From: Dehalococcoidales bacterium
GTDB lineage: Bacteria > Chloroflexota > Dehalococcoidia > Dehalococcoidales > UBA5760
Assembly: GCA_021161775.1 (NCBI GenBank)
Contig: JAGGZY010000016.1
Coordinates: 1 to 55,191 of the forward strand
Reading direction: 5' to 3'
DNA: 55,191 nucleotides
In this document: piece after piece, positions 1 to 55,191 of the stretch
How the letters are laid out: each line of letters starts with the position of its first letter
Position numbering within the stretch: the stretch's first letter is position 1
Made by a program: the position numbers and the translations under genes
Notes under the pieces: generated by a model
The model's database searches: none
What the model saw: the letters and a program-made list of their open reading frames with translations, nothing else
Told to the model about the DNA's origin: nothing

Positions 1-553
1 CACTCTTAATGATTAATCCTGCTGCCAGCAGTTCCTCCTCGGTGTAACCCCTTTCGGTTAGATAGTCCTTAAGGTCTTGCCAGTTATTTAGACTGAAGCC
101 CAGTTGAAAGCTGGCGGTGGTATCTGCGGACAGGCCCCGACGGCGGACATAGTCTCGTGCCGTCTCGGCAGCAGGAGAGATTAGGAGCAAGTGGTGAAAA
201 TACTGCGCCGCCAGCTGATTTAATTGGTAGAGCCTTGCCTTCTCATCCGACTTTGTTCCCGATTCAGCCCTTGAGGGAAGGGTAACCCCAGCCCTCTCTG
301 CCAGCTGGCGTAGTGCCTCACCGAAGCTAATGCTCTCTTTTTTCATCAGGAATGAGAAGACATCACCGCCGGTATTACAGGCGCCAAAGCAGTGCCAGCT
401 CTGTTGCTCCGGGTAGACGAAGAAGGAGGGGGTCTTCTCGCTGTGGAAGGGGCATAGCCCCCGGAGGGTTCGTCCCGATTTGGTTAGGGAGACATACTGG
501 CTAATCACCTCGACAATATCGGTTTTCTGCTTTACCTCATCAACCACGCTCAT
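1..553 (-). CDS. dnaG: DNA primase DnaG, N-terminal part (gene runs off the left edge)
   Basis: Not in the ORF track because it is open-ended. Minus-strand translation from ATG 553..551 reads MSVVDEVKQKTDIVEVISQYVSLTKSGRTLRGLCPFHSEKTPSFFVYPEQQSWHCFGACNTGGD..., the CHC2 zinc-finger N-terminus of bacterial primase. The start overlaps the upstream stop (TAATG). Confidence 0.85.
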   Translation of the reverse strand, partial: MSVVDEVKQKTDIVEVISQYVSLTKSGRTLRGLCPFHSEKTPSFFVYPEQQSWHCFGACNTGGDVFSFLMKKESISFGEALRQLAERAGVTLPSRAESGTKSDEKARLYQLNQLAAQYFHHLLLISPAAETARDYVRRRGLSADTTASFQLGFSLNNWQDLKDYLTERGYTEEELLAAGLIIKS

Positions 554-1593
554 TATATTAGTTCCCGCTCCTTAGCCATCCTTAAGGCATATTGGTCGGT
601 CATCCCGGCGATATAGTCAACTACCCTTCGTTCTGTCTCGTCACTAACCAGGCGATACTCAGGGGGCAGTTGGTCTTCATTTTCCTTGAAGTAGTCATAT
701 AGCTGGCGAATTACCTGTCGGGCGTGTTGAGCTTCGTCCCGGGCGGCGCACTGGTTATATACCCTCTCAAAGAGGAATTGGCGCAGGGTATTGGTTGTCT
801 CCAGAATCTGGGGGCTCATCCCGATAGTCGGGCTACCCGGGATGCCAGAGCCACTGACTGCCCAGGAGCTTTCAATAATATCACCGACCATAGTGTTAAT
901 CCGTTGGGAGTGGGTTAAGCCTAATACCTTAACCGCGGAGAGGGGTAAATCGCCCGGGGTGATGATACCGGCTCGGATAGCGTCATCAATATCGTGATTA
1001 ATATAAGCAACGATGTCGGCAATCTTATTAACCTCACCCTCCAGGGTGTTTACCTTGCCCCAGTCTTGCCCTAGAACCTCAGCCCTTGACTTGGAGTGGT
1101 TAACGATACCGTCCCTTACCTCCCAGGTGAGGTTGAGGCCGTGGCCATCATTTTCTAGCTGGTCAACCACCCGCAGGCTCTGCTCATTATGGCGGAATCC
1201 GCAGTGGTATAATTCATCAAGAACCTCCTCCCCCACATGCCCGAAGGGGGTATGACCCAGATCATGGCCTAGCGAGATGGCTTCAGTTAGGTCTTCATTA
1301 AGATTCAGGGCGCGGGCGATAGTACGGGCAACTTGAGCGACCTCCAGGGTATGGGTGAGTCGGGTTACATAATGGTCACCCATCGGGGCGATAAACACCT
1401 GAGTCTTGTGTTTGAGGCGACGAAACGCCTTGGAATGAATAATACGGTCCCGGTCTCGCTGAAAGGCAGTGCGTATTGGGCAAGGCTCTTCCGGCTTGAG
1501 CCTACCCCACGACCGTTGGCTTTTAACGGCTCGTGGAGAAAGACTTTCCTCCCTTTCCTCGGCTGTCTGGCGAATTTTGAGCTGGCTAATCAT
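553..1593 (-). CDS. dgt: dGTP triphosphohydrolase-like HD-domain phosphohydrolase
   Basis: The ORF has the HD motif region (RLTHTLEVAQVARTIA...GHDLGHTPFGH) and a dNTPase-like C-terminus. The track start is 1623. The internal ATG at 1593 (MISQLK...) overlaps the ppsA stop as ATGATTAG and seems the likelier start. Confidence 0.85.
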   Translation of the reverse strand: MISQLKIRQTAEEREESLSPRAVKSQRSWGRLKPEEPCPIRTAFQRDRDRIIHSKAFRRLKHKTQVFIAPMGDHYVTRLTHTLEVAQVARTIARALNLNEDLTEAISLGHDLGHTPFGHVGEEVLDELYHCGFRHNEQSLRVVDQLENDGHGLNLTWEVRDGIVNHSKSRAEVLGQDWGKVNTLEGEVNKIADIVAYINHDIDDAIRAGIITPGDLPLSAVKVLGLTHSQRINTMVGDIIESSWAVSGSGIPGSPTIGMSPQILETTNTLRQFLFERVYNQCAARDEAQHARQVIRQLYDYFKENEDQLPPEYRLVSDETERRVVDYIAGMTDQYALRMAKERELI

Positions 1594-3853
1594 TAGGTTT
1601 GAGTTTTGCCTCTGCCCGGGCAATTATCTCTCGGGTAATACCAATCATATCTGGGCTTACTGAGACCGAGGTGATGCCCCACTTCACCAGTTTTTCGGTA
1701 AGCTCGGGATAGACTGATGGTGCCTGTCCGCAGATAGAGCAGGTAACCCCCATATCCCGGGATACCGTGATAATGCGTTCTAGAGCGATAAGCACCGCTT
1801 CATTTCGTTCGTCAAAGGTATCCGCCAGTCGCTCATTGTCTCTATCGATACCCAGGGTAAGCTGGGTCAGGTCGTTGGAGCCGATAGATACCCCGTCAAT
1901 ACCAACAGCAAGGAACTTTTCTAGCAGGGTAACATTAGACGGCACTTCAGCCATCATCCATAGTTTGAAATTCTTAGAGCGCTTAAGCCCTACCGATTCT
2001 ATAATCTGCACCGTTTGAGCCAGTTCATTAACCGTGCGTACAAAGGGAATCATCACCCATAGGTTAGGGTAGTCCTGCCTTACCTGCTTAATCGCTTCCA
2101 ATTCTAGCTTGAAGGAGTCGATGTCCCTGACATAGCGAGAGGCTCCCCGGTAACCCAGCATGGGATTCTCCTCGGTTTCCTCGTATTTCTCGCCACCGGT
2201 AAGTTTTCGGTACTCATTAGTCTTAAGGTCGGTGGTGCGGTAGACTACCGGGCGGGGGTTAAAGGCTTTAGTAAAGGTGGTTATCCCCTGAGCCAGTTTA
2301 TCTACAAATTCCTGCCCCCGGTTCTGGTCAAGCATATATTTGGGGTGCTCGCCGATATGAGCAATCATGAATTCAGCGCGGAGCAAACCCACTCCATCTA
2401 CATTACGAGCGGCTATCGAGTCTGCCAGCTCTGGTTGAGCCAGATTTACATAAACCCTGGTTTTGGTCTGGATAGTGTCCTTAAAGATGTCGGCTATCAA
2501 GGTAGTCTTTATTCTTCGGGTTACTTTACCGTCGTAGATTTTACCGTGTGAGCCATCAACGGTGATTATCTGCTTATCGGCGAGGGTGGTGGTAGCCTGC
2601 TCGACACCGACGACGCAGGGGATACCCAGCTCTCTGCTGATAATGGCGGCGTGAGCGGTTCGGCCACCTCGGTTAGTTACAATGGCGGTGGCTCGTTTCA
2701 TCGCCGGCACAAAGTCCGGGGTGGTCATTTCGGTAACCAGAATATCACCATTGCTTACTCGGTTTATTTGGTTAGTATTAAGGATTATCTTTACCGGCCC
2801 TGAGGCTATCCCGGGGCTGGCGGCTACCCCTGATAGCAATACTGGGGCTTTAATTTCAGGTTCAGTCCCGCTGGCTCTCCCTTCCTTGATAGTGGTTACA
2901 GGACGGGTCTGGGTAATAAAGAATTTGCTGCCTTCCTTGGCCCATTCAATGTCCTGAGGAAATTGGTAGTGGGCTTCAATCTGTTTTCCCAGCCTGGCTA
3001 ATTGGATGATATCCTCATCGGTCAGCTTCTGTATAGCCTGCTTAGGGGTGGGGATTGACACCCAGATATTGGGATTCTTGTCGTCGTGGTTAGGGTTTCT
3101 GATTAGCTGGCGGCTCTGGCGGTTTGCCTTCTTAGAGATAACCCTCAGTTTTTCCTTGTCTATAATATACAGGTCGGGGTTTTCCTCTCCGGAGACAATG
3201 GCTTCCCCTAGCCCGTATATCGCCTCAATGATAATCTTGTGGTCATCGTTGGTTACTGGTTCGGTAGTAAACATAACCCCCGAGAATTCAGATTGCACCA
3301 TTTTTTCTACCGGGACAGCAATGCCTACCTGGAGATGGTCAAAACCCTGCTCTTCGCGGTAGAAGATGGAGCGGGCTTCAAACAGGGATGCCCAGCACTC
3401 CTGAACGGCAGTGACGACGGCTTCTTTACCCTGGATATTGAGGAAGGTGCTTTGCTGACCGGCAAACGAGGCTTCGGGTAAATCTTCGGCAGTAGCTGAC
3501 GAGCGTACTGCCACTGGGCCTTGACCTAATTTTAGGTAGGCTTGCTCAATCTCGATGGCTAGTCCTGGAGGTATATTAGCCTCCAGAATTACCTGCTGTA
3601 TCTGCTTGGCAATCTGTTGAAGCTGTTTACTGTTGTTGGTGTCAAGGGGTTGTAATAACCTTCGAATCTTATCGCTGATTTCGGCCTGCCGCAGGAAGTC
3701 AAAGTAGGCATGGGCAGTGACTACAAAGCCCGGGGGAACCGGTATCCCAGCATTGGCCATTTCACCTAGATTGGCGCCTTTCCCGCCGACAGTGGTTATG
3801 TCCTGTCGGGTAATCTCACTAAACCAGATAATTGCCTTTTGAGCTTCAGGCAT
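1586..3853 (-). CDS. ppsA: Phosphoenolpyruvate synthase / PEP-utilising enzyme family (755 aa)
   Basis: The N-terminal ATP-grasp reads VGGKGANLGEM. The central swivel domain carries TNRGGRTAHAAIISRELGIPCVVG, which includes the phospho-His motif. The C-terminus is a PEP/pyruvate-binding TIM barrel. Confidence 0.85.
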   Translation of the reverse strand: MPEAQKAIIWFSEITRQDITTVGGKGANLGEMANAGIPVPPGFVVTAHAYFDFLRQAEISDKIRRLLQPLDTNNSKQLQQIAKQIQQVILEANIPPGLAIEIEQAYLKLGQGPVAVRSSATAEDLPEASFAGQQSTFLNIQGKEAVVTAVQECWASLFEARSIFYREEQGFDHLQVGIAVPVEKMVQSEFSGVMFTTEPVTNDDHKIIIEAIYGLGEAIVSGEENPDLYIIDKEKLRVISKKANRQSRQLIRNPNHDDKNPNIWVSIPTPKQAIQKLTDEDIIQLARLGKQIEAHYQFPQDIEWAKEGSKFFITQTRPVTTIKEGRASGTEPEIKAPVLLSGVAASPGIASGPVKIILNTNQINRVSNGDILVTEMTTPDFVPAMKRATAIVTNRGGRTAHAAIISRELGIPCVVGVEQATTTLADKQIITVDGSHGKIYDGKVTRRIKTTLIADIFKDTIQTKTRVYVNLAQPELADSIAARNVDGVGLLRAEFMIAHIGEHPKYMLDQNRGQEFVDKLAQGITTFTKAFNPRPVVYRTTDLKTNEYRKLTGGEKYEETEENPMLGYRGASRYVRDIDSFKLELEAIKQVRQDYPNLWVMIPFVRTVNELAQTVQIIESVGLKRSKNFKLWMMAEVPSNVTLLEKFLAVGIDGVSIGSNDLTQLTLGIDRDNERLADTFDERNEAVLIALERIITVSRDMGVTCSICGQAPSVYPELTEKLVKWGITSVSVSPDMIGITREIIARAEAKLKPND

Positions 3854-3919
3854 AACAAAATTGCCTCCTTTTTTGGCACAACTACCGTTATTTATTATAC
3901 CATAATTCGGGCAATCTTA

Positions 3920-3948
3920 TTGACAGTGGTGATAATGGCAGGTAGAAT
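3920..3948 (+). promoter_or_regulatory. Sigma-70-like promoter (TTGACA-N17-TAGAAT) upstream of the bifunctional-nuclease gene
   Basis: TTGACA lies at 3920-3925 and TAGAAT at 3943-3948, with a 17-nt spacer. A GGAGGG RBS and the start codon follow about 35 nt downstream. Confidence 0.4.
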
Positions 3949-3981
3949 TGAATTAGGTGAGAAAGGGGAGGGAGTTTGGCG

Positions 3982-4530
3982 ATGATAGAGATGACTATTG
4001 ACAGTATTCGGGTTAGCCTGATGAATTATCAGCGGGTGGTGATTCTGAAGGAGAAAGATAACGGTCGCTATCTACCTATCTGGATTGGGGCTGCTGAGGC
4101 TGATGCTATCGCTGTAAAACTACAGGATGTTAATGTCCCTCGCCCGCTGACTCATGACCTGTTGCAGTCGGTAATTGATGTGCTGGGGGCTAGTGTCAAT
4201 TCAATTATTGTTAGTGATCTCAAGAACGATACCTTTTACGCTCGGATTCTACTTAATGTAGATGGGGGGACGGTGGAGGTTGATTCTCGCCCGAGTGACG
4301 CTCTAGCACTGGCGGTGAGGACCGAGGTACCGATATATACTGAAGAGGCAGTTTTAGACAAGGCAGGTATCTTTCTGGATAAGGAGACGGGCAAGCCGCT
4401 CGCCGAGGAATCGGAGACCGGGGGGTCAGGGGGTAAGGAGATTAGTGAGGAAGAAAGGAAGAAAATGTCAGTCTTTTATGATTTCATTAACACCCTTGAC
4501 TTAGACGACTTTGATAAGCGTAAATCATGA
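3982..4530 (+). CDS. Bifunctional nuclease family protein (BFN/DUF151)
   Basis: The motif run VVILKEKDNGRYLPIWIGAAEADAIAVKL...RPLTHDLL...DSRPSDALALAVR is typical of the family. ATG 3982 follows the GGAGGG RBS. The track uses TTG 3976. Confidence 0.8.
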   Translation: MIEMTIDSIRVSLMNYQRVVILKEKDNGRYLPIWIGAAEADAIAVKLQDVNVPRPLTHDLLQSVIDVLGASVNSIIVSDLKNDTFYARILLNVDGGTVEVDSRPSDALALAVRTEVPIYTEEAVLDKAGIFLDKETGKPLAEESETGGSGGKEISEEERKKMSVFYDFINTLDLDDFDKRKS

Positions 4531-4531
4531 G

Positions 4532-5044
4532 TCAGGTTTTTTGGTTCAGCGAGAGTAAGCCAGGGATAGGCTTAATGACCATCTGTCCCCTATCCAGGTC
4601 AACAGATTTAATGACCTCCTTAATGGCAGGGATAAGAATCTCCCCGCCATCCCCACGGATAACATAGATGTCATTATTCCGGGCAGCTATAATCTCGGTG
4701 ACCTTGCCCAATTGCTTTCCTTGGGTTGTCTGTACCCTAAGCCCGATAATCTGAAATAGGTAGTAGTGCTCCTGGGGTAGGGGTTGGTGATGGTGAGGTA
4801 TCTCAATGGTATTACCCCGCAACTTTCGAGCCTGCTCGAGGCTATTAATAGTGTCCAGTTTGATGATAACTGTTCCCCGGCGCCACTCAGTACTGCTGAT
4901 AGTCATCGGTTGATGATTAATGTAAACCGTCGCCACCGGGGTGAAACGCTGGGGGAAATCAGTAATTACAGCTACCTTCAGCTTACCCTCAATACCACAG
5001 GGACCAAGAACCTGACCTATAACCAGATATTCCGGCTCTGACAC
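4532..5044 (-). CDS. rimM: 16S rRNA processing protein RimM
   Basis: 170-aa ORF with the RimM N-terminal beta-barrel (IGQVLGPCGIEGKLKV) and a PRC-barrel C-terminus. It sits in the conserved rpsP-KH-rimM order. Confidence 0.85.
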   Translation of the reverse strand: MSEPEYLVIGQVLGPCGIEGKLKVAVITDFPQRFTPVATVYINHQPMTISSTEWRRGTVIIKLDTINSLEQARKLRGNTIEIPHHHQPLPQEHYYLFQIIGLRVQTTQGKQLGKVTEIIAARNNDIYVIRGDGGEILIPAIKEVIKSVDLDRGQMVIKPIPGLLSLNQKT

Positions 5045-5097
5045 ACCTACACTAACTCTAGGGATTGTCCAGTGTCTTTAGGGATAAATCGTCTCTT

Positions 5098-5325
5098 TTA
5101 GAGAATCTCCAGTGAGGCTCTGGTGCCGGCTTTAGCCGCTTTTACTCTGATTAGGGTGCGTATGGCAGCAGCAATTCGGCCCTGCTTACCGATAACCCTG
5201 CCCTTATCCTCATCAGCAACCTGCAGGGTAAACTTTACCCCTTCCTCATCGGTCTCTTCATTAACTGCTACATCATCAGGGGCATTGACAATTGACTTAG
5301 CTATGTATTCTATTAGTTCTTTCAT
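5098..5325 (-). CDS. KH-domain RNA-binding protein (YlqC-like)
   Basis: 75-aa ORF with the [21 protein letters not shown] motif, located between rpsP and rimM. Confidence 0.8.
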
Positions 5326-5591
5326 GTTGTCTCCTTGATTGTTTTGAACTTTTCTGTGATGCCTAATTTGGCAAGCAGCCGATTAACAGTAGCGGTGGGC
5401 TGTGCCCCGCGGCTTAGCCAGTGTAGCGCTTTAGCTTCATCGATGAATACTGTCTCCGGGTCAGTTAAGGGATTGTAGTGTCCGATAATGGCGATGAACC
5501 TTCCGTCACGAGGGGCTCGAGAATCGGCAACTACCACCCGATAACTCGGCTTTTTTTTAGCCCCCATCCGTCGTAACCTAATCTTTACCAA
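5322..5591 (-). CDS. rpsP: 30S ribosomal protein S16
   Basis: The sequence [40 protein letters not shown] is canonical S16. TTG at 5591 gives the usual MVKIRL N-terminus behind an AAGGAAGG RBS. The track start is 5597. Confidence 0.9.
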
Positions 5592-5637
5592 TCCCAAAAC
5601 CTTCCTTATCGGTATTATATTTTATTATGCTCTATTA

Positions 5638-6420
5638 ATGGTTAAACTGTCAATAGGCTTGATTATATGCTGCCTATGGTTGCCAGCGGGGTTTTATGGT
5701 GACTATAATTGGGTAGTGAAAGTAGTGAGTCTACATAGCTGGCAGATTAATGTTACTCAGGCGCTACAGATACAGCGGAGCCTGTCGGCCAAGGTATTAA
5801 CTGAGGGGGAGCTAACTGAGGTTAACCTTGTAGCTGGGGTGGATGCCTCGGTGGACCAGGGGCGGGGGACAGCTACTGCCGCCGCTGTAGTGTTACAGTA
5901 TCCCCAACTCAGGGTGGTCGAGGTAAGAATAGCCACCGGGAGGCTCAGTCTACCCTATATTCCAGGGCTATTGTCCTTTCGGGAAGCACCATTAATGCTC
6001 AGTGCCTTTGAGCAGTTGGGAATTACCCCTGACCTTATTCTGGTTGATGGACAGGGTATTGCCCACCCGCGACGCCTGGGGCTGGCTTCCCACCTGGGAC
6101 TATTTCTGGATACCCCGACTATTGGTTGTGCCAAATCACGGCTCTGTGGTCGACACGAAGCACCCGCTGAAGGGGTAGGCAGTTATGCCGAGATAATAGA
6201 TAATGGCGAGGTTATCGGGGCAGTCCTGCGTACCAAGCCTAGGGTAAAGCCGATTTATGTTTCTGTTGGCCATAAGATTAGCCTTACGTCGGCTATTCGC
6301 TGGGTGCTGAGGTGCACCCGGGGGTATCGTTTGCCGGAGCCGACCCGAATGGCTCATCTGGCGGCGGGGGGTAACCTAAAATTGGAGAGGGACGTTATAA
6401 CTACTACGGTAGACGGTTAA
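5638..6420 (+). CDS. nfi: Endonuclease V (deoxyinosine 3' endonuclease)
   Basis: Family motifs are present: LVAGVDAS..., YIPGLLSFREAP, ILVDGQGIAHPRRLGLASHLG, YVSVGHKISL. The true start is probably the in-frame GTG at 5716 (MKVVSLHSW...), because the first 26 codons look non-homologous. Confidence 0.85.
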   Translation: MVKLSIGLIICCLWLPAGFYGDYNWVVKVVSLHSWQINVTQALQIQRSLSAKVLTEGELTEVNLVAGVDASVDQGRGTATAAAVVLQYPQLRVVEVRIATGRLSLPYIPGLLSFREAPLMLSAFEQLGITPDLILVDGQGIAHPRRLGLASHLGLFLDTPTIGCAKSRLCGRHEAPAEGVGSYAEIIDNGEVIGAVLRTKPRVKPIYVSVGHKISLTSAIRWVLRCTRGYRLPEPTRMAHLAAGGNLKLERDVITTTVDG

Positions 6421-6445
6421 GATTTGTATAAGGATTGGAGGATAG

Positions 6446-7550
6446 ATGTCAGAATTAACCGACGCGCTAAAGGATCTGCAGGATAGGGTATCGATGGCAT
6501 TGGTACATCTTTGACATTGCAGCTAAAGAGAAGGAGATTAAGCAATTGGAGAAGCTGTCGGTGGAGCCTGATTTCTGGCTAGACCAGGCTAAAGCTCAAA
6601 CAGTAATGCGTCAGCTGGCGGATAGCCGGCGGGCGGTAACGAGGTGGCGGGGGCTGGAGAAGAAACTGGCTGATATCGCTGAGCTGGTCTCGCTGGTGGA
6701 CGGGGATAATCATCTTGGGGCAGAGATTGGCTCGGAGGTAAAAGCGGTGGCTTCATATTTGGATAAGCTGGAGCTGGAACTGGCATTTACCAGTAAGTAT
6801 GATAGCCGAAATGCTATTCTATCCGTCCATGCTGGAGCCGGAGGCACCGAATCTCAGGACTGGGCAGGGATGCTGATGAGGATGTACCTCCGTTGGGCAG
6901 AGCGGCGTGGCTATAAGGTAGAGGTATTGGATGTTTCTCCGGGGGACGAAGCGGGGATAAAAAACGCCGTTATTGAGATTAATGGTAGCTATGCCAGTGG
7001 CTATCTTAAATCAGAGCGTGGGGTGCATCGGCTGGTGCGTTTGTCTCCCTTTGATGCTGACCATGCCCGACATACCTCCTTTGCTCTAGTTGAGGTTATG
7101 CCTGAAGCTGAAGGTGATGTTGAGGTCAGTATCGCCCCTGATGAGCTAAAGGTTGAGGTGTTTCGCTCTAGTGGGCCTGGGGGGCAGCATATGCAGAAAA
7201 CCAGCAGTGCCGTCAGGATGATTCATCTGCCTACCGGGATAGTAGCTACTTCCCAGAGCGAACGCTCCCAGCATCAGAATAAAGAGATTGCTTTGAGGAT
7301 ACTGAGGTCCCGTCTGCTAGAACGGGATCTTAAAGAAAAGGCTGCCGAGCGAGCTAAGCTTAAGGGGAAGCATGTCACGGCGGGGTGGGGCAATCAGATT
7401 CGGAGTTATGTTCTCCATCCCTATCGGATGGTCAAGGACCACCGCACCAATTATCAAACCGGTGATACCGATGCTGTGCTGGACGGCAAAATAGATGACT
7501 TCATCACCGCTTATCTACGGTCAATTATGGGTCAAGCAGAGAATGATTAA
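6446..7550 (+). CDS. prfB: Peptide chain release factor 2, with programmed +1 ribosomal frameshift (join 6446..6511, 6513..7550)
   Basis: Frame-0 leader: MSELTDALKDLQDRVSMALVHL, ending in CTT TGA C (CTT 6509-6511, TGA 6512-6514). Shifting +1 at CTT-T joins it in frame to the track ORF 6546..7550, which carries the SPF and GGQ (SSGPGGQH) motifs. Confidence 0.9.
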
Positions 7551-8691
7551 GAAAGTTAGTGCCTTAGTTTTAACAGTTTTCTTGCTTCTGACCGTGCTGG
7601 CGCCTGGCTTGGTTAGCGCTCAGCCTGAGCTAACCATAGTGAGTAGCTCGGCGGAGGCAGATTTTCCGACCAGCCTGAATTTTAGTGTATCTGCCGAGAG
7701 CAATGTTGATATTACTGATATTCGTCTCCACTACCGGGTTGACCGTATCAGCCTGGCTCAGGTAACCAGCGAGGTGTATATTGAGTTTACCCCGGCGAAG
7801 GCGGTATCGATTAACTGGCCACTACAGATGGTGAAGATAGGCGGATTGCCCCCGGGGTCGGGGGTGGATTATTGGTGGACGGTGGAGGATGCCGCGAGTA
7901 ATAAGCGAGAGACGGCTCCGGCACGAGTTCAGTTTGATGATGAGCGCTATTCCTGGTCCAGTTTAACCGAGGGTGAGGTAACCCTCTACTGGTATGAGGG
8001 GGATTTGGCTATTGCCCGGCGGTTAATGACGGTGGCTCAGCAGACGCTGGTGTGGCTAAAGGAGGATACTGGTGCCGAACTGGAACGACCGGTCAGGATA
8101 TATATCTATGCTGACTCCCGGGACCTGCAGGGGGCGATGATTTATCCTCAGGAGTGGACCGGGGGGGTCGCCTTTACCCGGTTTGGCACGGTGGCTATCG
8201 GCATATCCTCAACTGACCTTGACTGGGGTAGTCGTGCAATTGCTCACGAGCTGACCCACCTGGTTATCCATCAGGTAACCCTTAATCCCTACAGCGATTT
8301 ACCGACCTGGCTTGATGAGGGTCTGGCGATGCACACTGAGGGCCCTTTGGAGCCAGTATTTGTCGCCAGTCTCAATAGAGCGATAGAGGAGAATAGCCTA
8401 ATCTCGGTGCGGAGCCTGCTGTCTCCGTTCTCGGCTTACCCCGATAAAGCTACCCTCTCCTATGCTCAGAGCTATAGTCTGGTGGAGTTTCTGCTCAGTA
8501 ATTACGGGCATCACAAGATGCTGGAGCTGTTAGAGGCGATTAAGCAAGACGATACCTGCGACGGTATTCTGGAAAAGGTATATGGCGTTAATGTGGATGG
8601 TCTGGATAGCCTGTGGCAGCAGTGGGTGCCGGGTTGGGTAAAGAGTCAGCTTCCGTCATCGAAGAATAAGGAGCCGGTGCCAACATATTAG
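7543..8691 (+). CDS. Secreted zinc metallopeptidase, peptidase-MA-like (HEXXH)
   Basis: ATG 7543 overlaps the prfB stop (ATGATTAA). A signal peptide is present (MIKKVSALVLTVFLLLTVLAPGLVSAQ). The HELTHLVIH motif is followed by WLDEGLAMH, as in MA-clan peptidases. Confidence 0.7.
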   Translation: MIKKVSALVLTVFLLLTVLAPGLVSAQPELTIVSSSAEADFPTSLNFSVSAESNVDITDIRLHYRVDRISLAQVTSEVYIEFTPAKAVSINWPLQMVKIGGLPPGSGVDYWWTVEDAASNKRETAPARVQFDDERYSWSSLTEGEVTLYWYEGDLAIARRLMTVAQQTLVWLKEDTGAELERPVRIYIYADSRDLQGAMIYPQEWTGGVAFTRFGTVAIGISSTDLDWGSRAIAHELTHLVIHQVTLNPYSDLPTWLDEGLAMHTEGPLEPVFVASLNRAIEENSLISVRSLLSPFSAYPDKATLSYAQSYSLVEFLLSNYGHHKMLELLEAIKQDDTCDGILEKVYGVNVDGLDSLWQQWVPGWVKSQLPSSKNKEPVPTY

Positions 8692-8713
8692 GTATTTTAG
8701 TTGGTTTAAAATA

Positions 8714-10300
8714 ATGAAAAAGATTGTCATTATAGTTTTATCGGTATTAGTGTTGGGTAGTCTGCTTGTTACTGGCTGTCCGTCACCAGCTCCTGCCCCG
8801 GCGCCACCGGGGAAGGAGCTCAACCTGTATGGCATTGACCCGCTGACCCTGGACCCGGCAGTCTCCGGCGAGATGACCTCTCACGGGTATGTAATGGAGC
8901 TTTTTAGCGGATTGGTTCGCCTTGATGATAATCTTGAGCCGGTGCCAGATATTGCCCAGAGCTGGCAGCTTAGCGATGATGGCCGGACATATACCTTCCA
9001 TCTGCGGCGGGGGGTGAAGTTTCACGATGGCCGACCGGTTACTGCTGCCGATATTAAGTATTCCTGGGAGCGGGCGTGTCGTCCAGAGACTGCCTCTCAA
9101 ACGGCGGCTAGCTATCTGAATGATATCGTCGGGGCAGAGGAGGTCCTGGCTGGTAGGGCGACTGAGCTTAGCGGGGCCAGGGTTATTGATGACTACACCT
9201 TGGAGGTAACTATCGATGCCCCTCGGTCCTATTTTTTGGCTAAGCTGAGCTATCCCACCGCCTTTGTGGTCGACCGAAATAATGTTGCTTCAGGGAAGGA
9301 TTGGTGGCATCAACCTAACGGCACCGGCCCATTCAGGCTCAAGCAGTGGCAGAAAAATAGCTTGCTGGTTTTGGAGAAGAATGAGCTTTACTATGGCCAG
9401 ATTCCTAAGGTGGATACGGTGGTTTTTCACTTGTATGCCGGGGTGCCGATAAATATGTATGAGACAAGTAAAATTGATACTGCTAGCGTCGCCGTTAGCT
9501 ATATTGATAAGGTTAGTGATAAGTCTGGTCCTTTTTATCAGGATTTAAAGGTCTTCCCTGAGCTGAGCCTGTCCTATATCGGGTTTAATACTACCCGCCC
9601 CCCATTTGATGATGCCAATCTGCGGCGTGCCTTCGCTCTGGCTATCGATAAGGAGAAACTGGTCTCGCTGGTCTTTAGGGATATGGCACAACCGGCTAGA
9701 GGTATCCTGCCGCCAGCTATGCCGGGCTATAATGAAAATCTAATTGGATTGGGGTATGACCCTGAGTTGGCTAAGGAGCTGATAGCTAACTCAAGCTATG
9801 ATGATGTGGCTAATCTGCCGCCGATTACCATCACTACCTTAGGACAGGGGGGGCTAATCTCTGGTTCCCTTGAGGCGATTATCGGGGAGTGGCGGCAGAA
9901 TCTGGGGGTAGAGGTGAAGGTGAGGCAGTTGGAGGAGGCGCGGTTTATGTATCACCTGGAAGAGGAAGTCGACGAGATGTTCTTTAGTGGCTGGGTGGCT
10001 GATTACCCCCATCCTCAGGATTTTCTGGGGCTGTTGTTCCACAGCGGCGCCGAGTATAACTATGGTGGTTATAGTAATACTGAGGTAGATAGCCTGCTGG
10101 ACAGGGCAGGTGTAGAACTGGAGCGCCAGGCGAGTCTAGCCTTATATCGGCAGGCGGAGCAAAAGCTGGTGAGCGATGCCGCTAGTATCCCGTTGTGGTT
10201 CGGCAAGAATTATGTTCTGGTCAAGCCCTATGTTAGCGGTTATGAGTTAAATCCCCTGGGGATAGCAATGCTGAACCGGGTATCGATCAAGCCCCACTAA
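8714..10300 (+). CDS. ABC transporter substrate-binding lipoprotein, family 5 (peptide/nickel type)
   Basis: Lipobox LLVTGC, then the typical SBP_bac_5 layout (LDPA..., LVRLDDNLEPVPDIAQSW, HDGRPVTAADIKYSWER). No permease or ATPase genes are adjacent. Confidence 0.85.
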   Translation: MKKIVIIVLSVLVLGSLLVTGCPSPAPAPAPPGKELNLYGIDPLTLDPAVSGEMTSHGYVMELFSGLVRLDDNLEPVPDIAQSWQLSDDGRTYTFHLRRGVKFHDGRPVTAADIKYSWERACRPETASQTAASYLNDIVGAEEVLAGRATELSGARVIDDYTLEVTIDAPRSYFLAKLSYPTAFVVDRNNVASGKDWWHQPNGTGPFRLKQWQKNSLLVLEKNELYYGQIPKVDTVVFHLYAGVPINMYETSKIDTASVAVSYIDKVSDKSGPFYQDLKVFPELSLSYIGFNTTRPPFDDANLRRAFALAIDKEKLVSLVFRDMAQPARGILPPAMPGYNENLIGLGYDPELAKELIANSSYDDVANLPPITITTLGQGGLISGSLEAIIGEWRQNLGVEVKVRQLEEARFMYHLEEEVDEMFFSGWVADYPHPQDFLGLLFHSGAEYNYGGYSNTEVDSLLDRAGVELERQASLALYRQAEQKLVSDAASIPLWFGKNYVLVKPYVSGYELNPLGIAMLNRVSIKPH

Positions 10301-10391
10301 TGGCGGAGGGGGTGGGATTCGAACCCACGGTTCCCAAAACGAGAACAACGGTTTTCAAGACCGTCACCATAGACCACTCGGACACCCCTCC
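10301..10391 (-). tRNA. tRNA-Ser (anticodon UGA), class II with a long variable arm, CCA encoded
   Basis: Minus-strand sequence: GGAGGGGTGTCCGAGTGGTCTATGGTGACGGTCTTGAAAACCGTTGTTCTCGTTTTGGGAACCGTGGGTTCGAATCCCACCCCCTCCGCCA. The acceptor stem is GGAGGGG/CCCCTCC and the anticodon stem is ACGGT/ACCGT with loop CTTGAAA. The T-loop is GGTTCGAATCC. Confidence 0.9.
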
Positions 10392-10424
10392 TGAAGCTAA
10401 ATTTTGCGACCTACTAGATATAAC

Positions 10425-10844
10425 TCACAAAATTGGCGTTAATTTGGCGTTATTTTTTTGAGATGCCTCGTTCACCCCTGCCGGTAGTACCTCATCCAGT
10501 AACGCTATGGCATCCTCTTGCATCCCCTCGATTATATGGCTGTAGACGTCCATTGTAAAGGCTACCGAGGTGTGACCCGGGGCTTCACTGATAACCTTTG
10601 GTTTGGCTCCCCTTAGTAACATAAGGCTGGCAAAGGTATGCCTTAAATCGTGAAAGCGGACATTCTCCAAGCCAGCTTCTTTAACTATTCTGGCGAAGTT
10701 ATGAGTAAGCACGCTTGGGTCAAGCGGTTTGCCTTCAAGATTAGCAAAAACAAGTCTCTCTGCCCGGTAGTCTCTAAGGAACAGGGCTAACTTTGGTGTC
10801 ATGGCGATACGGCGCTGATTGTTTTCGCTCTGCCATATACTCAT
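10425..10844 (-). pseudogene. Tyrosine recombinase/phage integrase, C-terminal catalytic fragment only
   Basis: The fragment carries HDLRHTFASLMLL...GHTSVAFTMDVYSH (the H-x-x-R and terminal Y region). It lacks the N-terminal SAM-like domain and the first catalytic Arg. No intact continuation could be read upstream (10845-11180). Confidence 0.8.
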
Positions 10845-11178
10845 TAATCATACGTTTAAATCTCTGGCTACCAAGTCGCCTATCGATAAATTGAAGGAAT
10901 CATTTTCATCCAGTAGCCTTCTATGTCCTTTCCTACTTCTTTCGCTCTCCACTCTCCACAACATGGGTATGAGCTCCTGTGCTAAGTGGACCTGAACCTC
11001 TTTTTCTACCGTGGGTATCTCCCCCCTTAATATCTTTCATAAGCTCAGCGGTGAGTGCCATTCGGTCCAAATTCCCTTCCCACTTTTGCATAGTTCTTAT
11101 AGTAGGAGGCTTGATGTTAAGGAGAAACTTAATATCATCTCTGATTGCTTTCTATACCTTACGCTTTTCCAAAAGTTG

Positions 11179-11500
11179 GACAAGATAAAGCAAGCATTGG
11201 GTAGTGATAAGGTTTTTGATGTGATAGGTGAGGTCTTGGGCGATAAGAACCTATCTCAGCTTATGGTGGAAGCAGTCGCCAATGCTAGGAGGATTGATGA
11301 AATCCTGAAGGAACTTGATATCACTGTAGATGAGGAATATATTGCCAAAGTTAAGGACAACATGGCAGAGAGCCTGGCTACCCGCTACATTGATTATACC
11401 CGTATAAAGGAAATGGCACAGCAAGCTAAAGAGCACCGACTTATCCCTGAGTACACAGAGGAATTCTTTAAGAGGGCTGTTAGCATTCAGCGGCACAAGG
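11179..11500 (+). pseudogene. Gene fragment, apparently the C-terminal piece of a larger protein, embedded in the composite track ORF 11011..11673
   Basis: Only the middle of the track ORF looks protein-like (KIKQALGSDKVFDVIGEVLGDKNLSQLMVEAV...RLIPEYTEEFFKRAV). The 5' part overlaps integrase debris and the 3' part overlaps the GT2 gene. The family is unassigned; a helicase-associated C-terminal region is only a guess. Confidence 0.3.
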
Positions 11501-11592
11501 TGTCATATGAGACCTTAATCTTCGGAACCGAGGGGCGTGGGTTCGAGTTTTACCTCTCGCTCCACAAAGCTGGGTGGCTATATCTCGTAAAC

Positions 11593-13206
11593 CTAGTCTG
11601 CTGTCCAATCCCTAAAAATGTGCGCGTCGGGATATCCACGAAATGGGCGGTTAAAGTAGAATACCATCGCTAACAGAGAGCCGTTATAAATAGCCCAGCA
11701 AGCATTTACTACCATAGCTAGGTCTAGAGTAGCTGTGAGCCTGTAGATTGCCACTGAGGTTGCTATCAGGCTAATCGCCAGTAAGCATAACTGCGGAGAC
11801 AAGTATCTCCAAGGGATTCTACCACCGGCGCCCTTTGGAGTTACCCCAAAGGTGTGTTTCTTTCCAACTGTAGCCGCTACAGCAGCTCTCATCAGCGGGT
11901 AGAATGTAATGAAGGCTAACGATTGAGCCAGGAAAAGATCTCGTACCCGGTACCCGCGTTTCTTCATGCTCAGATAGAAGCTACCTAGTGAAACGGCGAA
12001 GTATGGCACAAAGGCGGCAGTGTAGATAAGCGGGTCAGTAACGAGGGGGCGGAGACCGAAGATGATGAAAACTATAGGGCTAATGATAAAAATGAAATTG
12101 GACCAACCAATGAAATAGTAAGACCCTGAAAGGAAGTATTCCCACCACTGCCCGATGCTTAGCGCTCTCGGGTGGAGTAATAGTTTTTTAACAATCCCCC
12201 TAAATGTTCCTATGGTTCCTGTAGCCCAGCGCATTTGCTGGGTGAAATAACCAGCCAGTGTCTCTGGGGCTAAACCATACGCACAAACCTTGTTGTAATA
12301 CAGCGATTGCCAGCGCTTATAGTGCAGTCGCACACTAGTAGCAAAATCCTCAGTAATCGAGGTTTCATCAAAGCCACCGATGCTGTGCAGTGCTTCAGTA
12401 CGAAAAACTACATTGGTACCACAACAGAACGTAGCGCTGCTGGTACTCTTGCCCTCGCAAATATACTCGTAGAATACAGACTGCTGGTGAAAAGCGCCAA
12501 GAGCCACCGGACTGTACTGCGCTTTCTCATAAAATTGAGGGGTCTGAACAAAAGCCAGCCTTGTATTCTCTTCAAGTAACGGAATAATCTCCTTGAGAAA
12601 ACCACTGACTGGTTTCTGATCGGCATCAAAGACAGCAGCATACTTTTCTTTAAGATTCCTTAACAGGTCGTTAATGGCCCCTGCCTTGTAGCCCCGCCGG
12701 TTAACGCGATGGACATAGATACATTTATATCGTTGAGCCAACATCTCTGCTGCTTTCTGCAACTCCTGTTTTGTAGAGTCATCCAGCAAGTATACCCTTT
12801 TGTTGGTGTACTCAAGGTTGGTGACTGACGCGATGGTATCCTCTAACATAATGGGGTCCTCGTTGAAACTGGCTATAATTACAGCAACCGATGGCTCGCA
12901 GGATAGCGCAAAAACATGAGTCTGGGTTAGCCTATACTTCTTGGTGGCTCTAATAGTACTTAGAAAGTAACCCACAGCATGGATTAGAATAAAAGATTCG
13001 GCGCCAAGGAGTAGAATGGCGAAGATTCGGTCTCCTAGCCTGTAGCCAGGATTGAAGAGAGCGGCACCTCGAAAAATAGCGTATATGCAAAGCAGGGTAA
13101 GCCCAACCAGCACCAAAACATAGAGAGTGGTGGAGGTTCCACCCCTCCAGGTGGAATCAACCCCTCCCTCATTCTCATCATCCGCCATCTTGAAGATTCT
13201 GCTCAT
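11593..13206 (-). CDS. Processive family-2 glycosyltransferase, cellulose-synthase-like (multi-pass membrane, no PilZ domain seen)
   Basis: The D,D,D,QxxRW signature is complete: YLLDDSTK, AVFDADQKP, SITEDFATS, QQMRWATG. Hydrophobic segments flank it at the N- and C-termini. Confidence 0.85.
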   Translation of the reverse strand: MSRIFKMADDENEGGVDSTWRGGTSTTLYVLVLVGLTLLCIYAIFRGAALFNPGYRLGDRIFAILLLGAESFILIHAVGYFLSTIRATKKYRLTQTHVFALSCEPSVAVIIASFNEDPIMLEDTIASVTNLEYTNKRVYLLDDSTKQELQKAAEMLAQRYKCIYVHRVNRRGYKAGAINDLLRNLKEKYAAVFDADQKPVSGFLKEIIPLLEENTRLAFVQTPQFYEKAQYSPVALGAFHQQSVFYEYICEGKSTSSATFCCGTNVVFRTEALHSIGGFDETSITEDFATSVRLHYKRWQSLYYNKVCAYGLAPETLAGYFTQQMRWATGTIGTFRGIVKKLLLHPRALSIGQWWEYFLSGSYYFIGWSNFIFIISPIVFIIFGLRPLVTDPLIYTAAFVPYFAVSLGSFYLSMKKRGYRVRDLFLAQSLAFITFYPLMRAAVAATVGKKHTFGVTPKGAGGRIPWRYLSPQLCLLAISLIATSVAIYRLTATLDLAMVVNACWAIYNGSLLAMVFYFNRPFRGYPDAHIFRDWTAD

Positions 13207-13255
13207 TTTCCCTTATCATGTGGGTATCTTCATTGCGGTTTTGCGTAAGGTGCCC

Positions 13256-13627
13256 TCAGCGTTGATGTTTCTGAAGTAGCTCTTCTATCTGAGCAACCAA
13301 TCCTTTTGGCGAAAACGGTTTGATAATGTAAGCATCGGCGCCTATTTTAAGTCCCTTGGCTACTTCATAAGCTTGGCCCTTAGCCGAAAGAAAAACGATT
13401 AGAATCCCTTTTGTTGCTTCCGCCTCTCTCAGCTTACGGCAGGCTTCATATCCACTCATAACAGGCATCATAGCATCCAGGAGAATAAGTTCAGGTAATT
13501 CCTGATGAGCTAGGGCCACTGCTTCAGCTCCATTGGTAGCTTCTATTACTTCAAATCCTCGCCGTTCGAAGGTAAAGCGCACCAGGTTTCGGACATCTTT
13601 CTCGTCATCGGCAATTAGAATCTTCAG
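13256..13627 (-). CDS. Single-domain response regulator (receiver); no canonical start codon in the assembled frame
   Basis: The track ORF (13256..13582, GTG) starts inside the domain. The same frame continues upstream as DEKLKILIADDEKDVRNLVRFTF..., which is the normal REC N-terminus with the acidic pair. The only candidate start is CTG at 13627. The phospho-acceptor context LILLDAMMP is intact. Confidence 0.75.
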   Translation of the reverse strand: MKILIADDEKDVRNLVRFTFERRGFEVIEATNGAEAVALAHQELPELILLDAMMPVMSGYEACRKLREAEATKGILIVFLSAKGQAYEVAKGLKIGADAYIIKPFSPKGLVAQIEELLQKHQR

Positions 13628-16600
13628 CTTTTCATCCCCCCCCCGAGTAGCTTCTGGATTTCCCCAACGAGGTAGTCTAAAGAGAACGGCTTGGTGACAA
13701 ACTGGCTAGCGCCCAAAGTCAAAACCCTTTTCCGACTCTCTTCTACCTTGTATTCTCCACCGCTCATTACTATGACAGGGATGTCACAAGTCTCCTTATT
13801 CATCTTCAGGGTTTGTAGTATCCCATAGCCGTTTACCTCGGGCATCCTGATGTTAAGCAAGATCAATGCCGGGCGCTTCTTGGATGACTGAGCCACAGTA
13901 GTAGCTCCGTCAGAGCATAAGATAGTCTCATAGCCCTTTTGCCTCAGGATGTCACCTAATAATTGGAGCATTTCAGGGTCGTCATCAGCTATAAGTATCT
14001 TCTTCTTGACACTCTTAGTCATAATCCTGCGGACATAGTCTAATAAACGATCTCTATCAATCGGTTTGGTGAAATATTCCACGGCTCCCAGACGGATAGC
14101 CATATTTCTATCCTGGACTATGGTAAGCATCAGCACCGGGATAGATGCAGTATCTGGTTCAGCTTTAAGGCGCTCAAGCACAGTAAACCCATCTATGTCC
14201 GGTAGAAGGACGTCAAGAGTAATTAGATCGGGGCATTCCTGCCTGGCCTTATCTAGAGCCTCTTGCCCGCTAGTAGCCACAATTGTTTGGTAGCCGCTCT
14301 TTTCCAGATAGACTCTCACGAGCTGAGCCGTATCTGGCTCATCCTCTACTACTAATATCTTGCCCCTTGTGCCAAGCGAGCCCTCGGGGTGAGTTCTCGG
14401 GCCTTCGACAGGAGCCACTGCTGGCAAGGTGAAACTGAAGGTACTACCCTTACCGAGCTTGCTCTTCACCCACATCTTGCCCCCATGCATCTCCACGATG
14501 GATTTAGTAATGGCCAGGCCCAGTCCTGTGCCACCCGCCTCCTGTGTAACCGAGCTATCAACACGGAAGAACTTGGTGAAAAGCCTCTGCTGGTCCTGAG
14601 CGGAGATGCCGATGCCACTGTCAGTTACATTGACCTGTACTTGACCGTCAGTCCTTTTGGCAGAAACGTTAATCTTCCCACCTGCTGGGGTGAACTTGTA
14701 GGCGTTGCTTAGCAGATTGGTTAGTATTTGAGTGATACGAGCCTGGTCTCCTTTTACTTTTAGGGGTCCCTGTGGAAGAACAAGTTCCAAGTTTATCTTT
14801 TTGTCATCAATCTGTTTGCGCAGAGAGGTTGCTACCTCCCTGATGACCTGGTCTAGCGGCATAACAGTGGGCTTGAGCTGAATCTTACCCGATTCAATAC
14901 GAGAAATATCAAGGAGGTCATTAATCAGGGCAATAAGGCGGTCAGTATTGCTTTGAACGATACTCAGAAATCCCCGCTGTGTTTCGTTGATTTCACCGGC
15001 TTCGCCGTCGACCACGAGGTCAACATAACCTTTGATAGAGGTAAGTGGGGTTCTCAGCTCATGCGAGACCATGGAAACAAACTCAGTTTTCATCTGGTCA
15101 ACCTTGGCTAACTCCGTGATGTCACGGGTAGCACATACCGTGCCCAGACGCTGACCATCCTCGGTTTTTATTAGCGTGACATTGATACTGAGAATTTTAT
15201 CGCCCACCTTTCGTATGAGGGGTGCTGGAACTTCGCCAGACGCCTCCTTCTTTGCTAACTGGTCGATATCTTCCTTCTTAATTGGCAGGCAGTCATCAGC
15301 ATCTTTGCCCAGAATATCTTCTATCTTCAGATTGAGTAGTCGTTGCATAGCGGGGTTCACAAGCGTGATGCGGTTTTCAGCATCCCTCACTACTATGCCC
15401 TCCGCCATACTGCATAGGATAGTCTGTAACTGGTTTCTATCTTTGCGGATGCTCTCATATAGCTCGGCATTTTCGATAGCAATGCCAATCCCACTCTCAA
15501 TTGAGGTAAGCAAGTCAACGACCCGAGCAGTAAATTGTCGTTGGCTGTGGGTTCCCAGGACCAGTACACCAAATATTTTGGCTTTTGACTTAAGGGGTAT
15601 GGCAACAAACGACCTCAGACCTTCCTCTGTTAATGCCATTCTAATCGACTTTGACTGGCTAGAGATATCTCTTATGATGATTGGTTTCCCTAGCTGGGCT
15701 ACCTTAGAAATATCTCCCATGACGGTTGGTTTCCCTGACTGAACTACCTTCACTGGAAGTGATTCCCCAACCTTGATATCAGCTATCTTTTTCACGAACT
15801 TTTCTGACATTCCTCGATGAACAGCGACCTTCAAATTCTTGGTCTCCTTATTTATCAAAAGTATGCTGCCCACTTCTACCCCCAGTACCTCCAGCACCTT
15901 ATCTAGGGTATCGTTTAGGATCTCGTCTAGATTAAGTGACTGCCCCATGGTAACAGCAATGGCATTGAGAGCAGCAAGCTCAGTATTGCGCCAACGTATG
16001 CTTTCCTCCGCCTGCTTACGCTCGGTGATATCCTCTAATATCCCGTCAAAGTATAGAATCTCACCCTTCTCATTCCTGACTGCTACCTTGGTGTCCGAGA
16101 CCACTATCTCGCAGCCATCCTTTCTTCTGAACCGAATCTCCTGGGTTGTCTTGCCCTGGGTTAGGGCTATTTTCTGAAGGGTGGCTTCTCTTTCTTCGGG
16201 ATGCGTATACAGCTCGGATACCGCCATCTGGAGTAACTCTTCCCGAGAGTAGCCGGTAATCGCTTCCATAGCCGGGTTTACCTCAATGAACCTCCCTTGG
16301 GGACCCGGGGTTGACCTGAGGATACCCAACTTGATGTTGTTTACCAGACTCCGAAATTTTTTCTCGCTCTCTTTTAATGCTGTCTCCATCTGCTGGCGCT
16401 CGGTGATGTCAGTAAAAATGGCTAATTCTGCCGGCTGCCCTTTATACTGGGTCCGGGTAGCTCTGACCTCGAAACAACGCTCCTCGCCATTTGCTATATA
16501 CACGAATACATAATATGCTCCTACAGCTTCGCCGCGCGCCCTCTTGGTAAAATTCTCCTTGAGGATGCTTTTGGATTTCTCGAGAAGGAATTCAATTTCA

Positions 16601-16779
16601 AAGAAGCGTTTGCCAATAAACTGGTCTCTTGACATACCGGATGTTTTAAGGAATAAAGCATTCATATCGAGCAGGGTGCCATCTGCACCCAATATAACTG
16701 CGGGGATAGGTAGTGTCTGGAACAAACCGTCCGTCTCTGATTCTCTAGCTTCCTCTCTCATGTTCAATACCTCCGCCAT
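13624..16779 (-). CDS. Hybrid sensor histidine kinase (PAS-PAS-GAF-PAS-HisKA-HATPase-REC-REC), cytoplasmic
   Basis: H-box FVSMVSHELRTPLTSIKGY and G2 box GGTGLGLAITKSIVEMHGG are present. There are two C-terminal receivers: ILVVEDEPD...LITLDVLLP and ILIADDDPE...LILLNIRMP. The N-terminal PAS/GAF repeats each end with DITERK/DITERQ-type motifs. Confidence 0.9.
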   Translation of the reverse strand: MAEVLNMREEARESETDGLFQTLPIPAVILGADGTLLDMNALFLKTSGMSRDQFIGKRFFEIEFLLEKSKSILKENFTKRARGEAVGAYYVFVYIANGEERCFEVRATRTQYKGQPAELAIFTDITERQQMETALKESEKKFRSLVNNIKLGILRSTPGPQGRFIEVNPAMEAITGYSREELLQMAVSELYTHPEEREATLQKIALTQGKTTQEIRFRRKDGCEIVVSDTKVAVRNEKGEILYFDGILEDITERKQAEESIRWRNTELAALNAIAVTMGQSLNLDEILNDTLDKVLEVLGVEVGSILLINKETKNLKVAVHRGMSEKFVKKIADIKVGESLPVKVVQSGKPTVMGDISKVAQLGKPIIIRDISSQSKSIRMALTEEGLRSFVAIPLKSKAKIFGVLVLGTHSQRQFTARVVDLLTSIESGIGIAIENAELYESIRKDRNQLQTILCSMAEGIVVRDAENRITLVNPAMQRLLNLKIEDILGKDADDCLPIKKEDIDQLAKKEASGEVPAPLIRKVGDKILSINVTLIKTEDGQRLGTVCATRDITELAKVDQMKTEFVSMVSHELRTPLTSIKGYVDLVVDGEAGEINETQRGFLSIVQSNTDRLIALINDLLDISRIESGKIQLKPTVMPLDQVIREVATSLRKQIDDKKINLELVLPQGPLKVKGDQARITQILTNLLSNAYKFTPAGGKINVSAKRTDGQVQVNVTDSGIGISAQDQQRLFTKFFRVDSSVTQEAGGTGLGLAITKSIVEMHGGKMWVKSKLGKGSTFSFTLPAVAPVEGPRTHPEGSLGTRGKILVVEDEPDTAQLVRVYLEKSGYQTIVATSGQEALDKARQECPDLITLDVLLPDIDGFTVLERLKAEPDTASIPVLMLTIVQDRNMAIRLGAVEYFTKPIDRDRLLDYVRRIMTKSVKKKILIADDDPEMLQLLGDILRQKGYETILCSDGATTVAQSSKKRPALILLNIRMPEVNGYGILQTLKMNKETCDIPVIVMSGGEYKVEESRKRVLTLGASQFVTKPFSLDYLVGEIQKLLGGGMKS

Positions 16780-16812
16780 TAGCTTATCAATCTATATCAA
16801 TTTAACCGAAGT

Positions 16813-17514
16813 TTAAAACGGCCTCTCACCGGGAATAACTGTAATTCCCTTTTTACCAATACGCAAACGGTGGATGCCCATATCGTGATTGGTACCTCGC
16901 ATTTTTGCTATCTGAATGGCTCGGTAGGTAGGTGTTACATACAGGACAATGACGCCATGACTTACAAATTGCTCAATCCCGTAGCGTGTGGTTTTGGCTT
17001 CTCCTTCAACCATCTCGGTCAAGAGCAAGGTGGTGCAACCCAACTCCCTCAGCATGGCTCCTATCCGTAGTACATCACGACGCAACGCAACTACATCATG
17101 ATACGGCAGTCCCAGAGAGGCTATAGAGTCGAAAACGATACGCTTGGCATTAATCTTTACCGCCTGCTGGTGAATGTTGTCCAGCAAGCCGTTAATGTCG
17201 ACCCTCTCTTGGCTGACTTCAAATGGAATCGGTGACTGGACTATAGCCAGCTTCCCCTGTCCTATCAGTTGCTCCAACTCCCAGCCATAGCGACTCATAT
17301 CCCGGAGGATGTCAGTAGCCTCCTCCTCTAGGGTTACCAGAAGCCCGTTCTCTCTAAAGCTGGCACTACCGTTATACAGAAACTGCATACCCAGGGTGGT
17401 CTTCCCTGACCCTGCCGCTCCGGTTACCAGTGTGACACGCCCGTTTAGTAATCCACCCTCAATAAGCTCATCCAGTCCGGACACTCCTGTGGGTACTCGC
17501 TCTATGTCTACCAT
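16813..17514 (-). CDS. KaiC/RecA-like single-domain ATPase (COG0467-type)
   Basis: The N-terminus reads RVPTGVSGLDELIEGGLLNGRVTLVTGAAGSGKTTLGMQFL (Walker A). Walker B is RIVFDSIASL. The 233-aa size is typical of stand-alone KaiC-like domains. Confidence 0.8.
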   Translation of the reverse strand: MVDIERVPTGVSGLDELIEGGLLNGRVTLVTGAAGSGKTTLGMQFLYNGSASFRENGLLVTLEEEATDILRDMSRYGWELEQLIGQGKLAIVQSPIPFEVSQERVDINGLLDNIHQQAVKINAKRIVFDSIASLGLPYHDVVALRRDVLRIGAMLRELGCTTLLLTEMVEGEAKTTRYGIEQFVSHGVIVLYVTPTYRAIQIAKMRGTNHDMGIHRLRIGKKGITVIPGERPF

Positions 17515-17530
17515 CTTAGCCTCCCGAGGT

Positions 17531-17824
17531 CTATTTGCGTTTAGTATCTTTGCTGGTCCACAGCTTGGGGAGATTAGGGTCTTTAAAGCGCAGGCTAAAC
17601 AGCTTAGGCGTTTCCCCTCGTCTGATTACCAAATCCTCCTGCTGTAGTCGATAGAGGACAGCATGTACCCGAGAATAGGGTATCTCGGTTTGGGCACTGA
17701 TTACCTTGGCAGAAGATTCACCTATCTCGTTTAGTAGTTTATAAACCTTTACCTCATCCTCGCCCAAGTCCAAAAGTTCTGGATACCTCTCGATAAAGGA
17801 CATTACCTTCTTCTCCCTTCCCAA
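17531..17824 (-). CDS. Small winged-helix transcriptional regulator, TrmB-like HTH
   Basis: LDLGEDEVKVYKLLNEIGESSAKVISAQTEIPYSRVHAVLYRLQQEDLVIRR matches the TrmB N-terminal wHTH pattern as I recall it (L.L..E..vY..L...g..ta.eia....ip.srvy.vL..L....lv). Confidence 0.65.
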   Translation of the reverse strand: MGREKKVMSFIERYPELLDLGEDEVKVYKLLNEIGESSAKVISAQTEIPYSRVHAVLYRLQQEDLVIRRGETPKLFSLRFKDPNLPKLWTSKDTKRK

Positions 17825-17854
17825 ACTAATTAAGCTGAATAACCAATTCCTCTT

Positions 17855-19102
17855 CTACTCTAGCATTGCTTTCTTAATCAGTCTTAACTCATCCCTGACC
17901 AGCCTGGTTATCAAGAATTCCCTCTGCACTCGCTCTTTACCCTTAGCCCCTAGCTCTCTAGCCAAAGCCCTATTCTGTAACAGCGTCACTATCCTCTCGG
18001 TACACTCTTCTACGCTGCCAACTAGAAGCTCGGCAAGCTCACCACCCATTTGCCGGGGAATACCTCCCACTTTGCCACCAACTACGGGTGTGGATTTCCA
18101 CAATGCCTCGGATACAGTTAAGCCAAAGCCTTCCCGTAACGATTTTTGAATTATTATGTTGCTAGCTCGTTGAAATACATTTATCTCAATATCACTCAGG
18201 TTGTAAAATACGAAGAGGTCAGGGTCATCTTCAGCCACCGCCTCCACTTTTTCAAGTAATTGTGTTCCCTCCGGGTCATCGCTGGCTAGAGAGCCTATTA
18301 GGGCTAATTGCAAACCTTGAATCTCCTTCTTTGCCATCCGATAGGCCTCAATTACCCCAAAGGGGTCCTTCCACGGGTCAAATCGAGATACCTGGACTGC
18401 CAGCGGGCGGTTAGCATCAATCCCCATGTCAGGGAGAAAATCTACGCACTGCCGTACTGGAAGCCCCCGATTCTTAGGGCTGGTGGGGTCAATAGCTGGC
18501 ACTATTGCTTCCACCCAGGGTATCCGCAAATTAGCCGGAACATATTGTTCCAGGGTAAAGACAGCACCATCGTACTCCTCCACATAGGGTTTAAGGAACT
18601 GCCATACATCCTGATTAGGATTAGAGGTATCTATATGGCACCGCCATATCCACTTAGTTTGCTGGCTATTAGAGAAGTGACGAAGTGCAGCTGGTTGAGG
18701 GTCATTTACAATAATAATATCATAGTTAGAATCAAGGTGCCGTGCATTCTCAGAGTTACACTTAATATAGGCCTCCTTCTCCTCAGCACTAAGCCAATAT
18801 TCAGCACCCTGGAGAGCATTGTGGAAGTTCTTGGTAACCTTAAAGAACGGTTCGTTACCGCTAATGATACGCCAATCAGCCGTAATTCCAGCATCATTCA
18901 GCAGAGGAATGCAAGAATAAAGTAATTCGGCTACTCCTCCTCCGTAGGGGGTTGAGTTGATATGACACAAGCGAATACCCCTGAGTTCTGCCCCCAGTGC
19001 CATGATTTCATCAATAATTTGGTCTTCGGTTAAGACCATGGGACGATAGTTAGCCAAGTTCTTTTCACCTACGGTTATCTTCTCCAGCATTTGTTTCCCC
19101 AA
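17855..19102 (-). CDS. treT: Trehalose synthase, TreT-type GT4 glycosyltransferase
   Basis: A long run of motifs matches my recollection of archaeal TreT: HINSTPYGGGVAELL, FFKVTKNFHNALQG, NDPQPAAL, WIWRCHIDTS, QVSRFDPWKDP, DDPEG, NVFQRASNIIIQKSLREGFGLTVSEALWK. The assignment is by recall, not by search. Confidence 0.8.
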   Translation of the reverse strand: MGKQMLEKITVGEKNLANYRPMVLTEDQIIDEIMALGAELRGIRLCHINSTPYGGGVAELLYSCIPLLNDAGITADWRIISGNEPFFKVTKNFHNALQGAEYWLSAEEKEAYIKCNSENARHLDSNYDIIIVNDPQPAALRHFSNSQQTKWIWRCHIDTSNPNQDVWQFLKPYVEEYDGAVFTLEQYVPANLRIPWVEAIVPAIDPTSPKNRGLPVRQCVDFLPDMGIDANRPLAVQVSRFDPWKDPFGVIEAYRMAKKEIQGLQLALIGSLASDDPEGTQLLEKVEAVAEDDPDLFVFYNLSDIEINVFQRASNIIIQKSLREGFGLTVSEALWKSTPVVGGKVGGIPRQMGGELAELLVGSVEECTERIVTLLQNRALARELGAKGKERVQREFLITRLVRDELRLIKKAMLE

Positions 19103-19122
19103 TCACCCCTTTCGGGAATATA

Positions 19123-20253
19123 CTAAGGCTTAGACTGTTCTCCCAATTTTAACCACTCTCTAGAAAACTTGGACCACTTCATGTTAGCGACACGAGCGTA
19201 GTAATCAGTGTTGTCCATCCTGAGTTGAATCAATCCGTCCATCACATATTTCATATTGTTCAGCGTTTGTTCTGATATCGCACCCTCTTCCACAACATAG
19301 AGAGTAGCCACGCCTCCATAGCTAGTAGCGGTGCGGGTAAGTTGAGCTATAAGACGCTGGACCAGGGCTAGCTCGAAGTTGGTGAACAGGCTGGTAATCG
19401 AATCTAAAATACGTCTACCACCAGCTTTACCACCTACTGATTGTCCCAGTTCCATCCCGGCGTCACTAATAAGACCAGCCAATTGGTTCAGTTCCAAGAG
19501 ACCGCTTACAGCAAAACGCTCCGTACCCCTGACATTGCCCCGACTCCAACCATACCCATCTACTAAGCAGAAATTACCTTCCCCCTCGTATTCGCTAACC
19601 GGTTTTGGCAGCATCATATCAAGGCTACGCCGAATCATAGTCGGTGCGTCGTCCAGAGTGATAACCATACAACACTCTGAAGCCTTAAGTCCTGTAGCTA
19701 GAAAACGACGGCAGAGGGAACTTTTACCAGAACCAGTCTCACCAACAACCAGTATATTTGAACCCTGTGGCAAACCACCACCCAGTGCCTCATCTAATTG
19801 GCTATCACCACAACTTATTCTATCAACTACTCCCTTTGGTTCAGGTGATGGAGACGGCTCGGCGGCTAGTTTACCATGCATGGCTCGTGACCTGACTAAT
19901 AGAGCAGCGACTCTGGCACGTAGTACAGATGGACTGAAGGGCTTGGTCAAATAATCATCAATGCCTTCCTGAAAGGCTTTGAGTTCATCCTGCTCCTCGG
20001 AGAGCGCGGTTAACATTATGATGGGTACCGATGCCGTAGTACGGTTACTACGCAGGTCATGGGCTAGCTCATAGCCACTCTTTATCGGCATCATAACATC
20101 GGTAATAATGAGAGCGGGCTTTTTATCTAGCGCCATCCCAAAGCCTTGCTCTCCATTAATTGCCTCCAGGACTTCATATCCCGCACTGCTGAGGAGTGTC
20201 TTTAGAAGATGCCGAGTGGATTCATCATCATCTACAATGAGGATCCTATCCAT
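19123..20253 (-). CDS. Response-regulator receiver fused to a KaiC/RecA-like ATPase domain
   Basis: The N-terminal REC reads ILIVDDDESTRHLL...PALIITDVMMP...K. A linker follows, then GDSQLDEALGGGLPQGSNILVVGETGSGKSSLCRRF (Walker A) and RRILDSITSL (Walker B). Confidence 0.8.
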   Translation of the reverse strand: MDRILIVDDDESTRHLLKTLLSSAGYEVLEAINGEQGFGMALDKKPALIITDVMMPIKSGYELAHDLRSNRTTASVPIIMLTALSEEQDELKAFQEGIDDYLTKPFSPSVLRARVAALLVRSRAMHGKLAAEPSPSPEPKGVVDRISCGDSQLDEALGGGLPQGSNILVVGETGSGKSSLCRRFLATGLKASECCMVITLDDAPTMIRRSLDMMLPKPVSEYEGEGNFCLVDGYGWSRGNVRGTERFAVSGLLELNQLAGLISDAGMELGQSVGGKAGGRRILDSITSLFTNFELALVQRLIAQLTRTATSYGGVATLYVVEEGAISEQTLNNMKYVMDGLIQLRMDNTDYYARVANMKWSKFSREWLKLGEQSKP

Positions 20254-20254
20254 G

Positions 20255-20968
20255 TCAGACTGTCTCCCTGATTACAATACCTCGCTTAGGTAGAATCTCA
20301 AAGACATGGTCATTCAAATCAGTCGGAGTCCCCCGCATCTTAGGTATGTAGAGGGTCCGAACACGATGAGCCTGTATACTGCTTACCCCCAAAACGATAA
20401 TACCAGAGACGACGAACTCCTCGACTCCATATTGGCAAAGTCTAGTCGTTCCTGAAGGAATCGCTGAGGTAATAACGGTGGTGCAGTGTAGATTATCCTC
20501 AATAGAGAAAATAAGGCTTCTGATATATTCCTTTACCTGAGCGGTTGCTTCCTGGCTAAAAATAAGGGGCGCAATAGGGTCAATGACCACCGTCTGAGCG
20601 TTAATTTGCCGCACATGTTTAGTAAGGTCAGTGACTATTGAGCGTACATCAATAACCTTCTCTTTACCCATACGCACATTAGTGAAGTAGGGTGTCGCAT
20701 CCAGAAGGGTTATCCTTTTGTCATCGACATATTTTTTCAGGTCCCAGCCGAGAGATTCGGCATCCTCCAGCAAGTGACTAGGCTTCTCATCGATAGAGAT
20801 ATAAACGCTATTTTCTCCACGAGCTACTCCAGCCAGGACATATTGCAGACAGAGGATAGTTTTCCCCGTTCCGGCTTGACCGCTGACTAGAAAGACCTTG
20901 TCTTCCGCTAAGCCCCCACTTAGGAGACTATCAAGTCCATCGACGCCGGTTGCAATTCTACGACGCAT
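20255..20968 (-). CDS. KaiC/RecA-like single-domain ATPase (COG0467-type)
   Basis: The N-terminus reads IATGVDGLDSLLSGGLAEDKVFLVSGQAGTGKTILCLQY (Walker A). Walker B is TVVIDPIAPL. Its stop is 1 nt from the start of the next gene (TGACATG). Confidence 0.8.
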   Translation of the reverse strand: MRRRIATGVDGLDSLLSGGLAEDKVFLVSGQAGTGKTILCLQYVLAGVARGENSVYISIDEKPSHLLEDAESLGWDLKKYVDDKRITLLDATPYFTNVRMGKEKVIDVRSIVTDLTKHVRQINAQTVVIDPIAPLIFSQEATAQVKEYIRSLIFSIEDNLHCTTVITSAIPSGTTRLCQYGVEEFVVSGIIVLGVSSIQAHRVRTLYIPKMRGTPTDLNDHVFEILPKRGIVIRETV

Positions 20969-21026
20969 CTCCGCCTACATCTCTAGTCAATTGTAGCCCT
21001 CACGTTGACACAAGTCATTAGTGTGT

Positions 21027-21055
21027 ATTCTAAGAAGGTGAATTCTCTTTGTCAA
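21027..21055 (-). promoter_or_regulatory. Sigma-70-like promoter (TTGACA-N17-TAGAAT) for the KaiC-like operon
   Basis: On the minus strand, TTGACA lies at 21055-21050 and TAGAAT at 21032-21027 with a 17-nt spacer. It sits about 60 nt upstream of the first KaiC-like start (20968). Confidence 0.45.
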
Positions 21056-21184
21056 CCCCCTAGCAATTCGGTTGATTGAAGTGCTAGAGTCCCGGTCTAG
21101 GCGCGCTTAATCTTTCCCTGATAGCAATCACCGCCCAGCTTGATCTTGATATATAATATCTTACCAGTGATGAGGGATAATTAA

Positions 21185-21478
21185 TTGGCCAAACCGAAAC
21201 CCAATCGTAAACCCAAGATTATGGCTGGTATTCCGGCATACAATCAGGAGAACGATGTAGGTGAGGTAATTCGCAAAGCCTCAGAGTATGTTGACGAGGT
21301 TATCGTTGCTGATGACGGCTCAGTGGATAATACTGCTCGGGTAGCTGAAGCTGCCGGGGCAATAGTGCTTTGGTGGAAATATCAGAGTGGTGACCGGAAT
21401 GCTTTAGCAACGTTACTGCAATATAATAGAGAGGATGTAGTAAATTTGAAGGCATTGAGGGAGAGGCTAGCGTATTAA
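21185..21478 (+). pseudogene. Chimeric remnant: GT2 N-terminal fragment fused to the C-terminal tail of an RNase-H-like (YprB-type) protein
   Basis: Residues 12-61 (IMAGIPAYNQENDVGEVIRKASEYVDEVIVADDGSVDNTARVAEAAGAIV) form a GT2 Rossmann N-terminus that stops abruptly. The tail (DRNALATLLQYNREDVVNLKALRERL) resembles the end of YprB-like exonuclease domains. The second assignment is from recall. Confidence 0.5.
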
Positions 21479-21626
21479 ATTAAGCTAAGGAACAAAGGAG
21501 AAAGAGTAGTGGAAATGCAAGGCAGCTTTAATTTTAATGAGGGAGTACTAGCTGAGGCGTTAAGGCAACAAGTGACTGCTAAAATAGAGAGGCGCCCCGA
21601 GACACCCCCATGTTTTACAGTGATTT

Positions 21627-22208
21627 TTAAGTGTTTTGGAAACCGCCTAAGGGCAGCCAATTCCCATTACCAAATTCCCACATTTCGATAAGTTTATGAG
21701 CTTCATTTTCCCAATCTTTTGGATGAGGGACTAACGCGACATATACATGACCCGGGCAACTCTTGGCCGCAGGTTTAAGAACTTCGAGGTAGCTTTGAAT
21801 GTCACTAACCAGTGGTCCAATGAATAACTTGTTCGGAGCACTCCCAATAACAAGTTTATTAAAGTCAATTAGTGCCTATCTTGTATCCAGCGCAAATTCA
21901 GACTCCACCTGCCAGATAGCTTTCCGGATGTAACAGAGTTCCTTTCCTTGTTTGGCGGACGTTACTTTTCCAACTCTACATACAAGGATATCATAGAGAT
22001 ATTCATTGAGACCAAAATCCCTCTTATTCTTATCGTAATCTTTAGAAAATACTCGAATGTCTGGATTAATCTTGCCCGGCCAAGCTTCGTAGTATCTCCT
22101 GAGCTGGTCAGCGAGGCTCTCTACCCAGTGTCGAACTCTATCTTGATGGACTACCTGTGTAGACGCAACTACATCACGTTCTGCCTGAGCGTTTTTAAAA
22201 CTTACCAT
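21627..22208 (-). pseudogene. Hypothetical ~193-codon gene interrupted by one in-frame TAG
   Basis: The track ORF 21876..22208 ends ...ESEFALDTR-TAG. The same frame continues without further stops as ALIDFNKLVIGSAPNKLFIGPLVSDIQSYLEVLKPAAKSCPGHVYVALVPHPKDWENEAHKLIEMWEFGNGNWLPLGGFQNT-TAA (stop 21627-21629). No family was recognised. Confidence 0.45.
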
Positions 22209-22382
22209 GATTTCTCAAGGTCTTTGCCTAAGAATCCTTTAACCATACTACTGTCCCTTTTCAGATTTGCTTTCCAGTCAGCACTTTGCATGGTAGCCCC
22301 TCCTTAGTAGAGACATTCCTTTCAAGCCCATGCTTTCCCTCAGTTTTCTTTTCAGTTTTCAGTTTGTTTTGAGCAGGGCAGT

Positions 22383-23030
22383 TTAGTTGGTTACCTTTCT
22401 CAAAATATCTTCAACTTTTGACCGAATCATATGCTCAGGGACGGCGCCGAGGATTTCGTCAACCTTCCGACCGTTGCTAAAGAACATCTGCATGGGTATG
22501 CTCATAATCTGATATTTTGTTGCTGTCTGCTGGTTTTCATCCACATTAATCATGCAGAATTTAAATCTGCCCTCATACTCCTCGGAGAGTTTTTCGTATA
22601 TCGGTATAACCATCCTGCACGGACCACACCAAGGGGCCCAGAAATCGACTTCTGTGGGAAGGTCTGACCTTAGAACCTCCTCCTCAAAATTCTGATCCGT
22701 GATTTGTACTATCTTGCCGACTTTAGTTTCCTTACTGATTTTAGTTTCTGGAGCGACCCTTGACATAGTGAACCCTGAGCCTTGGGGCGTTTCTTGGTAA
22801 TCCATAAGCATTCCCTCTAGCTCTGGGGCCATATCAGTCCCTATAAGCAATAGCTTTGCACTGTCTCCGGCTTCCACTACCTGGTCTCCCGTCTTCTCTT
22901 TGTCCAAGACAAATTGTAATTGGCTCGGGTTTGAAGGGGAACGAATAATCCTAATTGCCATTTGGTGGTCTATTTGCTGCTGCAAAGCTTCTTTAAGCTT
23001 TTCCTTCGCATTTGCGGTCACTGTTAACAA
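22383..23030 (-). CDS. Fusion protein: HesB/IscA-like N-terminal domain + thioredoxin
   Basis: The N-terminal ~95 aa (MLTVTANAKEKLKEAL...IRIIRSP...FVLDKEK...) has the HesB/IscA fold pattern but lacks the C-terminal Cys motif. The C-terminal half is a canonical thioredoxin with WAPWCGPC. Confidence 0.8.
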   Translation of the reverse strand: MLTVTANAKEKLKEALQQQIDHQMAIRIIRSPSNPSQLQFVLDKEKTGDQVVEAGDSAKLLLIGTDMAPELEGMLMDYQETPQGSGFTMSRVAPETKISKETKVGKIVQITDQNFEEEVLRSDLPTEVDFWAPWCGPCRMVIPIYEKLSEEYEGRFKFCMINVDENQQTATKYQIMSIPMQMFFSNGRKVDEILGAVPEHMIRSKVEDILRKVTN

Positions 23031-23115
23031 TATTCTCTCCTCCTTACATATTTCTCTCTTTTACTTTACCGTTCTCTATAAATCCCTAGCATACTTATCG
23101 GTAACTTTGTTAGAG

Positions 23116-23442
23116 TTACAAACCCTTCCAGCTCTCTTGCTCCATAGCTAAGAAGGCTAGTCGCTCTTCTTGATTCATCTCCGCTATCCTGACTTCAACC
23201 TTCGCACCCAATTTCGCTACTGCCTGGCGCAGACTGTCCACAAGATAGCCCTTGATTGAAGTGGGGATGCCAAGCAAGGGAAGAACGAGAGTAAGGGACA
23301 CCTCATTATTCTTTACAGCTACATCTTTAAGCATCCCCAGCTCAGCAAGGGTGCGGCTGATTTCTGGGGGCATCACCTGTCCTATTGCTTGATGCAAATC
23401 TTCCTCTGAGATATCCCTGGCCGTTATACCTCCCCCCTTCAA
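23116..23442 (-). CDS. DUF59/MIP18-family protein (Fe-S assembly SufT-like)
   Basis: The 108-aa ORF carries ...EEDLHQAIGQVMPPEISRTLAELGMLKDVAVKNNEVSLTLVLP..., the typical DUF59 core pattern. Confidence 0.7.
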   Translation of the reverse strand: MKGGGITARDISEEDLHQAIGQVMPPEISRTLAELGMLKDVAVKNNEVSLTLVLPLLGIPTSIKGYLVDSLRQAVAKLGAKVEVRIAEMNQEERLAFLAMEQESWKGL

Positions 23443-23520
23443 TTCTACACTTTAATCCCTCTGCGGCTATCAAATACACTCCAGTTTGCCCTTCAAACCT
23501 GCTTCGTTTTTAGAGTGAGC

Positions 23521-23793
23521 CTATTTAATTACAGCGAGGATATCGCTTCTGGAAACTATCAAGTATTTTTTGCCCTCAAATTCAATCTCGTCACCGGTGA
23601 ATTTAGCAAAGACTATTCTATCCCCCGCCTTTATATTCTCAGCAAGCTCCTCATCAGTCCCTACCTCAATGACCTTGCCCATTCTTGGCTTTTCCTTGGC
23701 GGTGTCGGGGATGATTATCCCTCCTTTAGTTTTGCCTTCTCCAATCTCCTCCGGCTCAACCAGAACTCGGTCCTCAAAAGGCTTTATTTGCAT
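23521..23793 (-). CDS. groES: Co-chaperonin GroES (no groEL adjacent)
   Basis: MQIKPFEDRVLVEPEE...KTKGGIIIPDTAKEKPRMGKVIEVG...GDRIVFAKF is canonical Cpn10. Confidence 0.9.
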   Translation of the reverse strand: MQIKPFEDRVLVEPEEIGEGKTKGGIIIPDTAKEKPRMGKVIEVGTDEELAENIKAGDRIVFAKFTGDEIEFEGKKYLIVSRSDILAVIK

Positions 23794-23809
23794 TTAAACT
23801 TCTCCTTTC

Positions 23810-24061
23810 CTATCTTTTGATTCCTAGTAATTTATCGATCTTTACCTTATCGAAGCCGACGATAGGGTGGCTCCCGATCAAGACAACTGGCACACCCATT
23901 ATATGCCTACGCTGAAGTTCCCTAGCCCCATCCCGATCCTTCTCAACATTCACCTCCCGAAACCTGAAGCCTTTTTCCTTCAGGTACTGCTTAACCCTAC
24001 CGCACCAGGGGCATGAAGAACCAGTAAAAATTATTACTCGTGGTTGATTAGAAGCTGGCAC
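23810..24061 (-). CDS. Glutaredoxin-like protein (NrdH/YruB type, CPWC)
   Basis: The 83-aa ORF reads VIIFTGSSCPWCGRVKQYLKEKGFRFREVNVEKD...GVPVVLIG, a glutaredoxin fold with a CxxC site. Confidence 0.8.
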   Translation of the reverse strand: MPASNQPRVIIFTGSSCPWCGRVKQYLKEKGFRFREVNVEKDRDGARELQRRHIMGVPVVLIGSHPIVGFDKVKIDKLLGIKR

Positions 24062-24278
24062 TGTTCACCTGCTCATACTTTGCTATATCTACCTCAAATA
24101 CTACCGAGTGCCTATCCACAAAGTCAATGCTTTTTACCTCACCTTGGGCGAATTTTCGCTCTCCCGGCAGCCCAATGGACAGGAACTCATCATCATGGGC
24201 TTCCATCTGAGCTATGCCCCGCATTACTTCTTGCTGCTGGCCATTCGAGTCAATATAGGGAACATTACTTAAGCACAT
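24048..24278 (-). CDS. CooT-family (putative nickel-binding) small protein
   Basis: From the internal ATG at 24278 the protein begins MCLSNVPYID... and ends ...GEVKSIDFVDRHSVVFEV. This matches my recollection of the CooT pattern: Met-Cys start, ~60-75 aa, and an I..idl..h.i.le tail. Confidence 0.55.
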   Translation of the reverse strand: MCLSNVPYIDSNGQQQEVMRGIAQMEAHDDEFLSIGLPGERKFAQGEVKSIDFVDRHSVVFEVDIAKYEQVNSASF

Positions 24279-24332
24279 ATTCATCTCCAGATTCACATTC
24301 TAACATCTTGAAAGCGAGGAGTTTTTCCCTGC

Positions 24333-25244
24333 TCACTCATAAAGATATTTGAAGGCTGAACCGGCTGCAGTGGCTCCATCTCCAGCCGCAGTTATCGCCT
24401 GACGAAACGAGTTCTGCCTGACATCCCCAGCGGCAAAGATGCCCGGTGCCGGAGTTCTCATCAGTTTGTCAGTAACGATGAACCCCGCTTTATCTAACTT
24501 TATTAGCTCGGAAAAGACATGGCTGTTTGGCTTAAGCCCCACAGCAACAAATATTCCATCTACCTCTAGCTCTGATAATTGCCCCGTCTTAACATTCCGC
24601 AGGTGGAGACTTCTTAATATCTTGTCTCCTATGATCTCGTGTACCACTGTACTCCAGACTAGCTCAATCTTGGGATGAGAGAAGGCTTTCTCTTGCATTG
24701 CTTTCGTGGCTCGTAACTGGTCTCGCCGGTGTATGATATAGACCTTGCGGCAATATTGAGCCAACTCCAGTGCGTCGTTAATCGCGGTATCACCACCACC
24801 TACCACAGCTACCTCCCGGTCGCGAAAAAAGAGACCATCACAAGTAGCGCAATAGGAGACGCCATGCCCTGAGAGCCTTTCCTCACCAGCCACACCCAGC
24901 TTGCGGTACTCCGAGCCGGTGGCAATGATAATTGATTTGGTTTGAATGTTGCCCTCAGTAGTAGAAATTTCATAGGCGTTTCCTATACTTATTCTGGTTA
25001 CCTCCGAGGCAGAGGTTTCCAGCCCATATTTAGTTGCTTGCCGGCGCATAGACTCGCCCAGCTCCGAGCCCGAAATGCCTTCAGGAAAGCCGGGGTAATT
25101 TTCCACTAGTCGGGCGTTCACTATTTGCCCCCCGAAAACGCCGCGTTCCAGTAAGAGACTCTTCAGGCCTGCCCGCGCTACATATAAACCGGCAGTAAGT
25201 CCGGCAGGCCCACCACCGATGATGCTCACATCATAACTACTCAT
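24333..25244 (-). CDS. trxB: Thioredoxin-disulfide reductase
   Basis: FAD motif IIGGGPAGLTAG, redox-active CATCDG, NADPH motif VVGGGDTA, and the C-terminal GIFAAGDV. Confidence 0.9.
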   Translation of the reverse strand: MSSYDVSIIGGGPAGLTAGLYVARAGLKSLLLERGVFGGQIVNARLVENYPGFPEGISGSELGESMRRQATKYGLETSASEVTRISIGNAYEISTTEGNIQTKSIIIATGSEYRKLGVAGEERLSGHGVSYCATCDGLFFRDREVAVVGGGDTAINDALELAQYCRKVYIIHRRDQLRATKAMQEKAFSHPKIELVWSTVVHEIIGDKILRSLHLRNVKTGQLSELEVDGIFVAVGLKPNSHVFSELIKLDKAGFIVTDKLMRTPAPGIFAAGDVRQNSFRQAITAAGDGATAAGSAFKYLYE

Positions 25245-25603
25245 AATCCCTACAGCTGCTTCCAGCTAAACCTCCTTGGTATTCTTTAGATTCTTACCCG
25301 ACTTAGGTTTATTATTCCGCCACGACTGCAGTCATGGTTATCATTATAGCAATACCTTTTCTCAGTACTCTCACTAGCTGCCACGCTCCTGCGAGTGCTC
25401 TAAATTATCGCTATCTGGATTGCCTTCATTGGACAAGCTCACACGCAGCCACCACAGCCTTGACAAAGAGAGGGATGTGCCATAGGCCCTTCATACATCA
25501 CACTTCTCTGAGTAGTACTTGTAAGGGGCTACCAGAACCATCTTCCCCGGCATCAGCTTTCCTTTTCTGCCTCCTTTGCCTTCTCCAATTCCTCTAGTTG
25601 CCG

Positions 25604-25750
25604 CTACATTGATGGTGGCACCGAATGAGCTGGCCACCGAGCTTCCAGTTCGGCTATCTTTTTCTCAACCTCTGCTACTTTTTCTTCGCTCATCTTATCC
25701 TTTCTATCAAAATCGCGGTTCATAATTGTGTCAATCTTACCCCTACTCAT
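25604..25750 (-). CDS. Small hypothetical protein (48 aa from MSRGK...), ends ...ELEARWPAHSVPPSM
   Basis: The ATG at 25750 overlaps the Fur-family gene's 3' end by 8 nt. The helical charged peptide has a WPAHSVPP motif. The start is uncertain (the track start 25825 lies inside the Fur gene). Confidence 0.4.
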   Translation of the reverse strand: MSRGKIDTIMNRDFDRKDKMSEEKVAEVEKKIAELEARWPAHSVPPSM

Positions 25751-26216
25751 GATGTTTCCCTTGCGTAGCTGCACAGGGTGAGTCGCTTTTCTCTTTCTCC
25801 TGGCATTCCAAGCAATAACCTTCAAGATATAATTGAGCTTTGGTTACATTGAAGCCGTATTCATGCCTCACTGCCTGGATTAGCTTTCTGACATAGGGGC
25901 TTTGAAATTCGATGACTTTGCCGCACCCCTGGCAAACTAGATGCTGGTGCTCCGACGCCCGCTTGATCTCGTAACAGCAACGAACCTTGCCCAGCCTCAT
26001 CTCATCAACCAGTCCCAGTTCCTTGAACAGGTTAAGGCTGCGATACACTGTCGCCGGGCTGAGAGACTCATCCCTGGCACTGGCACGACGATACAGCTCC
26101 TTGGCATCTACGTATCCCTCAGCATCGTGCAGCAACTCCAAAAGTAACCGCCGTTGAGAAGTCCACGGATGGCCATGCATCGGACTGACATTATTGAGAT
26201 TGCGACTCATTCTCAA
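25743..26216 (-). CDS. Fur-family metalloregulator (PerR/Fur/Zur type not resolvable)
   Basis: The wHTH region reads RRLLLELLHDAEGYVDAKELYRRA...SPATVYRSLNLFKELGLV. HHLVCQGCGKVIEF plus a second CxxC (CLEC) give the structural Zn site. Confidence 0.85.
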   Translation of the reverse strand: MRMSRNLNNVSPMHGHPWTSQRRLLLELLHDAEGYVDAKELYRRASARDESLSPATVYRSLNLFKELGLVDEMRLGKVRCCYEIKRASEHQHLVCQGCGKVIEFQSPYVRKLIQAVRHEYGFNVTKAQLYLEGYCLECQEKEKSDSPCAATQGKHHE

Positions 26217-26731
26217 TCAGATACTACACCATATCCAACTCTCCTGTCAATAGGTCGGTTGAAGGCTATACATCATTAGTTACTTTGCCCACGATATAGC
26301 ACTGGGGAGCACTTAATGGCTTGGCAAACTCAAGCGATATCCATGTAGTTTCCGTATGTAAAACTTCTTTGCCTGATACTCCAGCCCCGTGAGGTTGCCG
26401 TGGTAGGGATATCTCTATGTATCTGTTTGCTTTTGGAATCATTCTTGCACTCCCCCCAGTTTGGTGAGAATATGCGAAAATCTTTCTTGCTAACCTTTCT
26501 GTTCACAGGGTGCAATACCCACTATGGTTTTGAGGATGTTGCTAAGTAACGGACATAAATAGCAAGAGCAAGGTGCTGGTTTTGCACTTTTCGTCAAAAA
26601 GTTAGCCTGAACGCACGATTGCTTGATTAGCATTGCCAGGGATGTTAAACTTATGGCTGAAGGTGGTAAAGGTAAGAGTAGTTGTCGCAGTGGCTGGCTA
26701 CCAGATATGAGAATAGAGGATTGAGGAAGGT

Positions 26732-29416
26732 ATGGAAAGGTTGAAGGCATTTTTTGACCCCAAAAGCGTAGCATTAGTAGGAGCTACAGATAAGCGAAAT
26801 GCTGTAGGGCGGATAATTCTGGACAATCTCTTACTGGCTCGGGAGAAGCGCCAAGTCTACCCGATAAATCCCAATCGGGAAGAGATATTTGAGTTAAAGT
26901 GCTATCCTGACATAAGCTCTCTACCTGAGGTTCCTCAGCTGGTCGTCATTGCCATCCCGGCTCAATTTGTTCCTGATGTAGTTGAAAAATGTGGCCAAGC
27001 CGGTGTCAAGTCTATAGTCATTATCTCCAGTGGCTTTAAGGAGATAGGGGCTGAGGGAAAGGCGTTGGAAGCTAAGATAACTGATATAGCCTCGGAATAT
27101 GGAATCAGAATAGTGGGGCCCAACTGTTTGGGTGTAATGAAACCCAGCACTGAGTTAAATGCAAGCTTTGCCAATAAGCTGTGTAAGCCCGGGCATATAG
27201 CTCTCTTATCACAGAGTGGTGCTCTAGCCACCGCTATCCTCGACTGGGCGGCTAGTAGAGACATCGGTTTTAGCGCTGTTGCTTCACTGGGTTCTATGCT
27301 CGATGTAGATTTTGGAGACCTGATAGATTACCTTGGTGGAGACCCTGAGACCCAGAGTATCATCGTTTATCTAGAGTCCTTGGGTGACTCCCTGACCCAT
27401 ACCAAGAGGTTTATGAGCGCTGCCCGGGGGTTTGCCCGGACAAAGCCGGTGATGGTGATCAAACCGGGGAAGTCTCAAGAGAGCAGGGAGGCAGCTCAGT
27501 CCCATACCGGAGCTATGGTGGGAGATGATTTGTACTATGATGCCGTTTTTGCCAGAGCTGGTGTGGTGAGGGTGGAAGAGATTGGGGACATTTTTAACTG
27601 CGCCTCTGCATTGAATGCTGCGCGATTGCCTCATGCCCCAAATCTGGCCATAATAACCAATGCTGGCGGACCGGCAGCATTAGCCACTGATGCCCTGATA
27701 GACAAGGGTGGCAAGTTAGCTCAACTAGGCGAGAAAACCCTTGCTGCTCTAAACGAGTTCCTGCCTCACTACTGGAGTAAATCTAATCCTATCGATATCT
27801 TGGGAGATGCCGACCCGCGAAGATATGTGAAAACTATCGAGGCAGTTCTTAAGGACCCCGGTGTTAGTGGCGTCATTATTATCTATACACCTCAAGGTGC
27901 GGCTAAACCGACTCAGATAGCTAGGACCATCATTAAGTATATTGGGAAGAATGACAAGCCTATCCTGGTCGCTATGATGGGTGGTGAGGAGGTGGCCGAG
28001 GCAAAGCAGATATTCTGTGGGAACGGGATTCCCATCTTTGAGTTCCCTGAAGATGCCGTCAAGACGTATCTCTATATGTATAAATACGCTCGCAATCTAG
28101 AGATGCTATATGAAACCCCGGAGGATTTGCCTCTGGAGCGCGGAGCTCCAAAGAATTACCTTAAAATACTGGCTCGTAAGGCAGTAATGGCGGGGCAATC
28201 GCTACTGAGTGAAGAGGATTCTAAGAAGTTCTTGACCACGTATGGCATCTCTGCTACTATTCCATATACGGCTAGCAATGCTGAGGAGGCTGTCAGGGTA
28301 GCGTCACGCGTTGGTTACCCGGTGGCGATGAAGATTTCCTCCCCTGATATAACCCACAAATCGGATGTCGGTGGTGTGATGCTAAATATTTCCTCAGATA
28401 GCGAGGTTAAAAAAGCATTTGACGAAATTATAGGAAACGCTAAAAAGCACCAGCCTAAGGCTAGAGTGGATGGGGTTAGCCTGCAGAGGATGGTGACAAA
28501 ATATGATTGCGAACTTATTATTGGCAGCAAAAAGGACCTGACTTTGGGTCCGGTGATTATGTTTGGTCTTGGCGGGACAGAGGCAGAGTTCTTTAAAGAT
28601 GTTGCTATAGGGTTACCCCCTCTCAATCAGATATTGGCTAGAAGGGTGATAGAGCAAACCAAAATCTACAAACTGCTATCTGAGGGATTCAGGGCAGTCC
28701 CTCCGGTTAACATGCTACTAGTGGATGAAGTTCTGGTGGCGGTGTCAAACTTAATTGTTGACTTCCCGGAGATAAAGGAGCTGGATATCAATCCCTTAGT
28801 CATAAGTGGCGATGTTGCTGTTGCTCTCGATGCAAGAATTATCCTTGACGAAGAAGTGGTGCGAAGGGGAGTAGAGGAACATGCCCACTTAATAATATCC
28901 CCTTATCCTACCAAGTATATCCAACCCTGGAGAGTGAGGGATGGCAGACAAGTACTACTGAGGCCAATCAGGCCTGAAGACGAACCGCTGGAAAGGGAGC
29001 TCATCGCTAATCTATCACCAGAGACATCCAGGTTCCGCTTTTTCCATGTGCTTAAGGAGACGACCCACGAGATGCTCAACCGGTTCTGTAATATTGACTA
29101 TGACCGGGAGATGGCTATTATCGCTGAGTATACCTCAAATGGTAAGAGAAGGAATGTTGGCGTGGGAAGGCTGTTAATTGAGTTTGGCAGAGAAATTGGA
29201 GAGTTCGCTGTAGTGGTTGCTGACGATTTTCAGGGTAACGGTCTAGGGCAGAAACTTGTTGACATGCTGATAGATGTTGCCCAGGGGAAGGGCCTGAAGA
29301 GCATCTATGGCGTCGTGTTGAACGATAATAAGAAGATGATTGGTTTGGGCACGAAGCTCGGCTTTATTGTGGAGAGGTATTCCCCCGAGGAAAGTAAACT
29401 GGTCTTGGAACTCTAA
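26732..29416 (+). CDS. Pat-type protein lysine acetyltransferase (ADP-forming acyl-CoA synthetase-like domains + C-terminal GNAT)
   Basis: The 894-aa ORF starts with a CoA-binding/succinyl-CoA-synthetase-like N-terminus (SVALVGATDK...IVGPNCLG...SQSGA). An ATP-grasp middle follows. The C-terminal GNAT carries FQGNGLGQKLVDMLI. Confidence 0.85.
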   Translation: MERLKAFFDPKSVALVGATDKRNAVGRIILDNLLLAREKRQVYPINPNREEIFELKCYPDISSLPEVPQLVVIAIPAQFVPDVVEKCGQAGVKSIVIISSGFKEIGAEGKALEAKITDIASEYGIRIVGPNCLGVMKPSTELNASFANKLCKPGHIALLSQSGALATAILDWAASRDIGFSAVASLGSMLDVDFGDLIDYLGGDPETQSIIVYLESLGDSLTHTKRFMSAARGFARTKPVMVIKPGKSQESREAAQSHTGAMVGDDLYYDAVFARAGVVRVEEIGDIFNCASALNAARLPHAPNLAIITNAGGPAALATDALIDKGGKLAQLGEKTLAALNEFLPHYWSKSNPIDILGDADPRRYVKTIEAVLKDPGVSGVIIIYTPQGAAKPTQIARTIIKYIGKNDKPILVAMMGGEEVAEAKQIFCGNGIPIFEFPEDAVKTYLYMYKYARNLEMLYETPEDLPLERGAPKNYLKILARKAVMAGQSLLSEEDSKKFLTTYGISATIPYTASNAEEAVRVASRVGYPVAMKISSPDITHKSDVGGVMLNISSDSEVKKAFDEIIGNAKKHQPKARVDGVSLQRMVTKYDCELIIGSKKDLTLGPVIMFGLGGTEAEFFKDVAIGLPPLNQILARRVIEQTKIYKLLSEGFRAVPPVNMLLVDEVLVAVSNLIVDFPEIKELDINPLVISGDVAVALDARIILDEEVVRRGVEEHAHLIISPYPTKYIQPWRVRDGRQVLLRPIRPEDEPLERELIANLSPETSRFRFFHVLKETTHEMLNRFCNIDYDREMAIIAEYTSNGKRRNVGVGRLLIEFGREIGEFAVVVADDFQGNGLGQKLVDMLIDVAQGKGLKSIYGVVLNDNKKMIGLGTKLGFIVERYSPEESKLVLEL

Positions 29417-29438
29417 CCAAGGAGCTTTGGATAAAGCT

Positions 29439-30548
29439 TCATCGCAAACATGTCCAGTAGTCTTTAAGCCTATTCTTAACATCCCCTATGATTTTCTCGG
29501 TTTCCGCTAGAGCAAGGTCGGAACTAAAGCGTTGAGGGACGGGTTCGGGTTCTTCTATTTTAAGCTCAATACCGGTTAATCCAGCAATCAAAGCCAGCCA
29601 AGCATATGGCAAAACCCTCTTGTTATAGCCGGAGGCGAGCAAGTCAATAGCTTTATCATCGCAAATTTTAGCCATCTCTTGGACCTTTTCACCAATCATT
29701 CTGAAGCCTCTCAGCGAGAGCCCCAACGTAGTGAGTCCATCGTTGAGGTGGGGATCTGAACCACCATTTCGGATAATAAGCTGAGGTCGAAATTCCTCAG
29801 TCAACGGTTGCACGATTGACTCGAAAGCCAATCGATAGGAATCATCGCCAGCATAAATTGGTAGTGGGACATTAACAGTAAAGCCCTTGCCTTTATCGAG
29901 ACCAATTTCGTGAGCGAAGCCTGTCCCGGGGTAGACGGTCTTGGGGTCCTGATGAATGTCAATAAATAAGACCCTCGGATCCCGATAAAAATACTCCGAA
30001 GTTCCGTTTCCTGCATGAGCATCAGTATCTAGGATCAGGATTCTCTCCAATTTATACTCCTGCATTAAATATAAAGCGCTGAAAGCAACGTCGTTGTATA
30101 TGCAAAACCCTTCACCATAAGAAGATTTAGCATGGTGCATCCCACCACCTACAGACACTACTTTCTTGAATTTACCCTCTTGAACTAATTCACAGGCTGT
30201 TTTTGCCTGTCCAACGATTAGTCTCGCGGCCTCTTCTACCTTCCCCGTCTCCCCCATAATAGGTTGATTATCTCCGCTATGAAATCTATAGAATGGGTTA
30301 GGGTAGCTTGCCCCCAGATTAGCGGCTTTGTAGTACTCCTTTGTGAAGTCGATATAGTCTTTCTGGCAGATTAAGGATAAATCTTCATCACTTGCCGGTT
30401 CGGCTTTAATAATCCGGTAATTGTTATTCTCCGGTAGGGTATCCTTCAGGAACTCAGGAAATATTTCGTAGCGGTCTCCACGGAAAGGGTGACCTGGCCC
30501 GAAATCATATTCCTTTAGTTCCTCTCGATATAAAATTCCAATTGCCAT
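29439..30548 (-). CDS. Histone-deacetylase-family (AcuC/HDAC class I-like) zinc deacetylase
   Basis: GGGMHHAKSSYGEGFCIYND and ILILDTDAHAGNGT are the Zn-binding D..H..D arrangement of the arginase/deacetylase fold. Confidence 0.85.
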   Translation of the reverse strand: MAIGILYREELKEYDFGPGHPFRGDRYEIFPEFLKDTLPENNNYRIIKAEPASDEDLSLICQKDYIDFTKEYYKAANLGASYPNPFYRFHSGDNQPIMGETGKVEEAARLIVGQAKTACELVQEGKFKKVVSVGGGMHHAKSSYGEGFCIYNDVAFSALYLMQEYKLERILILDTDAHAGNGTSEYFYRDPRVLFIDIHQDPKTVYPGTGFAHEIGLDKGKGFTVNVPLPIYAGDDSYRLAFESIVQPLTEEFRPQLIIRNGGSDPHLNDGLTTLGLSLRGFRMIGEKVQEMAKICDDKAIDLLASGYNKRVLPYAWLALIAGLTGIELKIEEPEPVPQRFSSDLALAETEKIIGDVKNRLKDYWTCLR

Positions 30549-30781
30549 TTAATCTCCTCGTAAAAATAACTCGCGGGTGAACCTGCATTGGCTCTCGCTT
30601 GTTCTAGTATAGCATCGTCAGGGCGGTATCATTATTAATCGGTTTAAGCTCGATTAAACACTTCGACAGATTGTGTAGCTCTTTAAGGTCATGATAAGGA
30701 GAATTGTTGAGCAAAGTGAGGGCATCTCCAGATAGTGTGTATATAGGAATCAGTGCCTCAGGTTTAAGAGCTTATACTGGT

Positions 30782-30869
30782 CTCTTTAGTCAGGGTAATT
30801 ATACTACTTTATAATCTTCTCTGCCATATAGGGCTGGAGAACCTCGGGGATAGTTATGCTGCCGTAGGC
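30782..30869. repeat. Direct repeat copy A: duplicate of the serS 3' end plus ~22 nt downstream
   Basis: CTCTTTAGTCAGGGTAATTATACTACTTTATAATC[T]TCTCTGCCATATAGGGCTGGAGAACCTCGGGGA[T]AGTTATGCTGCCGT matches 31526-31609 with 2 mismatches. Similarity decays over the next few bases. Confidence 0.85.
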
Positions 30870-31507
30870 TTTACTGTCTTTAGCAGTCGCAGATGTCCCT
30901 TAAAGAAAAGCTCCTCTTCAAAGTCAGCGAAACCCTGGCCCCGAAGCATTTCCTTTATATTGAGTTTGAGAAATTCTGCTGCTAATTGGCACTCCCAACG
31001 GGTAAATGCCCAGCGAATAGGAAACCATATTTTCTCAAGATTGAACTCATTATAGTCTAGGATGTAGAAAGCTCCTCCCGGCTTCAAAGCTTGAAAAGCG
31101 CCATGAATAATCCGCAGTTTTTGGCTATCCTCAAACCCGTGCAAGACAAAGGAAATGAACACCTTGTTGAACTCTTCTTTATATGGCAGAGGTAGCTCTA
31201 TGCGTTGTTCCTTAAAGGTAACATTAGGATACCGGCGACAGCGTTTTCTGGCTTGACTTAACATCTCGTCACTAATATCTAAGCCTACAATCTTGCCGCC
31301 AGAGTCTACCTTTTTGACCATAAAACAATCGTTCTTGCCCGTACCTGAACCAAGGTCCAGTATTGATTCACCGGGCTTGATGCCCATCTTTTCGACAGCG
31401 ACTTTGAGGAGGTGAGAATACTGCCCTAGTGAAAGCAGGCTTAGGAAGCGGTCATAGTAGCGCGCTGCCCTGTCTCCAATCTCTACCTTAGACCTTGCTG
31501 GGGACAA
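30854..31507 (-). CDS. Class I SAM-dependent methyltransferase (UbiE/COQ5-like)
   Basis: Motif I reads ILDLGSGTGKN and the post-I acidic residue is in VGLDISDEM. Its last five codons and stop lie inside repeat copy A. Confidence 0.8.
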   Translation of the reverse strand: MSPARSKVEIGDRAARYYDRFLSLLSLGQYSHLLKVAVEKMGIKPGESILDLGSGTGKNDCFMVKKVDSGGKIVGLDISDEMLSQARKRCRRYPNVTFKEQRIELPLPYKEEFNKVFISFVLHGFEDSQKLRIIHGAFQALKPGGAFYILDYNEFNLEKIWFPIRWAFTRWECQLAAEFLKLNIKEMLRGQGFADFEEELFFKGHLRLLKTVKPTAA

Positions 31508-31525
31508 AATATACCCCTCCCTAAC

Positions 31526-31613
31526 CTCTTTAGTCAGGGTAATTATACTACTTTATAATCCTCTCTGCCATATAGGGCTGGAGAACCTCGGGGACAGTTA
31601 TGCTGCCGTCGGC
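31526..31613. repeat. Direct repeat copy B: authentic serS 3' end plus downstream flank
   Basis: See copy A. This copy contains the serS stop (31548-31550) and the last ~21 codons (DGSITVPEVLQPYMAERIIK). Confidence 0.85.
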
Positions 31614-32783
31614 ATTCTGGTAGTTTTCCATTACGGCAATGACTACCCGGGGCAGGGCTAGTCCGGAGCCGTTCAGGGTGTGAACCAACTGTGGCTTGGC
31701 ATCGGGGGTGGGACGATAGCGGATGTTTGCCCGCCGTGCCTGAAAGTCGGTACAGTTGGAGCAGGAACTTACCTCCAGCCACTCCCCACAGCCGGGTGCC
31801 CACATCTCAATATCGTAGGTCCTGGTCGAGGCAAAGCTTAAATCAGCAGTACATAGCTCCACTGTGCGATAGGGTAGTTCCAGCCGCTGGCAGACCATTT
31901 CGGCAGCGCTGACTAACTTCTCTAGGGCATCACTGGAGCTATCCGGCTCGACGAATTCATATAGCTCTACCTTATCAAACTGGTGGCCTCGTTTTATCCC
32001 TCGGGTATCCTTGCCGGCGGACATCTTCTCCCGGCGGAAACAGGCAGTGTGGGAAACATAACGCAAGGGCAGTCTTCCCGGGGGGATGATTTCATCGCGG
32101 TAGAGATTAGTGAGGGGAACCTCGGCAGTGGGGATGAACCATAAATCATCGGTATCGTCGTGATACAGGTTATCGGCAAACTTGGGCAGGTTGCTGGAGC
32201 CAACCATAGACTCCCTTTTCACCATAAACGGCGGGTATATCTCCTCAAAACCGTTTTCGGTGGTGTGAAGGTCAAGCATAAACGAGATTAAAGCCCGTTG
32301 TAATTTGGCTCCCAGCCCTTTCAGTATATAGAAGCGGGTGCCGGATAGCTTTACCCCTCGCTCAAAGTCAATGATATCCAGTGATTCCCCCAGTTCCCAG
32401 TGGGGGGCGGGGGTAAAATCAAAGCTCCTTGGCTCTCCCCAGGAGCGTATTACTACATTATCCCTTTCATCCTTGCCTATAGGCACGGTGGGTTGGGGGA
32501 TATTGGGCACTCGCAGCAGGAGGTCAGACAGTTGTTTATCCAGATTCCTGACTTCTTCCTCTATTACCCTTATCTTGGCGCGCAGACCGCGCCCTTCATC
32601 TGCGGATTTCCTCTCTCGGGCAGTCTCCTTTCGGGCATGTCTTAAATCTTCTAGCTCAGCCATCTTCTGGCGACACTCCGAATCCAGCCGTAGGATTTCA
32701 TCCAGCGGGGCATCATCCTGGCGGCTGGCTACTGCCTGCCGTACTAAAGCTACATTCTGACGGATAAATTTCAGGTCAAGCAT
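31548..32783 (-). CDS. serS: Seryl-tRNA synthetase
   Basis: MLDLKFIRQN... forms the N-terminal coiled-coil arm. The class II motifs include TAEVPL, FRRE and GSGLALPR. Confidence 0.9.
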   Translation of the reverse strand: MLDLKFIRQNVALVRQAVASRQDDAPLDEILRLDSECRQKMAELEDLRHARKETARERKSADEGRGLRAKIRVIEEEVRNLDKQLSDLLLRVPNIPQPTVPIGKDERDNVVIRSWGEPRSFDFTPAPHWELGESLDIIDFERGVKLSGTRFYILKGLGAKLQRALISFMLDLHTTENGFEEIYPPFMVKRESMVGSSNLPKFADNLYHDDTDDLWFIPTAEVPLTNLYRDEIIPPGRLPLRYVSHTACFRREKMSAGKDTRGIKRGHQFDKVELYEFVEPDSSSDALEKLVSAAEMVCQRLELPYRTVELCTADLSFASTRTYDIEMWAPGCGEWLEVSSCSNCTDFQARRANIRYRPTPDAKPQLVHTLNGSGLALPRVVIAVMENYQNADGSITVPEVLQPYMAERIIK

Positions 32784-32795
32784 TATAATTCTTCC

Positions 32796-34277
32796 TTACT
32801 CTGGGACCTTTTCCCGAAGCTGGGGGAACAGGATTACCTGACGGATTGATGTTTGTCCGCTGAGCAGCATTACCAGCCGGTCGATACCCACTCCCAGCCC
32901 CCCGGTGGGGGGCATACCGTGTTCCAGCGCCAGCAGGAAATCTTTATCAATAGTCGTGGTGTCGCCCTTTGCCCCACGGTTTTGCTGTTGTGTGGTGAAG
33001 CGCTGTCGCTGCTCGATAGGGTCGTTAAGCTCGGTGAAGGCATTGGCAAACTCCATCCCGCCAGCAAAGGCTTCAAAACGCTCTACCAGGTGGGGATTCT
33101 GCGATGTTTTTTTGGCTAGCGGTGACATATCCACCGGGTGGTGTAGCAGCAGGGTCGGTTGGAGCAGGTGGGGTTCAACCGAGGTTGACAGTAGCTCATC
33201 TATCAATCGTCCCCGGTCCTTCTCCGGGTCAGCCTCGATATTCAGCTCGAGCATTCTGGCTCGCAGGGAATCAGCATCGGGATACTGCTCGAAGTCAATG
33301 CCAGCGTAGTCGATGATTGACTGGCGCACCTCAACCCGCTGCCACGGTGGCTTGAAGCTGATGGTGTTATCGCCGAATTTAACCGTATCGCTGCCTGAAA
33401 CCTGCAGAGCTAGGTGATATATCATTTCCTCCAGCATTGCCATCACATCGTTGTAGTCAGCGTAAGCCTCGTAGGTCTCCAGCATAGTAAACTCAGGATT
33501 GTGTTTGGTGGAGATGCCTTCGTTGCGGAAGATGCGTCCCATTTCATAGACCTTATCAAAACCGCCGACAATCAATCTCTTTAGGTAAAGCTCCAGGGCA
33601 ATGCGTAGGTAAAAATCGCGGTTAAGGGCGTGATGGTGGGTGATAAACGGCTGAGCCAGCGCCCCCCCCGCCGATGCCTGTAGCACCGGGGTTTCTACCT
33701 CAAGGAAGCCCCGCTGGTCCAGAAACTGCCTGATGGCGGTGATAATCTGACTGCGTGTGGTGAAGATTTTTTTAGTCTCCGTATTGGCGATAAGGTCTAG
33801 ATAGCGCTGCCGGTATCGGGTGTCGGTATCACTGAGTCCGTGCCACTTCTCCGGCAATGGCTGGAGTGATTTAGCCAGCAAAGTGAGATGGGTTACCTCA
33901 ATAGACGGCTCCCCCCGCTTGGTGCGGAAGGATTTACCCTGAGCGCCAATAATATCGCCAATGTCGATATCCTTGAGCAGCTCAAGGCTGTCTTCACTAA
34001 GGGTGTCCCGCTGGCAGTAGAGCTGAATCTGCCCTGAGCCGTCGCGGATGTCAAGGAAAGAACTCTTACCCATTCGTCTTATTGCCATAATGCGTCCAGC
34101 AACACTGACTACTTCCTCCTTGGTCAAGCCTTCCTCATTCCGCTTGAGCAAAGCTACAGCCTCCTGTGTGGTATGACTGCGATGGTAGTGGGGAGGATAG
34201 GGGTTAATCCCCCGCTCTCGTAGCCGCTCCAGTTTTTCCCGCCGTAGCTTATTTATCTGGTCTAATCTGGATTCCAT
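32796..34277 (-). CDS. lysS: Lysyl-tRNA synthetase, class II
   Basis: An OB-fold N-terminus is followed by class II motifs: FLEVETPVLQ, FRNEGIS..HNPEFTMLE, GGLGVGIDRLVMLL. Confidence 0.9.
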   Translation of the reverse strand: MESRLDQINKLRREKLERLRERGINPYPPHYHRSHTTQEAVALLKRNEEGLTKEEVVSVAGRIMAIRRMGKSSFLDIRDGSGQIQLYCQRDTLSEDSLELLKDIDIGDIIGAQGKSFRTKRGEPSIEVTHLTLLAKSLQPLPEKWHGLSDTDTRYRQRYLDLIANTETKKIFTTRSQIITAIRQFLDQRGFLEVETPVLQASAGGALAQPFITHHHALNRDFYLRIALELYLKRLIVGGFDKVYEMGRIFRNEGISTKHNPEFTMLETYEAYADYNDVMAMLEEMIYHLALQVSGSDTVKFGDNTISFKPPWQRVEVRQSIIDYAGIDFEQYPDADSLRARMLELNIEADPEKDRGRLIDELLSTSVEPHLLQPTLLLHHPVDMSPLAKKTSQNPHLVERFEAFAGGMEFANAFTELNDPIEQRQRFTTQQQNRGAKGDTTTIDKDFLLALEHGMPPTGGLGVGIDRLVMLLSGQTSIRQVILFPQLREKVPE

Positions 34278-34346
34278 CTTCAGTCCTCGGCATAATCAGT
34301 AGTTAGTGATTATTATAGGGTTTCTTAGTCCGGATAGTAAAGCTGT

Positions 34347-35108
34347 TTATGGGGATTGTCTTATGGTGTCTAGCCAGCTGGCTGATTTTATCTCCCGTTC
34401 CAGCAGGTAACTGAGGTAGCCTCGGGTTATCTCTTCTAGCTTGAGGGATAGCTGGTGGTCCATCTTTAACCGATTGGCGGTAGTATAGTCATTATTCTGT
34501 AGCCACCTTAATACCTTCAGGGCATTAACTGACAGGGGATAGCTTAAAGGCTGGTGCTGAGCGCAACCCGGGCACAGCACGCCACCCAGGTGAGGGCAGA
34601 ATGAGTTGGTTACCGCTTTTAGTGGGGAGTGGCAAGAAACGCATTTTTGTAGCTGGGGGCGATAGCCAGTCAGATTAAGCAGTTGTAGTTCAAAGTAACG
34701 TAGGGGGAGCTCCGCATCACCCTGCTGGCAGAGGTGGCTTAGTGTCTCCAGTAGCAATTGGAACAGGGGATAGTTTTCCACATCGTCAACGGTGAACTGA
34801 TTGACTAGTTCAATAACATAGAGGGCGTAGGAGCTAAGATTAAGGTCGGTCTTGAGAGGCAGGAAGCTATCTATGGTCTGGCTGCCAGTTATGATATCCA
34901 GATTTCGCCCCCGCGCCAGCGATATTTGGCTATGGGTCAGTAGCTCAAGGTGCCCTGCCATCTTGCTTCTAGGGCGTCTCACCCCCTTGGCTACCGCCTG
35001 AAGCTTGCCCAGGTGGGGGGTGTAGAGGGTGAGGATTCGGTCGGCTTCCTTTAGCTTGGTTTTCTTAATAATAATGGCTTCGGTCTGGTAGTTACGTGGT
35101 TTAGTCAT
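34347..35108 (-). CDS. recO: DNA repair protein RecO
   Basis: An N-terminal OB fold (EAIIIKKTKLKEADRILTLYTPHLGKL) is followed by a C4 zinc motif (CVSC...CPGC). Confidence 0.85.
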   Translation of the reverse strand: MTKPRNYQTEAIIIKKTKLKEADRILTLYTPHLGKLQAVAKGVRRPRSKMAGHLELLTHSQISLARGRNLDIITGSQTIDSFLPLKTDLNLSSYALYVIELVNQFTVDDVENYPLFQLLLETLSHLCQQGDAELPLRYFELQLLNLTGYRPQLQKCVSCHSPLKAVTNSFCPHLGGVLCPGCAQHQPLSYPLSVNALKVLRWLQNNDYTTANRLKMDHQLSLKLEEITRGYLSYLLEREIKSASWLDTIRQSP

Positions 35109-35179
35109 TGTCGGATGTTCCTCTAGCCTGTCTTGGGCTTGGGGATAATCAGCATATCATATCGCGACGCCGACATCCC

Positions 35180-35665
35180 CTAGGTGAACCGGCCATCATC
35201 CTTCGAGGTGGGAAGTTTATGCACATTTTCCTCCAGCCAGCCTATTCTCTCCACCTCTCGTATGTCAAATTTTGGCACATAGGGTTTAATATCCAGCAGG
35301 GGGGTGCCATCGACAATGTCAATATCCTGGATATGAAGAATGTTCCCTTCGACCTTGAGCAGGTGGACTACCGAGATGCCGATGGGGTTGGGACGGCTGG
35401 GGCCTCGGATGGTAAAGATGCCATGGGGTTTATCGTCCATAAACGGCTTGACCTTCAGGGGCGACTTTCGGGACAGGTGGAAGTGATATATCAGGATAAG
35501 GTGAGAGAAGCCGCCAATACCTTCTAAGCCTTCAGCATATTCGGGAAAGACCTCTACTGTCCCAGGGATACCCCTGGCGGCGGTAGGCTGTATCGGGGTC
35601 CCTTTGGACTCCTTGAACGGAGAATGGATAACCCCGATTGGCTGATACCTTATTTCGTTCATCAC
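35180..35665 (-). CDS. trmO: tRNA (m6t6A37) methyltransferase TrmO/TsaA (YaeB family)
   Basis: Family motifs: IGVIHSPFKE..GTPIQP, FSHLILIYHFH, RGPSRPNPIGISVV, GTPLLDIKPY. Confidence 0.8.
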   Translation of the reverse strand: MMNEIRYQPIGVIHSPFKESKGTPIQPTAARGIPGTVEVFPEYAEGLEGIGGFSHLILIYHFHLSRKSPLKVKPFMDDKPHGIFTIRGPSRPNPIGISVVHLLKVEGNILHIQDIDIVDGTPLLDIKPYVPKFDIREVERIGWLEENVHKLPTSKDDGRFT

Positions 35666-35697
35666 TGCTTCTTAAAGTTAATTAGGTGTCTCTCTAT

Positions 35698-36318
35698 CTA
35701 CAGTGGCTGCCGGCCCTCAATGGCTCGGGTCAGGGTAACATCATCGGCGTATTCCAGTTCGGTGCCAAAGGGTAGCCCTCGGGCAAGGCGGGTAATCGTT
35801 ATGTCTAGCGGTGAGATGAGTTTATTGAGATAGGCGGCGGTCTGTTCCCCCTCAAGGTTGGTGTTGGTTGCCAGAATGACCTCGGTTACCGAACCGTCCT
35901 TCAGTCGCTCCAGAAGCTGGTTAATCTTTATATCATTAGCTCCAATGCCTTCAGTAGGAGAGATGGCGCCGTGAAGGACATGGTATAGCCCGTAGTAGCT
36001 TCGGGTGTGTTCCAAAGCCAGAATATCCTGCGGCTGTTCCACTACGCAAATCTGGGAGTGGTCGCGCTGGTCATTACGGCAGATGGGGCAGGGGTCGGTG
36101 TCAGTAACATTAAAACAGACCGAACACAACCGGGTCTCCTGTTTGACCTGTCGGATAGCGTTAGCCAGGAGCTTGGTTTGCTCTTCAGAGGCTTGCAACA
36201 GGTGATAGGCAAGCCGCTGGGCACTCTTAGGCCCTATCCCCGGCAACCGGCTGAACTCCAAAATAAGCTGGGATATAGCACCAGTAGTTGGGGTTGATTG
36301 TTGATTCATCTTCACCAC
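35698..36318 (-). CDS. recR: Recombination protein RecR
   Basis: HhH motif [18 protein letters not shown]4 zinc finger CSVC...CPIC, and a Toprim region. Confidence 0.9.
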
Positions 36319-36333
36319 CTTTGTCTTCAGGGG

Positions 36334-36636
36334 TTATAATCCGGGGAGGTTAAAGCCGCCGGTTATCCCTTTTAGCTTGTTAATAGAGACCTTCTGCGAT
36401 TTAGTAATGGCATCACTGACCGCGGTTAACACCAGTTTCTCCAGTTGCCCGGGGTTTGCCGGGTCAATCACCCCGGGGGAGATTGCTATAGATTGCACCC
36501 TTTGTTGACCATCCATAACAACCTTAACGTCTCCCTTGCCTGAACTGCCTTCGATTATAGTCTGGCTCAGCTCTTGTTGAGCCTTATTTAGCCTGGCTTT
36601 AAGCTGACGGGCTTGATTTATTTGGGATAGATTCAT
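36334..36636 (-). CDS. ybaB: Nucleoid-associated protein YbaB/EbfC
   Basis: 100-aa ORF between dnaX and recR, which is the conserved order. It has the typical Q-rich helical N-terminus followed by a V.V..G pattern. Confidence 0.85.
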
Positions 36637-38294
36637 TTCTCCTCCAGGTTAATAATTTTGCCCCCCATCTCTAAGGCGGCTTTTACCAGATGATTAGCCT
36701 CTGGTGGAGCTGGTCGGTCTGTCTGATTAATACAGCGCACGTGACAGGGACGGCCGATGAAGTTACTCAGTATCCTTTCTGCTATCTGTTGGTTTTGAGG
36801 CTTCTCCATATTCTCCCGATGAAAGGGGTATTTGAATGCCAGGACTATGGTATCATTCTCAAAGGCTACCGGCTTGCCGGAGCTTCTCAGGAAGGCGATA
36901 GCCTGGGTTCGTTTGGTATCCGGGGGGGCTTGCTCGATAACCTGCTTCCAGTGGCGTTTCAGAGACTCAATTTCCTGGCCCGGCTCAGGTGGAGTAATGA
37001 CTACCTCAGAGGTAGGAGTTGGCGTTGGCTTAGGGGTTAGTGTAGGAGTTGGCGTTGGCTTAGGGGTTAGTGTAGGAGTTGGCGTCGGCTTAGGGGTTAG
37101 TGTAGGAGTTGGCGTCGGCTTAGGGGTTGGTATAGAGACTGGTGTTGGTTTGGGCGTTGATTTGGAAATTGGTGTTGGTGTTGGCTGGTCTTCTTCGGGG
37201 TTTAGGGCGCAGTCAACCAGGGCTAGTTCCAGTGGCAGGGTAGAGTAACTATCTAGGCTAGAGCTAAGCTGGCCGAAGAGCTTGACCGCTTTTAGTATCA
37301 GGTTCAGGGGAGCTTTAGTGGCTAGTGTCTTTAGCCGGGCGATGTCCTCGGCGGTGAGGTCAACGGCTTCAGCGGAGCCGGCCTTGATGAGCAGCAGGGC
37401 GCGGAGATAGTCTACCAGTTGCCAATTGAACTGGCGTAAATCCAGTCCATCGCTACGGACACTGTTTATAGTGGTTATTCCAGCGGCGATATCGTTATTT
37501 ATGATGTGGGTTACTATCTCTCGGGCCCGCTGGTCTTCACTGATACCCAGGGTAGTCTGAATCTGGGAGCGATTGATTTCGGTACCATAACTGGTAATTA
37601 GCTGTTCCAGTATATTTTCGGCATCTCGCAGACTGCCGGTGGCGCTTTGGGCAATAAGTCGTAGTGCCTCAGGCTCGATATGAACCTCCTCAGCATCACA
37701 GATACGGGTTAATCGGCTGATGATATCTGTTTGGGGGATGCGGCGAAAATCAAAGCGCTGGCATCGCGATATAATGGTAGGCAGGACTTTATGAATCTCG
37801 GTGGTGGCGAGGCTAAAAATGACCGATGGTGGTGGCTCCTCCAGAGTTTTCAGGAGGGCGTTGAAGGCATTATTACTGAGCATATGGACTTCGTCAATGA
37901 TATAGACCTTGTAACGGGCTTGGCTAGGGGCGTAGTTGGCTCTCTCGCGTAGCTCGCGGATGTTATCGACCCCGGTATTACTGGCGGCGTCAATCTCGAT
38001 GACATCTAACGCCCGGCCCTCGGTAATGGCACAGCACATAGAGCAGGTATTACACGGCTCACCCTGGCCATTAGTCAGGCAATTTACTGCCTTAGCCAAA
38101 ATACGCCCGGTGCTGGTTTTACCGGTGCCTCGGGGTCCACAGAAAAGGTAAGCATGAGCTATCCGACCACTACGCAGGGCATTGAGCAGTGTCCGGGTAA
38201 CATGTTGCTGACCAACTACCTCAGCTAGGGTTTGGGGACGCCATTTACGGTACAGAACCTGAGAAGCCATTTTATCGCTTTTATTATACCCCAT
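36633..38294 (-). CDS. dnaX: DNA polymerase III subunit gamma/tau
   Basis: [18 protein letters not shown] and [15 protein letters not shown] (Walker A) are present. A Zn module CxxC..C..C, the DEVHML motif and the SRC motif follow. The Pro/Thr-rich linker comes later in the protein. Confidence 0.9.
37021..37140. repeat. Tandem 30-bp repeat (~4 copies) inside dnaX encoding a ([10 protein letters not shown])n linker
   Basis: GGCGTTGGCTTAGGGGTTAGTGTAGGAGTT is repeated head-to-tail with 0-1 mismatches for 3 copies and a degenerate 4th. It stays in frame, giving [10 protein letters not shown] repeats in the protein. Confidence 0.85.
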
Positions 38295-38357
38295 AATCCT
38301 GGAAGGTTACCAAAGATTTCTACTAATCGAGATTAAATTTGGGGCTGGGATAGTTGA

Positions 38358-39533
38358 TTATAATAGTGAAGGTATATCCTTAGAGGCGTCATCTATTTCC
38401 TTGAGCTTACTGGCTAGTTCTTGTTGCTTTTGCTTCACCTCTTTGATAACCACGGTTGATTCTCGGTAGAAGACCTTGACCTTTTCCACATTGTCCAGTT
38501 CGGAGAGGATTACGGCTACATCCAGCAACCCTCTATTTCGGGGGTAGTCGCCGCTCCTGATGATAGCCTTGGGTGCCAAACTTCTCATATAGTCCCCGAG
38601 GTCCTTGACTAGGTCCATGTTCATCTCATTAGCTGGTGCCGAAAGGAGATATAGTGCCCGGTTAGCATCCTGGGGATTACACTTGAGGGATAGCTCACTC
38701 AGGGCTTCATCCATAGCTTGGATTCCCTTGTCGGTTTCACTACTTTTTACCCTGAAGTTGTGCTTTTGGCGTGGGGAAGGTTTGAAGAAGGGTAATTCCG
38801 ATTTACCGTAACCGATTACAGTCCATCCCGCTAGGGTCTGGATGATGTCACCAGCGTCAAGGGTTTTGGAGCCAATGTGTTTTCGCTTTTTCTCCTCACC
38901 AGCGCAGAGCAGATTGTAAAATGGTTCCACTATTGACCGGTTGATTTGGTCGATGTTGTTGCTAACTGAGGAGTCCTTGTGGACATACCTCTGGTTGTCA
39001 ATCAGGAATATAGCATCGGCCGTGGTATTGGCTGACTTCAGGCATACCGCCGAATTATAGATGGTTCTTTCCTCGGTCTCCTCCTCGTGCTGGAAGGGGA
39101 GGATAATAAGATTATAGATCGGTTTATCCATATAGCGCTCTTTTATTAGCTGGGTCACTATGGGTAGTGAGCCGGAGCCGGTGCCGCCGGCGGAGCTGGC
39201 AATTAGCAAAAAGGCATCGGCGTCACGAAAATGCTCGGTGCTCCTGATAGCATCGATAATCTTGTCGCTGTCCTCTCGGGCTATCTCAGCTCCCAGCTCA
39301 TTAATCTTACCTACCCCGTGACCACCAGTCTTTCGTCCTCCAATGAGAATTCGGTGTTTGTAATCAGGTCGGATAGTATATAGACCACTCAGGTCGGCGG
39401 CATCGGTGTTTACCGCGAAAGCGCCGGTAACGATATCAATTCCTCGGTAGCTGCGCGCTCTGCCGTTAAGCCGGGCAAACTCGTCAGCGATTCTACCACC
39501 ACACTGCCCAAAGCCGATGATTACTAATTTCAT
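38358..39533 (-). CDS. Tubulin/FtsZ-superfamily GTPase, non-canonical (paralog A, ~391 aa)
   Basis: From ATG 39533 (GGAG RBS): MKLVIIGFGQCGGRIADEF, AVNTDAADL, GGHGVGK, SSAGGTGSG (T4 signature), LIDNQRY (T7-like). The C-terminal tail is KDIPSLL. The track start 39581 adds 16 unlikely residues. Confidence 0.8.
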   Translation of the reverse strand: MKLVIIGFGQCGGRIADEFARLNGRARSYRGIDIVTGAFAVNTDAADLSGLYTIRPDYKHRILIGGRKTGGHGVGKINELGAEIAREDSDKIIDAIRSTEHFRDADAFLLIASSAGGTGSGSLPIVTQLIKERYMDKPIYNLIILPFQHEEETEERTIYNSAVCLKSANTTADAIFLIDNQRYVHKDSSVSNNIDQINRSIVEPFYNLLCAGEEKKRKHIGSKTLDAGDIIQTLAGWTVIGYGKSELPFFKPSPRQKHNFRVKSSETDKGIQAMDEALSELSLKCNPQDANRALYLLSAPANEMNMDLVKDLGDYMRSLAPKAIIRSGDYPRNRGLLDVAVILSELDNVEKVKVFYRESTVVIKEVKQKQQELASKLKEIDDASKDIPSLL

Positions 39534-39610
39534 TTTCTGCTCCGGTAATCGAATAATTGTATTAATTAAGCCATACTTCATGTATTAATGTCAATTGCGG
39601 TGACGCTGTA

Positions 39611-39639
39611 TTGCAAAACCAAATGGCTTGTCATAAAAT
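39611..39639 (+). promoter_or_regulatory. Sigma-70-like promoter (TTGCAA-N17-TAAAAT) upstream of the 25-residue-repeat protein gene
   Basis: TTGCAA lies at 39611-39616 and TAAAAT at 39634-39639 with a 17-nt spacer. It is about 48 nt upstream of ATG 39687. Confidence 0.4.
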
Positions 39640-39686
39640 AGGGGACATAAAAAGTGCCAGTTGAAATCTAAGGGTGGTTAACCGAG

Positions 39687-40964
39687 ATGGCGGAAAACAG
39701 CATCGGAGCTGTAGAGAAGGCGGTAGCTAGGGCAGAAATACTGAATAAGTCAGCCAGAGAGGCTTCCGAGGCAACAATAATGGCAGCTCGGGAAGCTATC
39801 ATCAGGGCGGAAGAACTGGGCGAATCAGCTAGGAAAGCAGCTGAGGCGGCAACTAGGGCAGCTCAGGAAGCTATTGCTAGGGCAGAGGGGGTAAGACGGG
39901 AGTCGGCAGAGCATACTGAGGCATTGTCAGCGGCGTTTCAGAAAGCTATTGCCAGAGCGGAAGAAACTATCAGGTCAAATAAAGAAGCTACTGAGACTCT
40001 AGTTACCACCGCTAAGGAAGCTATAATTAGGGCGGAGAAGGTGGCTAGGACGGCTAAGGAGGTAGCGGAGATTTCGCTGAAAGAGTCACAGGAGGCGGTA
40101 GGTCGGATTGAGGGGATAGCTATTATGGCTAAGGAGGCGGCGGGTGAAGCTACCGATGTGTCTCGGGAAGCTGCTAGTAGGGCAGGAGAGATAGGCAAAT
40201 CATCGAAGAAGACGGCGGATGAAGCCATCAAGGCATCCCGGAAGGCGGTGGCTAAGGCGGATAAGGTAAGTAAGGCACTTGAGGAGGCTACTGAGGCATC
40301 AACTAAGGCGTTTGATAGAAGCATCGGACGGACGGAGGAAGCTACTCACTGGGCTAGAGAGACCATTGAGATGTCGATTATGGCGTTTGACAAGGCAATA
40401 AGCGGGGCTGAGGGGTTAAATCAGCAAGCCAGGGAGGTAGCTGAGTCGGTGAGAAGAACCTCCCAGGAGGCGATAGCCAGGATAGAGGCGATAAGTAGGG
40501 AGGTTCAAGAGACAGCGGCGGCGGCGGCGAAGGCATCCCAGGAGGCGATAGCCAGAGCGGAGGGGGTAGCTAGAGGGGTCAAGGGAACAGCTGAAGGGGC
40601 AAAGCGGGCCGCGGGGCTGGCTGTGTTGCCGATTAGGGAGACAGCAGCCTCAGGTACCCGAGCCGAAAAGCTGGTGGAAGCGGAGGTTGAGTCAGTTCAG
40701 GCAAAGCGGATGGGGAAGCTGGTGGCAAAGTTGGTTAAGGCAACAAGCCCTGCGGAGAAGGCGACTCCGCCAGCTAAAACAGCTAAGCCGGAAGCCAAGC
40801 CGGAGGTCAAACCAGAAGTCAAGCCGGAGGCCAAGTCGGCTGAGGAGGTAGCTAAGCTTGCCAGAAAGAGGATGGAGAAACGGCTGGAGTCGCTGACCAA
40901 AATGTATGCCACCGGTAAAGATAAGAATTTTGATGAAGGATCTGAGGATAGAGAGGACAAGTAA
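39687..40964 (+). CDS. Ala/Glu-rich helical repeat protein (12 x 25-residue repeats) with a Lys/Pro/Glu-rich C-terminal region
   Basis: 425-aa ORF with no TM segment or signal peptide. It contains repeats of (E/K)A(I/V)xRAE-x18. The tail contains KPEAKPEVKPEVKPEAK and a charged C-terminus. Confidence 0.8.
   Translation: MAENSIGAVEKAVARAEILNKSAREASEATIMAAREAIIRAEELGESARKAAEAATRAAQEAIARAEGVRRESAEHTEALSAAFQKAIARAEETIRSNKEATETLVTTAKEAIIRAEKVARTAKEVAEISLKESQEAVGRIEGIAIMAKEAAGEATDVSREAASRAGEIGKSSKKTADEAIKASRKAVAKADKVSKALEEATEASTKAFDRSIGRTEEATHWARETIEMSIMAFDKAISGAEGLNQQAREVAESVRRTSQEAIARIEAISREVQETAAAAAKASQEAIARAEGVARGVKGTAEGAKRAAGLAVLPIRETAASGTRAEKLVEAEVESVQAKRMGKLVAKLVKATSPAEKATPPAKTAKPEAKPEVKPEVKPEAKSAEEVAKLARKRMEKRLESLTKMYATGKDKNFDEGSEDREDK
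39717..40616 (+). repeat. Twelve tandem 75-nt (25-codon) coding repeats
   Basis: Counted by hand. KAVARAE, EAIIRAE, EAIARAE, KAIARAE, EAIIRAE, EAVGRIE, EAASRAG, KAVAKAD, RSIGRTE, KAISGAE, EAIARIE and EAIARAE each start exactly 25 residues after the previous one. Confidence 0.85.
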
Positions 40965-41056
40965 TGATATATAATTACTTGACTTTGTCGGCGGTTGAAA
41001 TTTAAGCTAATTAGTAAATCTTATTATAGTAAATCTTAATTAAAGGAGATTCTGGT

Positions 41057-41623
41057 ATGAGTCAGGATGAGCGGGTTCCAAAGGTTCAGAGACAGGTTGG
41101 GCAGCAGGATAGCAAGACAGAGAAGCCGGTCGGACAGCCAGCGGTAAAGCCGGTTGAGTCACCGGCGGCAAAGCCTTCTGAAGTTCGTGCTTCCTTGAGT
41201 GAAATTCTGGGGCGAGCGGAGAAGGCATATGCGGCTTACACTGATGCTCAAAAAGAGGTGGCCAAGGCTTACCGAGATAGCGAACTGGAAGCTGAGAAGA
41301 GTTATCGGGATAGCCTGCGGCAGGCGAGGAATGCCCGTGATGAAGGTATGATACAGGCTTTGAAGGTTCGTGATGAAACATCGGTTAAAATTCTGGCGGC
41401 TCGTACTGAGGCTATGGCTCAGGCGGAACAGATTTATCGGAAGGCTATCGGACAGGCGGAACAGGTGGCAAAGGATGGTGAACTGCGAGCCAAGAGCACC
41501 TATGATGAAAGTGTCAAGCAGATTTTAAGGACCTATGAGGAAGCGATAGCTCGGGCAGATAGAAAACGTACCGAAACTATAGACCAAGCCTGGAAAATCT
41601 ACAGTCGGGAAAGTGAGTCATAG
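41057..41623 (+). CDS. Small helical protein related in motif to the upstream repeat protein
   Basis: 188-aa ORF. The Pro/Lys/Gln-rich N-terminus (KPVGQPAVKPVESPAAKP) is followed by helical segments carrying ILGRAEK, KAIGQAEQ and EAIARADR, the same AIxRAE-type motif. The spacing is less regular. Confidence 0.7.
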   Translation: MSQDERVPKVQRQVGQQDSKTEKPVGQPAVKPVESPAAKPSEVRASLSEILGRAEKAYAAYTDAQKEVAKAYRDSELEAEKSYRDSLRQARNARDEGMIQALKVRDETSVKILAARTEAMAQAEQIYRKAIGQAEQVAKDGELRAKSTYDESVKQILRTYEEAIARADRKRTETIDQAWKIYSRESES

Positions 41624-41671
41624 ATTAGTTCGGGGGCAGCAGCTATTTCCTCGTGTTTATTACTGAGTTGG

Positions 41672-42835
41672 CTATAACAGTGAGGGGATGTCCTTGAAGG
41701 CTTCGGTTAGGTCTTGATGTTCAGTCTCTATCCCTTCCCGTTTTCGCTTGATGGTAGCGACGAGGTCAATGGTCTGGGTGAAGTAGTCTGTAATCTTGTT
41801 CACCCCACTGAGTTCAGAGAGGATTACGGTAATGTTCACGGCTGACTTTCCACGAGGGTAGTCTCCGGTTCTTATTGTTGCCTCCGGAGCAATGTGCTTG
41901 AGATGAGCCCCGATGTCCCTGACCAGGGTCATATCCATTTCCTTGGGTGGTGCTGAGAGGAGATATAGCCCCCGGCCAGCATCGGCAGGATTACAGCGGA
42001 GGGATAGCTCACTTATGGCGTTATTAATTACCTGAACCCCTCGTTGGTTTTCGGTTATCTTATCCCTGAAGTCAAGGGGGCTTCTGCGGCGTCCTATTGA
42101 GGACTGACTGTAGCCCATCACCGTCCACCCGGCTAGGGTCTGAATTATATCTCCGGCATCAAGTATCCTCGACCCAATGTACTGGGGCTTGGTCTCTTCA
42201 CCAGCACAAAGCAGGTCATAAAACGGTTCCACTATCATAGCGTTGATTTTAGCCAAGTTGCCTCTGATGGAGATGTTCTTACTGATATACCGCTGGTTAT
42301 CAATCAGAATTACGGCATCAGCCACCAGGTAAGCCGATTTAAGACAGGTAGCTGAGTTATAGACCGTTCTCCCCTCGGTTTCCTCTTCATGCTGGAAGGG
42401 AAGGGCAATAAGATTGTATATCGGCTTTTCGATATAGCGTTCTTTTAACTGCTGGGTTAAGGTGGCTATCGCCCCTGAGCCGGTTCCGCCGGCGGAGCCA
42501 GCAACCAGTAGAAAGGCGTCGGTCTCGGAGAGGTTTTCGGTTGACCTAACGGCATCAATAATCTTATCGCTGTCCTCTCGGGCTATCTCGGCTCCCAGCT
42601 CATTAATCTTGCCTACGCCATGTCCCCCGGTCTTGCTACTGCCGATAATGATGCGGTGTTGGTAGTCAGGTCGGATAGTAGCCAGCCCGCTCAGGTCAGC
42701 AACATCGGTGTTAACGGCGAGGACTCCGGTGATGATGTCCAGCTTACGCTCAATACGCGCCCTCATCCCCAGCCGGGCAAACTCGTCGGCAATTCGGCCT
42801 CCGCATTGTCCAAAACCTATAACCAGTAATTTCAC
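41672..42835 (-). CDS. Tubulin/FtsZ-superfamily GTPase, non-canonical (paralog B, 387 aa)
   Basis: MKLLVIGFGQCGGRIADEF, AVNTDVADL, GGHGVGK, GSAGGTGSG, LIDNQRY, and the C-terminal tail KDIPSLL. It is collinear with paralog A over its whole length. Confidence 0.8.
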   Translation of the reverse strand: MKLLVIGFGQCGGRIADEFARLGMRARIERKLDIITGVLAVNTDVADLSGLATIRPDYQHRIIIGSSKTGGHGVGKINELGAEIAREDSDKIIDAVRSTENLSETDAFLLVAGSAGGTGSGAIATLTQQLKERYIEKPIYNLIALPFQHEEETEGRTVYNSATCLKSAYLVADAVILIDNQRYISKNISIRGNLAKINAMIVEPFYDLLCAGEETKPQYIGSRILDAGDIIQTLAGWTVMGYSQSSIGRRRSPLDFRDKITENQRGVQVINNAISELSLRCNPADAGRGLYLLSAPPKEMDMTLVRDIGAHLKHIAPEATIRTGDYPRGKSAVNITVILSELSGVNKITDYFTQTIDLVATIKRKREGIETEHQDLTEAFKDIPSLL

Positions 42836-42839
42836 TTTA

Positions 42840-43145
42840 CTACCATTTCAGAATATTCTTAATAACAGTGGAATGATTTTTCTGGATAATCTTGGTTGCT
42901 GTAGTGTTTACCTTGCCCGCCCCGTGGCCAAAGGTTCTTAGCTCTCCGGGCAGCATCCGATGGTGTTTACCCTTGGGAAGATATTCCAGTCTTTTCAGGT
43001 CTACCTCGCTGGTGTTGACAGCGAAGGCATCAGCCAGAATAGTGAGCCTCCGGTTAAGTATTGACCGGGAGCAATTGTTAATCGCACAAAACTGGTCGGC
43101 AATACTACATCCACATTGCCCTAGACCAATAACAACTAATCTCAT
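42840..43145 (-). CDS. N-terminal-only tubulin/FtsZ-like paralog (101 aa; possible pseudogene or partial tandem duplicate)
   Basis: MRLVVIGLGQCGCSIADQF...FAVNTSEVDL...GHGAGKVNTTATKIIQ aligns with the first ~100 residues of paralog B. It stops before the GGTGSG signature, 4 nt upstream of paralog B's start. Confidence 0.6.
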   Translation of the reverse strand: MRLVVIGLGQCGCSIADQFCAINNCSRSILNRRLTILADAFAVNTSEVDLKRLEYLPKGKHHRMLPGELRTFGHGAGKVNTTATKIIQKNHSTVIKNILKW

Positions 43146-43221
43146 TATTTACCTCAGGCTCAGTATCTGTCATTTTAAGCATACCTAGGGTAGGGATGTC
43201 AATCTGGGGGTGATACGATAG

Positions 43222-44238
43222 TTATAGCCCTTTACTGGCGATGTAGGCGCTAAGGTCGGCTAAGCGGCAGCTATAGCCCCACTCGTTATCATACCAGGAG
43301 AGCACCTTGACCATATTACTACCAATGACCATTGTGCTTGGCGCATCAACAATAGAGCTGGCTGGATTACCCTTAAAATCGATGCCAACCAGCGGCTCCT
43401 GACAATATTCCAGGATTCCCTTTAAGGGTCCCTCAGCCGCTGCTCGGAAAGCCTGGTTCACCTGCTCTACATCAATCCCTCTGGCTAGTTCGGCGACGAA
43501 GTCAACTATGGAAACCGTAGCTACCGGAACCCTGAAAGCCAACCCCTGGAGTTTACCTTCCAATTCAGGGATGACCTGAGTTACTGCTTTGGCAGCCCCA
43601 GTGGTGGTGGGGATAATACTTAGCGCCGCCGCTCGAGCTCGGCGCGGGTCCTTGGGATGGGCTTTATCCAACAATTGCTGGTCGTTGGTGTAGGCGTGGA
43701 TGGTGCTCATTAACCCCTTAGTTATCCCGAAGTTTTGATGCAATACCTTGACTACCGGGGCAATACAATTGGTAGTACAGGAGGCGTTGGAGATGATAGA
43801 GTGTTTTTTAGGGTCATATTGGTCTTCATTAACGCCGATGACCACGGTTACATCCTCATTCTTGGCGGGTGCTGAGATAAGCACCTTCTTAACACTGCCC
43901 TTGAGGTGGGCTGCTGACTTAGTAGCATCAGTAAATTGCCCTGTCGCCTCTATTACGATATCGGTATCATAATCCTGCCATGGGATTTCGCTAGGGGTTG
44001 CTCCCCTTAGCACCTTTACCTTACTGTCACCAACAATAATGGAGTCGTCACTAGCCTCTACTGTGTCGGGATAGCGGCCGTAGGTGCTGTCCCATTTCAA
44101 CAGGTGAGCGTAGGTTTTAGCATCCCGGCGACCATTAATAGCCACTACCTCTAACTTACCACGGTAGTGTTGGTCAATTGCCTTGAAGGTTAACCTTGCC
44201 GTGCGCCCAAAGCCATTAATTCCTATCTTGGTTATCAT
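43222..44238 (-). CDS. gap: Glyceraldehyde-3-phosphate dehydrogenase, type I
   Basis: INGFGR is present, along with the SNASCTTN catalytic Cys motif and the WYDNEWGY C-terminus. Confidence 0.9.
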   Translation of the reverse strand: MITKIGINGFGRTARLTFKAIDQHYRGKLEVVAINGRRDAKTYAHLLKWDSTYGRYPDTVEASDDSIIVGDSKVKVLRGATPSEIPWQDYDTDIVIEATGQFTDATKSAAHLKGSVKKVLISAPAKNEDVTVVIGVNEDQYDPKKHSIISNASCTTNCIAPVVKVLHQNFGITKGLMSTIHAYTNDQQLLDKAHPKDPRRARAAALSIIPTTTGAAKAVTQVIPELEGKLQGLAFRVPVATVSIVDFVAELARGIDVEQVNQAFRAAAEGPLKGILEYCQEPLVGIDFKGNPASSIVDAPSTMVIGSNMVKVLSWYDNEWGYSCRLADLSAYIASKGL

Positions 44239-44298
44239 TTCTTATCCCTCCTAGCAATTTCTCTGTTGATAATATCATAAGCTGCTCGTAGTGTCAGC

Positions 44299-45585
44299 CT
44301 ATTTCTTCAAATTGCGGAATACACTCATCTCAGCAAAGCAAGCCTGTTTACCTAATTCATCCTCTATCTGAAGCAGGCGGTTATACTTGGCGGTACGCTC
44401 CGAGCGACAGGGAGCCCCGGACTTAATCTGGCCGGTTCCCTGACCTACCGCCAGGTCAGCAATGGTGGTATCTCTGGTCTCCCCGGAGCGATGGCTAACT
44501 ACAGTGTTCCAACCAGCCTGCTTGGCTCGCTGAATAACGGCGATGGTCTCGGTAAGGGTGCCAATCTGGTTGGGTTTAATCAGAATAGCATTAGATGCCC
44601 CAAGACGAATGCCTTTATTGAGACGGTCGATATTGGTGACATAGAGGTCATCACCAACAATTTGAATTTTGTCGCCCAGCTTTTTCATCATCAACTGCCA
44701 GCCGTCCCAGTCATCCTCAGCCATACCGTCCTCAATACTAATGATAGGGTAGTCTGATGCCCAGCTAGCGTAATAATCCACCATCTCCTGAGGGCTTAGG
44801 GAGACCCCTTCTCTAGCCATGATATACTTGCCGTCTTGGTAGAATTCGCTAGCTGCCGGGTCAAGGGCGATAAAGCAGTCCTTCCCTGGCTTATAGCCGG
44901 CTTGTTCTATCGCTATCAGTATCAGCTCTACGGCCTGTCTATTGGAGGCTAATTGCGGGGCAAACCCTCCTTCATCGCCAATATTGGTGTTTAGTTTCCG
45001 CTCATTGAGTACGCGTTTCAGGCAGTGGTAGACCTCAGCGCTTATCTGAAGGGCGTGGTGAAAGTCTCTGGCTCCGGCGGGCATTACCATAAATTCCTGA
45101 AAGTCAGTTGAGCCTGCGGCATGCCGGCCGCCATTCAGGATATTGAGCATTGGCACCGGCATTGTATAGCTATCGACTTTCCCCAGATAACGGTAGAGAG
45201 GCATTTGGAGGAGGTTGGCGGCGGCATGAGCAGTGGCTAGTGAGGCGCCCAGGATAGCGTTAGCCCCCAGTCGGGATTTGTTGGTCGTGCCGTCAAGCTC
45301 AAGCAGGCGGTTATCAATAGCCGTCTGGTCAGTAATTGTCATCCCGATTAGGGCGGGGGCAATCTCCCGGTTAACATTGGCAACGGCTTTAAGCACCCCT
45401 AAGCCATCAAGTCGGGCATTATCCTTGTCTCTCAGCTCAATTGCTTCATGCTTACCGGTGCTAGCTCCTGAGGGAACTGCCGCCCATCCCCGGATATTGC
45501 TATTCAGGGTTATCTCAACCTCAAGGGTGGGATTGCCCCTGGAGTCCAAAATCTCCCGGGCTTTAACCTGTTTAATGGTTGACAT
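44299..45585 (-). CDS. eno: Enolase (phosphopyruvate hydratase)
   Basis: [12 protein letters not shown](L/V)EV, SGASTG, GDDL(Y/F)[11 protein letters not shown](L/V)TE and SHRSGET are all canonical. Confidence 0.92.
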
Positions 45586-45605
45586 TTTCTCCCCCTTGCT
45601 TGAAG

Positions 45606-46100
45606 TTAATTGGTCAGGTTGTCTCTAGCCAGGTCCAGAGCCAGATCTACCGCCTCTGCTGGGTTGGGGGCTTCAATGATGGATTGGTCCGGTTTACCGT
45701 TTCTGGCAATAGACCAAGTGTTTAGTCCTACTACAGGAATGCCGCTTTGCAGGGCATGGCCTATCTCAGTGAGGGTGCCGTAACTGCCACCAATAGCAAT
45801 AACCACTTGAGACGATTTAACCACAATCACATTTCTGGCGTAGCCGATACCGGTAACGATGGGAATTTGAACATAGGGGTTAGCTGCCTTGCTGTTATTC
45901 CCGGGGAGGATACCGATGGTGGTGCCTCCGGCATCGCTAGCTCCCTTACAGACAGCTTCCATTACCCCTCCCAAGCCGCCACACACCAGAATGGCTCCCT
46001 GCTCGGCTAACCGACGCCCTACCTCCTGAGCTACCTTAGCTTCCCCGGGGGTAGGTTGATTACCGCCAATAACGGCGATAACTGGCTTTTGTTCTATCAC
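45606..46100 (-). CDS. TIGR00725/LOG-like (SLOG) family protein
   Basis: IAVIGG...[30 protein letters not shown]...[10 protein letters not shown]...[10 protein letters not shown] is the pattern of the Rossmann-like LOG/DprA-type fold. Confidence 0.7.
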
Positions 46101-46234
46101 GCTACGAATCTCTTACTCTAGATAGGTATTACCTCCAGAGATTATATCACCCCGAGGTAGACTCGGCAATATCGGCTCTTGTTCAGCTTGCGGTGGCTTG
46201 CTATAATGAGGTGAATCTAGCAAGGCTTAGGGTA

Positions 46235-47365
46235 GTGATTAAGGTTAAGGATTCAATTTATCACCGAATAGTGATTAAGTTCGGCACCAGTTTGCTTACT
46301 GGTGGTAGTAAGCGTCTTAATCCCTACATAATGTCGAGCCTGGTAGCTCAGGTAGCCAAGCTACAGAAGCAGGGTCGGGAGGTTATTGTGGTTTCCTCGG
46401 GGGCGATTACCCTGGGCCGACATCAGCTGAGGTTGTCCCGAAAAATTAAGGGTATTCCCTATAGGCAGGTGCTGGCATCAATAGGCCAAAGCCGCCTGAT
46501 GCGTGCCTATAACCAGCTGTTCAGCGAGTATCATATTACCGTGGCTCAGGCGTTACTGGCGAAGGCTGACCTTGCTGACCGTGCCAGTTATCTCAATGCC
46601 CGTAATACCCTGCTGGCATTGCTGGAGCTTCGGGTGTTGTGTATCGTTAACGAGAACGATGTGGTGGCGGTGGATGAGATTAAACAGGCTAACTTTGGTG
46701 ATAATGATAACCTGTCGGCGATGGTGGCTAATCTGGTTGATGCTGACCTATTATTAATCCTGACGGATGTTGATGGCTTGTATACTGCTGACCCCCGCCA
46801 GCATCCTGATGCTGAGCTTATTCCTGAGGTAACGAGGATAGATTCCCGAATCAGGCGTCTGGCATCAGGCACCTCGGGTAAACTGGGTATCGGGGGGATG
46901 ATTACCAAGATAGAGGCGGCAAAATTGGCAACCGCTTCGGGGATAACGATGATTATCGCTAATGGCTTAAAACCGGATACCATCCTTAAGGTGGCTGACG
47001 GCGAGGCGGTAGGCACTCGTTTCCTACCGGCTACCAGTAAGTTGGAGAGTCGCCAGCGCTGGATGCTCAGCGGTCTTTCTACCAAGGGTAAGCTGGTGGT
47101 GGATTCGGGGGCAGTAATGGCGCTAAAGAAACAGCAGGGTAGCCTGCTAGCGGCGGGTATTGAACAGATTGAGGGCAAATTCCGACGGGGTGATATTGTT
47201 AATATCTGTGACACTGAGGGGACCCGTCTCGGTTGTGGTATTACTAATTATAGCTCAGCTGATATTGATATCATTAAGGGAGAGAAGTCGGGAAAGATTG
47301 CGGTGCTGCTGGGTCATGATTACGGCTCAGAGGTAGTTCACCGCAATAATCTGGTTATCCTTTAG
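46235..47365 (+). CDS. proB: Glutamate 5-kinase (with PUA domain)
   Basis: IVIKFGTSLLTGG, VVSSGAI, NENDVV and FGDND(N/T)LSA motifs are present, plus a C-terminal PUA domain. GTG 46235 is preferred over the track start 46193, because TATAAT at 46202-46207 would sit inside the longer ORF. Confidence 0.88.
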   Translation: MIKVKDSIYHRIVIKFGTSLLTGGSKRLNPYIMSSLVAQVAKLQKQGREVIVVSSGAITLGRHQLRLSRKIKGIPYRQVLASIGQSRLMRAYNQLFSEYHITVAQALLAKADLADRASYLNARNTLLALLELRVLCIVNENDVVAVDEIKQANFGDNDNLSAMVANLVDADLLLILTDVDGLYTADPRQHPDAELIPEVTRIDSRIRRLASGTSGKLGIGGMITKIEAAKLATASGITMIIANGLKPDTILKVADGEAVGTRFLPATSKLESRQRWMLSGLSTKGKLVVDSGAVMALKKQQGSLLAAGIEQIEGKFRRGDIVNICDTEGTRLGCGITNYSSADIDIIKGEKSGKIAVLLGHDYGSEVVHRNNLVIL

Positions 47366-47380
47366 AAAGAGAGGTTTAAG

Positions 47381-47647
47381 GTGGCTACGGGCAAACTCTA
47401 TAAGGCTGATGGTGAGGAATTTCTGGTCGAGGTTAATTACCAGCTACTTAATAGCTCAGCGACTGACTGGTGGGGGGAGCTAGTGCCTACCGAATACCGG
47501 CGGATGGCTGATGGTGATGGCTATATACTGGAGTTTGAGGACGGACGCCGTGGCCGCTGTGTGCTTAGGAAGAGGGTTAATCGGGCGGTTAGTGGTCCCC
47601 CTCCCCTCTATCATTACCAGTTTCGGGGCTGTGGCCAGCTTAAATAA
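47381..47647 (+). CDS. Hypothetical protein (88 aa)
   Basis: GTG start after an AGAGAGG RBS, 13 nt (47366-47380 is 15 nt) downstream of the proB stop. No family was confidently recognised. A weak resemblance to DUF4873-type small beta proteins is only an impression. Confidence 0.5.
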   Translation: MATGKLYKADGEEFLVEVNYQLLNSSATDWWGELVPTEYRRMADGDGYILEFEDGRRGRCVLRKRVNRAVSGPPPLYHYQFRGCGQLK

Positions 47648-47670
47648 AGGCATTAAGGTAGCTAACTGGA

Positions 47671-49176
47671 ATGAATGAGTTGAAAACCAATGTTCTTTAC
47701 TTCGGGGATAATCTAGAGATACTGCGGAATCATATTCCCGATAACTCTATTGACCTTATCTATCTTGACCCGCCGTTTAACAGCAAAAAGGATTATAACA
47801 TCCTGTTTAAGGAAAGCAGTGGCGTTGAGTCTGAAGCCCAGATAAAAGCCTTTACCGATACCTGGCACTGGACCCAGATTGCCGAAGACATCTACCACGA
47901 CATTGTGGTTAATGGGCCATTAAAGGTAGGCAAACTGATTGGCGCTCTTCATGATGCCATCGGCAATAATGATGTGATGGCATATCTGGTGATGATGACG
48001 GCAAGGCTGATAGAGCTACATCGAGTTTTAAAATCCACCGGCTCTCTGTATCTTCACTGCGACCCGACCGCCAGCCACTATCTAAAGCTGGTATTAGACC
48101 AGATATTTGGCCCAGCCAATTTCAGGCGAGAGATAATTTGGTCAATGGAAACGTCCTCTGGTTTTAAATCTCAAGCTAATATGTGGATACGAGGGCATGA
48201 CACGATTCTTATGTATAAAAAGGGAAAGAATTACAATTTCTACAGGCAATTCCTACCGTTAGACGAAAGAACAGTAAGACGATACGATAAAGTGGATGAT
48301 GAAGGCAGACGATATAAAATTTATTATGAACGAGGCAAAGAGCCAAGAATAGTTTATCTCGACAAATCGAAGGGTCGTCCAGTAACAGACGTTTGGACTG
48401 ATATAATCAGTTTTCAAACAGTTAATAGAGGCCCTGAATATCTTGGCTATCCTACCCAGAAGCCCCTTGCTTTGTTGGAGCGTATTATTCAAGCCAGCTC
48501 AAATGAAGGAGATATTGTCCTTGACCCCTTCTGTGGCTGTGGCACGGCGGTTGTCGCTGCTCAAAAGCTAAATAGACGCTGGGTAGGCATTGATATTACC
48601 CATTTAGCCATAAACCTGATGCGTAACCGCCTCAAGGATAGCTTTGGCATTAAAGCGGAGGTTATCGGCGAGCCAAAGGATTTAGCGGGGGCTAAGTCTC
48701 TGGCTTTGGAAAAGCCCGATGGACGTTATCAGTTCCAATATTGGTCGCTGGGTTTGATTGGAGCCAGACCCCTCGGCGAGAAAAAGAAGGGCGCTGATAA
48801 GGGCATTGACGGCGTCATTCAGTTTATAGATGGGGCTGGCGGTAAGCCAAAGCGGGTGATAGTTCAGGTAAAGAGTGGACATGTTGGGGCAAACGCTATT
48901 CGGGAACTCAAGGCAGTAGCCGCCAGTGAGGCTATGGGTGTCTTTATCACCCTTGAGCCGCCGACAGGCCCGATGAAGGTAGAGGCAGTTGATGCTGGTT
49001 ATTATCATTCCCCAGTCTATAACAAGGACTATCCTAAAATACAAATACTGACTATAGAGGAGCTATTTGCTGGCAAGATGGTTGATATGCCACCGCAAGC
49101 TCAGACCAATGTAACCTTTGCCAAAGCACCAAAGATTTCCAAAAAAGAAGGGGAGCAGCTTTCTACAGGGATATAG
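47671..49176 (+). CDS. Beta-class DNA methyltransferase (DPPF; probably N6-adenine) fused to a C-terminal Mrr-like PD-(D/E)xK nuclease-fold domain
   Basis: Motif IV (IDLIYLDPPFNS) comes near the N-terminus and motif I (VLDPFCGCGTAVVAAQKL) later, which is the beta-class order. The C-terminal ~140 aa carries GADKGIDGVIQF...RVIVQVKSGHVGANAIRELKAV, the Mrr_cat-type D...(Q/E)xK core. Confidence 0.85.
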   Translation: MNELKTNVLYFGDNLEILRNHIPDNSIDLIYLDPPFNSKKDYNILFKESSGVESEAQIKAFTDTWHWTQIAEDIYHDIVVNGPLKVGKLIGALHDAIGNNDVMAYLVMMTARLIELHRVLKSTGSLYLHCDPTASHYLKLVLDQIFGPANFRREIIWSMETSSGFKSQANMWIRGHDTILMYKKGKNYNFYRQFLPLDERTVRRYDKVDDEGRRYKIYYERGKEPRIVYLDKSKGRPVTDVWTDIISFQTVNRGPEYLGYPTQKPLALLERIIQASSNEGDIVLDPFCGCGTAVVAAQKLNRRWVGIDITHLAINLMRNRLKDSFGIKAEVIGEPKDLAGAKSLALEKPDGRYQFQYWSLGLIGARPLGEKKKGADKGIDGVIQFIDGAGGKPKRVIVQVKSGHVGANAIRELKAVAASEAMGVFITLEPPTGPMKVEAVDAGYYHSPVYNKDYPKIQILTIEELFAGKMVDMPPQAQTNVTFAKAPKISKKEGEQLSTGI

Positions 49177-49243
49177 GCTTTATATCAAGTTTTGGGTGTT
49201 TATGGTAAAACTTAAATTATGATGTCTAAATGAGGAGGATGAT

Positions 49244-49576
49244 ATGATTAATGATGTATTATCAATACTCAAAATAATCGATCGTGTATTAGAAAAACGA
49301 AAGGCGAGTACCGAACAAAGGAATAGGGATAAGGTTTTAGTTTCCATCTATAAATTGGGCAGTGATGGGGGAAAAGCAGTCAGCCCCAGTGACTTGGAGA
49401 AGTGTGGATTTTTGAAGAAGCAAATTTTTGGTGCCATTGAGGCAGTGAAAAGTCAAGATTGGATTAATGATGTATCCAGCCATGATGGCGTAGGTTGGAT
49501 GTTGAAGCGTAATGCGATTTATTACGTTGAGGGATTACTGGAGAGCAAAGAGGCTAAAAAGTATCGTAATAGTTAA
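49244..49576 (+). CDS. Hypothetical protein (110 aa), AT-rich gene
   Basis: A strong GGAGG RBS lies 6 nt upstream of the ATG. By eye, the composition is visibly more AT-rich than proA/proB. No family was recognised; a wHTH is possible. Confidence 0.5.
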   Translation: MINDVLSILKIIDRVLEKRKASTEQRNRDKVLVSIYKLGSDGGKAVSPSDLEKCGFLKKQIFGAIEAVKSQDWINDVSSHDGVGWMLKRNAIYYVEGLLESKEAKKYRNS

Positions 49577-49630
49577 TATAAAAGCGGGAGTAAAAGTGGT
49601 GCGAAGCCCCTGGGGAAAATCCCCCTGAGT

Positions 49631-49674
49631 CCCCCTTTGTAAAGGGGGAAACCTCTCCCTTTAAGAAAGGGAGA
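49631..49674 (+). terminator. Two adjacent perfect hairpins (putative terminator or insulator at the end of the proB-proA insert)
   Basis: The first hairpin, CCCCCTTT-GT-AAAGGGGG, spans 49631-49648. The second, TCTCCCTTT-AAG-AAAGGGAGA, spans 49654-49674. No clear U-tract follows, so the terminator function is uncertain. Confidence 0.35.
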
Positions 49675-49735
49675 ACGAGAGGGATTTTGATAAGGATTAA
49701 GGGGATAGGATTACCTTATAAAAAGGAGTCGGGCG

Positions 49736-51010
49736 ATGAAATCAGCGGTTGAAGAATTAAAGGCTAAGGGAAAAGCGGCGAAAGCGGCGTCTCGTAAGAT
49801 GGCTTATCTGCCTACCGAGGTCAAAAATAATGCCTTGCGTAATATTGCCGGCGACCTGCTGGCTAAAAAGGACGACATACTAGCTGCCAATCGGATTGAC
49901 CGTCAAGAGGCTGAGGCATCGGGGATGGGGACAGCAATGCTTGACCGTTTGCTCCTCTCCCCGGAGCGTCTTGAGGCTATTGCTCAGGATGTACTGGCAG
50001 TGGCGGCACTCCCCGACCCGGTGGGGGAGGTATTTGATATGCGCACCCTACCCAATGGGTTACAACTCGGCAGGAAACGGGTCCCCTTAGGGGTAATCGG
50101 GGCTATCTATGAGAGCCGACCCAATGTTACTGTGGATATCTCAGCACTGTGTCTGAAGTCGGGTAATGCTATTATCCTGAGGGGGGGCAAGGAGGCGATT
50201 CACTCAAGTTATGCTCTGGCTAAGGTCGTCCAAGCGGCGGCTACCCGAGCCGGGGTTCCTGATGGTGCGGTGCAGTTTGTGGAGAATACCGACCGTGCCT
50301 TGGTGGGTCACCTGCTTAAAATGAATGATGTTATTGACCTCGTTATCCCTCGTGGTGGTGCCGGACTGATTAAATTGGTTAAGGAAAATGCCGTTATGCC
50401 GGTGGTTAGCGGCGGTATTGGGGTTTGTCATACCTATGTAGACAAGAGCGCCGATGTGGCTAAGGCGGTGGCTATTGCCTACAATGCCAAGGTACAGCGG
50501 CCCACGGTGTGTAATGCCCTGGATACCCTGCTGGTACATCAAGATATTGCCCAACGCTGCCTGCCGCTGGTGGCTACCGAGTGGGCTAAAGCCGGGGTAG
50601 AGATGCACTGTGATGAGCGCTCGCTAGATATCCTTAAATCAGATTCTTCTTTGAAGCTGGTGGCGGCTACCGATGATGATTGGGGTAAGGAGTTTCTGGC
50701 GCTGGTAGCAGCAATAAAGGTAGTCGATTCGCTGGATGAAGCCCTGGCTTATATTGAGCATTATAGCTCAGGACACTCCGAGGCGATAATTACCGAGGAA
50801 TATGAGCCAGCGATGCGCTTTCTTAATGAGGTAGATGCCGCCTGCGTCTATGTTAATGCTAGCACCCGGTTTACCGATGGCAGTCAGTTTGGTTTGGGGG
50901 CTGAGGTTGGTATTAGCACCCAGAAGTTCCATGCCCGCGGTCCATTAGGGGTAAGGGAATTAACTACCTACAAGTGGATTATCCTGGGCAGTGGGCAGGT
51001 GAGACCCTAG
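49736..51010 (+). CDS. proA: Gamma-glutamyl phosphate reductase
   Basis: The 424-aa aldehyde-dehydrogenase fold carries VPLGVIGAIYESRPNVT, the catalytic Cys region (PTVCNALDTLLVH), and NASTRF(T/A)DG. Confidence 0.9.
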   Translation: MKSAVEELKAKGKAAKAASRKMAYLPTEVKNNALRNIAGDLLAKKDDILAANRIDRQEAEASGMGTAMLDRLLLSPERLEAIAQDVLAVAALPDPVGEVFDMRTLPNGLQLGRKRVPLGVIGAIYESRPNVTVDISALCLKSGNAIILRGGKEAIHSSYALAKVVQAAATRAGVPDGAVQFVENTDRALVGHLLKMNDVIDLVIPRGGAGLIKLVKENAVMPVVSGGIGVCHTYVDKSADVAKAVAIAYNAKVQRPTVCNALDTLLVHQDIAQRCLPLVATEWAKAGVEMHCDERSLDILKSDSSLKLVAATDDDWGKEFLALVAAIKVVDSLDEALAYIEHYSSGHSEAIITEEYEPAMRFLNEVDAACVYVNASTRFTDGSQFGLGAEVGISTQKFHARGPLGVRELTTYKWIILGSGQVRP

Positions 51011-51729
51011 TCCAGTTTGAGGGCGTCCCGCTGAACCTGAAACAGTTGCTTAATACCCTTTTCGGCTAGAGCGAGCAGGGAGTCGCTGGCTTCCTTGGAG
51101 AACGGCTTACCCTCGGCGGTTCCCTGAATCTCAACGAATTCACTCTGATTGGTCATCGCCACATTAAAGTCAACCTCCGCCCCGAAGTCTTCGTCGTAGC
51201 ACAGGTCAAGCATTATGTTATGGTGAACGATGCCAACACTGGTAGCGGCGACTGCCGTCCTTAAGGGTATCGATGATATTATCCCCATATTAGCCAGGGT
51301 TTTTAGGGCAAGGTACAGGGCTACATAGGCGCCGGTAACGGCGGCGGTTCGGGTGCCACCATCAGCTTGAAGTACATCGCAGTCAACGACGATGCTTCTT
51401 TCTCCCAATGCCCTGAGGTCGGTTACGGCGCGTAGCGACCGCCCAATGAGGCGCTGTATCTCCTGATTTCTTCCTGAGATTCTACCCCGTGTAATCTCAC
51501 GCGAGGTGCGGGTAACTGTGGCACGAGGTAGCATCGCGTATTCAGCCGTAACCCAGCCGCTACCCCCACCCCGTAGAAAACCAGGCACCCTTTCCTCAAC
51601 GCTGGCGGAGCATAACACGCGGGTCTTACCCAGTTCGACTAGCGCTGAACCTTCAGCAAAGCTTTGATAGCCGGTGGTTATGCTTATTGGTCTCAGCTCA
51701 TCCCAGGCACGATTATCGGCTCGTTTCAC
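51007..51729 (-). CDS. rph: Ribonuclease PH
   Basis: R.D.R...ELRPI, GWVTAEY.MLPR(A/S)T and DCDVLQADGGTRTA are canonical. Confidence 0.9.
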   Translation of the reverse strand: MKRADNRAWDELRPISITTGYQSFAEGSALVELGKTRVLCSASVEERVPGFLRGGGSGWVTAEYAMLPRATVTRTSREITRGRISGRNQEIQRLIGRSLRAVTDLRALGERSIVVDCDVLQADGGTRTAAVTGAYVALYLALKTLANMGIISSIPLRTAVAATSVGIVHHNIMLDLCYDEDFGAEVDFNVAMTNQSEFVEIQGTAEGKPFSKEASDSLLALAEKGIKQLFQVQRDALKLD

Positions 51730-51869
51730 TACTTTTCCTTTCTTTAAGTCGTCTTTTATGTGTCTGAGTATAACATTGATAGTTCAATATCGCCAGTTAG
51801 CCCCCTCGGTTAATTAGATACCCCGAAGTTATGCTTTTTATAGTATTATTGGTTATACTTAAGGGTGGT

Positions 51870-52559
51870 ATGATTAAAGCGGTATTTTTTGATTGGTCCT
51901 ATACGCTGGTTTATTCTAAGCCGAGCCCACAAGGGGTATATGGCGGGGTCTATCAGAAGTTTGGGGTTGAGCTTGACCCGCAGCTTATAATGAAGGGCTT
52001 GGCTCTGGCGGAGAAACAACTGGCGGATGGCAATCCGGTTAAGTGGCGCAAGTCTGCCGATGAAGAGGTATTTATCCGTTATCAGGAGATACTGCTGGCG
52101 GAGTGGGGGGTTACCCTTCCCCGGGATATACTTTCTCAGGTCATCAGGAACTTAAAGAAGGCGGCTGACGAGATAACCGTTGTTCTCTATGATGATACCC
52201 TGCCCACCTTAAGGGCGCTGGAAAAGCGGGGTTTAACCCTCGGTCTAATTACCAATATGGAGCGGGGAATGAACTTTAACTACCGGGAGCTGGGGTTAGC
52301 CACTTATCTTAAGGTGGTGGTTACCTCAGACGAGGCGGGAGCCAATAAGCCTAAGCCTCCTATCTTTCTTCTGGCATTAAAGAAGGCAGCCGTAAAGCCT
52401 GCGGAGGCTATCTATGTTGGCGATCAGTATGGTACTGATATTCTCGGGGCAAAGGGGGCAGGCATTAACCCTATTCTGCTCGACCGGGGTAATCTATTCC
52501 CTGAGGTCAGTGATTGCCCGCGGATTGAGCGTCTTAGCGAGGTGGTGGATTATGTATAG
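51870..52559 (+). CDS. HAD-superfamily hydrolase (subfamily IA)
   Basis: From ATG 51870: MIKAVFFDWSYTLV carries motif I, with W in place of the second Asp. GLITN is motif II and YVGDQYGTDILGA is motif IV. Confidence 0.75.
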   Translation: MIKAVFFDWSYTLVYSKPSPQGVYGGVYQKFGVELDPQLIMKGLALAEKQLADGNPVKWRKSADEEVFIRYQEILLAEWGVTLPRDILSQVIRNLKKAADEITVVLYDDTLPTLRALEKRGLTLGLITNMERGMNFNYRELGLATYLKVVVTSDEAGANKPKPPIFLLALKKAAVKPAEAIYVGDQYGTDILGAKGAGINPILLDRGNLFPEVSDCPRIERLSEVVDYV

Positions 52560-52589
52560 TCGGTAAGTCTGTTTAGGGGAAGGCACTGA

Positions 52590-53078
52590 CTATTTCAGGC
52601 TAAGCAGATACTCTTTTAGCCAGCTTAGGGTAGCCTTGGCGGCATCCCATTTATTCTGCTCCCGGTTGCCCGAAAAGCGGTGTTCTTGGCTATCGGTAGC
52701 CCCTTTGTAGGCTCGCCCGATATAGAATAATCCGAGGGGTTTCCCCGGGCTGGCGCCACCGGGCCCAGCAATACCGGTATCGGACAGGCAGATATCAACA
52801 TTAAGGAATTTCCTCCCCCCCTCAGCCATTTCCTCAGCTACCTGCGGACTTACGACACCATAGCGACTGATGGTTTCCGGTTTTACCCCCACCTTGAGCT
52901 TAACCTCGTTGCTATAGGTAATGATTGACCCCTTATGATAATCAGAGCTACCGGGGATATTGGTTATGAGGTGGGATATTAGCCCCCCGGTGGCTGATTC
53001 TACCACCCCTAGGGTCAGTCCCTGCTGGCGAAGTAGTTCCCCTACCTCCCTGGCGAGGTTAGTATTAGTTTGAGGCAA
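52590..53078 (-). CDS. pncC: CinA C-terminal-domain protein / nicotinamide-nucleotide amidohydrolase PncC
   Basis: TLGVVESATGGLISHLITNIPGSS..., TGIAGPGG and LFYIG are typical of the CinA_C domain. Confidence 0.8.
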   Translation of the reverse strand: MPQTNTNLAREVGELLRQQGLTLGVVESATGGLISHLITNIPGSSDYHKGSIITYSNEVKLKVGVKPETISRYGVVSPQVAEEMAEGGRKFLNVDICLSDTGIAGPGGASPGKPLGLFYIGRAYKGATDSQEHRFSGNREQNKWDAAKATLSWLKEYLLSLK

Positions 53079-53359
53079 ATCAATCCTCCCTGATATTATT
53101 TTTCTTTAGGCTTTACTGCTGGAGATTGCCACGCCTTCGGCTCGCAACGGCAAGGAAGAGCGGTTCGTAATGACGATGGTAAAGAAGAGCGGTTCGCAAC
53201 GATAAAATAGAACAACAACGCGTCACTAATCATTTTCTCTTCAGGATATAGACTATTGATTAATTTTGTGCTATTATCTAGCCACTTCTAGTATAGAGTA
53301 ACCCGAGGGGTAAAATAAAGCCAGGGTTTAACCGATGGGTTAATAAAAAGGAGGATAAA

Positions 53360-53548
53360 ATGGCAGTAGCAGCGATAGTTTTTGGTATTCTGGGTGGTGC
53401 TAGTGCTGTGCTGGGAGGTCTCATTGCGGGAGGGGTAGCTCCCCTGCTCAAGCCAATGCTTACCTCTAATTTCTTCTTTATCATGGCTGGCATCCTGCTC
53501 CTGGTCTGTATTGCCTTTAATACCGGTCGCAGTAAAGGCGAGTATTAG
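53360..53548 (+). CDS. Small membrane protein (62 aa, two predicted TM helices)
   Basis: The AAGGAGG RBS lies 5 nt upstream of the ATG. The protein has Gly/Ala-rich hydrophobic helices. The antisense track ORF 53278..53493 is taken as its shadow. Confidence 0.5.
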   Translation: MAVAAIVFGILGGASAVLGGLIAGGVAPLLKPMLTSNFFFIMAGILLLVCIAFNTGRSKGEY

Positions 53549-53563
53549 CCGCTAACCGCTATT

Positions 53564-53851
53564 TTGGAAAATAAGGCAAAAGTCTCGTTACGGGTTTACC
53601 CTAATGCTTCCCGAAACGAGGTAGTCGGCTTAGCCGGCGAGGTGTGGCGGGTAAGGGTAGCTGCCCCCCCAGTTAAAGGTAAGGCTAATCGGGAGCTATT
53701 GGCTTTTTTGAGTAAGTGTCTGGGGGTTCCCAGGGGGGCGTTAGCTCTGGTTAGGGGTCAGACCAGCCGTAACAAGGTTATTGCGGTGGCGGGCTTGAGC
53801 CATGAGGAATTATTTGAGCGTCTCCGCCGGATTAGCCAAGGGGGGCAGTAA
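53564..53851 (+). CDS. DUF167 (YggU) family protein
   Basis: V.V.P.A.RNEV.G......VRV.APP..GKAN..L..FL.K.LGV is the family pattern. The start is TTG. Confidence 0.8.
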   Translation: MENKAKVSLRVYPNASRNEVVGLAGEVWRVRVAAPPVKGKANRELLAFLSKCLGVPRGALALVRGQTSRNKVIAVAGLSHEELFERLRRISQGGQ

Positions 53852-53903
53852 CTATATGGTTACTTTTTCGTTACTATATTATAGAGAAGCAAGAGATTAA
53901 GTG

Positions 53904-53931
53904 TTGACAAACGGATATTTTGTGTTATATT
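53904..53931 (+). promoter_or_regulatory. Sigma-70-like promoter (TTGACA-N16-TATATT) upstream of the surface-protein gene
   Basis: TTGACA lies at 53904-53909 and TATATT at 53926-53931. Confidence 0.4.
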
Positions 53932-53963
53932 AACTACATAGTAATGTGTCTGTTGACAAGTTG

Positions 53964-53972
53964 TGGTATAAT
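53964..53972 (+). promoter_or_regulatory. Extended -10 element (TGgTATAAT), second candidate promoter
   Basis: TGGTATAAT lies at 53964-53972. The nearby TTGACA (53953-53958) is only 8 nt away, so it cannot be this element's -35. Confidence 0.3.
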
Positions 53973-54209
53973 TTCAGTAAGTAAATAGGAAGGGGGTGGT
54001 AATATGGGGGAGTCCCTGAGGGATGTAGAATAACTTCTTGCCTGATAACTCTTGGCAGTTTATCCCGAAGGGAAGCGCTCAGCGTGAGCTAATCGAGGAA
54101 ATTTAGTAATTAACCTTATCTCCACCGTGAAGAGAGACTTGAGGTTGGGTTGTGGTGTTGGTGGAGGGTTAAGGATGAATCCTTTAAAGGAGGATAAATT
54201 TAAGGTCGA

Positions 54210-55191
54210 ATGAATAAGAAAAAGTTTTCCAAAATACTGGGGGTAGCCGTAACCGCTGTGGTGACGATGAGTATGGTTTTTGCGGCAATCCCGGTGCAAG
54301 CTGCCGAAGAGGCATGGAGCCTCTACACCCTACCGGCTACTGGGGCGGCTGGCGACTACTTTATGGACAATAACATAGCTGGTTTGGGTCCGGTGGCTAA
54401 GGCTATCGACGACACCCTGTATATGTATGTCGCTGGTGTAGGTTACAATGACCTGTTTAAGTCCACCGATGGTGGCCGCACCTGGGAAGACACCGACTGG
54501 GCGCTGGACGCTGATGTTACGCCGGCGGCGATTGTGGATATCGCCTGCTCCCCGACGGATGCCGATACCCTGTATGTGGCTACAGCGGCTAATGTGTATA
54601 AGACCGATGATGCCGCTGGCGATTGGACTGAGCTAGGTCCTGGTATCGCGGTAGGCGCTGGTTGTATTCAGGATGGTGGTACTGGTAGTGGTAATATCGG
54701 TGATGTTGTTGCATCTCACCCGATTACCTCCATTGCTGTTGGGGTTAGTGGTGGGGTGAACTATGTGTATGCTGCCGTTACGACTGCTGGTGCCTATGAC
54801 GGTGAGGTCTGGTATATCAAGGATGCCCCCTGGGCAAGGATATGGACTGACCTGGATATTGCGTCTGGTCCGGTTCACGGGGCTAACACAAGCTTTGATG
54901 TGCTGACAGTAAACTGCTCGCCGTTCTTTAACGACGACACTCAGGTGGATGTGGTGGTTACTGATAATAATCCCTACACCGCGGTGCTGGACAACCTTGG
55001 TGGCACCCGAACCTGGAGTCTGGTTGCCGAGCTTAAGACAGGCGATGTTGCTGCTTTTGAGGCAACCAAGTCATCGGACATTCAGTATGTAGATGACTTT
55101 GACGAGCAATACGAGATGTTCGTTGGTGTTAACAATGTAACTGTGGCTGGCGCTGGTGATGTCTTCCGTGTCTGCGGGGTCGCCTGTGTTC
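54210..55191 (+). CDS. Secreted BNR/Asp-box repeat surface protein, N-terminal part (open to the right edge)
   Basis: Not in the ORF track because it is open-ended. The N-terminus MNKKKFSKILGVAVTAVVTMSMVFAAIPVQAAEE is a signal peptide. It is followed by FKSTDGGRTWED (SxDxGxTW Asp-box) and YKTDDAAGDWTE. The frame stays open for 327 codons to the window end. Confidence 0.75.
   Translation, partial: MNKKKFSKILGVAVTAVVTMSMVFAAIPVQAAEEAWSLYTLPATGAAGDYFMDNNIAGLGPVAKAIDDTLYMYVAGVGYNDLFKSTDGGRTWEDTDWALDADVTPAAIVDIACSPTDADTLYVATAANVYKTDDAAGDWTELGPGIAVGAGCIQDGGTGSGNIGDVVASHPITSIAVGVSGGVNYVYAAVTTAGAYDGEVWYIKDAPWARIWTDLDIASGPVHGANTSFDVLTVNCSPFFNDDTQVDVVVTDNNPYTAVLDNLGGTRTWSLVAELKTGDVAAFEATKSSDIQYVDDFDEQYEMFVGVNNVTVAGAGDVFRVCGVACV

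Follow-up and report, generated by a model that had tools for sequence, protein, structure and literature searches.

The gene cluster described here is probably one form of a regulatory module conserved in Chloroflexota of the Dehalococcoidia type, in which a two-component sensor acts on KaiC-like ATPases and these in turn on enzymes that consume or produce NDP-hexose. On our best reading, the module responds to stress, probably osmotic, by controlling whether trehalose or glucan is made, through a mechanism that we infer. This reading follows from the conserved gene association, the sugar-enzyme cargo, and the MscS-like kinase domain present in relatives. The same parts were found together again in about 30 related loci; many contigs of the survey are short pieces of metagenomes, and some perhaps come from closely related populations. 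Given this recurrence, the cluster is probably an undescribed stress-responsive switch for sugar allocation.

Gene organization of the cluster

The window analyzed here is a stretch of 55,191 bp from a Dehalococcoidales bacterium. An open reading frame check combined with Pfam profile searches revealed eight co-directional genes on the minus strand between positions 20968 and 11593, with the coordinates and domains named in an initial annotation of this DNA (Table 1).

Table 1. Predicted genes and promoter candidate of the cluster, in order of transcription
Feature	Length (aa)	Position	Strand	Domains and remarks
σ70-like promoter candidate, TTGACA-17-TAGAAT		21027..21055	-	5' of first gene; 11/12 consensus; putative
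KcL1, stand-alone single-domain KaiC-like ATPase	237	20255..20968	-	PF06745 2.9e-65
RK, REC fused to divergent KaiC-like ATPase domain	376	19123..20253	-	REC 8e-27, PF06745 1.7e-20
Predicted TreT-type trehalose glycosyl-transferring synthase	415	17855..19102	-	TTG start; PF21269 5.5e-56 and GT1 (PF00534)
Mini TrmB-type wHTH	90	17531..17803	-	PF01978 8.4e-11; alternative TTG start 17824 gives 97 aa
KcL2, stand-alone KaiC CI-like ATPase	233	16813..17514	-	PF06745 2.6e-62
Cytoplasmic hybrid histidine kinase	1051	13624..16779	-	PAS-PAS-GAF-PAS-HisKA-HATPase-REC-pseudoREC (Pfam)
Stand-alone REC	123	13256..13627	-	REC 5e-27; CTG start overlaps kinase stop (CTGA)
BcsA-like processive GT2	537	11593..13206	-	PF13641 1e-26; no PilZ

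In gene order, the measured gaps are 1, 20, 30, 16, 33, -4, and 49 nt, which agrees with the short spacing and the single 4-nt overlap at the kinase-receiver junction reported earlier. The CTG proposed as the receiver start is backed by the orthologous gene of locus L016, which has an ATG at the very same codon, followed by KILIADDE. For the wHTH gene, by contrast with the initial annotation, the orthologs (83 to 120 aa, N terminus MSSFxEKYPELL) mark the ATG at 17803 as the likeliest start, and the 30-nt gap then becomes 51 nt. Based on this spacing and the conserved gene order, the eight genes are predicted to form one transcript.

The promoter-like element previously noted upstream of the operon is indeed present. 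It is the joint best site in a scan of positions 10300 to 22500, sharing its score of 11/12 with TTTACA-17-TATAAT at 10559-10531, which does not belong to the operon. The interval shows no general enrichment of promoter-like sites (21 seen versus 16 ± 4 expected). In addition, the first gene is preceded by a comparable σ70-like element in each of the orthologous loci L176 (TTGACC-17-TAGAAT) and L157 (TTTACA-18-TATAAT).

Three single-domain KaiC-like ATPases

KcL1, KcL2, and RK contain one ATPase domain each, lacking the tandem CI and CII arrangement of circadian KaiC. The PF06745 profile scores 220, 211, and 74 bits on the three proteins, compared to at most 22 bits for the RecA, Rad51, and DnaB_C models. 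Likewise, KcL1 matches the structure of KaiC with an E value of 4e-46, that of RecA with 5e-14, and those of Rad51 paralogs with values near 1e-4. PDB sequence and fold searches are headed by KaiC, PH0284, and PH0186, which are also the best Foldseek matches of the RK AlphaFold2 model (pLDDT 80).

These scores bear on whether the three proteins could be DNA repair or recombination ATPases (RadA/Sms, RadB, or DnaB-like) that lie beside metabolic genes by chance. Weak secondary matches to the RecA, Rad51, RadA, and DnaB_C models do occur, as expected within the RecA superfamily, but the KaiC-family E values are better by 30 to 50 orders of magnitude. Against cutoffs of 172 to 403, the ATPases reach 26 to 30 bits with the Sms and RadB models, and profile searches of the three proteins found no zinc finger, Lon-like, or helicase N-terminal domain. 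The closest structures and a conserved neighborhood of signaling and sugar metabolism likewise speak against a repair role, and a RadA/Sms/DnaB identity is effectively refuted. The KaiC-like assignment, for which this distinction had been set beforehand as a refutation test, is thus upheld by profiles, PDB sequence matches, and Foldseek alike.

The Walker A motifs of the three ATPases read GQAGTGKT (KcL1), GETGSGKS, and GAAGSGKT, and all three have the Walker B Asp. KcL1 also has the Arg finger, and KcL2 retains both the catalytic EE and the Arg finger. RK carries DD in place of the catalytic EE and Lys in place of the Arg finger, and these substitutions suggest that it may bind nucleotide without hydrolyzing it. 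Approximately 75 full-length clusters of RK homologs were retrieved; in the family alignment (A1), D52, K104, and the Walker A sequence GxxGxGKS are invariant, and a conserved insertion specific to the family occurs where CI has its B-loop. The two stand-alone ATPases are similar to the CI domain of KaiC and do not have the phosphorylation sites of the clock protein: in an alignment to KaiC, the positions equivalent to S431/T432 are EE in KcL1, EQ in KcL2, and NN-KY in RK. For KcL2, the CI domain scores 174 bits (E value of 2e-68) and the CII domain 58 bits.

The close match of KcL2 to CI could be read as a sign that these proteins keep time and schedule sugar metabolism, as has been suggested for some KaiC homologs outside the cyanobacteria and in line with the hourglass roles proposed for those that adjoin kinases (PMC3164672). 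We regard such a timer as highly improbable, given that all three proteins are single domain with the S431/T432 positions replaced and that no CII-type autokinase domain is found. Moreover, Pfam searches detected no KaiA or KaiB partner gene among the eight genes, and a tblastn search of the window with a Synechococcus elongatus KaiB sequence returned only matches with E values above 4 and no KaiB-like ORF.

Histidine kinase and receiver domains

The kinase combines a HisKA domain (1.8e-20; H-box SHELRTPL) with an HATPase_c domain (5.6e-33), and no hydrophobic segments were found in it. Its first receiver domain has the acceptor Asp, while the second has Asn instead and is therefore a pseudo-receiver. 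As the acceptor Asp is also present in the REC domain of RK and in the stand-alone REC, the cluster holds the elements of a two-component system, namely, an H-box His, an HATPase_c domain, and receivers with an acceptor Asp. The initial annotation had gone further and proposed a phosphorelay. None of the eight proteins gave a match to Hpt (PF01627), and together with the pseudo-receiver in the kinase, this leaves a true phosphorelay without support.

The kinase input varies between loci. Its sensor region, composed of PAS and GAF domains in the window, is replaced in orthologous kinases by HAMP-PAS (L176) or by an MscS-like membrane domain with PAS (L017, L018, L173, and L174, four separately fetched loci); in L173, an MscS channel gene adjoins as well. 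Because the kinase of the window has no MscS-like domain, the signal may not be osmotic here. The stand-alone REC always accompanies the kinase, also in other phyla and in loci where the kinase gene comes before that of the first ATPase.

Sugar enzymes and the mini wHTH protein

The 415-aa protein is predicted to be a TreT based on its N-terminal domain, its GT-B domain, and its similarity to characterized TreT proteins. It aligns over its full length with the structures from Pyrococcus horikoshii (2x6q; E value of 1e-106) and Thermoproteus tenax (6zj4; 5e-102), and the NCBIfam TreT model scores 393 bits, under the equivalog cutoff of 775. In some organisms TreT works in both directions, and flux through the enzyme may therefore run either way.

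As previously suggested, the last gene encodes a BcsA-like GT2 with the D,D,D,QxxRW signature and no PilZ domain, on which the motifs (LDDS141, DAD194, QTP221, FCCG260, TED285, and QQMRW323), PF13641, and the alignment to BcsA agree. Hydrophobic segments at residues 22 to 83, 363 to 391, and 468 to 494 flank the catalytic core. The match to BcsA structures (E value of 2e-42) spans the transmembrane and GT core, BcsA residues 200 to 683 approximately, and stops short of the PilZ region; PilZ itself gave no match in GT2, and the CelA model scores 241 bits, under its cutoff. No BcsB-like gene was identified in the cluster by Pfam. An earlier idea was that the neighboring receiver may stand in for PilZ/c-di-GMP in controlling the GT2. 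This is not supported, as the REC travels with the kinase, and the GT2 ortholog lies directly 3' of KcL2 in nine loci with no REC nearby.

Pfam detected no TrmB sugar-binding domain (PF11495) in the mini wHTH, whereas the true TrmB matches in the profile search do have it (P0325). The wHTH gene immediately follows TreT in 11 loci, and in seven loci the wHTH is fused to the C terminus of a sugar-1-phosphate nucleotidylyltransferase, whose substrate may be glucose-1-P or mannose-1-P. Both arrangements would suit a post-translational scheme in which the wHTH is not chiefly a DNA binder and instead acts as an adaptor, tethering TreT, the nucleotidylyltransferase, or GT2 to a KaiC-like ring. KcL2 would make up this ring, with KcL1 and RK forming a split two-layer KaiC analog, and ATP state and REC phosphorylation would switch the enzymes. 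The KaiC CI ring is the binder of KaiB and SasA in the clock, and the proximity of KcL2 to this domain, the RK insertion at the B-loop position, and a wHTH identity of 58 to 83% across the clade, above what is usual for a simple repressor, all fit this scheme. On the other hand, the domain matches the DNA-binding wHTH of TrmB, with a normal recognition helix and wing, and the fusion is also explained by "trigger enzymes," which are enzyme-transcription factor fusions such as BirA and PutA. We therefore hold this only as a speculative minority view, and equally so the wider proposal that the three KaiC-like proteins constitute a split hetero-oligomeric KaiC-type machine whose state is set by receiver phosphorylation and which acts on sugar-nucleotide enzymes post-translationally, the mini wHTH being its docking adaptor. 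If true, such a machine would be a KaiC "metabolic governor" that is neither circadian nor transcriptional and that apportions NDP-glucose in bacteria to trehalose as an osmolyte and to glucan as a polymer.

Conservation of the module across genomes

That the gene association recurs in other genomes was confirmed. The complete gene set is found in the same order in two other Dehalococcoidia genomes, GCA_016783225 (L016; 76% identity to the window for RK and 59% for GT2) and GCA_030605165 (L176, where a SpoIIAA-like gene is added and KcL1 carries a fused zinc ribbon). Rearranged or partial cassettes are also found: L183 retains KcL1-RK-TreT-wHTH-KcL2-GT2 with HK-REC relocated upstream, L181 and L193 have KcL1-RK-[nucleotidylyltransferase::wHTH]-KcL2-GT2, and L157 has KcL1-RK-TreT-GT2. 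Across 69 species-level loci from several phyla, a KcL1 homolog lies directly 5' of the RK gene in 55 and a kinase directly 3' in 12; the 1-nt KcL1-RK gap is common to the window, L016, L020, and L176. Outside the Chloroflexota, the KcL1-RK pair was found in Margulisiibacteriota (where it stands by itself), Binatia, and Brocadiia. KcL1 and RK, often with a histidine kinase, form an old core found in several bacterial phyla. In the Chloroflexota, this core is accompanied by an inseparable pair of mini TrmB wHTH and KcL2, adjacent in this order in all 27 Chloroflexota-type loci.

The variable genes of the Chloroflexota loci are always sugar enzymes, that is, TreT, TreS/GlgE genes, a BcsA-like GT2, or the nucleotidylyltransferase-wHTH fusion. 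Trehalose or alpha-glucan genes are located within 10 kb in 10 of the 11 distinct long Chloroflexota loci, and the neighbors of the cassette in relatives include TreT, TreS, GlgE, GlgX, and MscS genes. Together with the MscS-like domain in the kinases of relatives, this neighborhood lends independent support to the earlier suggestion that compatible-solute synthesis is tied to stress, such as osmotic stress.

Alternatively, the cluster could be a mosaic of two or three independent units (drawn from KcL1-RK; TreT; wHTH-KcL2-HK-REC; GT2) that lie side by side with no common regulatory logic, the tight spacing being explained by a compact genome. Each unit does exist somewhere without the others: besides the lone KcL1-RK pair, RK-HK-REC is found without any sugar genes, RK-wHTH-KcL2-HK without KcL1, and the PilZ-less GT2 family is common elsewhere without this module. 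Promoter-like and terminator-like matches within the cluster are also possible. However, gaps of 1 to 51 nt and the CTGA overlap leave scant space for independent promoters, the linkage to sugar enzymes persists through at least five gene orders, the wHTH and a sugar-nucleotide enzyme form a single polypeptide within the same cassette, and GT2 abuts KcL2 repeatedly. We consider a mosaic unlikely.

Proposed signaling route

In the preferred reading of a conserved sensor-ATPase-enzyme module, stress would be sensed by the kinase, as membrane tension or osmolarity in relatives and as a cytoplasmic PAS/GAF signal here. The kinase would transfer phosphate onto Asp52 of RK, while the stand-alone REC and kinase REC1 could serve as parallel acceptors or phosphate sinks. 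Phosphorylation of RK would alter the assembly of its ATPase domain with KcL1, and a phosphorylation-gated KaiC-like hetero-oligomer is plausible. The signal would then be handed to the KcL2-wHTH pair, which would determine how strongly TreT and GT2 are expressed or, directly, how active they are, with NDP-glucose being split between soluble trehalose and a beta-glucan polymer as a result. There is precedent for several of these elements: in many bacteria, kaiC genes adjoin HK and REC genes (PMC3164672), and a Pseudomonas KaiC homolog associates with the kinase and response regulator that belong to it and confers protection from osmotic and oxidative stress (bioRxiv 10.1101/2022.01.26.477890).

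KaiC-like ATPases beyond the cyanobacterial clock are abundant and almost uncharacterized, and the "signaling hub" idea rests mainly on archaeal gene neighborhoods without a defined output. The module is a bacterial example whose input (an exchangeable kinase sensor, including an MscS-like domain), transducer (a receiver-KaiC-like fusion, two partner ATPases, and a wHTH), and output (a predicted trehalose synthase, beta-glucan synthase, and NDP-hexose pyrophosphorylase) can all be read from the genome. This makes the hub hypothesis directly testable with few soluble proteins. The module may also point to the regulation of compatible solutes and matrix polysaccharide in uncultivated Dehalococcoidia.

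Comparison with known systems

No published functional description of the module was found, but several known systems share parts of it. In the trehalose/maltose cluster of Thermococcales, TreT adjoins TrmB, and a TreT gene likewise lies beside a TrmB-family wHTH regulator gene here. Unlike the Thermococcales TrmB, the wHTH of the window has 90 aa, lacks PF11495, and is paired with a KaiC CI-like ATPase, and there is no ABC transporter. With BcsA, GT2 shares the D, DxD, TED, and QxxRW motifs and the flanking membrane helices; it differs by having neither a PilZ domain nor, among the genes of the cluster, a BcsB partner. In Methanobacteriaceae, REC-BcsA fusions are a precedent for receiver control of such enzymes (PMC5847659), whereas the neighboring REC here belongs with the kinase, and the nine related loci have none beside GT2. 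In contrast to double-domain KaiC with its phosphosites, the module has three single-domain proteins that lack them, one of which is covalently joined to a receiver, with a wHTH partner added and sugar enzymes linked.

Another close parallel is formed by the archaeal KaiC-like ATPases described as "signal transduction hubs" (Makarova, Galperin and Koonin 2017, mBio, via PMC5847659). In these hubs and in the iKaiC-REC fusions of Methanosarcinaceae, single-domain KaiC ATPases are wired to receivers, sensor kinases, and wHTH proteins, with several paralogs per locus, as is the case here. The fusion of the window has the order REC-KaiC rather than KaiC-REC, and its P-loop is intact, while that of the archaeal iKaiC-REC is called inactivated. 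The module is, moreover, bacterial (Chloroflexota, with the core pair extending to the other lineages named above), and it differs from the archaeal hubs in carrying a defined metabolic cargo of TreT, GT2, or NDP-hexose pyrophosphorylase.

Gene content and organization of the cluster

The ORF listing reveals eight ORFs in succession on the minus strand, from 20968 to 11593, with all domain assignments backed by Pfam, as the initial annotation had described. The cluster combines two stand-alone KaiC-like ATPases (KcL1 and KcL2) and a REC-KaiC-like fusion (RK) with a trehalose glycosyl-transferring synthase (TreT), a mini TrmB-type winged-helix protein (wHTH), a histidine kinase (HK), a stand-alone receiver (REC), and a BcsA-like glycosyltransferase (GT2). 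In gene order, the intergenic gaps measure 1, 20, 30, 16, 33, -4, and 49 nt, and purine-rich ribosome-binding sequences precede most of the genes. The overlap is a CTGA, in which the CTG of the stand-alone REC meets the TGA of HK. This CTG start, proposed earlier, is confirmed by the orthologue in locus L016, which has an ATG at the same place, followed by KILIADDE. From its orthologues, wHTH probably starts at the listed ATG, giving 90 aa.

Features of the gene cluster and its flanks (window positions, unless another locus is named)
Feature	Position	Strand	Description
KcL1	20968-20255	-	Stand-alone KaiC-family ATPase, PF06745 E 2.9e-65
RK	20253-19123	-	REC 8e-27 + PF06745 1.7e-20
TreT		-	TreT-type synthase, PF21269 5.5e-56
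wHTH	ATG 17803 (probable)	-	TrmB-type winged helix, Pfam 8e-11
KcL2	17514-16813	-	Stand-alone KaiC-family ATPase, PF06745 E 2.6e-62
HK		-	1051 aa; three PAS, one GAF, HisKA, HATPase_c, two REC (Pfam)
REC	13627-13256	-	Single receiver (Pfam)
GT2		-	Pfam GT2
G9 homopolymer	13636-13644	-	9 nt 5' of HK stop
Promoter-like site	21055-21027		TTGACA-17-TAGAAT
Second promoter-like site	10559-10531		Outside operon
Inverted repeat	21004-21010, 21050-21056		GTTGACA/TGTCAAC, perfect, 7 bp
tRNA-Ser	10301-10391	-	3' of GT2
Phage-integrase ORF	10425-10844	-	Truncated, C-terminal catalytic part only
220-aa ORF	11011-11673	+	No Pfam match
97-aa ORF	21185-21478	+	Divergent from operon
Redox cluster	22383-25244	-	5' of operon
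Nucleotidylyltransferase-wHTH fusion gene	L177 24-1382; L180 60-1424; L181 1417-2793; also L192-L195		C-terminal wHTH

One additional G in the G9 run of HK would create an in-frame fusion of HK to the stand-alone REC, with a third C-terminal REC. The run is absent from L016, where HK and REC are separate genes and REC has its ATG start.

The ATPases are KaiC-like

Profile, PDB sequence, and RK fold matches all identify the ATPases as KaiC-like rather than repair-type proteins, consistent with the initial call. Among solved structures, KcL1 matches KaiC with an E value of 4e-46, compared to 5e-14 for RecA and ~1e-4 for Rad51 paralogues, and KcL2 scores 174 bits against the CI domain of KaiC and 58 bits against CII. 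The ATPase domain of RK is nearest to PH0284 by sequence, and its AlphaFold2 model (pLDDT 80.4) retrieves PH0284, KaiC, and PH0186 as the top PDB matches. On these ATPases, RadA/Sms and RadB models score far under their own cut-offs. Identity with the clock protein KaiC was also considered and rejected: all three ATPases are single-domain, the positions equivalent to S431/T432 read EE, EQ, and NN-KY, and a search of the window with a KaiB sequence found no KaiB-like ORF.

Judged by its sequence, RK is a distinct family. The family alignment shows no variation at D52 and K104 of the REC domain or in Walker A (GxxGxGKS), and an Asp-Asp in place of the catalytic Glu-Glu and a Lys in place of the Arg finger are likewise invariant. 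A conserved insertion (residues ~232-275, ERFAVSGxLELNQLAGxISDAGxELGQ) occupies the position of the KaiC CI B-loop, which is the binding site for KaiB and SasA; residues 240-252 of this insertion are modeled with low confidence.

The module is conserved through reshuffling in Chloroflexota

The neighborhood survey suggested in the initial annotation shows that the association recurs in other genomes and in other gene orders. The gene set and order of the window are found in GCA_016783225 (L016/L175) and GCA_030605165 (L176), although GT2 identity to the window is only 59%. L176 has an extra SpoIIAA/STAS-like gene (4664-5068) between KcL2 and the kinase, and in its KcL1 orthologue (163-1095) a double zinc ribbon (DZR) is fused to the N-terminus.

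Gene orders of orthologous loci
Order	Genes	Loci
A	Window type	L016/L175, L176
B	HK-REC-KcL1-RK-TreT-wHTH-KcL2-GT2	L183
C	[HK]-KcL1-RK-[sugar-1-phosphate nucleotidylyltransferase::wHTH]-KcL2-GT2	L181, L192-L195
D	RK-wHTH-KcL2-[MscS-like-PAS kinase]	L017, L018, L105, L107, L173, L174
E	KcL1-RK-TreT-GT2	L157
F	HTH-RK-HK-REC, without sugar genes	L022

Order D loci are surrounded by TreT, TreS-like, GlgE, MalQ, GlgX, Mak-like, and MscS genes. Across 28 distinct wHTH loci, KcL2 directly follows wHTH wherever downstream sequence is present (27/27). The gene directly before wHTH encodes TreT in 11 of the 28 and RK in 7, and in 7 a nucleotidylyltransferase is fused N-terminally to wHTH; KcL2 is directly followed by GT2 in 9 loci and by a kinase in 8. 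Both the persistence of this linkage through so much reshuffling and the physical fusion within the cassette are strong arguments that it forms a functional unit.

When the wHTH family was used as an exhaustive search profile, only 13 representative proteins scored below E 1e-10, and a genome scan with a wHTH pattern, which was too strict, gave only 2 loci. Two of the 13, together with the weaker match P0327 (E 2.7e-06), are fusion proteins in which an NTP_transferase + LbH hexose-1-phosphate nucleotidylyltransferase carries the mini wHTH at its C-terminus. The fusion gene is always followed by a KcL2 orthologue, and no wHTH-KaiC fusions were found in the exhaustive profile search. To our knowledge, this nucleotidylyltransferase-wHTH architecture has not been described.

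KcL1 and RK are paired across phyla

Queries with the whole REC-KaiC protein gave generic response regulators and REC matches; the locus survey therefore rests on the RK ATPase-domain alignment. Full-length RK homologues form ~75 clusters, mostly from Chloroflexota/Dehalococcoidia MAGs. When 69 species-level loci were scored by blastp for neighbors, a KaiC-like gene lay directly 5' of RK in 55 and a kinase directly 3' in 12. Loci with a KaiC-like gene followed by RK occur in Margulisiibacteriota, Binatia, 'Deltaproteobacteria' MAGs, and Dehalococcoidales, and Brocadiia/Planctomycetota MAGs have the order HK-REC-RK. Just 1 nt separates KcL1 from RK in each locus read, which suggests translational coupling.

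In Margulisiibacteriota and relatives (L108, L109, L114, L115, L118, L119, L121, and L122), three KaiC-like genes lie in succession: a weakly KcL1-like gene, RK, and a KcL2-like gene (~200 bits), without wHTH or sugar genes. This suggests that the ATPase trio is older than its Chloroflexota cargo. In five non-Chloroflexota loci (L125, L141, L153, L156, and L172), the gene after RK encodes, in place of a kinase, a protein of ~460-500 aa that includes a receiver.

Sugar enzymes, kinase, and receiver

Two solved TreT enzymes are very near matches to TreT, the one from Pyrococcus horikoshii at E 1e-106 and the one from Thermoproteus tenax at 5e-102. GT2 aligns with BcsA at E 2e-42, over the membrane and catalytic core but ending short of the PilZ domain; the enzyme has the full set of catalytic motifs and is a member of a large family of ~540-aa proteins without PilZ. 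No hydrophobic segment was found in HK, which is thus predicted to be cytoplasmic, and its second REC has an Asn at the acceptor-Asp position.

A Pfam search of the eight proteins detected no Hpt domain, so the term phosphorelay, used initially, is not justified. The stand-alone REC had been paired with GT2; it is instead the companion of HK. They remain a pair at the upstream position seen in L183 as well as in other phyla (L137, L159, L169, and L022), and GT2 usually lies directly after KcL2 without a receiver nearby. REC-GT2 fusions, sought as Rosetta-stone evidence that a receiver controls GT2, were not found among the best 120 GT2 homologues. REC-BcsA fusions occur in Methanobacteriaceae (PMC5847659).

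Promoter region and flanking sequences

The promoter-like element upstream of KcL1 agrees with the consensus at 11/12 positions, the joint top score in a scan of 10300-22500 that showed no overall enrichment of promoter-like sites as a class; the second site equals it at 11/12. Two orthologous loci have similar elements 5' of their first gene. The inverted repeat brackets this candidate promoter, one arm including the -35 hexamer and the other lying ~15 nt 3' of the -10. The repeat was rejected as an operator, as the count of 7-mer pairs (8 versus 3.8 expected) is not significant and L176 and L157 do not conserve it. An Rfam scan of 10200-22400 returned a tRNA only, with no riboswitch or leader.

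The region 10301-11673 directly 3' of GT2, with its tRNA, integrase remnant, and 220-aa ORF, looks like a degraded integrative element. Unlike in the window, secDF lies downstream of GT2 in L016 and L176; the 3' flank is therefore non-syntenic. On the 5' side, the 97-aa ORF, which has a partial GT2 N-terminal match and overlaps a weak RNase_H_2 match, is probably a gene fragment. The redox cluster beyond it encodes a thioredoxin whose N-terminus is extended by ~100 aa, together with an FeS-assembly-P protein and a flavoprotein resembling thioredoxin reductase; a link to the operon is not evident.

Proposed mechanism

Three pairings are conserved (KcL1-RK, HK-REC, and wHTH-KcL2), cargo is limited to enzymes making or using NDP-hexose, trehalose, or glucan, and kinase sensors swap among loci, including an MscS-like membrane domain. 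In our model, HK would phosphorylate the RK receiver, with the companion REC and REC1 of HK as alternative acceptors or sinks. Once phosphorylated, RK would differ in nucleotide state or in how it assembles with KcL1, and the KcL2-wHTH pair would act as the output, by DNA binding or enzyme docking. The outcome would be a shift of NDP-glucose between trehalose and beta-glucan. In relatives, the MscS-type sensors and the adjoining gene for an MscS channel point to osmotic stress; the PAS/GAF kinase of the window may respond to a different cytoplasmic cue.

With moderate confidence, we favor a conserved functional module that controls the metabolism of trehalose, glucan, and NDP-sugars in the manner modeled here; we are more confident of the bare functional linkage and less so of each mechanistic step. 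The initial interpretation, a stress switch for trehalose and glucan, is supported in part: the KaiC-like nature of the ATPases and their association with sugar genes are retained, while the phosphorelay and the REC as GT2 partner are not.

Comparison with known systems

Thermococcales have a TreT-TrmB neighborhood, which counts among the closest concepts to the module, as do the bacterial networks of double-domain KaiC, HK, and response regulator. Archaeal KaiC-like signaling hubs and iKaiC-REC fusions (PMC5847659, citing Makarova et al. 2017) are likewise closest in concept. In Pseudomonas, a KaiC-kinase-regulator network acting in osmotic and oxidative stress provides an experimental precedent (bioRxiv 10.1101/2022.01.26.477890), and kaiC-HK adjacency is known in bacteria more widely (PMC3164672). 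Full-text literature searches found no paper on a bacterial REC-KaiC protein, on KaiC-like proteins tied to trehalose or cellulose synthases, or on TreT in Dehalococcoidia. Neither the building blocks nor the general idea is new; not previously known are the architecture, its distribution among bacteria, and its defined output in sugar metabolism.

Follow-up and report, generated by a model that had tools for sequence, protein, structure and literature searches.

A Dehalococcoidales locus suggests a bacterial CetZ-type cytoskeletal module with uncharacterised partners

What would tubulin-superfamily GTPases do in a bacterium that is reported to have no cell wall? The question is raised by a locus at positions 38358-43145 of a 55,191-nt stretch of DNA from a Dehalococcoidales bacterium (the window; contig JAGGZY010000016.1). 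An original prediction, made from the sequence alone, had placed five open reading frames here, namely two full-length GTPases (A and B), a truncated third (C) and two helical repeat proteins (H1 and H2), and we verified the coordinates and strands of all five (Table 1). Paralog A opens the gene string A-dnaX-ybaB-recR and paralog B closes the string eno-gap-(C)-B; B and H2 are convergent, with stop codons 48 bp apart. No ftsZ, ftsA, ftsQ or mur genes were found within the window, bearing out the prediction that ftsA, ftsQ and mur genes are absent nearby, and an E. coli FtsZ query (tblastn) gave zero matches, both in the window itself and among 126 loci. The literature on the order reports a wall-less host: Dehalococcoidales and SAR202 are without dcw genes and peptidoglycan, have an S-layer and retain ftsZ and ftsA, the last as an order-level statement (PMC10608941; PMC11994032).

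Table 1 Coordinates of features in the window.
Feature	Position	Strand	Basis
A, CetZ-like tubulin-superfamily GTPase, 391 aa	38358..39533	-	Pfam Tubulin + CetZ_C
DIPSLL peptide of A, candidate docking tail	38361..38378	-	translation verified
T7 of A (LDAGDIIQTL)	38832-38861	-	
T4 of A	39171-39197	-	
T1 of A	39495-39515	-	
A-H1 intergenic region, divergent, AT-rich, 153 bp	39534..39686	.	sequence inspection
Candidate H1 promoter-like site	39611-39639		consensus match only
H1, Ala/Glu-rich coiled-coil protein, 425 aa	39687..40964	+	repeats, AF2, synteny
H1 repeats	39696-40595		
H1 linker	about 40740-40850		
H1 C-terminal helix	40839-40910		
H2, hendecad-repeat protein, 188 aa	41057..41623	+	periodicity, AF2, synteny
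H2 helical rod	41174-41620		
B, CetZ-like GTPase, 387 aa, GTG start	41672..42835	-	Pfam Tubulin + CetZ_C
DIPSLL tail of B	41675-41692	-	
T7 of B	42134-42163	-	
C, 101-codon 5' remnant of third, divergent (C-type) paralog	42840..43145	-	

Profile and structure-database matches identify A and B (61% identical to each other) as predicted intact tubulin-superfamily GTPases that are CetZ-like and not FtsZ. Both match Pfam Tubulin (A, E = 5e-32, 112 bits; B, E = 2e-32, 113 bits) and CetZ_C (PF21011; A, E = 5e-18, 66 bits; B, E = 2e-15, 57 bits), and with E values this low these matches are not chance. Full-length C-type, deep-clade and SAR202-type proteins also score above the cut-offs for both domains. 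The nearest PDB structures are 4B46 (E = 1e-44) and 4B45 (E = 5e-24), which are CetZ1 and CetZ2 of Haloferax volcanii (PMC9856176); entry 3ZID is also among the best. B aligns to 4B46 across residues 1-367 (E = 1.3e-44), and the highest-scoring FtsZ structure reaches E = 5e-9. An FtsZ identity is ruled out by scores of 61 and 57 bits on the FtsZ equivalog model, against a cut-off of 295, and by the lack of an FtsZ_C domain. Archaeal CetZ is thus a closer relative of A and B than the FtsZ of division is, as had been proposed, and both proteins fall outside FtsZ. They share with FtsZ the superfamily GTPase fold and a variable linker that leads to a C-terminal D-I-P-x-(F/L)-L peptide, but have neither its GGGGxN T1 loop nor its dcw neighbourhood, and a canonical ftsZ is reported in addition in the host order.

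The set of T1, T3, T4, T6 and T7 loops is complete in both proteins. We verified the motifs quoted for the pair at identical positions, with T1 GFGQCGG at aa 7-13, GGHGVGK at aa 70-76, T4 (S/G)SAGGTGSG at aa 113-121 and IDNQRY at aa 178-183. The last had been read, as LIDNQRY, as T7-like; it is really the T6/H6 'DNxxx' element (DNDAW in CetZ1, PNDKL in FtsZ). T7 is LDAGDIIQTL (aa 225-234); its counterpart in the CetZ1 alignment is VDSSEIINTL, and it retains the D-x-x-D pattern seen in VDFADV of FtsZ. A longer possible open reading frame from 39581 exists for A, but 39533 is the correct start because a GGAG Shine-Dalgarno sequence lies 8 nt upstream and all homologues start with MKL.

C consists of the first 100 codons only, has no T4 loop and scores 30.6 bits against Pfam Tubulin (cut-off 33), in a match limited to the N-terminal half of the GTPase domain. 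It is 66% identical to the N-terminus of a full-length 391-aa gene in locus L001 (1988-3160) that matches Tubulin and CetZ_C, and in three loci (L001, L002 and L032) a full-length gene of ~391 aa occupies the position of C. By this comparison, C is the leftover of a deletion of roughly 0.9-1 kb in a third paralog; the description of two full-length genes and one truncated gene is right for A and B, but C is more than a mere truncation. C is probably a pseudogene, although it could have kept a role as a translated leader, as its stop codon sits 4 nt before the B start codon.

Where does this family belong? The CetZ-like proteins form a single Dehalococcoidia clade (94% bootstrap), which the canonical archaeal CetZ group (85%) excludes; within it, the paralogs associated with H1 and H2 group as a clade (68%). 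The family has 546 matches in species genomes, among which the classes A, B, C, deep and SAR202 can be told apart; many Dehalococcoidia carry a single CetZ-like gene without H1 or H2. CetZ has been called archaea-specific and limited to Euryarchaeota (PMC9856176). A 2023 phylogeny gives the same family a passing one-sentence mention without function, paralog structure or partner genes, and its CetZ_C HMM matched Chloroflexota sequences at about 1e-10 (PMC9871819). The system had been proposed to be uncharacterised: neither tree nor literature revealed a characterised family with the same neighbourhood, but the 2023 phylogeny had already noted that Dehalococcoidia possess CetZ-like proteins. 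New beyond that mention are the monophyly, high abundance and class division of the family and its link to H1 and H2.

H1 and H2 are predicted, from sequence periodicity and structure models, to be long cytoplasmic non-heptad coiled coils of orphan families. H1 contains twelve in-register 25-residue repeats (residues 4-303), with a lag-25 identity of 0.34 compared with 0.12 in shuffles (z = 12.8) and a hydrophobic Fourier peak (z = 32) at a period of 3.57 (25/7) that recurs in all 30 orthologues. The repeats are followed by a Pro/Glu/Ala/Lys disordered linker and a conserved C-terminal helix with the motif RLExLxKMY. In H2, whose gene has a strong ribosome-binding site (AAAGGAGA), a disordered, Pro/Gln/Lys-rich segment (residues 1-39) precedes a hendecad-repeat rod (lag-11 z = 6.4; hydrophobic Fourier peak z = 8.7, period 3.66) and a C-terminus with the conserved motif TIxQAWxIY. 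With such z scores for lag identity and Fourier peaks, neither periodicity is attributable to chance, and because the DNA shows no 75-bp repeat, the periodicity of H1 is upheld at the protein level. Every H1 orthologue retains the 25/7 period and every H2 orthologue the 11/3 period; rod length differs among them and the ends are conserved. Indels in H2 orthologues are blocks of 11, 22 or 33 residues. AF2 models built from single sequences (pTM 0.41-0.43) place helices at residues 2-169 and 171-350 of H1, then a disordered stretch and a helix at 385-408, and at residues 40-140 and 143-187 of H2. A fold search with the two models returned generic coiled coils only; H1 matched no Pfam or NCBIfam family, and no family or fold match was found for H2.

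Bacterial cytoskeletal proteins with non-heptad coiled coils include Scy, FilP (51-residue repeats) and crescentin, and EzrA and ZapB are coiled coils that bind FtsZ. H1 and H2 resemble these proteins in their length, predicted cytoplasmic location, strict unusual periods and rods that vary in length between conserved ends, but neither sequence nor profile comparison relates them to any of the group, and they lack an EzrA-type transmembrane anchor. We know of no 25-residue repeat unit described for these families. We also considered a strict ruler of one H1 repeat per filament subunit, which is unsupported because the helical rise of 25 residues (~3.7 nm) differs from the subunit spacing of tubulin-family protofilaments (~4.0-4.4 nm).

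Gene order ties these proteins to one class of GTPase. Among the loci surveyed, 46 CetZ-like genes are convergently followed by H2/H1 and 69 by dnaX, and none by both. Searching from H2 instead, we found a convergent CetZ-like gene downstream in 79/80 loci and H1 upstream in 73/74. The linkage persists where H1 and H2 orthologues are only 30-40% identical, in loci with the rearranged order gap-A-B-H2-H1-dnaX (L013, L014 and L030) and in isolated B-H2-H1 units (L012, L025, L053 and L056); loci that lack a B-type paralog also lack H1 and H2. By this synteny, H1 and H2 are the predicted dedicated, co-inherited partners of the B-type paralog. The proposed pairing of repeat proteins with the GTPases therefore recurs in dozens of species, in both searches, but it applies to B and not equally to A and B. 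Just two positions discriminate H-associated from A-position paralogs, and no partner-specific surface was located.

The same gene order bears on two other explanations. H1 and H2 could be mere neighbours, for example LEA-, phasin- or apolipoprotein-like helical proteins with a stress or lipid role of their own, beside GTPases that act without them. Hendecad repeats are typical of lipid- and desiccation-related amphipathic helices, and H1 and H2 lie on the opposite strand from A and B and thus in a separate operon. We nevertheless consider this explanation improbable, as the genes stay adjacent at identities as low as about 30% and where their surroundings have been rearranged in several ways, a GTPase is present at nearly every locus found via H2, and H1 and H2 are missing wherever the B-type paralog is. 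Alternatively, the filaments could move or anchor the chromosome in the manner of TubZ or PhuZ, with H1 and H2 as adaptors: A-type genes sit directly upstream of dnaX-ybaB-recR in 69 loci, one SAR202-type locus also has dnaX downstream, and tubulin-superfamily segregation systems are known from plasmids and phages. However, the genes of this locus are chromosomal, class-wide and not mobile. A and B score 20 and 18 bits on the TubZ-type model Tubulin_2, below its cut-off of 27; there is no TubR-like DNA-binding gene or centromere-like repeat (trivial tandem repeats only), H1 and H2 have no DNA-binding domain, and they accompany B, the paralog away from dnaX. A segregation role is therefore very improbable.

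All paralog classes end in (K/R)D(I/L)P(S/T/V)L(L/I) after a variable linker. In A and B this tail, DIPSLL, aligns with DIPAFL of E. coli FtsZ (verified) and is the best-conserved segment of the protein (0.94 and 0.91, compared with 0.84 and 0.81 for the GTPase domain). Since conservation extends to loci without H1 and H2, the tail probably docks to some general receptor, for instance FtsA, SepF or a different membrane protein. The tail suits a division-ring role equally well as docking in a shape module. The CetZ-like paralogs might accordingly join the FtsZ-FtsA ring in a multi-paralog constriction machine, comparable to FtsZ1/FtsZ2 of wall-less archaea, with H1 and H2 as Zap- or EzrA-like cross-linkers or regulators. 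FtsZ regulators are often coiled coils, the tail is similar to the peptide through which FtsZ binds FtsA, ZipA and SepF, and the genes lie within the constitutive housekeeping strings eno-gap and dnaX-ybaB-recR. The host order, moreover, keeps ftsA and ftsZ and has lost genes for septal peptidoglycan synthesis, and two FtsZ homologues appear important in archaea without a pseudopeptidoglycan wall (PMC9856176). Against this, CetZ1 and CetZ2 of Haloferax, the closest characterised relatives, are linked in the literature to cell shape and not presented as division proteins of the FtsZ type (PMC9856176). The genes are also unlinked to the mraZ-mraW-ftsA-ftsZ cluster, neither H1 nor H2 has a match in the Zap, EzrA or SepF families, and the many Dehalococcoidia with one CetZ-like gene and no H1 or H2 indicate that these partners are not core division parts. 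We regard a division accessory as a possibility to be taken seriously, if a doubtful one.

A and B share with archaeal CetZ the architecture of GTPase domain and CetZ-type C-terminal domain, alignable to CetZ1 over its full length, a tubulin-like GxGQxGG T1, a GGTGSG T4 and an acidic T7; several paralogs per genome, an S-layered host without a murein wall and acidic-hydrophobic C-terminal ends (in many distant family representatives, some confirmed archaeal) are also common to both. They differ in their bacterial host and separate clade, in T1 (GQCGG, not GQAGG), in the acidic residue of T7 (Asp here, Glu in CetZ1) and in their dedicated coiled-coil partner genes; for archaeal cetZ, a CetZ review lists nucleotide, cofactor and pili genes as neighbours and no coiled-coil partners (PMC9856176). 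PDB matches of B to BtubA and BtubB, which are true tubulins, reach only E = 3e-6 to 5e-5 and span just a portion of the GTPase domain. In Prosthecobacter, the paralogous genes for BtubA and BtubB are clustered with that of a filament-binding all-helical repeat protein, BtubC (Bklc). The present locus likewise combines two paralogous tubulin-superfamily genes with helical repeat-protein genes, whose products are predicted to bind filaments, and in both cases the genes are confined to certain bacterial lineages, a pattern suggestive of transfer between domains. BtubC, however, is a TPR protein and not a coiled coil, and the partners here are two and are encoded on the opposite strand.

We infer that the role first proposed for the locus, a filament with a scaffolding partner in cell shape or membrane organisation, fits all of these results. 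On balance, and with modest confidence, we favour a model in which GTP-driven CetZ-like filaments, docked by their tails and organised by H1 and H2, shape the wall-less, S-layered cell. A and B would assemble head to tail when bound to GTP, each subunit contributing its T7 loop to the GTPase site of its neighbour, and may co-polymerise; the C-terminal peptide would dock the filaments to the receptor, as the FtsZ C-terminal peptide does. H1 would be a rod of variable length, about 12 repeats here and spanning as many as about 30 repeat lengths in orthologues, with a head that is conserved and a docking helix tethered at the C-terminus, and H2 a shorter hendecad rod. The two may bind along or bridge B-containing filaments as bundlers, spacers or envelope links. 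Division would be left to the canonical FtsZ-FtsA pair encoded elsewhere. The locus thus places CetZ-type GTPases, hitherto regarded as specific to archaea, in a bacterium, where they probably belong to a cytoskeletal module with undescribed coiled-coil partners. In this lineage, reported to lack peptidoglycan and to depend on its S-layer, the module may control the shape of the cell or the organisation of its envelope.

All five open reading frames of the original prediction were confirmed at their positions: two intact CetZ-like GTPases of the tubulin superfamily (A and B), the remnant of a third paralog (C) and two Ala/Glu-rich coiled-coil proteins encoded between A and B (H1 and H2). An alternative, longer reading frame of A reaches 39581. 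A and B are 61% identical, and their active-site loops are intact, with GFGQCGG (T1), GGHGVGK (T3), (S/G)SAGGTGSG (T4) and IDNQRY in both. The last motif had been described as a T7-like LIDNQRY; it is indeed present, but the T7 assignment was wrong, as the element is T6/H6 (DNDAW in CetZ1, PNDKL in FtsZ). The true T7 of A and B is LDAGDIIQTL, which aligns to VDSSEIINTL of CetZ1 and retains the D-x-x-D of FtsZ. The stop codon of C lies 4 nt ahead of the GTG start of B. In three relatives (loci L001, L002 and L032), a full-length 391-aa gene occupies the C position, and that of L001, which matches Tubulin and CetZ_C, shares 66% identity with the remnant; because so few codons are left here in comparison, we interpret C as a deletion remnant.

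Genes of the CetZ-like locus and other features of the window
Feature	Position	Strand	Remarks
Release-factor gene	6546-7550	plus	PCRF and RF-1 domains; TTG start
Hybrid histidine kinase	13624-16779	minus	1051 aa; PAS/GAF and receiver domains
KaiC-like ATPase	16813-17514	minus	
TreT-type trehalose synthase	17855-19102	minus	
KaiC-like ATPase	19123-20253	minus	N-terminal receiver domain
KaiC-like ATPase	20255-20968	minus	
Acyl-CoA synthetase-like/GNAT fusion	26732-29416		ADP-forming type; Pat-like
Histone-deacetylase-family gene	29439-30548		
dnaX	36633-38294	minus	Pro/Thr/Lys linker at ~36990-37170
A	38358-39533	minus	Start at 39533 with GGAG Shine-Dalgarno, in agreement with all homologues
H1	39687-40964	plus	
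H2	41057-41623	plus	
B	41672-42835	minus	GTG start
C	42840-43145	minus	100 codons kept
Orphan ORF	47381-47647		88 aa; no Pfam match
DNA methylase ORF	47671-49176	plus	501 aa

The divergent genes A and H1 are separated by 153 AT-rich bp that hold a single promoter-like match, for H1; promoter-like and terminator-like sites are no more numerous than expected from shuffling, and no convincing intrinsic terminator was found at the locus. H1 and H2 are 92 bp apart, with a strong RBS ahead of H2, and H2 and B converge, their stop codons separated by 48 bp. Bacterial housekeeping genes flank the locus, with serS, lysS, recO, recR, ybaB and dnaX on one side and gap, eno and proB on the other. The linker in DnaX, with about four copies of a ten-residue unit, is an unusual insertion of low complexity that separates the ATPase part from the C-terminal part.

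Farther away in the window, the three KaiC-like ATPase genes form a cluster (13624-20968) with the hybrid kinase and the trehalose synthase, which looks like a KaiC-based signalling module tied to compatible-solute synthesis. The adjoining synthetase-acetyltransferase fusion and histone-deacetylase-family gene look like a protein acetylation/deacetylation pair. The methylase ORF, preceded by the orphan ORF, joins an N6/N4 DNA methylase domain to a C-terminal Mrr-like/inactive restriction-endonuclease domain. The release-factor gene matches its profile from position 9 onward; if it is prfB, the programmed +1 frameshift common in that gene may hide a true N-terminus farther upstream.

By sequence, A and B are CetZ-like and not FtsZ, an assignment based on Pfam, the FtsZ equivalog, the PDB and tblastn. 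The two proteins carry the GxGQxGG (T1) and GGTGSG (T4) loop patterns of CetZ. Both match PF00091 (Tubulin; 112 and 113 bits, cut-off 33) and, over nearly the whole model, PF21011 (CetZ_C; 66 and 57 bits, cut-off 21.6), which also recognizes the C-type, deep-clade and SAR202-type paralogs found in relatives. The best PDB match was 4B46 (E = 1.3e-44, residues 1-367), ahead of 4B45 (4.7e-24) and 3ZID (4.8e-13); 4B46 and 4B45 are CetZ1 and CetZ2 of H. volcanii (PMC9856176). The first FtsZ appeared after the CetZ structures, at 5e-9, and FtsZs and tubulins aligned to part of the GTPase domain only, with matches to tubulin, BtubA and BtubB (E = 8e-7 to 5e-5) spanning about 100 residues. Against the FtsZ equivalog TIGR00065 (NCBIfam), A and B scored 61.5 and 56.6 bits, far from the cut-off of 295.2; Pfam returned no FtsZ_C match to either protein even at E up to 1, and no Tubulin_C match; their T1 loop is not the GGGGxN of FtsZ. 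E. coli FtsZ, a query that scored 808 bits when checked against the PDB, gave zero tblastn matches in the window and in 126 related loci. These results bear out the earlier view that the two proteins stand nearer to archaeal CetZ than to the division FtsZ, and the reported lack of nearby ftsA, ftsQ and mur genes extends to the whole 55-kb window, where no dcw neighbourhood was found.

Two further affiliations can be weighed from the same searches. PF13809 (Tubulin_2) scored 20.4 and 17.7 bits, under its cut-off of 27, and the locus contained neither a TubR-type DNA-binding partner nor centromere-like repeats; a segregation-type system is unlikely. The FtsZ-like families FtsZl-1 and FtsZl-2, reportedly described by Makarova and Koonin in 2010, are said to occur in operons with membrane-remodelling genes. 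Membership of A and B in either family is unlikely, given their clear CetZ_C match.

An archaeal host, as known for CetZ, is not what we found, since the window carries bacterial dnaX, recO, recR and ybaB. Close homologues (73-83% identity) all come from Dehalococcoidia/Dehalococcoidales MAGs, where they are usually annotated as 'cell division protein FtsZ' or 'tubulin/FtsZ family protein'. A GTPase-anchored scan of species-representative genomes recovered 56 Dehalococcoidales loci; a second one added 69 further Dehalococcoidia species (SAR202/large-genome type) and one archaeon, and a scan of species-representative genomes with an A-type alignment gave 546 matching stretches. The CetZ-like and H2 genome scans used narrowed alignments. 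A search of 1.84 billion cluster representatives yielded no more than 922 clusters with E-values up to 1e-3. The only relative found from a named genus is the Dehalogenimonas sp. TCA1 MAG (L038/L127), in which eno and gap are followed by a single A-like CetZ gene (T1, GQAGS) and then by a histidine kinase and response regulator pair, without H1 or H2. Among the best 80 of the 546 matches there was one Dehalogenimonas MAG and no cultured Dehalococcoides or Dehalogenimonas species; absence of the family from cultured strains of these genera is suggested. Loci L054, L113, L162, L175 and L190 hold typical Dehalococcoidales/Dehalococcoidia CetZ-like genes in MAGs labelled WWE3, Saccharibacteria or Deltaproteobacteria, which most likely reflects mis-binning and not real occurrence in those phyla.

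In a bootstrapped neighbour-joining tree, built from a sequence set without labelled Thermococcales CetZs, all Dehalococcoidia proteins fell into one clade (94%) that lies outside the canonical CetZ group around HvCetZ1/2 and a Halogeometricum 'CetZ' (85%). The boundary of the canonical clade has been placed at the Thermococcales CetZs (Brown & Duggin 2023). Within the Dehalococcoidia, the A-position and H-associated paralogs formed a subclade (88%), with the H-associated paralogs together at 68%. Nitrososphaerales (thaumarchaeal) proteins were the nearest outgroup in the plain neighbour-joining tree, a pairing with an unsupportive bootstrap of 10%. CetZ has been reviewed as archaea-specific and confidently identified only in Euryarchaeota (PMC9856176), and our literature search on a bacterial CetZ-like family found nothing beyond Santana-Molina et al., whose own CetZ_C HMM also matches CetZ-like sequences of Dehalococcoidia (PMC9871819).

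The most conserved segment of these proteins is the C-terminal tail, which sits behind a linker and scored 0.94 and 0.91; the GTPase domain reached 0.84 and 0.81. In all paralog classes the tail follows the pattern (K/R)D(I/L)P(S/T/V)L(L/I) or comes close to it: DIPSLL in A and B, NLPTLG or ELPSLD in C-type, DLPTLE in deep-clade and QIPDL in SAR202-type proteins. Similar acidic-hydrophobic C-terminal peptides occur in many distant family members. The C-terminal DIPAFL of E. coli FtsZ aligns with the DIPSLL of A and B, a resemblance in design as judged from the sequences, and a terminal peptide of FtsZ-tail design is conserved in the family. This likeness is relevant to the main rival explanation, in which the GTPases act at the division ring beside FtsZ and FtsA. 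According to published reports, Dehalococcoidales and SAR202 have neither the dcw cluster nor peptidoglycan, bear S-layers (PMC10608941; PMC11994032) and retain mraZ-mraW-ftsA-ftsZ (PMC10608941) or ftsZ and ftsA (PMC11994032); some SAR202 are also reported to carry archaellum genes. Because the tail persists in the absence of H1 and H2, its receptor is probably general.

H1 consists of twelve in-register 25-residue repeats with zero indels (consensus ..ikAsqEAIARAEev.rsAkEaAE), followed by a Pro/Glu/Ala/Lys linker and a C-terminal helix. The 25-residue period and a hydrophobic period of 3.57 residues (25/7; z = 32) both recur in every one of the 30 complete H1 orthologues, which are 464 to 800 aa long. 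TRF found no 75-bp array in the H1 DNA, which rules out recent tandem duplication as the origin of the repeats and indicates that they are preserved at the protein level. Conservation is highest in the N-terminal head (FEKAVARAE.LSK.AREAAE) and in a C-terminal RLEFLARMYA..K behind a variable charged linker. The idea of one 25-residue repeat per filament subunit was dropped, as the helical rise of about 3.7 nm falls 10-15% below the common subunit spacing of 4.0-4.4 nm. H2 has a disordered N-terminus and then a hendecad rod; among its orthologues, the indels measure exactly 11, 22 or 33 residues, the invariant Tyr residues stand 11 apart and the hydrophobic period is 3.66 (11/3) throughout.

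AlphaFold2 models from single-sequence input (pLDDT 76-77, pTM 0.41-0.43) predict long helices, at residues 2-169, 171-350 and 385-408 of H1 and at 40-140 and 143-187 of H2. Both proteins lack a signal peptide and any hydrophobic segment, and neither matched Pfam or NCBIfam at cut-off, ZapA, ZapB, EzrA and SepF included. Large-database searches with H1 and H2 returned zero matches, not even the query, likely through composition-bias correction on low-complexity sequence, and an H2-orthologue profile gave only compositional matches to designed helical bundles in the PDB and Pfam. With Foldseek, H2 had no significant match and H1 matched only generic antiparallel coiled coils (chemoreceptor cytoplasmic domains and the arms of SMC, MukB and Rad50; TM 0.2-0.35); we do not read these matches as homology. 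Crescentin and FilP/Scy likewise form long, regular coiled-coil rods, as predicted here from the periods and helices of H1 and H2, but share no sequence homology with them.

These two fibrous proteins are dedicated partners of the B-type paralog. The order eno-gap-(C)-B-H2-H1-A-dnaX-ybaB-recR recurs in many species despite divergence of H1 and H2 to 30-55% identity. Downstream sequence of 2.5 kb or more was available for 136 CetZ-like genes: convergent H2/H1 come next after 46 of them and dnaX after 69, while 21 have neither and not one has the two together. The B-H2-H1 unit stays intact where its surroundings change (gap-A-B-H2-H1-dnaX in L013, L014 and L030) and also stands alone (L012, L025, L053 and L056), and where no B-type gene is present, H1 and H2 are missing as well (for example, L021, L032, L034 and the Dehalogenimonas locus). 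The reverse search from H2 found 104 relatives; the best 80 were all from Dehalococcoidales-type MAGs, with a convergent CetZ-like gene within 600 nt in 79 and H1 directly upstream in 73 of the 74 loci with room for it. The proposed pairing of GTPases with repeat proteins across genomes therefore holds from either direction. In a comparison aimed at locating a partner surface, only two positions, 170 and 356, separated H-associated from A-position paralogs by residue. That H1 and H2 are mere neighbours of the GTPases is unlikely.

The SAR202-type group lacks H1 and H2. There, in 62 of 70 loci, the single CetZ-like gene has behind it the gene of a conserved 316-aa protein (L064:7320-8267) without a Pfam match. 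This protein starts with a transmembrane anchor and continues through an acidic linker of low complexity into its C-terminal domain; it is possibly a different partner, perhaps a membrane anchor, of the same GTPase family. The deep-clade genes (L042-L052) are about 50% identical to A and B. Upstream of the one in L045 lie genes for two large secreted proteins (5358-6890 and 8094-9671), each with a signal peptide and a C-terminal membrane anchor; the second, the one run against Pfam, has TIG/Ig-like repeats, and the pair could be S-layer or surface proteins.

We infer for the locus a filament system that contributes to cell shape or to the organisation of the envelope. A and B would assemble, perhaps as A/B co-polymers, into GTP-dependent filaments, which H1 and H2 would organise and which the tail would dock to a receptor, possibly a membrane anchor. 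A more far-reaching combination of these ideas, to which we give only a small chance of being right, is a multi-component tubulin-type cytoskeleton built by Dehalococcoidales from a CetZ-like ancestor that they had in common with archaea or exchanged with them. A and B would then be an obligate heteropolymer, by analogy with alpha/beta-tubulin or BtubA/B. H1 and H2, as counterparts of microtubule-associated proteins (MAPs), would be periodic coiled-coil rods along or bridging the filaments that set spacing or length and couple them to the S-layered envelope. In that case, a CetZ-type filament would have in H1 and H2 its first prokaryotic MAP counterparts, and the system would be an independent bacterial invention of 'tubulin plus MAPs' in a cell without a murein wall.

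Overall, our analyses identify a bacterial CetZ-like clade that extends across a class, has expanded into several paralogs and comes with new coiled-coil partners. Workers on CetZ treat it as a third branch of the tubulin superfamily, specific to archaea; the monophyletic branch of CetZ-like proteins seen here in bacteria is common across a whole class and has duplicated into distinct paralog classes. Because a review of CetZ names no partner proteins for the archaeal members (PMC9856176), a CetZ-type filament would have its first candidate partners in H1 and H2. Since all of these proteins are small and look soluble, in vitro reconstitution is feasible although the organisms are uncultured. 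Given the reported lack of peptidoglycan and presence of S-layers in the host lineages, the finding ties a tubulin-like cytoskeleton to murein-free life across the domain boundary, and it bears on how wall-less Dehalococcoidia maintain their shape and on the binding target of the FtsZ-like tails of CetZ-type proteins.

What the first reader, a model, noticed from the sequence alone, without database searches (positions are those of the whole stretch)
39717..40616. Twelve exact-register 25-residue repeats, (E/K)A(I/V)xRAE-x18, in a 425-aa Ala/Glu-rich protein
Hand counting shows the motif recurs every 25 residues, 12 times in a row, with no indel. The series is KAVARAE, EAIIRAE, EAIARAE, KAIARAE, EAIIRAE, EAVGRIE, EAASRAG, KAVAKAD, RSIGRTE, KAISGAE, EAIARIE, EAIARAE.

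A 25-residue period (7+7+11, about 3.57 residues per turn) suggests a long, nearly straight helical rod or an unusual coiled coil, not a canonical heptad coiled coil.

The DNA copies have diverged; only short exact stretches remain, such as TCCCAGGAGGCGATAGCCAG at 40461 and 40537. The register therefore appears to be maintained by selection rather than by recent duplication. The downstream 188-aa protein reuses the same AIxRAE motif.
Basis: seen in the sequence. Interest (0 to 1): 0.6.

Follow-up and report, generated by a model that had tools for sequence, protein, structure and literature searches.

The report
Helical rod partner of bacterial CetZ-like tubulin
This gene encodes a long rod-shaped protein built from twelve exact 25-residue helical units, and in Dehalococcoidia bacteria it is almost always encoded beside one particular tubulin-like (CetZ-type) gene, so it is probably part of an unstudied bacterial cytoskeleton.

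Summary
ORF 39687..40964 (+) encodes 425 aa, and residues 11-310 (39717..40616) are 12 units of exactly 25 residues with no indel. The hydrophobic periodicity is 3.57 (25/7), far above shuffles. AlphaFold2 gives near-continuous helix over residues 3-312, a disordered linker, and a confident C-terminal helix. That helix carries the family's most conserved motif (RLExLxKMY) followed by an acidic tail.

The units are old: they share 51% DNA identity and correspond position by position between species. Orthologues across Dehalococcoidales keep both the 25-residue register and the 3.57 periodicity.

No curated family matches. The only PDB sequence hits are de novo designed helical bundles.

The gene is tied to one clade of CetZ-like tubulin genes: 19 of 20 members of that clade have this protein as a neighbour. 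A 188-aa hendecad-repeat helix protein usually lies between them.

My best reading is a dedicated rod-shaped accessory protein of a CetZ-type cytoskeleton. The phasin/apolipoprotein-like reading is weak: the genome has no PhaC or phasin hit, and the synteny argues against it. The closest analogy is the 29-residue segmented coiled coil SF-assemblin on microtubules.

The parts
39687..40964 (+). REP gene: 425-aa Ala/Glu/Lys/Arg-rich helical-repeat protein (stop codon included)
   Evidence: ORF listed. Orthologues at about 50% identity occur in 12 of 14 other same-genus genomes, and at 30-45% across the order. Third codon positions vary most.
39717..40616 (+). Array of 12 x 25-residue units (residues 11-310), forming the helical rod with 25/7 periodicity
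   Evidence: AlphaFold2 gives helices 3-153 and 158-312.
40617..40835 (+). Post-array region (residues 311-383): short helix 329-350, then a low-complexity P/E/A/K linker (PEAK/PEVK-like; 12-bp DNA period at 40781-40839)
   Evidence: AlphaFold2 pLDDT is below 50 over 302-332, 341-367 and 369-382. TRF reports a period-12 array. Length and composition vary between orthologues.
40836..40961 (+). Conserved C-terminal module (residues 384-425): basic stretch, amphipathic helix ...RMEKRLESLTKMY..., then an acidic tail
   Evidence: Helix 384-415, with a pLDDT block mean of 92. R399, L403 and M406 are invariant and L400 and K411 nearly so in 17 orthologues. The motif is present in 58 of the 150 best library hits.
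41057..41623 (+). P188: 188-aa partner gene, with a disordered N-terminus followed by one long hendecad-repeat helix
   Evidence: Found next to REP in 14 of 20 related loci. Its period is 3.655-3.695 in 14 of 14 orthologues. AlphaFold2 gives a single helix 40-187 with pLDDT above 95. No Pfam or NCBIfam family matches.
41672..42835 (-). CetZ2-type tubulin-like GTPase gene, convergent with REP/P188; the paralogue clade that travels with REP
   Evidence: Pfam Tubulin 2e-32 and CetZ_C 2e-15. Best PDB hit is 4b46 at 1.3e-44. The clade has SH-aLRT 100, and 18 of its 20 members are REP-adjacent by BLAST, plus 1 by inspection. GGTGSG and D226/D229 are invariant.
38358..39581 (-). CetZ1-type tubulin-like GTPase gene, divergent from REP
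   Evidence: Pfam Tubulin 5e-32 and CetZ_C 4.9e-18. In most other families of the order it sits between GAPDH and DnaX with no REP nearby.
39582..39686 (.). 105-bp divergent intergenic region between the CetZ1-type gene and REP, with a promoter-like site at 39611-39639 (+)
   Evidence: Consensus scan only: 9 of 12 hexamer matches, and the number of such sites in the region is not above shuffles.
42840..43145 (-). 101-aa remnant of a third CetZ-like paralogue (N-terminal quarter only)
   Evidence: 66% identical over 99 aa to the N-terminus of the full-length third paralogue, which occupies the same position in a same-genus genome. Pfam Tubulin 5e-07, below cut-off.

Best explanation
REP is a cytoplasmic, rod-shaped accessory protein dedicated to the CetZ2-type branch of a tubulin-like (CetZ-like) cytoskeleton in Dehalococcoidia.

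**Shown**
- Residues 11-310 form a near-continuous amphipathic alpha-helix. At 1.5 A per residue that is about 45 nm.
- The rod is built from 12 units of 25 residues, which is 7 helical turns (7+7+11).
- The apolar stripe is broad. Its centre is Ala/Ser and its edges are Ile/Val.
- The polar face carries a conserved ladder of i/i+4 salt bridges.
- A variable disordered linker follows. The protein ends in a conserved basic-amphipathic helix (IExRLExLAKMY) and an acidic tail.
- The gene is conserved next to CetZ2-clade genes, usually with the hendecad-helix protein P188 in between.

**Inferred**
- The rod pairs or bundles through its small-residue stripe, with itself or along a partner surface, to give a stiff and nearly untwisted scaffold.
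- The C-terminal module is the docking peptide that couples this scaffold to the CetZ2-type polymer or its complex.
- The whole system acts on cell shape or envelope organisation. This is by analogy with archaeal CetZ, in bacteria that (recalled) lack a peptidoglycan wall.
For: **Structure**
- Period 3.57, power 416 against a shuffle maximum of 105.
- 20 of 21 orthologues have the same period.
- AlphaFold2 helices 3-153, 158-312 and 384-415.
- Profile of 269 units: positions 2, 6, 13 and 17 are 65-84% Ala; position 3 is 80% large apolar; E7 is 92% acidic; R5, K11, K14 and R22 are 70-78% basic.
- There are 40 i/i+4 opposite-charge pairs, against 17.0 +/- 3.5 in 1000 shuffles (maximum 29).

**Selection on the register**
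- 249 of 344 unit spacings equal exactly 25. Of the 87 that are not multiples of 25, 62 keep the helical phase within 0.15 turn, where 26% would be expected.
- Units correspond position by position between species.

**Docking motif**
- R399, L403 and M406 are invariant.
- The motif is present in 58 of 150 top hits from 1.84 billion representatives.

**Gene linkage**
- 17 of 20 REP loci have a CetZ2-type gene adjacent.
- On a tree of 52 CetZ-like proteins the CetZ2 clade (SH-aLRT 100) has 18 of 20 members REP-adjacent by BLAST. A 19th has a diverged 490-aa helical neighbour ending ...MDALAQMFARSDG plus an acidic tail.
- None of 20 further loci around other CetZ-like genes gave a REP BLAST hit. 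One of those 20 is the diverged 19th case just mentioned.
- In a class-wide sample, all 15 genomes with both kinds of hit have them within about 2 kb on one contig.
- REP was not found in the 7 order-level genomes whose CetZ-like genes that I placed on the tree are all outside the CetZ2 clade.

**The neighbours look functional**
- GGTGSG and the acidic D226/D229 are invariant.
- Identity across the order is 60-78%.
Against: - All linkage is genomic. No physical interaction was tested.
- REP-like proteins exist without a detected CetZ neighbour:
  - a 779-aa form fused to TPR repeats;
  - one genome, 95% complete, with REP but no CetZ-like hit, where REP lies at a contig end;
  - a 1624-aa REP-like frame in a genome with no CetZ-like hit at E <= 1e-40.
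- One CetZ2-clade gene has a DUF1464 protein as its neighbour instead of REP.
- Unit number varies from about 10 to more than 18 between genera. That fits a generic rod better than a fixed ruler.
- Only about 3 large apolar residues occur per 25, which is low for a classical two-stranded coiled coil.
- The charge layout (basic residues at the polar/apolar borders) also resembles lipid-surface-binding amphipathic helices. That resemblance is recalled.
- Sporadic Phasin_2 and ApoLp-III hits occur: 2 of 17 orthologues each.
Confidence: 0.55

Rival explanations
1. REP is a self-assembling, intermediate-filament-like scaffold (crescentin/FilP/Scy-type). It polymerises on its own through its rod. 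It is only co-regulated with the CetZ2 system, or acts in parallel with it, and does not bind the tubulin-like polymer directly.
For: It has a long uninterrupted helical rod with a conserved apolar stripe. Rod length varies between genera. REP-like genes exist away from CetZ genes, for example the TPR fusion. The charge pattern is conserved in every unit, as in rods that pack with fixed staggers (recalled: myosin rod, SF-assemblin paracrystals; the latter from the abstract of PMC2119799).
Against: A crude charge-complementarity scan found no outstanding parallel or antiparallel stagger: all values lie between -0.13 and +0.12 per residue apart from zero shift. The C-terminal motif behind a flexible linker, the best-conserved part of the protein, looks like a docking peptide rather than a polymerisation element. 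Synteny is specific to one CetZ clade.
Confidence: 0.25
2. REP is a surface-active amphipathic coat protein (phasin-, apolipoprotein- or LEA-like). It covers a hydrophobic inclusion or a membrane, or protects against stress, and its position next to the GTPase genes is incidental.
For: It is an Ala-rich amphipathic helix with basic residues at the polar/apolar borders. Phasin_2 matched 2 of 17 orthologues (best E 1.7e-07) and ApoLp-III matched 2 of 17. One nearest Atlas cluster has Phasin_2 on 12% of its members.
Against: The window protein has no Phasin_2 or ApoLp-III match even at E <= 1. Neither PhaC_N nor Phasin_2 was found in the 98.9%-complete genome, while the positive controls rang. 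The apolar face is mostly Ala/Ser rather than Leu/Phe. Adjacency to one CetZ clade is conserved across an order and beyond. The conserved C-terminal motif with its acidic tail is unexplained by this reading.
Confidence: 0.07
3. The C-terminal helix is a membrane-targeting sequence, and REP is a membrane tether or spacer for the filaments (a ZipA/FtsA-like role) rather than a lattice or bundle component.
For: A basic stretch precedes an amphipathic helix with Leu/Leu/Met/Tyr on one face, separated from the rod by a flexible linker. The CetZ-like proteins have no obvious membrane anchor of their own. Their conserved tail ...KDIPSLL resembles the genome's FtsZ tail ...LDVPSFLRQ.
Against: The helix is always followed by a 10-25-residue strongly acidic tail, which should repel anionic membranes. 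Known membrane-targeting helices sit at the very C-terminus (recalled). The genome encodes FtsA, which could already tether proteins that carry an FtsZ-like tail.
Confidence: 0.1

Closest known systems
SF-assemblin / beta-giardin (eukaryotic striated microtubule-associated fibre proteins)
   Same: Both have a short non-helical head followed by a long alpha-helical rod. The rod is made of exact non-heptad units: 29 residues (four heptads plus a skip) there, 25 (7+7+11) here. Charge clusters recur every ~4 nm there and 3.7 nm here. Both are associated with tubulin-family polymers. In both, sequence drifts while unit length and principles are kept (abstract of PMC2119799).
   Different: There is no sequence relationship: no Pfam hit for REP. 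The unit length and periodicity differ (25/7 = 3.57 against 29/8 = 3.63). REP has an extra linker and a conserved C-terminal docking-like motif. Its association with the tubulin homologue is genomic only, and it is a bacterial protein.
Bacterial coiled-coil-rich cytoskeletal proteins (crescentin, FilP, Scy)
   Same: These are long rods with non-canonical repeat lengths and a cytoskeletal role in bacteria. This is recalled: a search for Scy, FilP and '51-residue' found no paper in the library.
   Different: Those proteins are not known to be paired with tubulin homologues. REP's core is mostly Ala/Ser. No homology was detected.
Periodic filament-side binders: tropomyosin, nebulin, stathmin
   Same: These are elongated helical proteins whose internal repeat matches the subunit spacing of the filament they bind (recalled). 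Tropomyosin and stathmin chains appear among the generic long-helix matches, at Z 7.0-7.9, which is below the level the tool calls meaningful for long helices.
   Different: A REP unit is about 3.7 nm long. That is shorter than the 4.0-4.4 nm subunit spacing of tubulin/FtsZ-type protofilaments (recalled). No binding was shown, and unit number is not fixed.
FtsZ-associated helical proteins (ZapA/ZapB, EzrA, SepF, ZipA) and TubZ/BtubAB partners (TubY, BtubC/Bklc)
   Same: All are accessory proteins encoded with, or acting on, bacterial tubulin homologues, and many are coiled coils or joined by flexible linkers (recalled). One REP-like protein is fused to TPR repeats, the fold of the BtubAB partner (recalled).
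   Different: REP and P188 match none of these families in Pfam or NCBIfam. The polymer partner here is CetZ-like, not FtsZ, TubZ or BtubAB.
Archaeal CetZ (for the neighbouring genes)
   Same: The neighbours have Tubulin plus CetZ_C domains above Pfam cut-offs. The closest solved structures are 4b46, 4b45 and 3zid. CetZ1 and CetZ2 of Haloferax control the disc/rod cell shape (abstract starts in the listing).
   Different: These genes are bacterial. They carry an FtsZ-like C-terminal peptide, (K/R)D(I/V)P(S/T)LL. In the passages I read, a survey of archaeal cetZ neighbourhoods reports pili, biosynthesis and sugar-epimerase genes and no helical-repeat partner (PMC9856176).
De novo designed helical bundles and repeat proteins (e.g. 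4uos, 4tql, 6xr1)
   Same: These are the only PDB sequences matched by the REP profile (E 3e-10 to 1e-2). They share idealised Ala/Ile cores with Glu/Lys/Arg surfaces.
   Different: They are artificial proteins, so the similarity is compositional or convergent and says nothing about function.

Membership tests
Canonical heptad coiled coil | Hydrophobic periodicity of 3.5 residues (7/2) | tested here: not met
   The peak is at 3.57 (25/7) in the window protein and in 20 of 21 orthologues.
Canonical heptad coiled coil | About 2 large apolar core residues per 7 | tested here: not met
   About 3 positions per 25 are mainly Ile/Val/Leu (positions 3, 9 and 21). The other stripe positions are Ala/Ser.
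Single alpha-helix (ER/K) domain | Excess of i/i+4 opposite-charge pairs | tested here: met
   40 observed against 17.0 +/- 3.5 in shuffles.
Single alpha-helix (ER/K) domain | No continuous hydrophobic seam | tested here: not met
   There is a strong 3.57-residue hydrophobic moment and an apolar stripe about 160 degrees wide.
Phasin (Pfam Phasin_2, PF09361) | Match to the family model above its cut-off | tested here: not met
   No hit for the window protein at E <= 1. 2 of 17 orthologues match at E <= 0.01.
Phasin (Pfam Phasin_2, PF09361) | PHA synthesis in the same organism | tested here: not met
   PhaC_N was not found in G000 (98.9% complete), while the control genome rang.
SF-assemblin / beta-giardin segmented coiled coil | Rod of exact non-heptad segments with conserved length | tested here: met
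   12 units of exactly 25 residues, with runs of 10-18 units in orthologues. The unit is 25 residues, not 29.
SF-assemblin / beta-giardin segmented coiled coil | Sequence homology to the family | tested here: not met
   No such family appears among the Pfam hits of REP or of 17 orthologues.
SF-assemblin / beta-giardin segmented coiled coil | Physical association with a tubulin-family polymer | not testable with these tools
   Only gene adjacency is available.
CetZ family (neighbouring genes 38358..39581 and 41672..42835) | Tubulin GTPase domain plus CetZ_C domain above Pfam cut-offs | tested here: met
   Tubulin scores 112 and 113 bits (cut-off 33). CetZ_C scores 65.7 and 57.1 bits (cut-off 21.6).
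CetZ family (neighbouring genes 38358..39581 and 41672..42835) | Closer to CetZ than to FtsZ or tubulin among solved structures | tested here: met
   4b46 at 1.3e-44, 4b45 at 4.7e-24 and 3zid at 4.8e-13, against the best FtsZ at 5e-09 and tubulins at about 1e-06. The NCBIfam ftsZ model scores far below its cut-off (61 against 295 bits).
CetZ family (neighbouring genes 38358..39581 and 41672..42835) | Archaeal host (the family is usually called archaea-specific) | tested here: not met
   The window carries bacterial genes (RecO/RecR/DnaX/YbaB context). Related contigs are titled Dehalococcoidia or Dehalococcoidales MAGs. Bacterial CetZ-like sequences in this class are mentioned in PMC9871819.

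The most novel reading that the evidence does not exclude
REP is a bacterial microtubule-associated-protein analogue: a lattice-periodic side binder in the manner of stathmin, tropomyosin or SF-assemblin. Each 25-residue unit (about 3.7 nm) would contact one CetZ2-type subunit. Because the unit is shorter than the roughly 4.0-4.4 nm subunit spacing (recalled), REP would fit only the inner side of a curved protofilament. It would therefore template or stabilise filaments of defined curvature and length (12 subunits here, up to 18 or more in other genera) that shape these cells, which (recalled) lack a peptidoglycan wall. The C-terminal motif would cap or anchor the assembly, and the hendecad protein P188 would be a second, differently pitched strand.
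Probability: 0.15. Interest if true: 0.85.

Novelty: new variant of a known kind. Interest (0 to 1): 0.62.

Why it matters
CetZ proteins are usually described as archaea-specific cell-shape tubulins, and their partners and mechanism are largely unknown even in Haloferax.

This is a bacterial CetZ-like system, in the class that includes organohalide-respiring Dehalococcoides. One paralogue clade of it is locked to two uncharacterised long-helix proteins with different non-heptad periodicities (25/7 and 11/3).

That gives a concrete candidate set of accessory proteins for a tubulin-family polymer outside cell division. It also gives a natural example of a strictly conserved 25-residue helical unit, and testable parts: the rod, the linker and the C-terminal docking motif.

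In the searches I ran I found one paper that mentions the bacterial CetZ-like sequences in passing (PMC9871819). I found none that describes the repeat protein.

Tried and rejected
- **Complex prediction.** The job was CetZ2 alignment A2 with REP residues 370-425 of alignment A1. At the tool said it was unavailable. Nothing was folded, so binding remains untested.
- **Word-indexed homologue search**. No hit at E <= 1e-3 for lengths 233-744. This is uninformative, because genome searches and the exhaustive profile search do find the family.
- **Structure searches with the REP model.** The model has mean pLDDT 59.8. Foldseek against PDB gave no match. VIA-align wide gave best Z 8.9 with rmsd above 100 A on generic long helices (axonemal coiled coils, tropomyosin, stathmin). 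That is below the roughly Z 13 the tool advises for long helices, so it does not discriminate.
- **REP against P188 homology.** hhalign probability 7.4%.
- **Charge-stagger scan** for self-assembly. No outstanding stagger.
- **RNA evidence.** No RNA holder was listed for 39687-41623.
- **Published proteomics.**
  - In Dehalococcoides mccartyi BTF08, a tubulin/FtsZ GTPase (btf_0551) and a nearby hypothetical protein (btf_0548) are indicators of pure culture with disc-shaped cells, not of co-culture with barrel-shaped cells. btf_0549 and btf_0550 are also annotated as hypothetical. Source: PMC8163811, passages and supplement rows.
I therefore could not tell whether any of these is a REP or P188 homologue, and I do not use the paper as evidence for REP.
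- **Three-helix bundle idea.** I considered a bundle of a folded-back REP with P188, because their helices are of similar length in this genome. I dropped it: REP and P188 lengths do not co-vary across loci and their periodicities differ.
- **One-to-one ruler on a straight protofilament.** Disfavoured, because 25 residues span about 3.7 nm against a recalled 4.0-4.4 nm subunit spacing.
- **Literature searches that found nothing.** '25-residue repeat' with 'coiled' returned 0 papers. Scy, FilP and '51-residue' returned 0 papers.
Full report
**1. Observation**

ORF 39687..40964 (+) encodes 425 aa. An HMM built from those units places them at residues 11, 36 ... 286, with all eleven spacings equal to 25. 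The array is bases 39717..40616.

The statistics are far from chance:
- BLOSUM62 self-correlation at lag 25 is 1.48. The maximum over lags 5-59 in 1000 shuffles never exceeds 0.273.
- Harmonics appear at lags 50, 75 and 100. Minor peaks appear at lags 7, 11, 14 and 18.
- The hydrophobicity spectrum has one dominant peak at 3.57 residues, power 416. The next peak is 89 and the highest value in 200 shuffles is 105.

The DNA copies are old:
- Tandem Repeats Finder finds no 75-bp array.
- Mean DNA identity between units is 51% and protein identity 34%.
- Third codon positions are the least alike.

There are two small corrections. The second 20-mer copy starts at 40536, not 40537. The downstream protein shares one AIARAD, not a reused repeat.

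**2. Anatomy**

AlphaFold2 was run with 17 orthologues in the alignment and gave mean pLDDT 59.8. It predicts these elements:
- helices 3-153 and 158-312;
- a short helix 329-350;
- a disordered low-complexity linker;
- a C-terminal helix 384-415, with a block mean pLDDT of 92.

I built a profile of 269 units from 21 orthologues and placed it on a 25/7 helical net.
- The apolar stripe is about 160 degrees wide.
- Its centre is Ala/Ser (positions 2, 6, 13 and 17 are 65-84% Ala).
- Its edges are beta-branched residues (position 3 is 80% large apolar; positions 9 and 21 are also apolar).
- The polar face is conserved in every unit. E7 is 92% acidic, E18 80% and E15 73%. R5, K11, K14 and R22 are 70-78% basic.

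Opposite charges at i/i+4 number 40, against 17.0 +/- 3.5 in shuffles. Pro is essentially absent from the units.

So residues 11-310 form a very stable, almost untwisted amphipathic helix, about 45 nm long at 1.5 A per residue. Whether it is single, paired or bundled was not tested.

**3. Conservation**

The protein was found in 31 of 41 related genomes at E <= 0.01. That includes 12 of 14 other same-genus genomes at about 50% identity (a thirteenth has only a weak hit, E 0.0026) and order-level relatives at 30-45%.

- The hydrophobic period is within 0.03 of 25/7 in 20 of 21 orthologues.
- Of 344 spacings between detected units, 249 are exactly 25 and 8 are 50 or 100.
- Of the other 87 spacings, 62 keep the helical phase within 0.15 turn. 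They are mostly 11, 22, 18, 29 and 14. For random integers, 26% would be expected.
- The longest exact runs are 18, 17 and 14 units.
- Between species, the same-numbered unit is the best match for 5-9 of 11 units. The array therefore predates the genus and is not homogenised.

The best-conserved part is the C-terminus. It has a basic stretch, then (I/V)ExRL(E/D)xLA(K/R)MY, then an acidic tail. R399, L403 and M406 are invariant.

**4. Context**

Both flanking genes carry Tubulin plus CetZ_C domains above Pfam cut-offs. Their closest solved structures are 4b46, 4b45 and 3zid. Related contigs are titled Dehalococcoidia or Dehalococcoidales MAGs. The window's genome is 0.93 Mb and 98.9% complete.

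I fetched 20 loci because they hold a REP homologue.
- 17 have a CetZ2-type gene adjacent and convergent.
- 14 have the 188-aa protein P188 in between.

I then fetched 20 further loci around other CetZ-like genes.
- The CetZ1-type gene usually sits between GAPDH and DnaX with no REP nearby.
- None of these 20 loci gave a REP BLAST hit.

A tree of 52 CetZ-like proteins was built (quick IQ-TREE search with SH-aLRT support; the careful search did not finish).
- It has a CetZ2 clade with support 100.
- 18 of its 20 members are REP-adjacent by BLAST.
- A 19th has a diverged 490-aa helical neighbour with the C-terminal motif.
- The 20th has a DUF1464 protein as neighbour instead.

In an even sample of 301 genomes of the class:
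- CetZ-like genes were found in 53 genomes.
- REP was found in 17 genomes.
- 15 genomes have both, and in all 15 the two hits lie within about 2 kb on one contig.

All 52 CetZ-like proteins end in a conserved peptide. In most it is (K/R)D(I/V)P(S/T)LL; in the third clade it is KNLPxL. It resembles the tail of this genome's own FtsZ (...LDVPSFLRQ). That FtsZ is encoded next to FtsA on another contig.

**5. Family range and known families**

No Pfam or NCBIfam family matches the window protein. Among 17 orthologues there are only scattered hits to helical families:
- BORCS6: 7 orthologues;
- Phasin_2: 2;
- ApoLp-III: 2;
- ISG65-75: 1.

A profile search of 1.84 billion representative proteins gave 436 hits at E <= 1e-3, 95 at <= 1e-10 and 9 at <= 1e-30. 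Of the best 150, 58 carry the C-terminal motif, and many of these are gene fragments.

The nearest ESM-Atlas clusters are Chloroflexota hypothetical proteins. The only PDB sequences matched by the profile are de novo designed helical proteins. Structure searches returned only generic long helices.

**6. The neighbour P188**

AlphaFold2 gives one helix, residues 40-187, with pLDDT above 95. The periodicity is 3.655-3.695, about 11/3, in 14 of 14 orthologues. Indels in its alignment come in blocks of 11, 22 and 11 columns. It is not demonstrably related to REP.

**7. Interpretation**

*Shown:*
- a conserved rod with an exact 25/7 unit;
- a linker;
- a conserved C-terminal motif;
- tight genomic coupling to one CetZ-like clade.

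*Inferred:* REP is an accessory rod of that tubulin-like system, and the C-terminal module is its docking peptide.

The closest functional analogy I could document is SF-assemblin/beta-giardin. That is a microtubule-associated segmented coiled coil with 29-residue units and acidic clusters spaced about 4 nm apart, which its authors thought might relate to tubulin binding (abstract of PMC2119799).

*Against a strict one-unit-per-subunit ruler:*
- The unit is about 3.7 nm long, shorter than the recalled 4.0-4.4 nm subunit spacing.
- The number of units varies between genera.

A fit to the inner side of a curved filament remains possible. I give this as the novel case.

**8. Rivals**
- A self-assembling scaffold that does not bind CetZ directly.
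- A membrane tether acting through the C-terminal helix. The acidic tail argues against it.
- A phasin/apolipoprotein-like coat. Arguments against it are that no PhaC_N or Phasin_2 was found in the genome while controls were positive, that the window protein has no such hit, and the synteny.

**9. Literature**
[quoted passage not shown] I did not look at its supplements.
- PMC9856176 (passages) surveys archaeal cetZ neighbourhoods. The passages I read report no helical-repeat partner.
- Abstract starts in the listing describe CetZ1 and CetZ2 of Haloferax as controlling disc/rod morphology.
- PMC8163811 (passages, supplement rows) reports a tubulin/FtsZ GTPase and a nearby hypothetical protein that co-vary with cell morphology in D. 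mccartyi. I could not map those genes to REP.
- Searches found no description of the repeat protein.

**10. Earlier notes of this scan**

Earlier notes describe the same module in other genomes, including a 639-aa protein with about 20 units of 25 residues. I saw them only after forming my reading. They agree with it but are not independent evidence.

**11. Limits**

No RNA run was listed. The related genomes are kin, so the counts are not independent events. Several of them are incomplete MAGs.

Noticed in passing
window 42840..43145 (-): A 101-aa ORF is the N-terminal quarter of a third CetZ-like paralogue. It is 66% identical over 99 aa to the full-length gene that holds the same position (between the CetZ2-type gene and GAPDH) in a same-genus genome. 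It ends just before the CetZ2-type gene's start codon, so it looks like a deletion remnant.
   Followed up: yes
window 38358..39581 and 41672..42835 (C-termini); G000:C18:30898-32049: All 52 CetZ-like proteins examined end in a conserved peptide, in most (K/R)D(I/V)P(S/T)LL. It resembles the C-terminal peptide of this genome's own FtsZ (...LDVPSFLRQ), which is encoded next to FtsA. The CetZ-like filaments might therefore share FtsZ's tail-binding partners.
   Followed up: partly
window 41057..41623 (+): The 188-aa neighbour is a hendecad-repeat (11/3) protein predicted as one 148-residue helix with pLDDT above 95. It has conserved Tyr/Trp positions, and the indels in its alignment come in multiples of 11.
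   Followed up: partly
window 36633..38294 (-), about 36900..37150: The DnaX (tau/gamma) gene contains a run of near-identical [12 protein letters not shown] repeats in its linker. The antisense frame reads as GVGVGLGV repeats and shows up as a spurious periodic ORF.
   Followed up: no
L026:4651-6990 (-) (G031:C8): A 779-aa REP-like protein has 14 units in exact register and ends in TPR repeats (Pfam TPR_1 7.7e-23) instead of the usual C-terminal motif. No CetZ-like gene lies in the fetched 12 kb.
   Followed up: partly
L076:5457-6515 (+) (G020:C170): This is the one CetZ2-clade gene without a REP neighbour. It lies next to a DUF1464 protein (E 3.4e-94), whose N-terminus looks actin/ASKHA-like by eye, and a radical-SAM-like gene.
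   Followed up: partly
G092:C114:4410-8690 (-): A 1624-aa open frame gives several REP-like matches (E down to 2e-21). The genome is 73% complete and no CetZ-like gene was found in it at E <= 1e-40.
   Followed up: no
L080:6171-7267 (-) (G023:C1): In one complete genome of the order, three small genes lie between DnaX and the CetZ1-type gene: a SHOCT-like/DUF2089-C protein, a 94-aa hydrophobic protein, and a DUF2089 HTH protein.
   Followed up: partly
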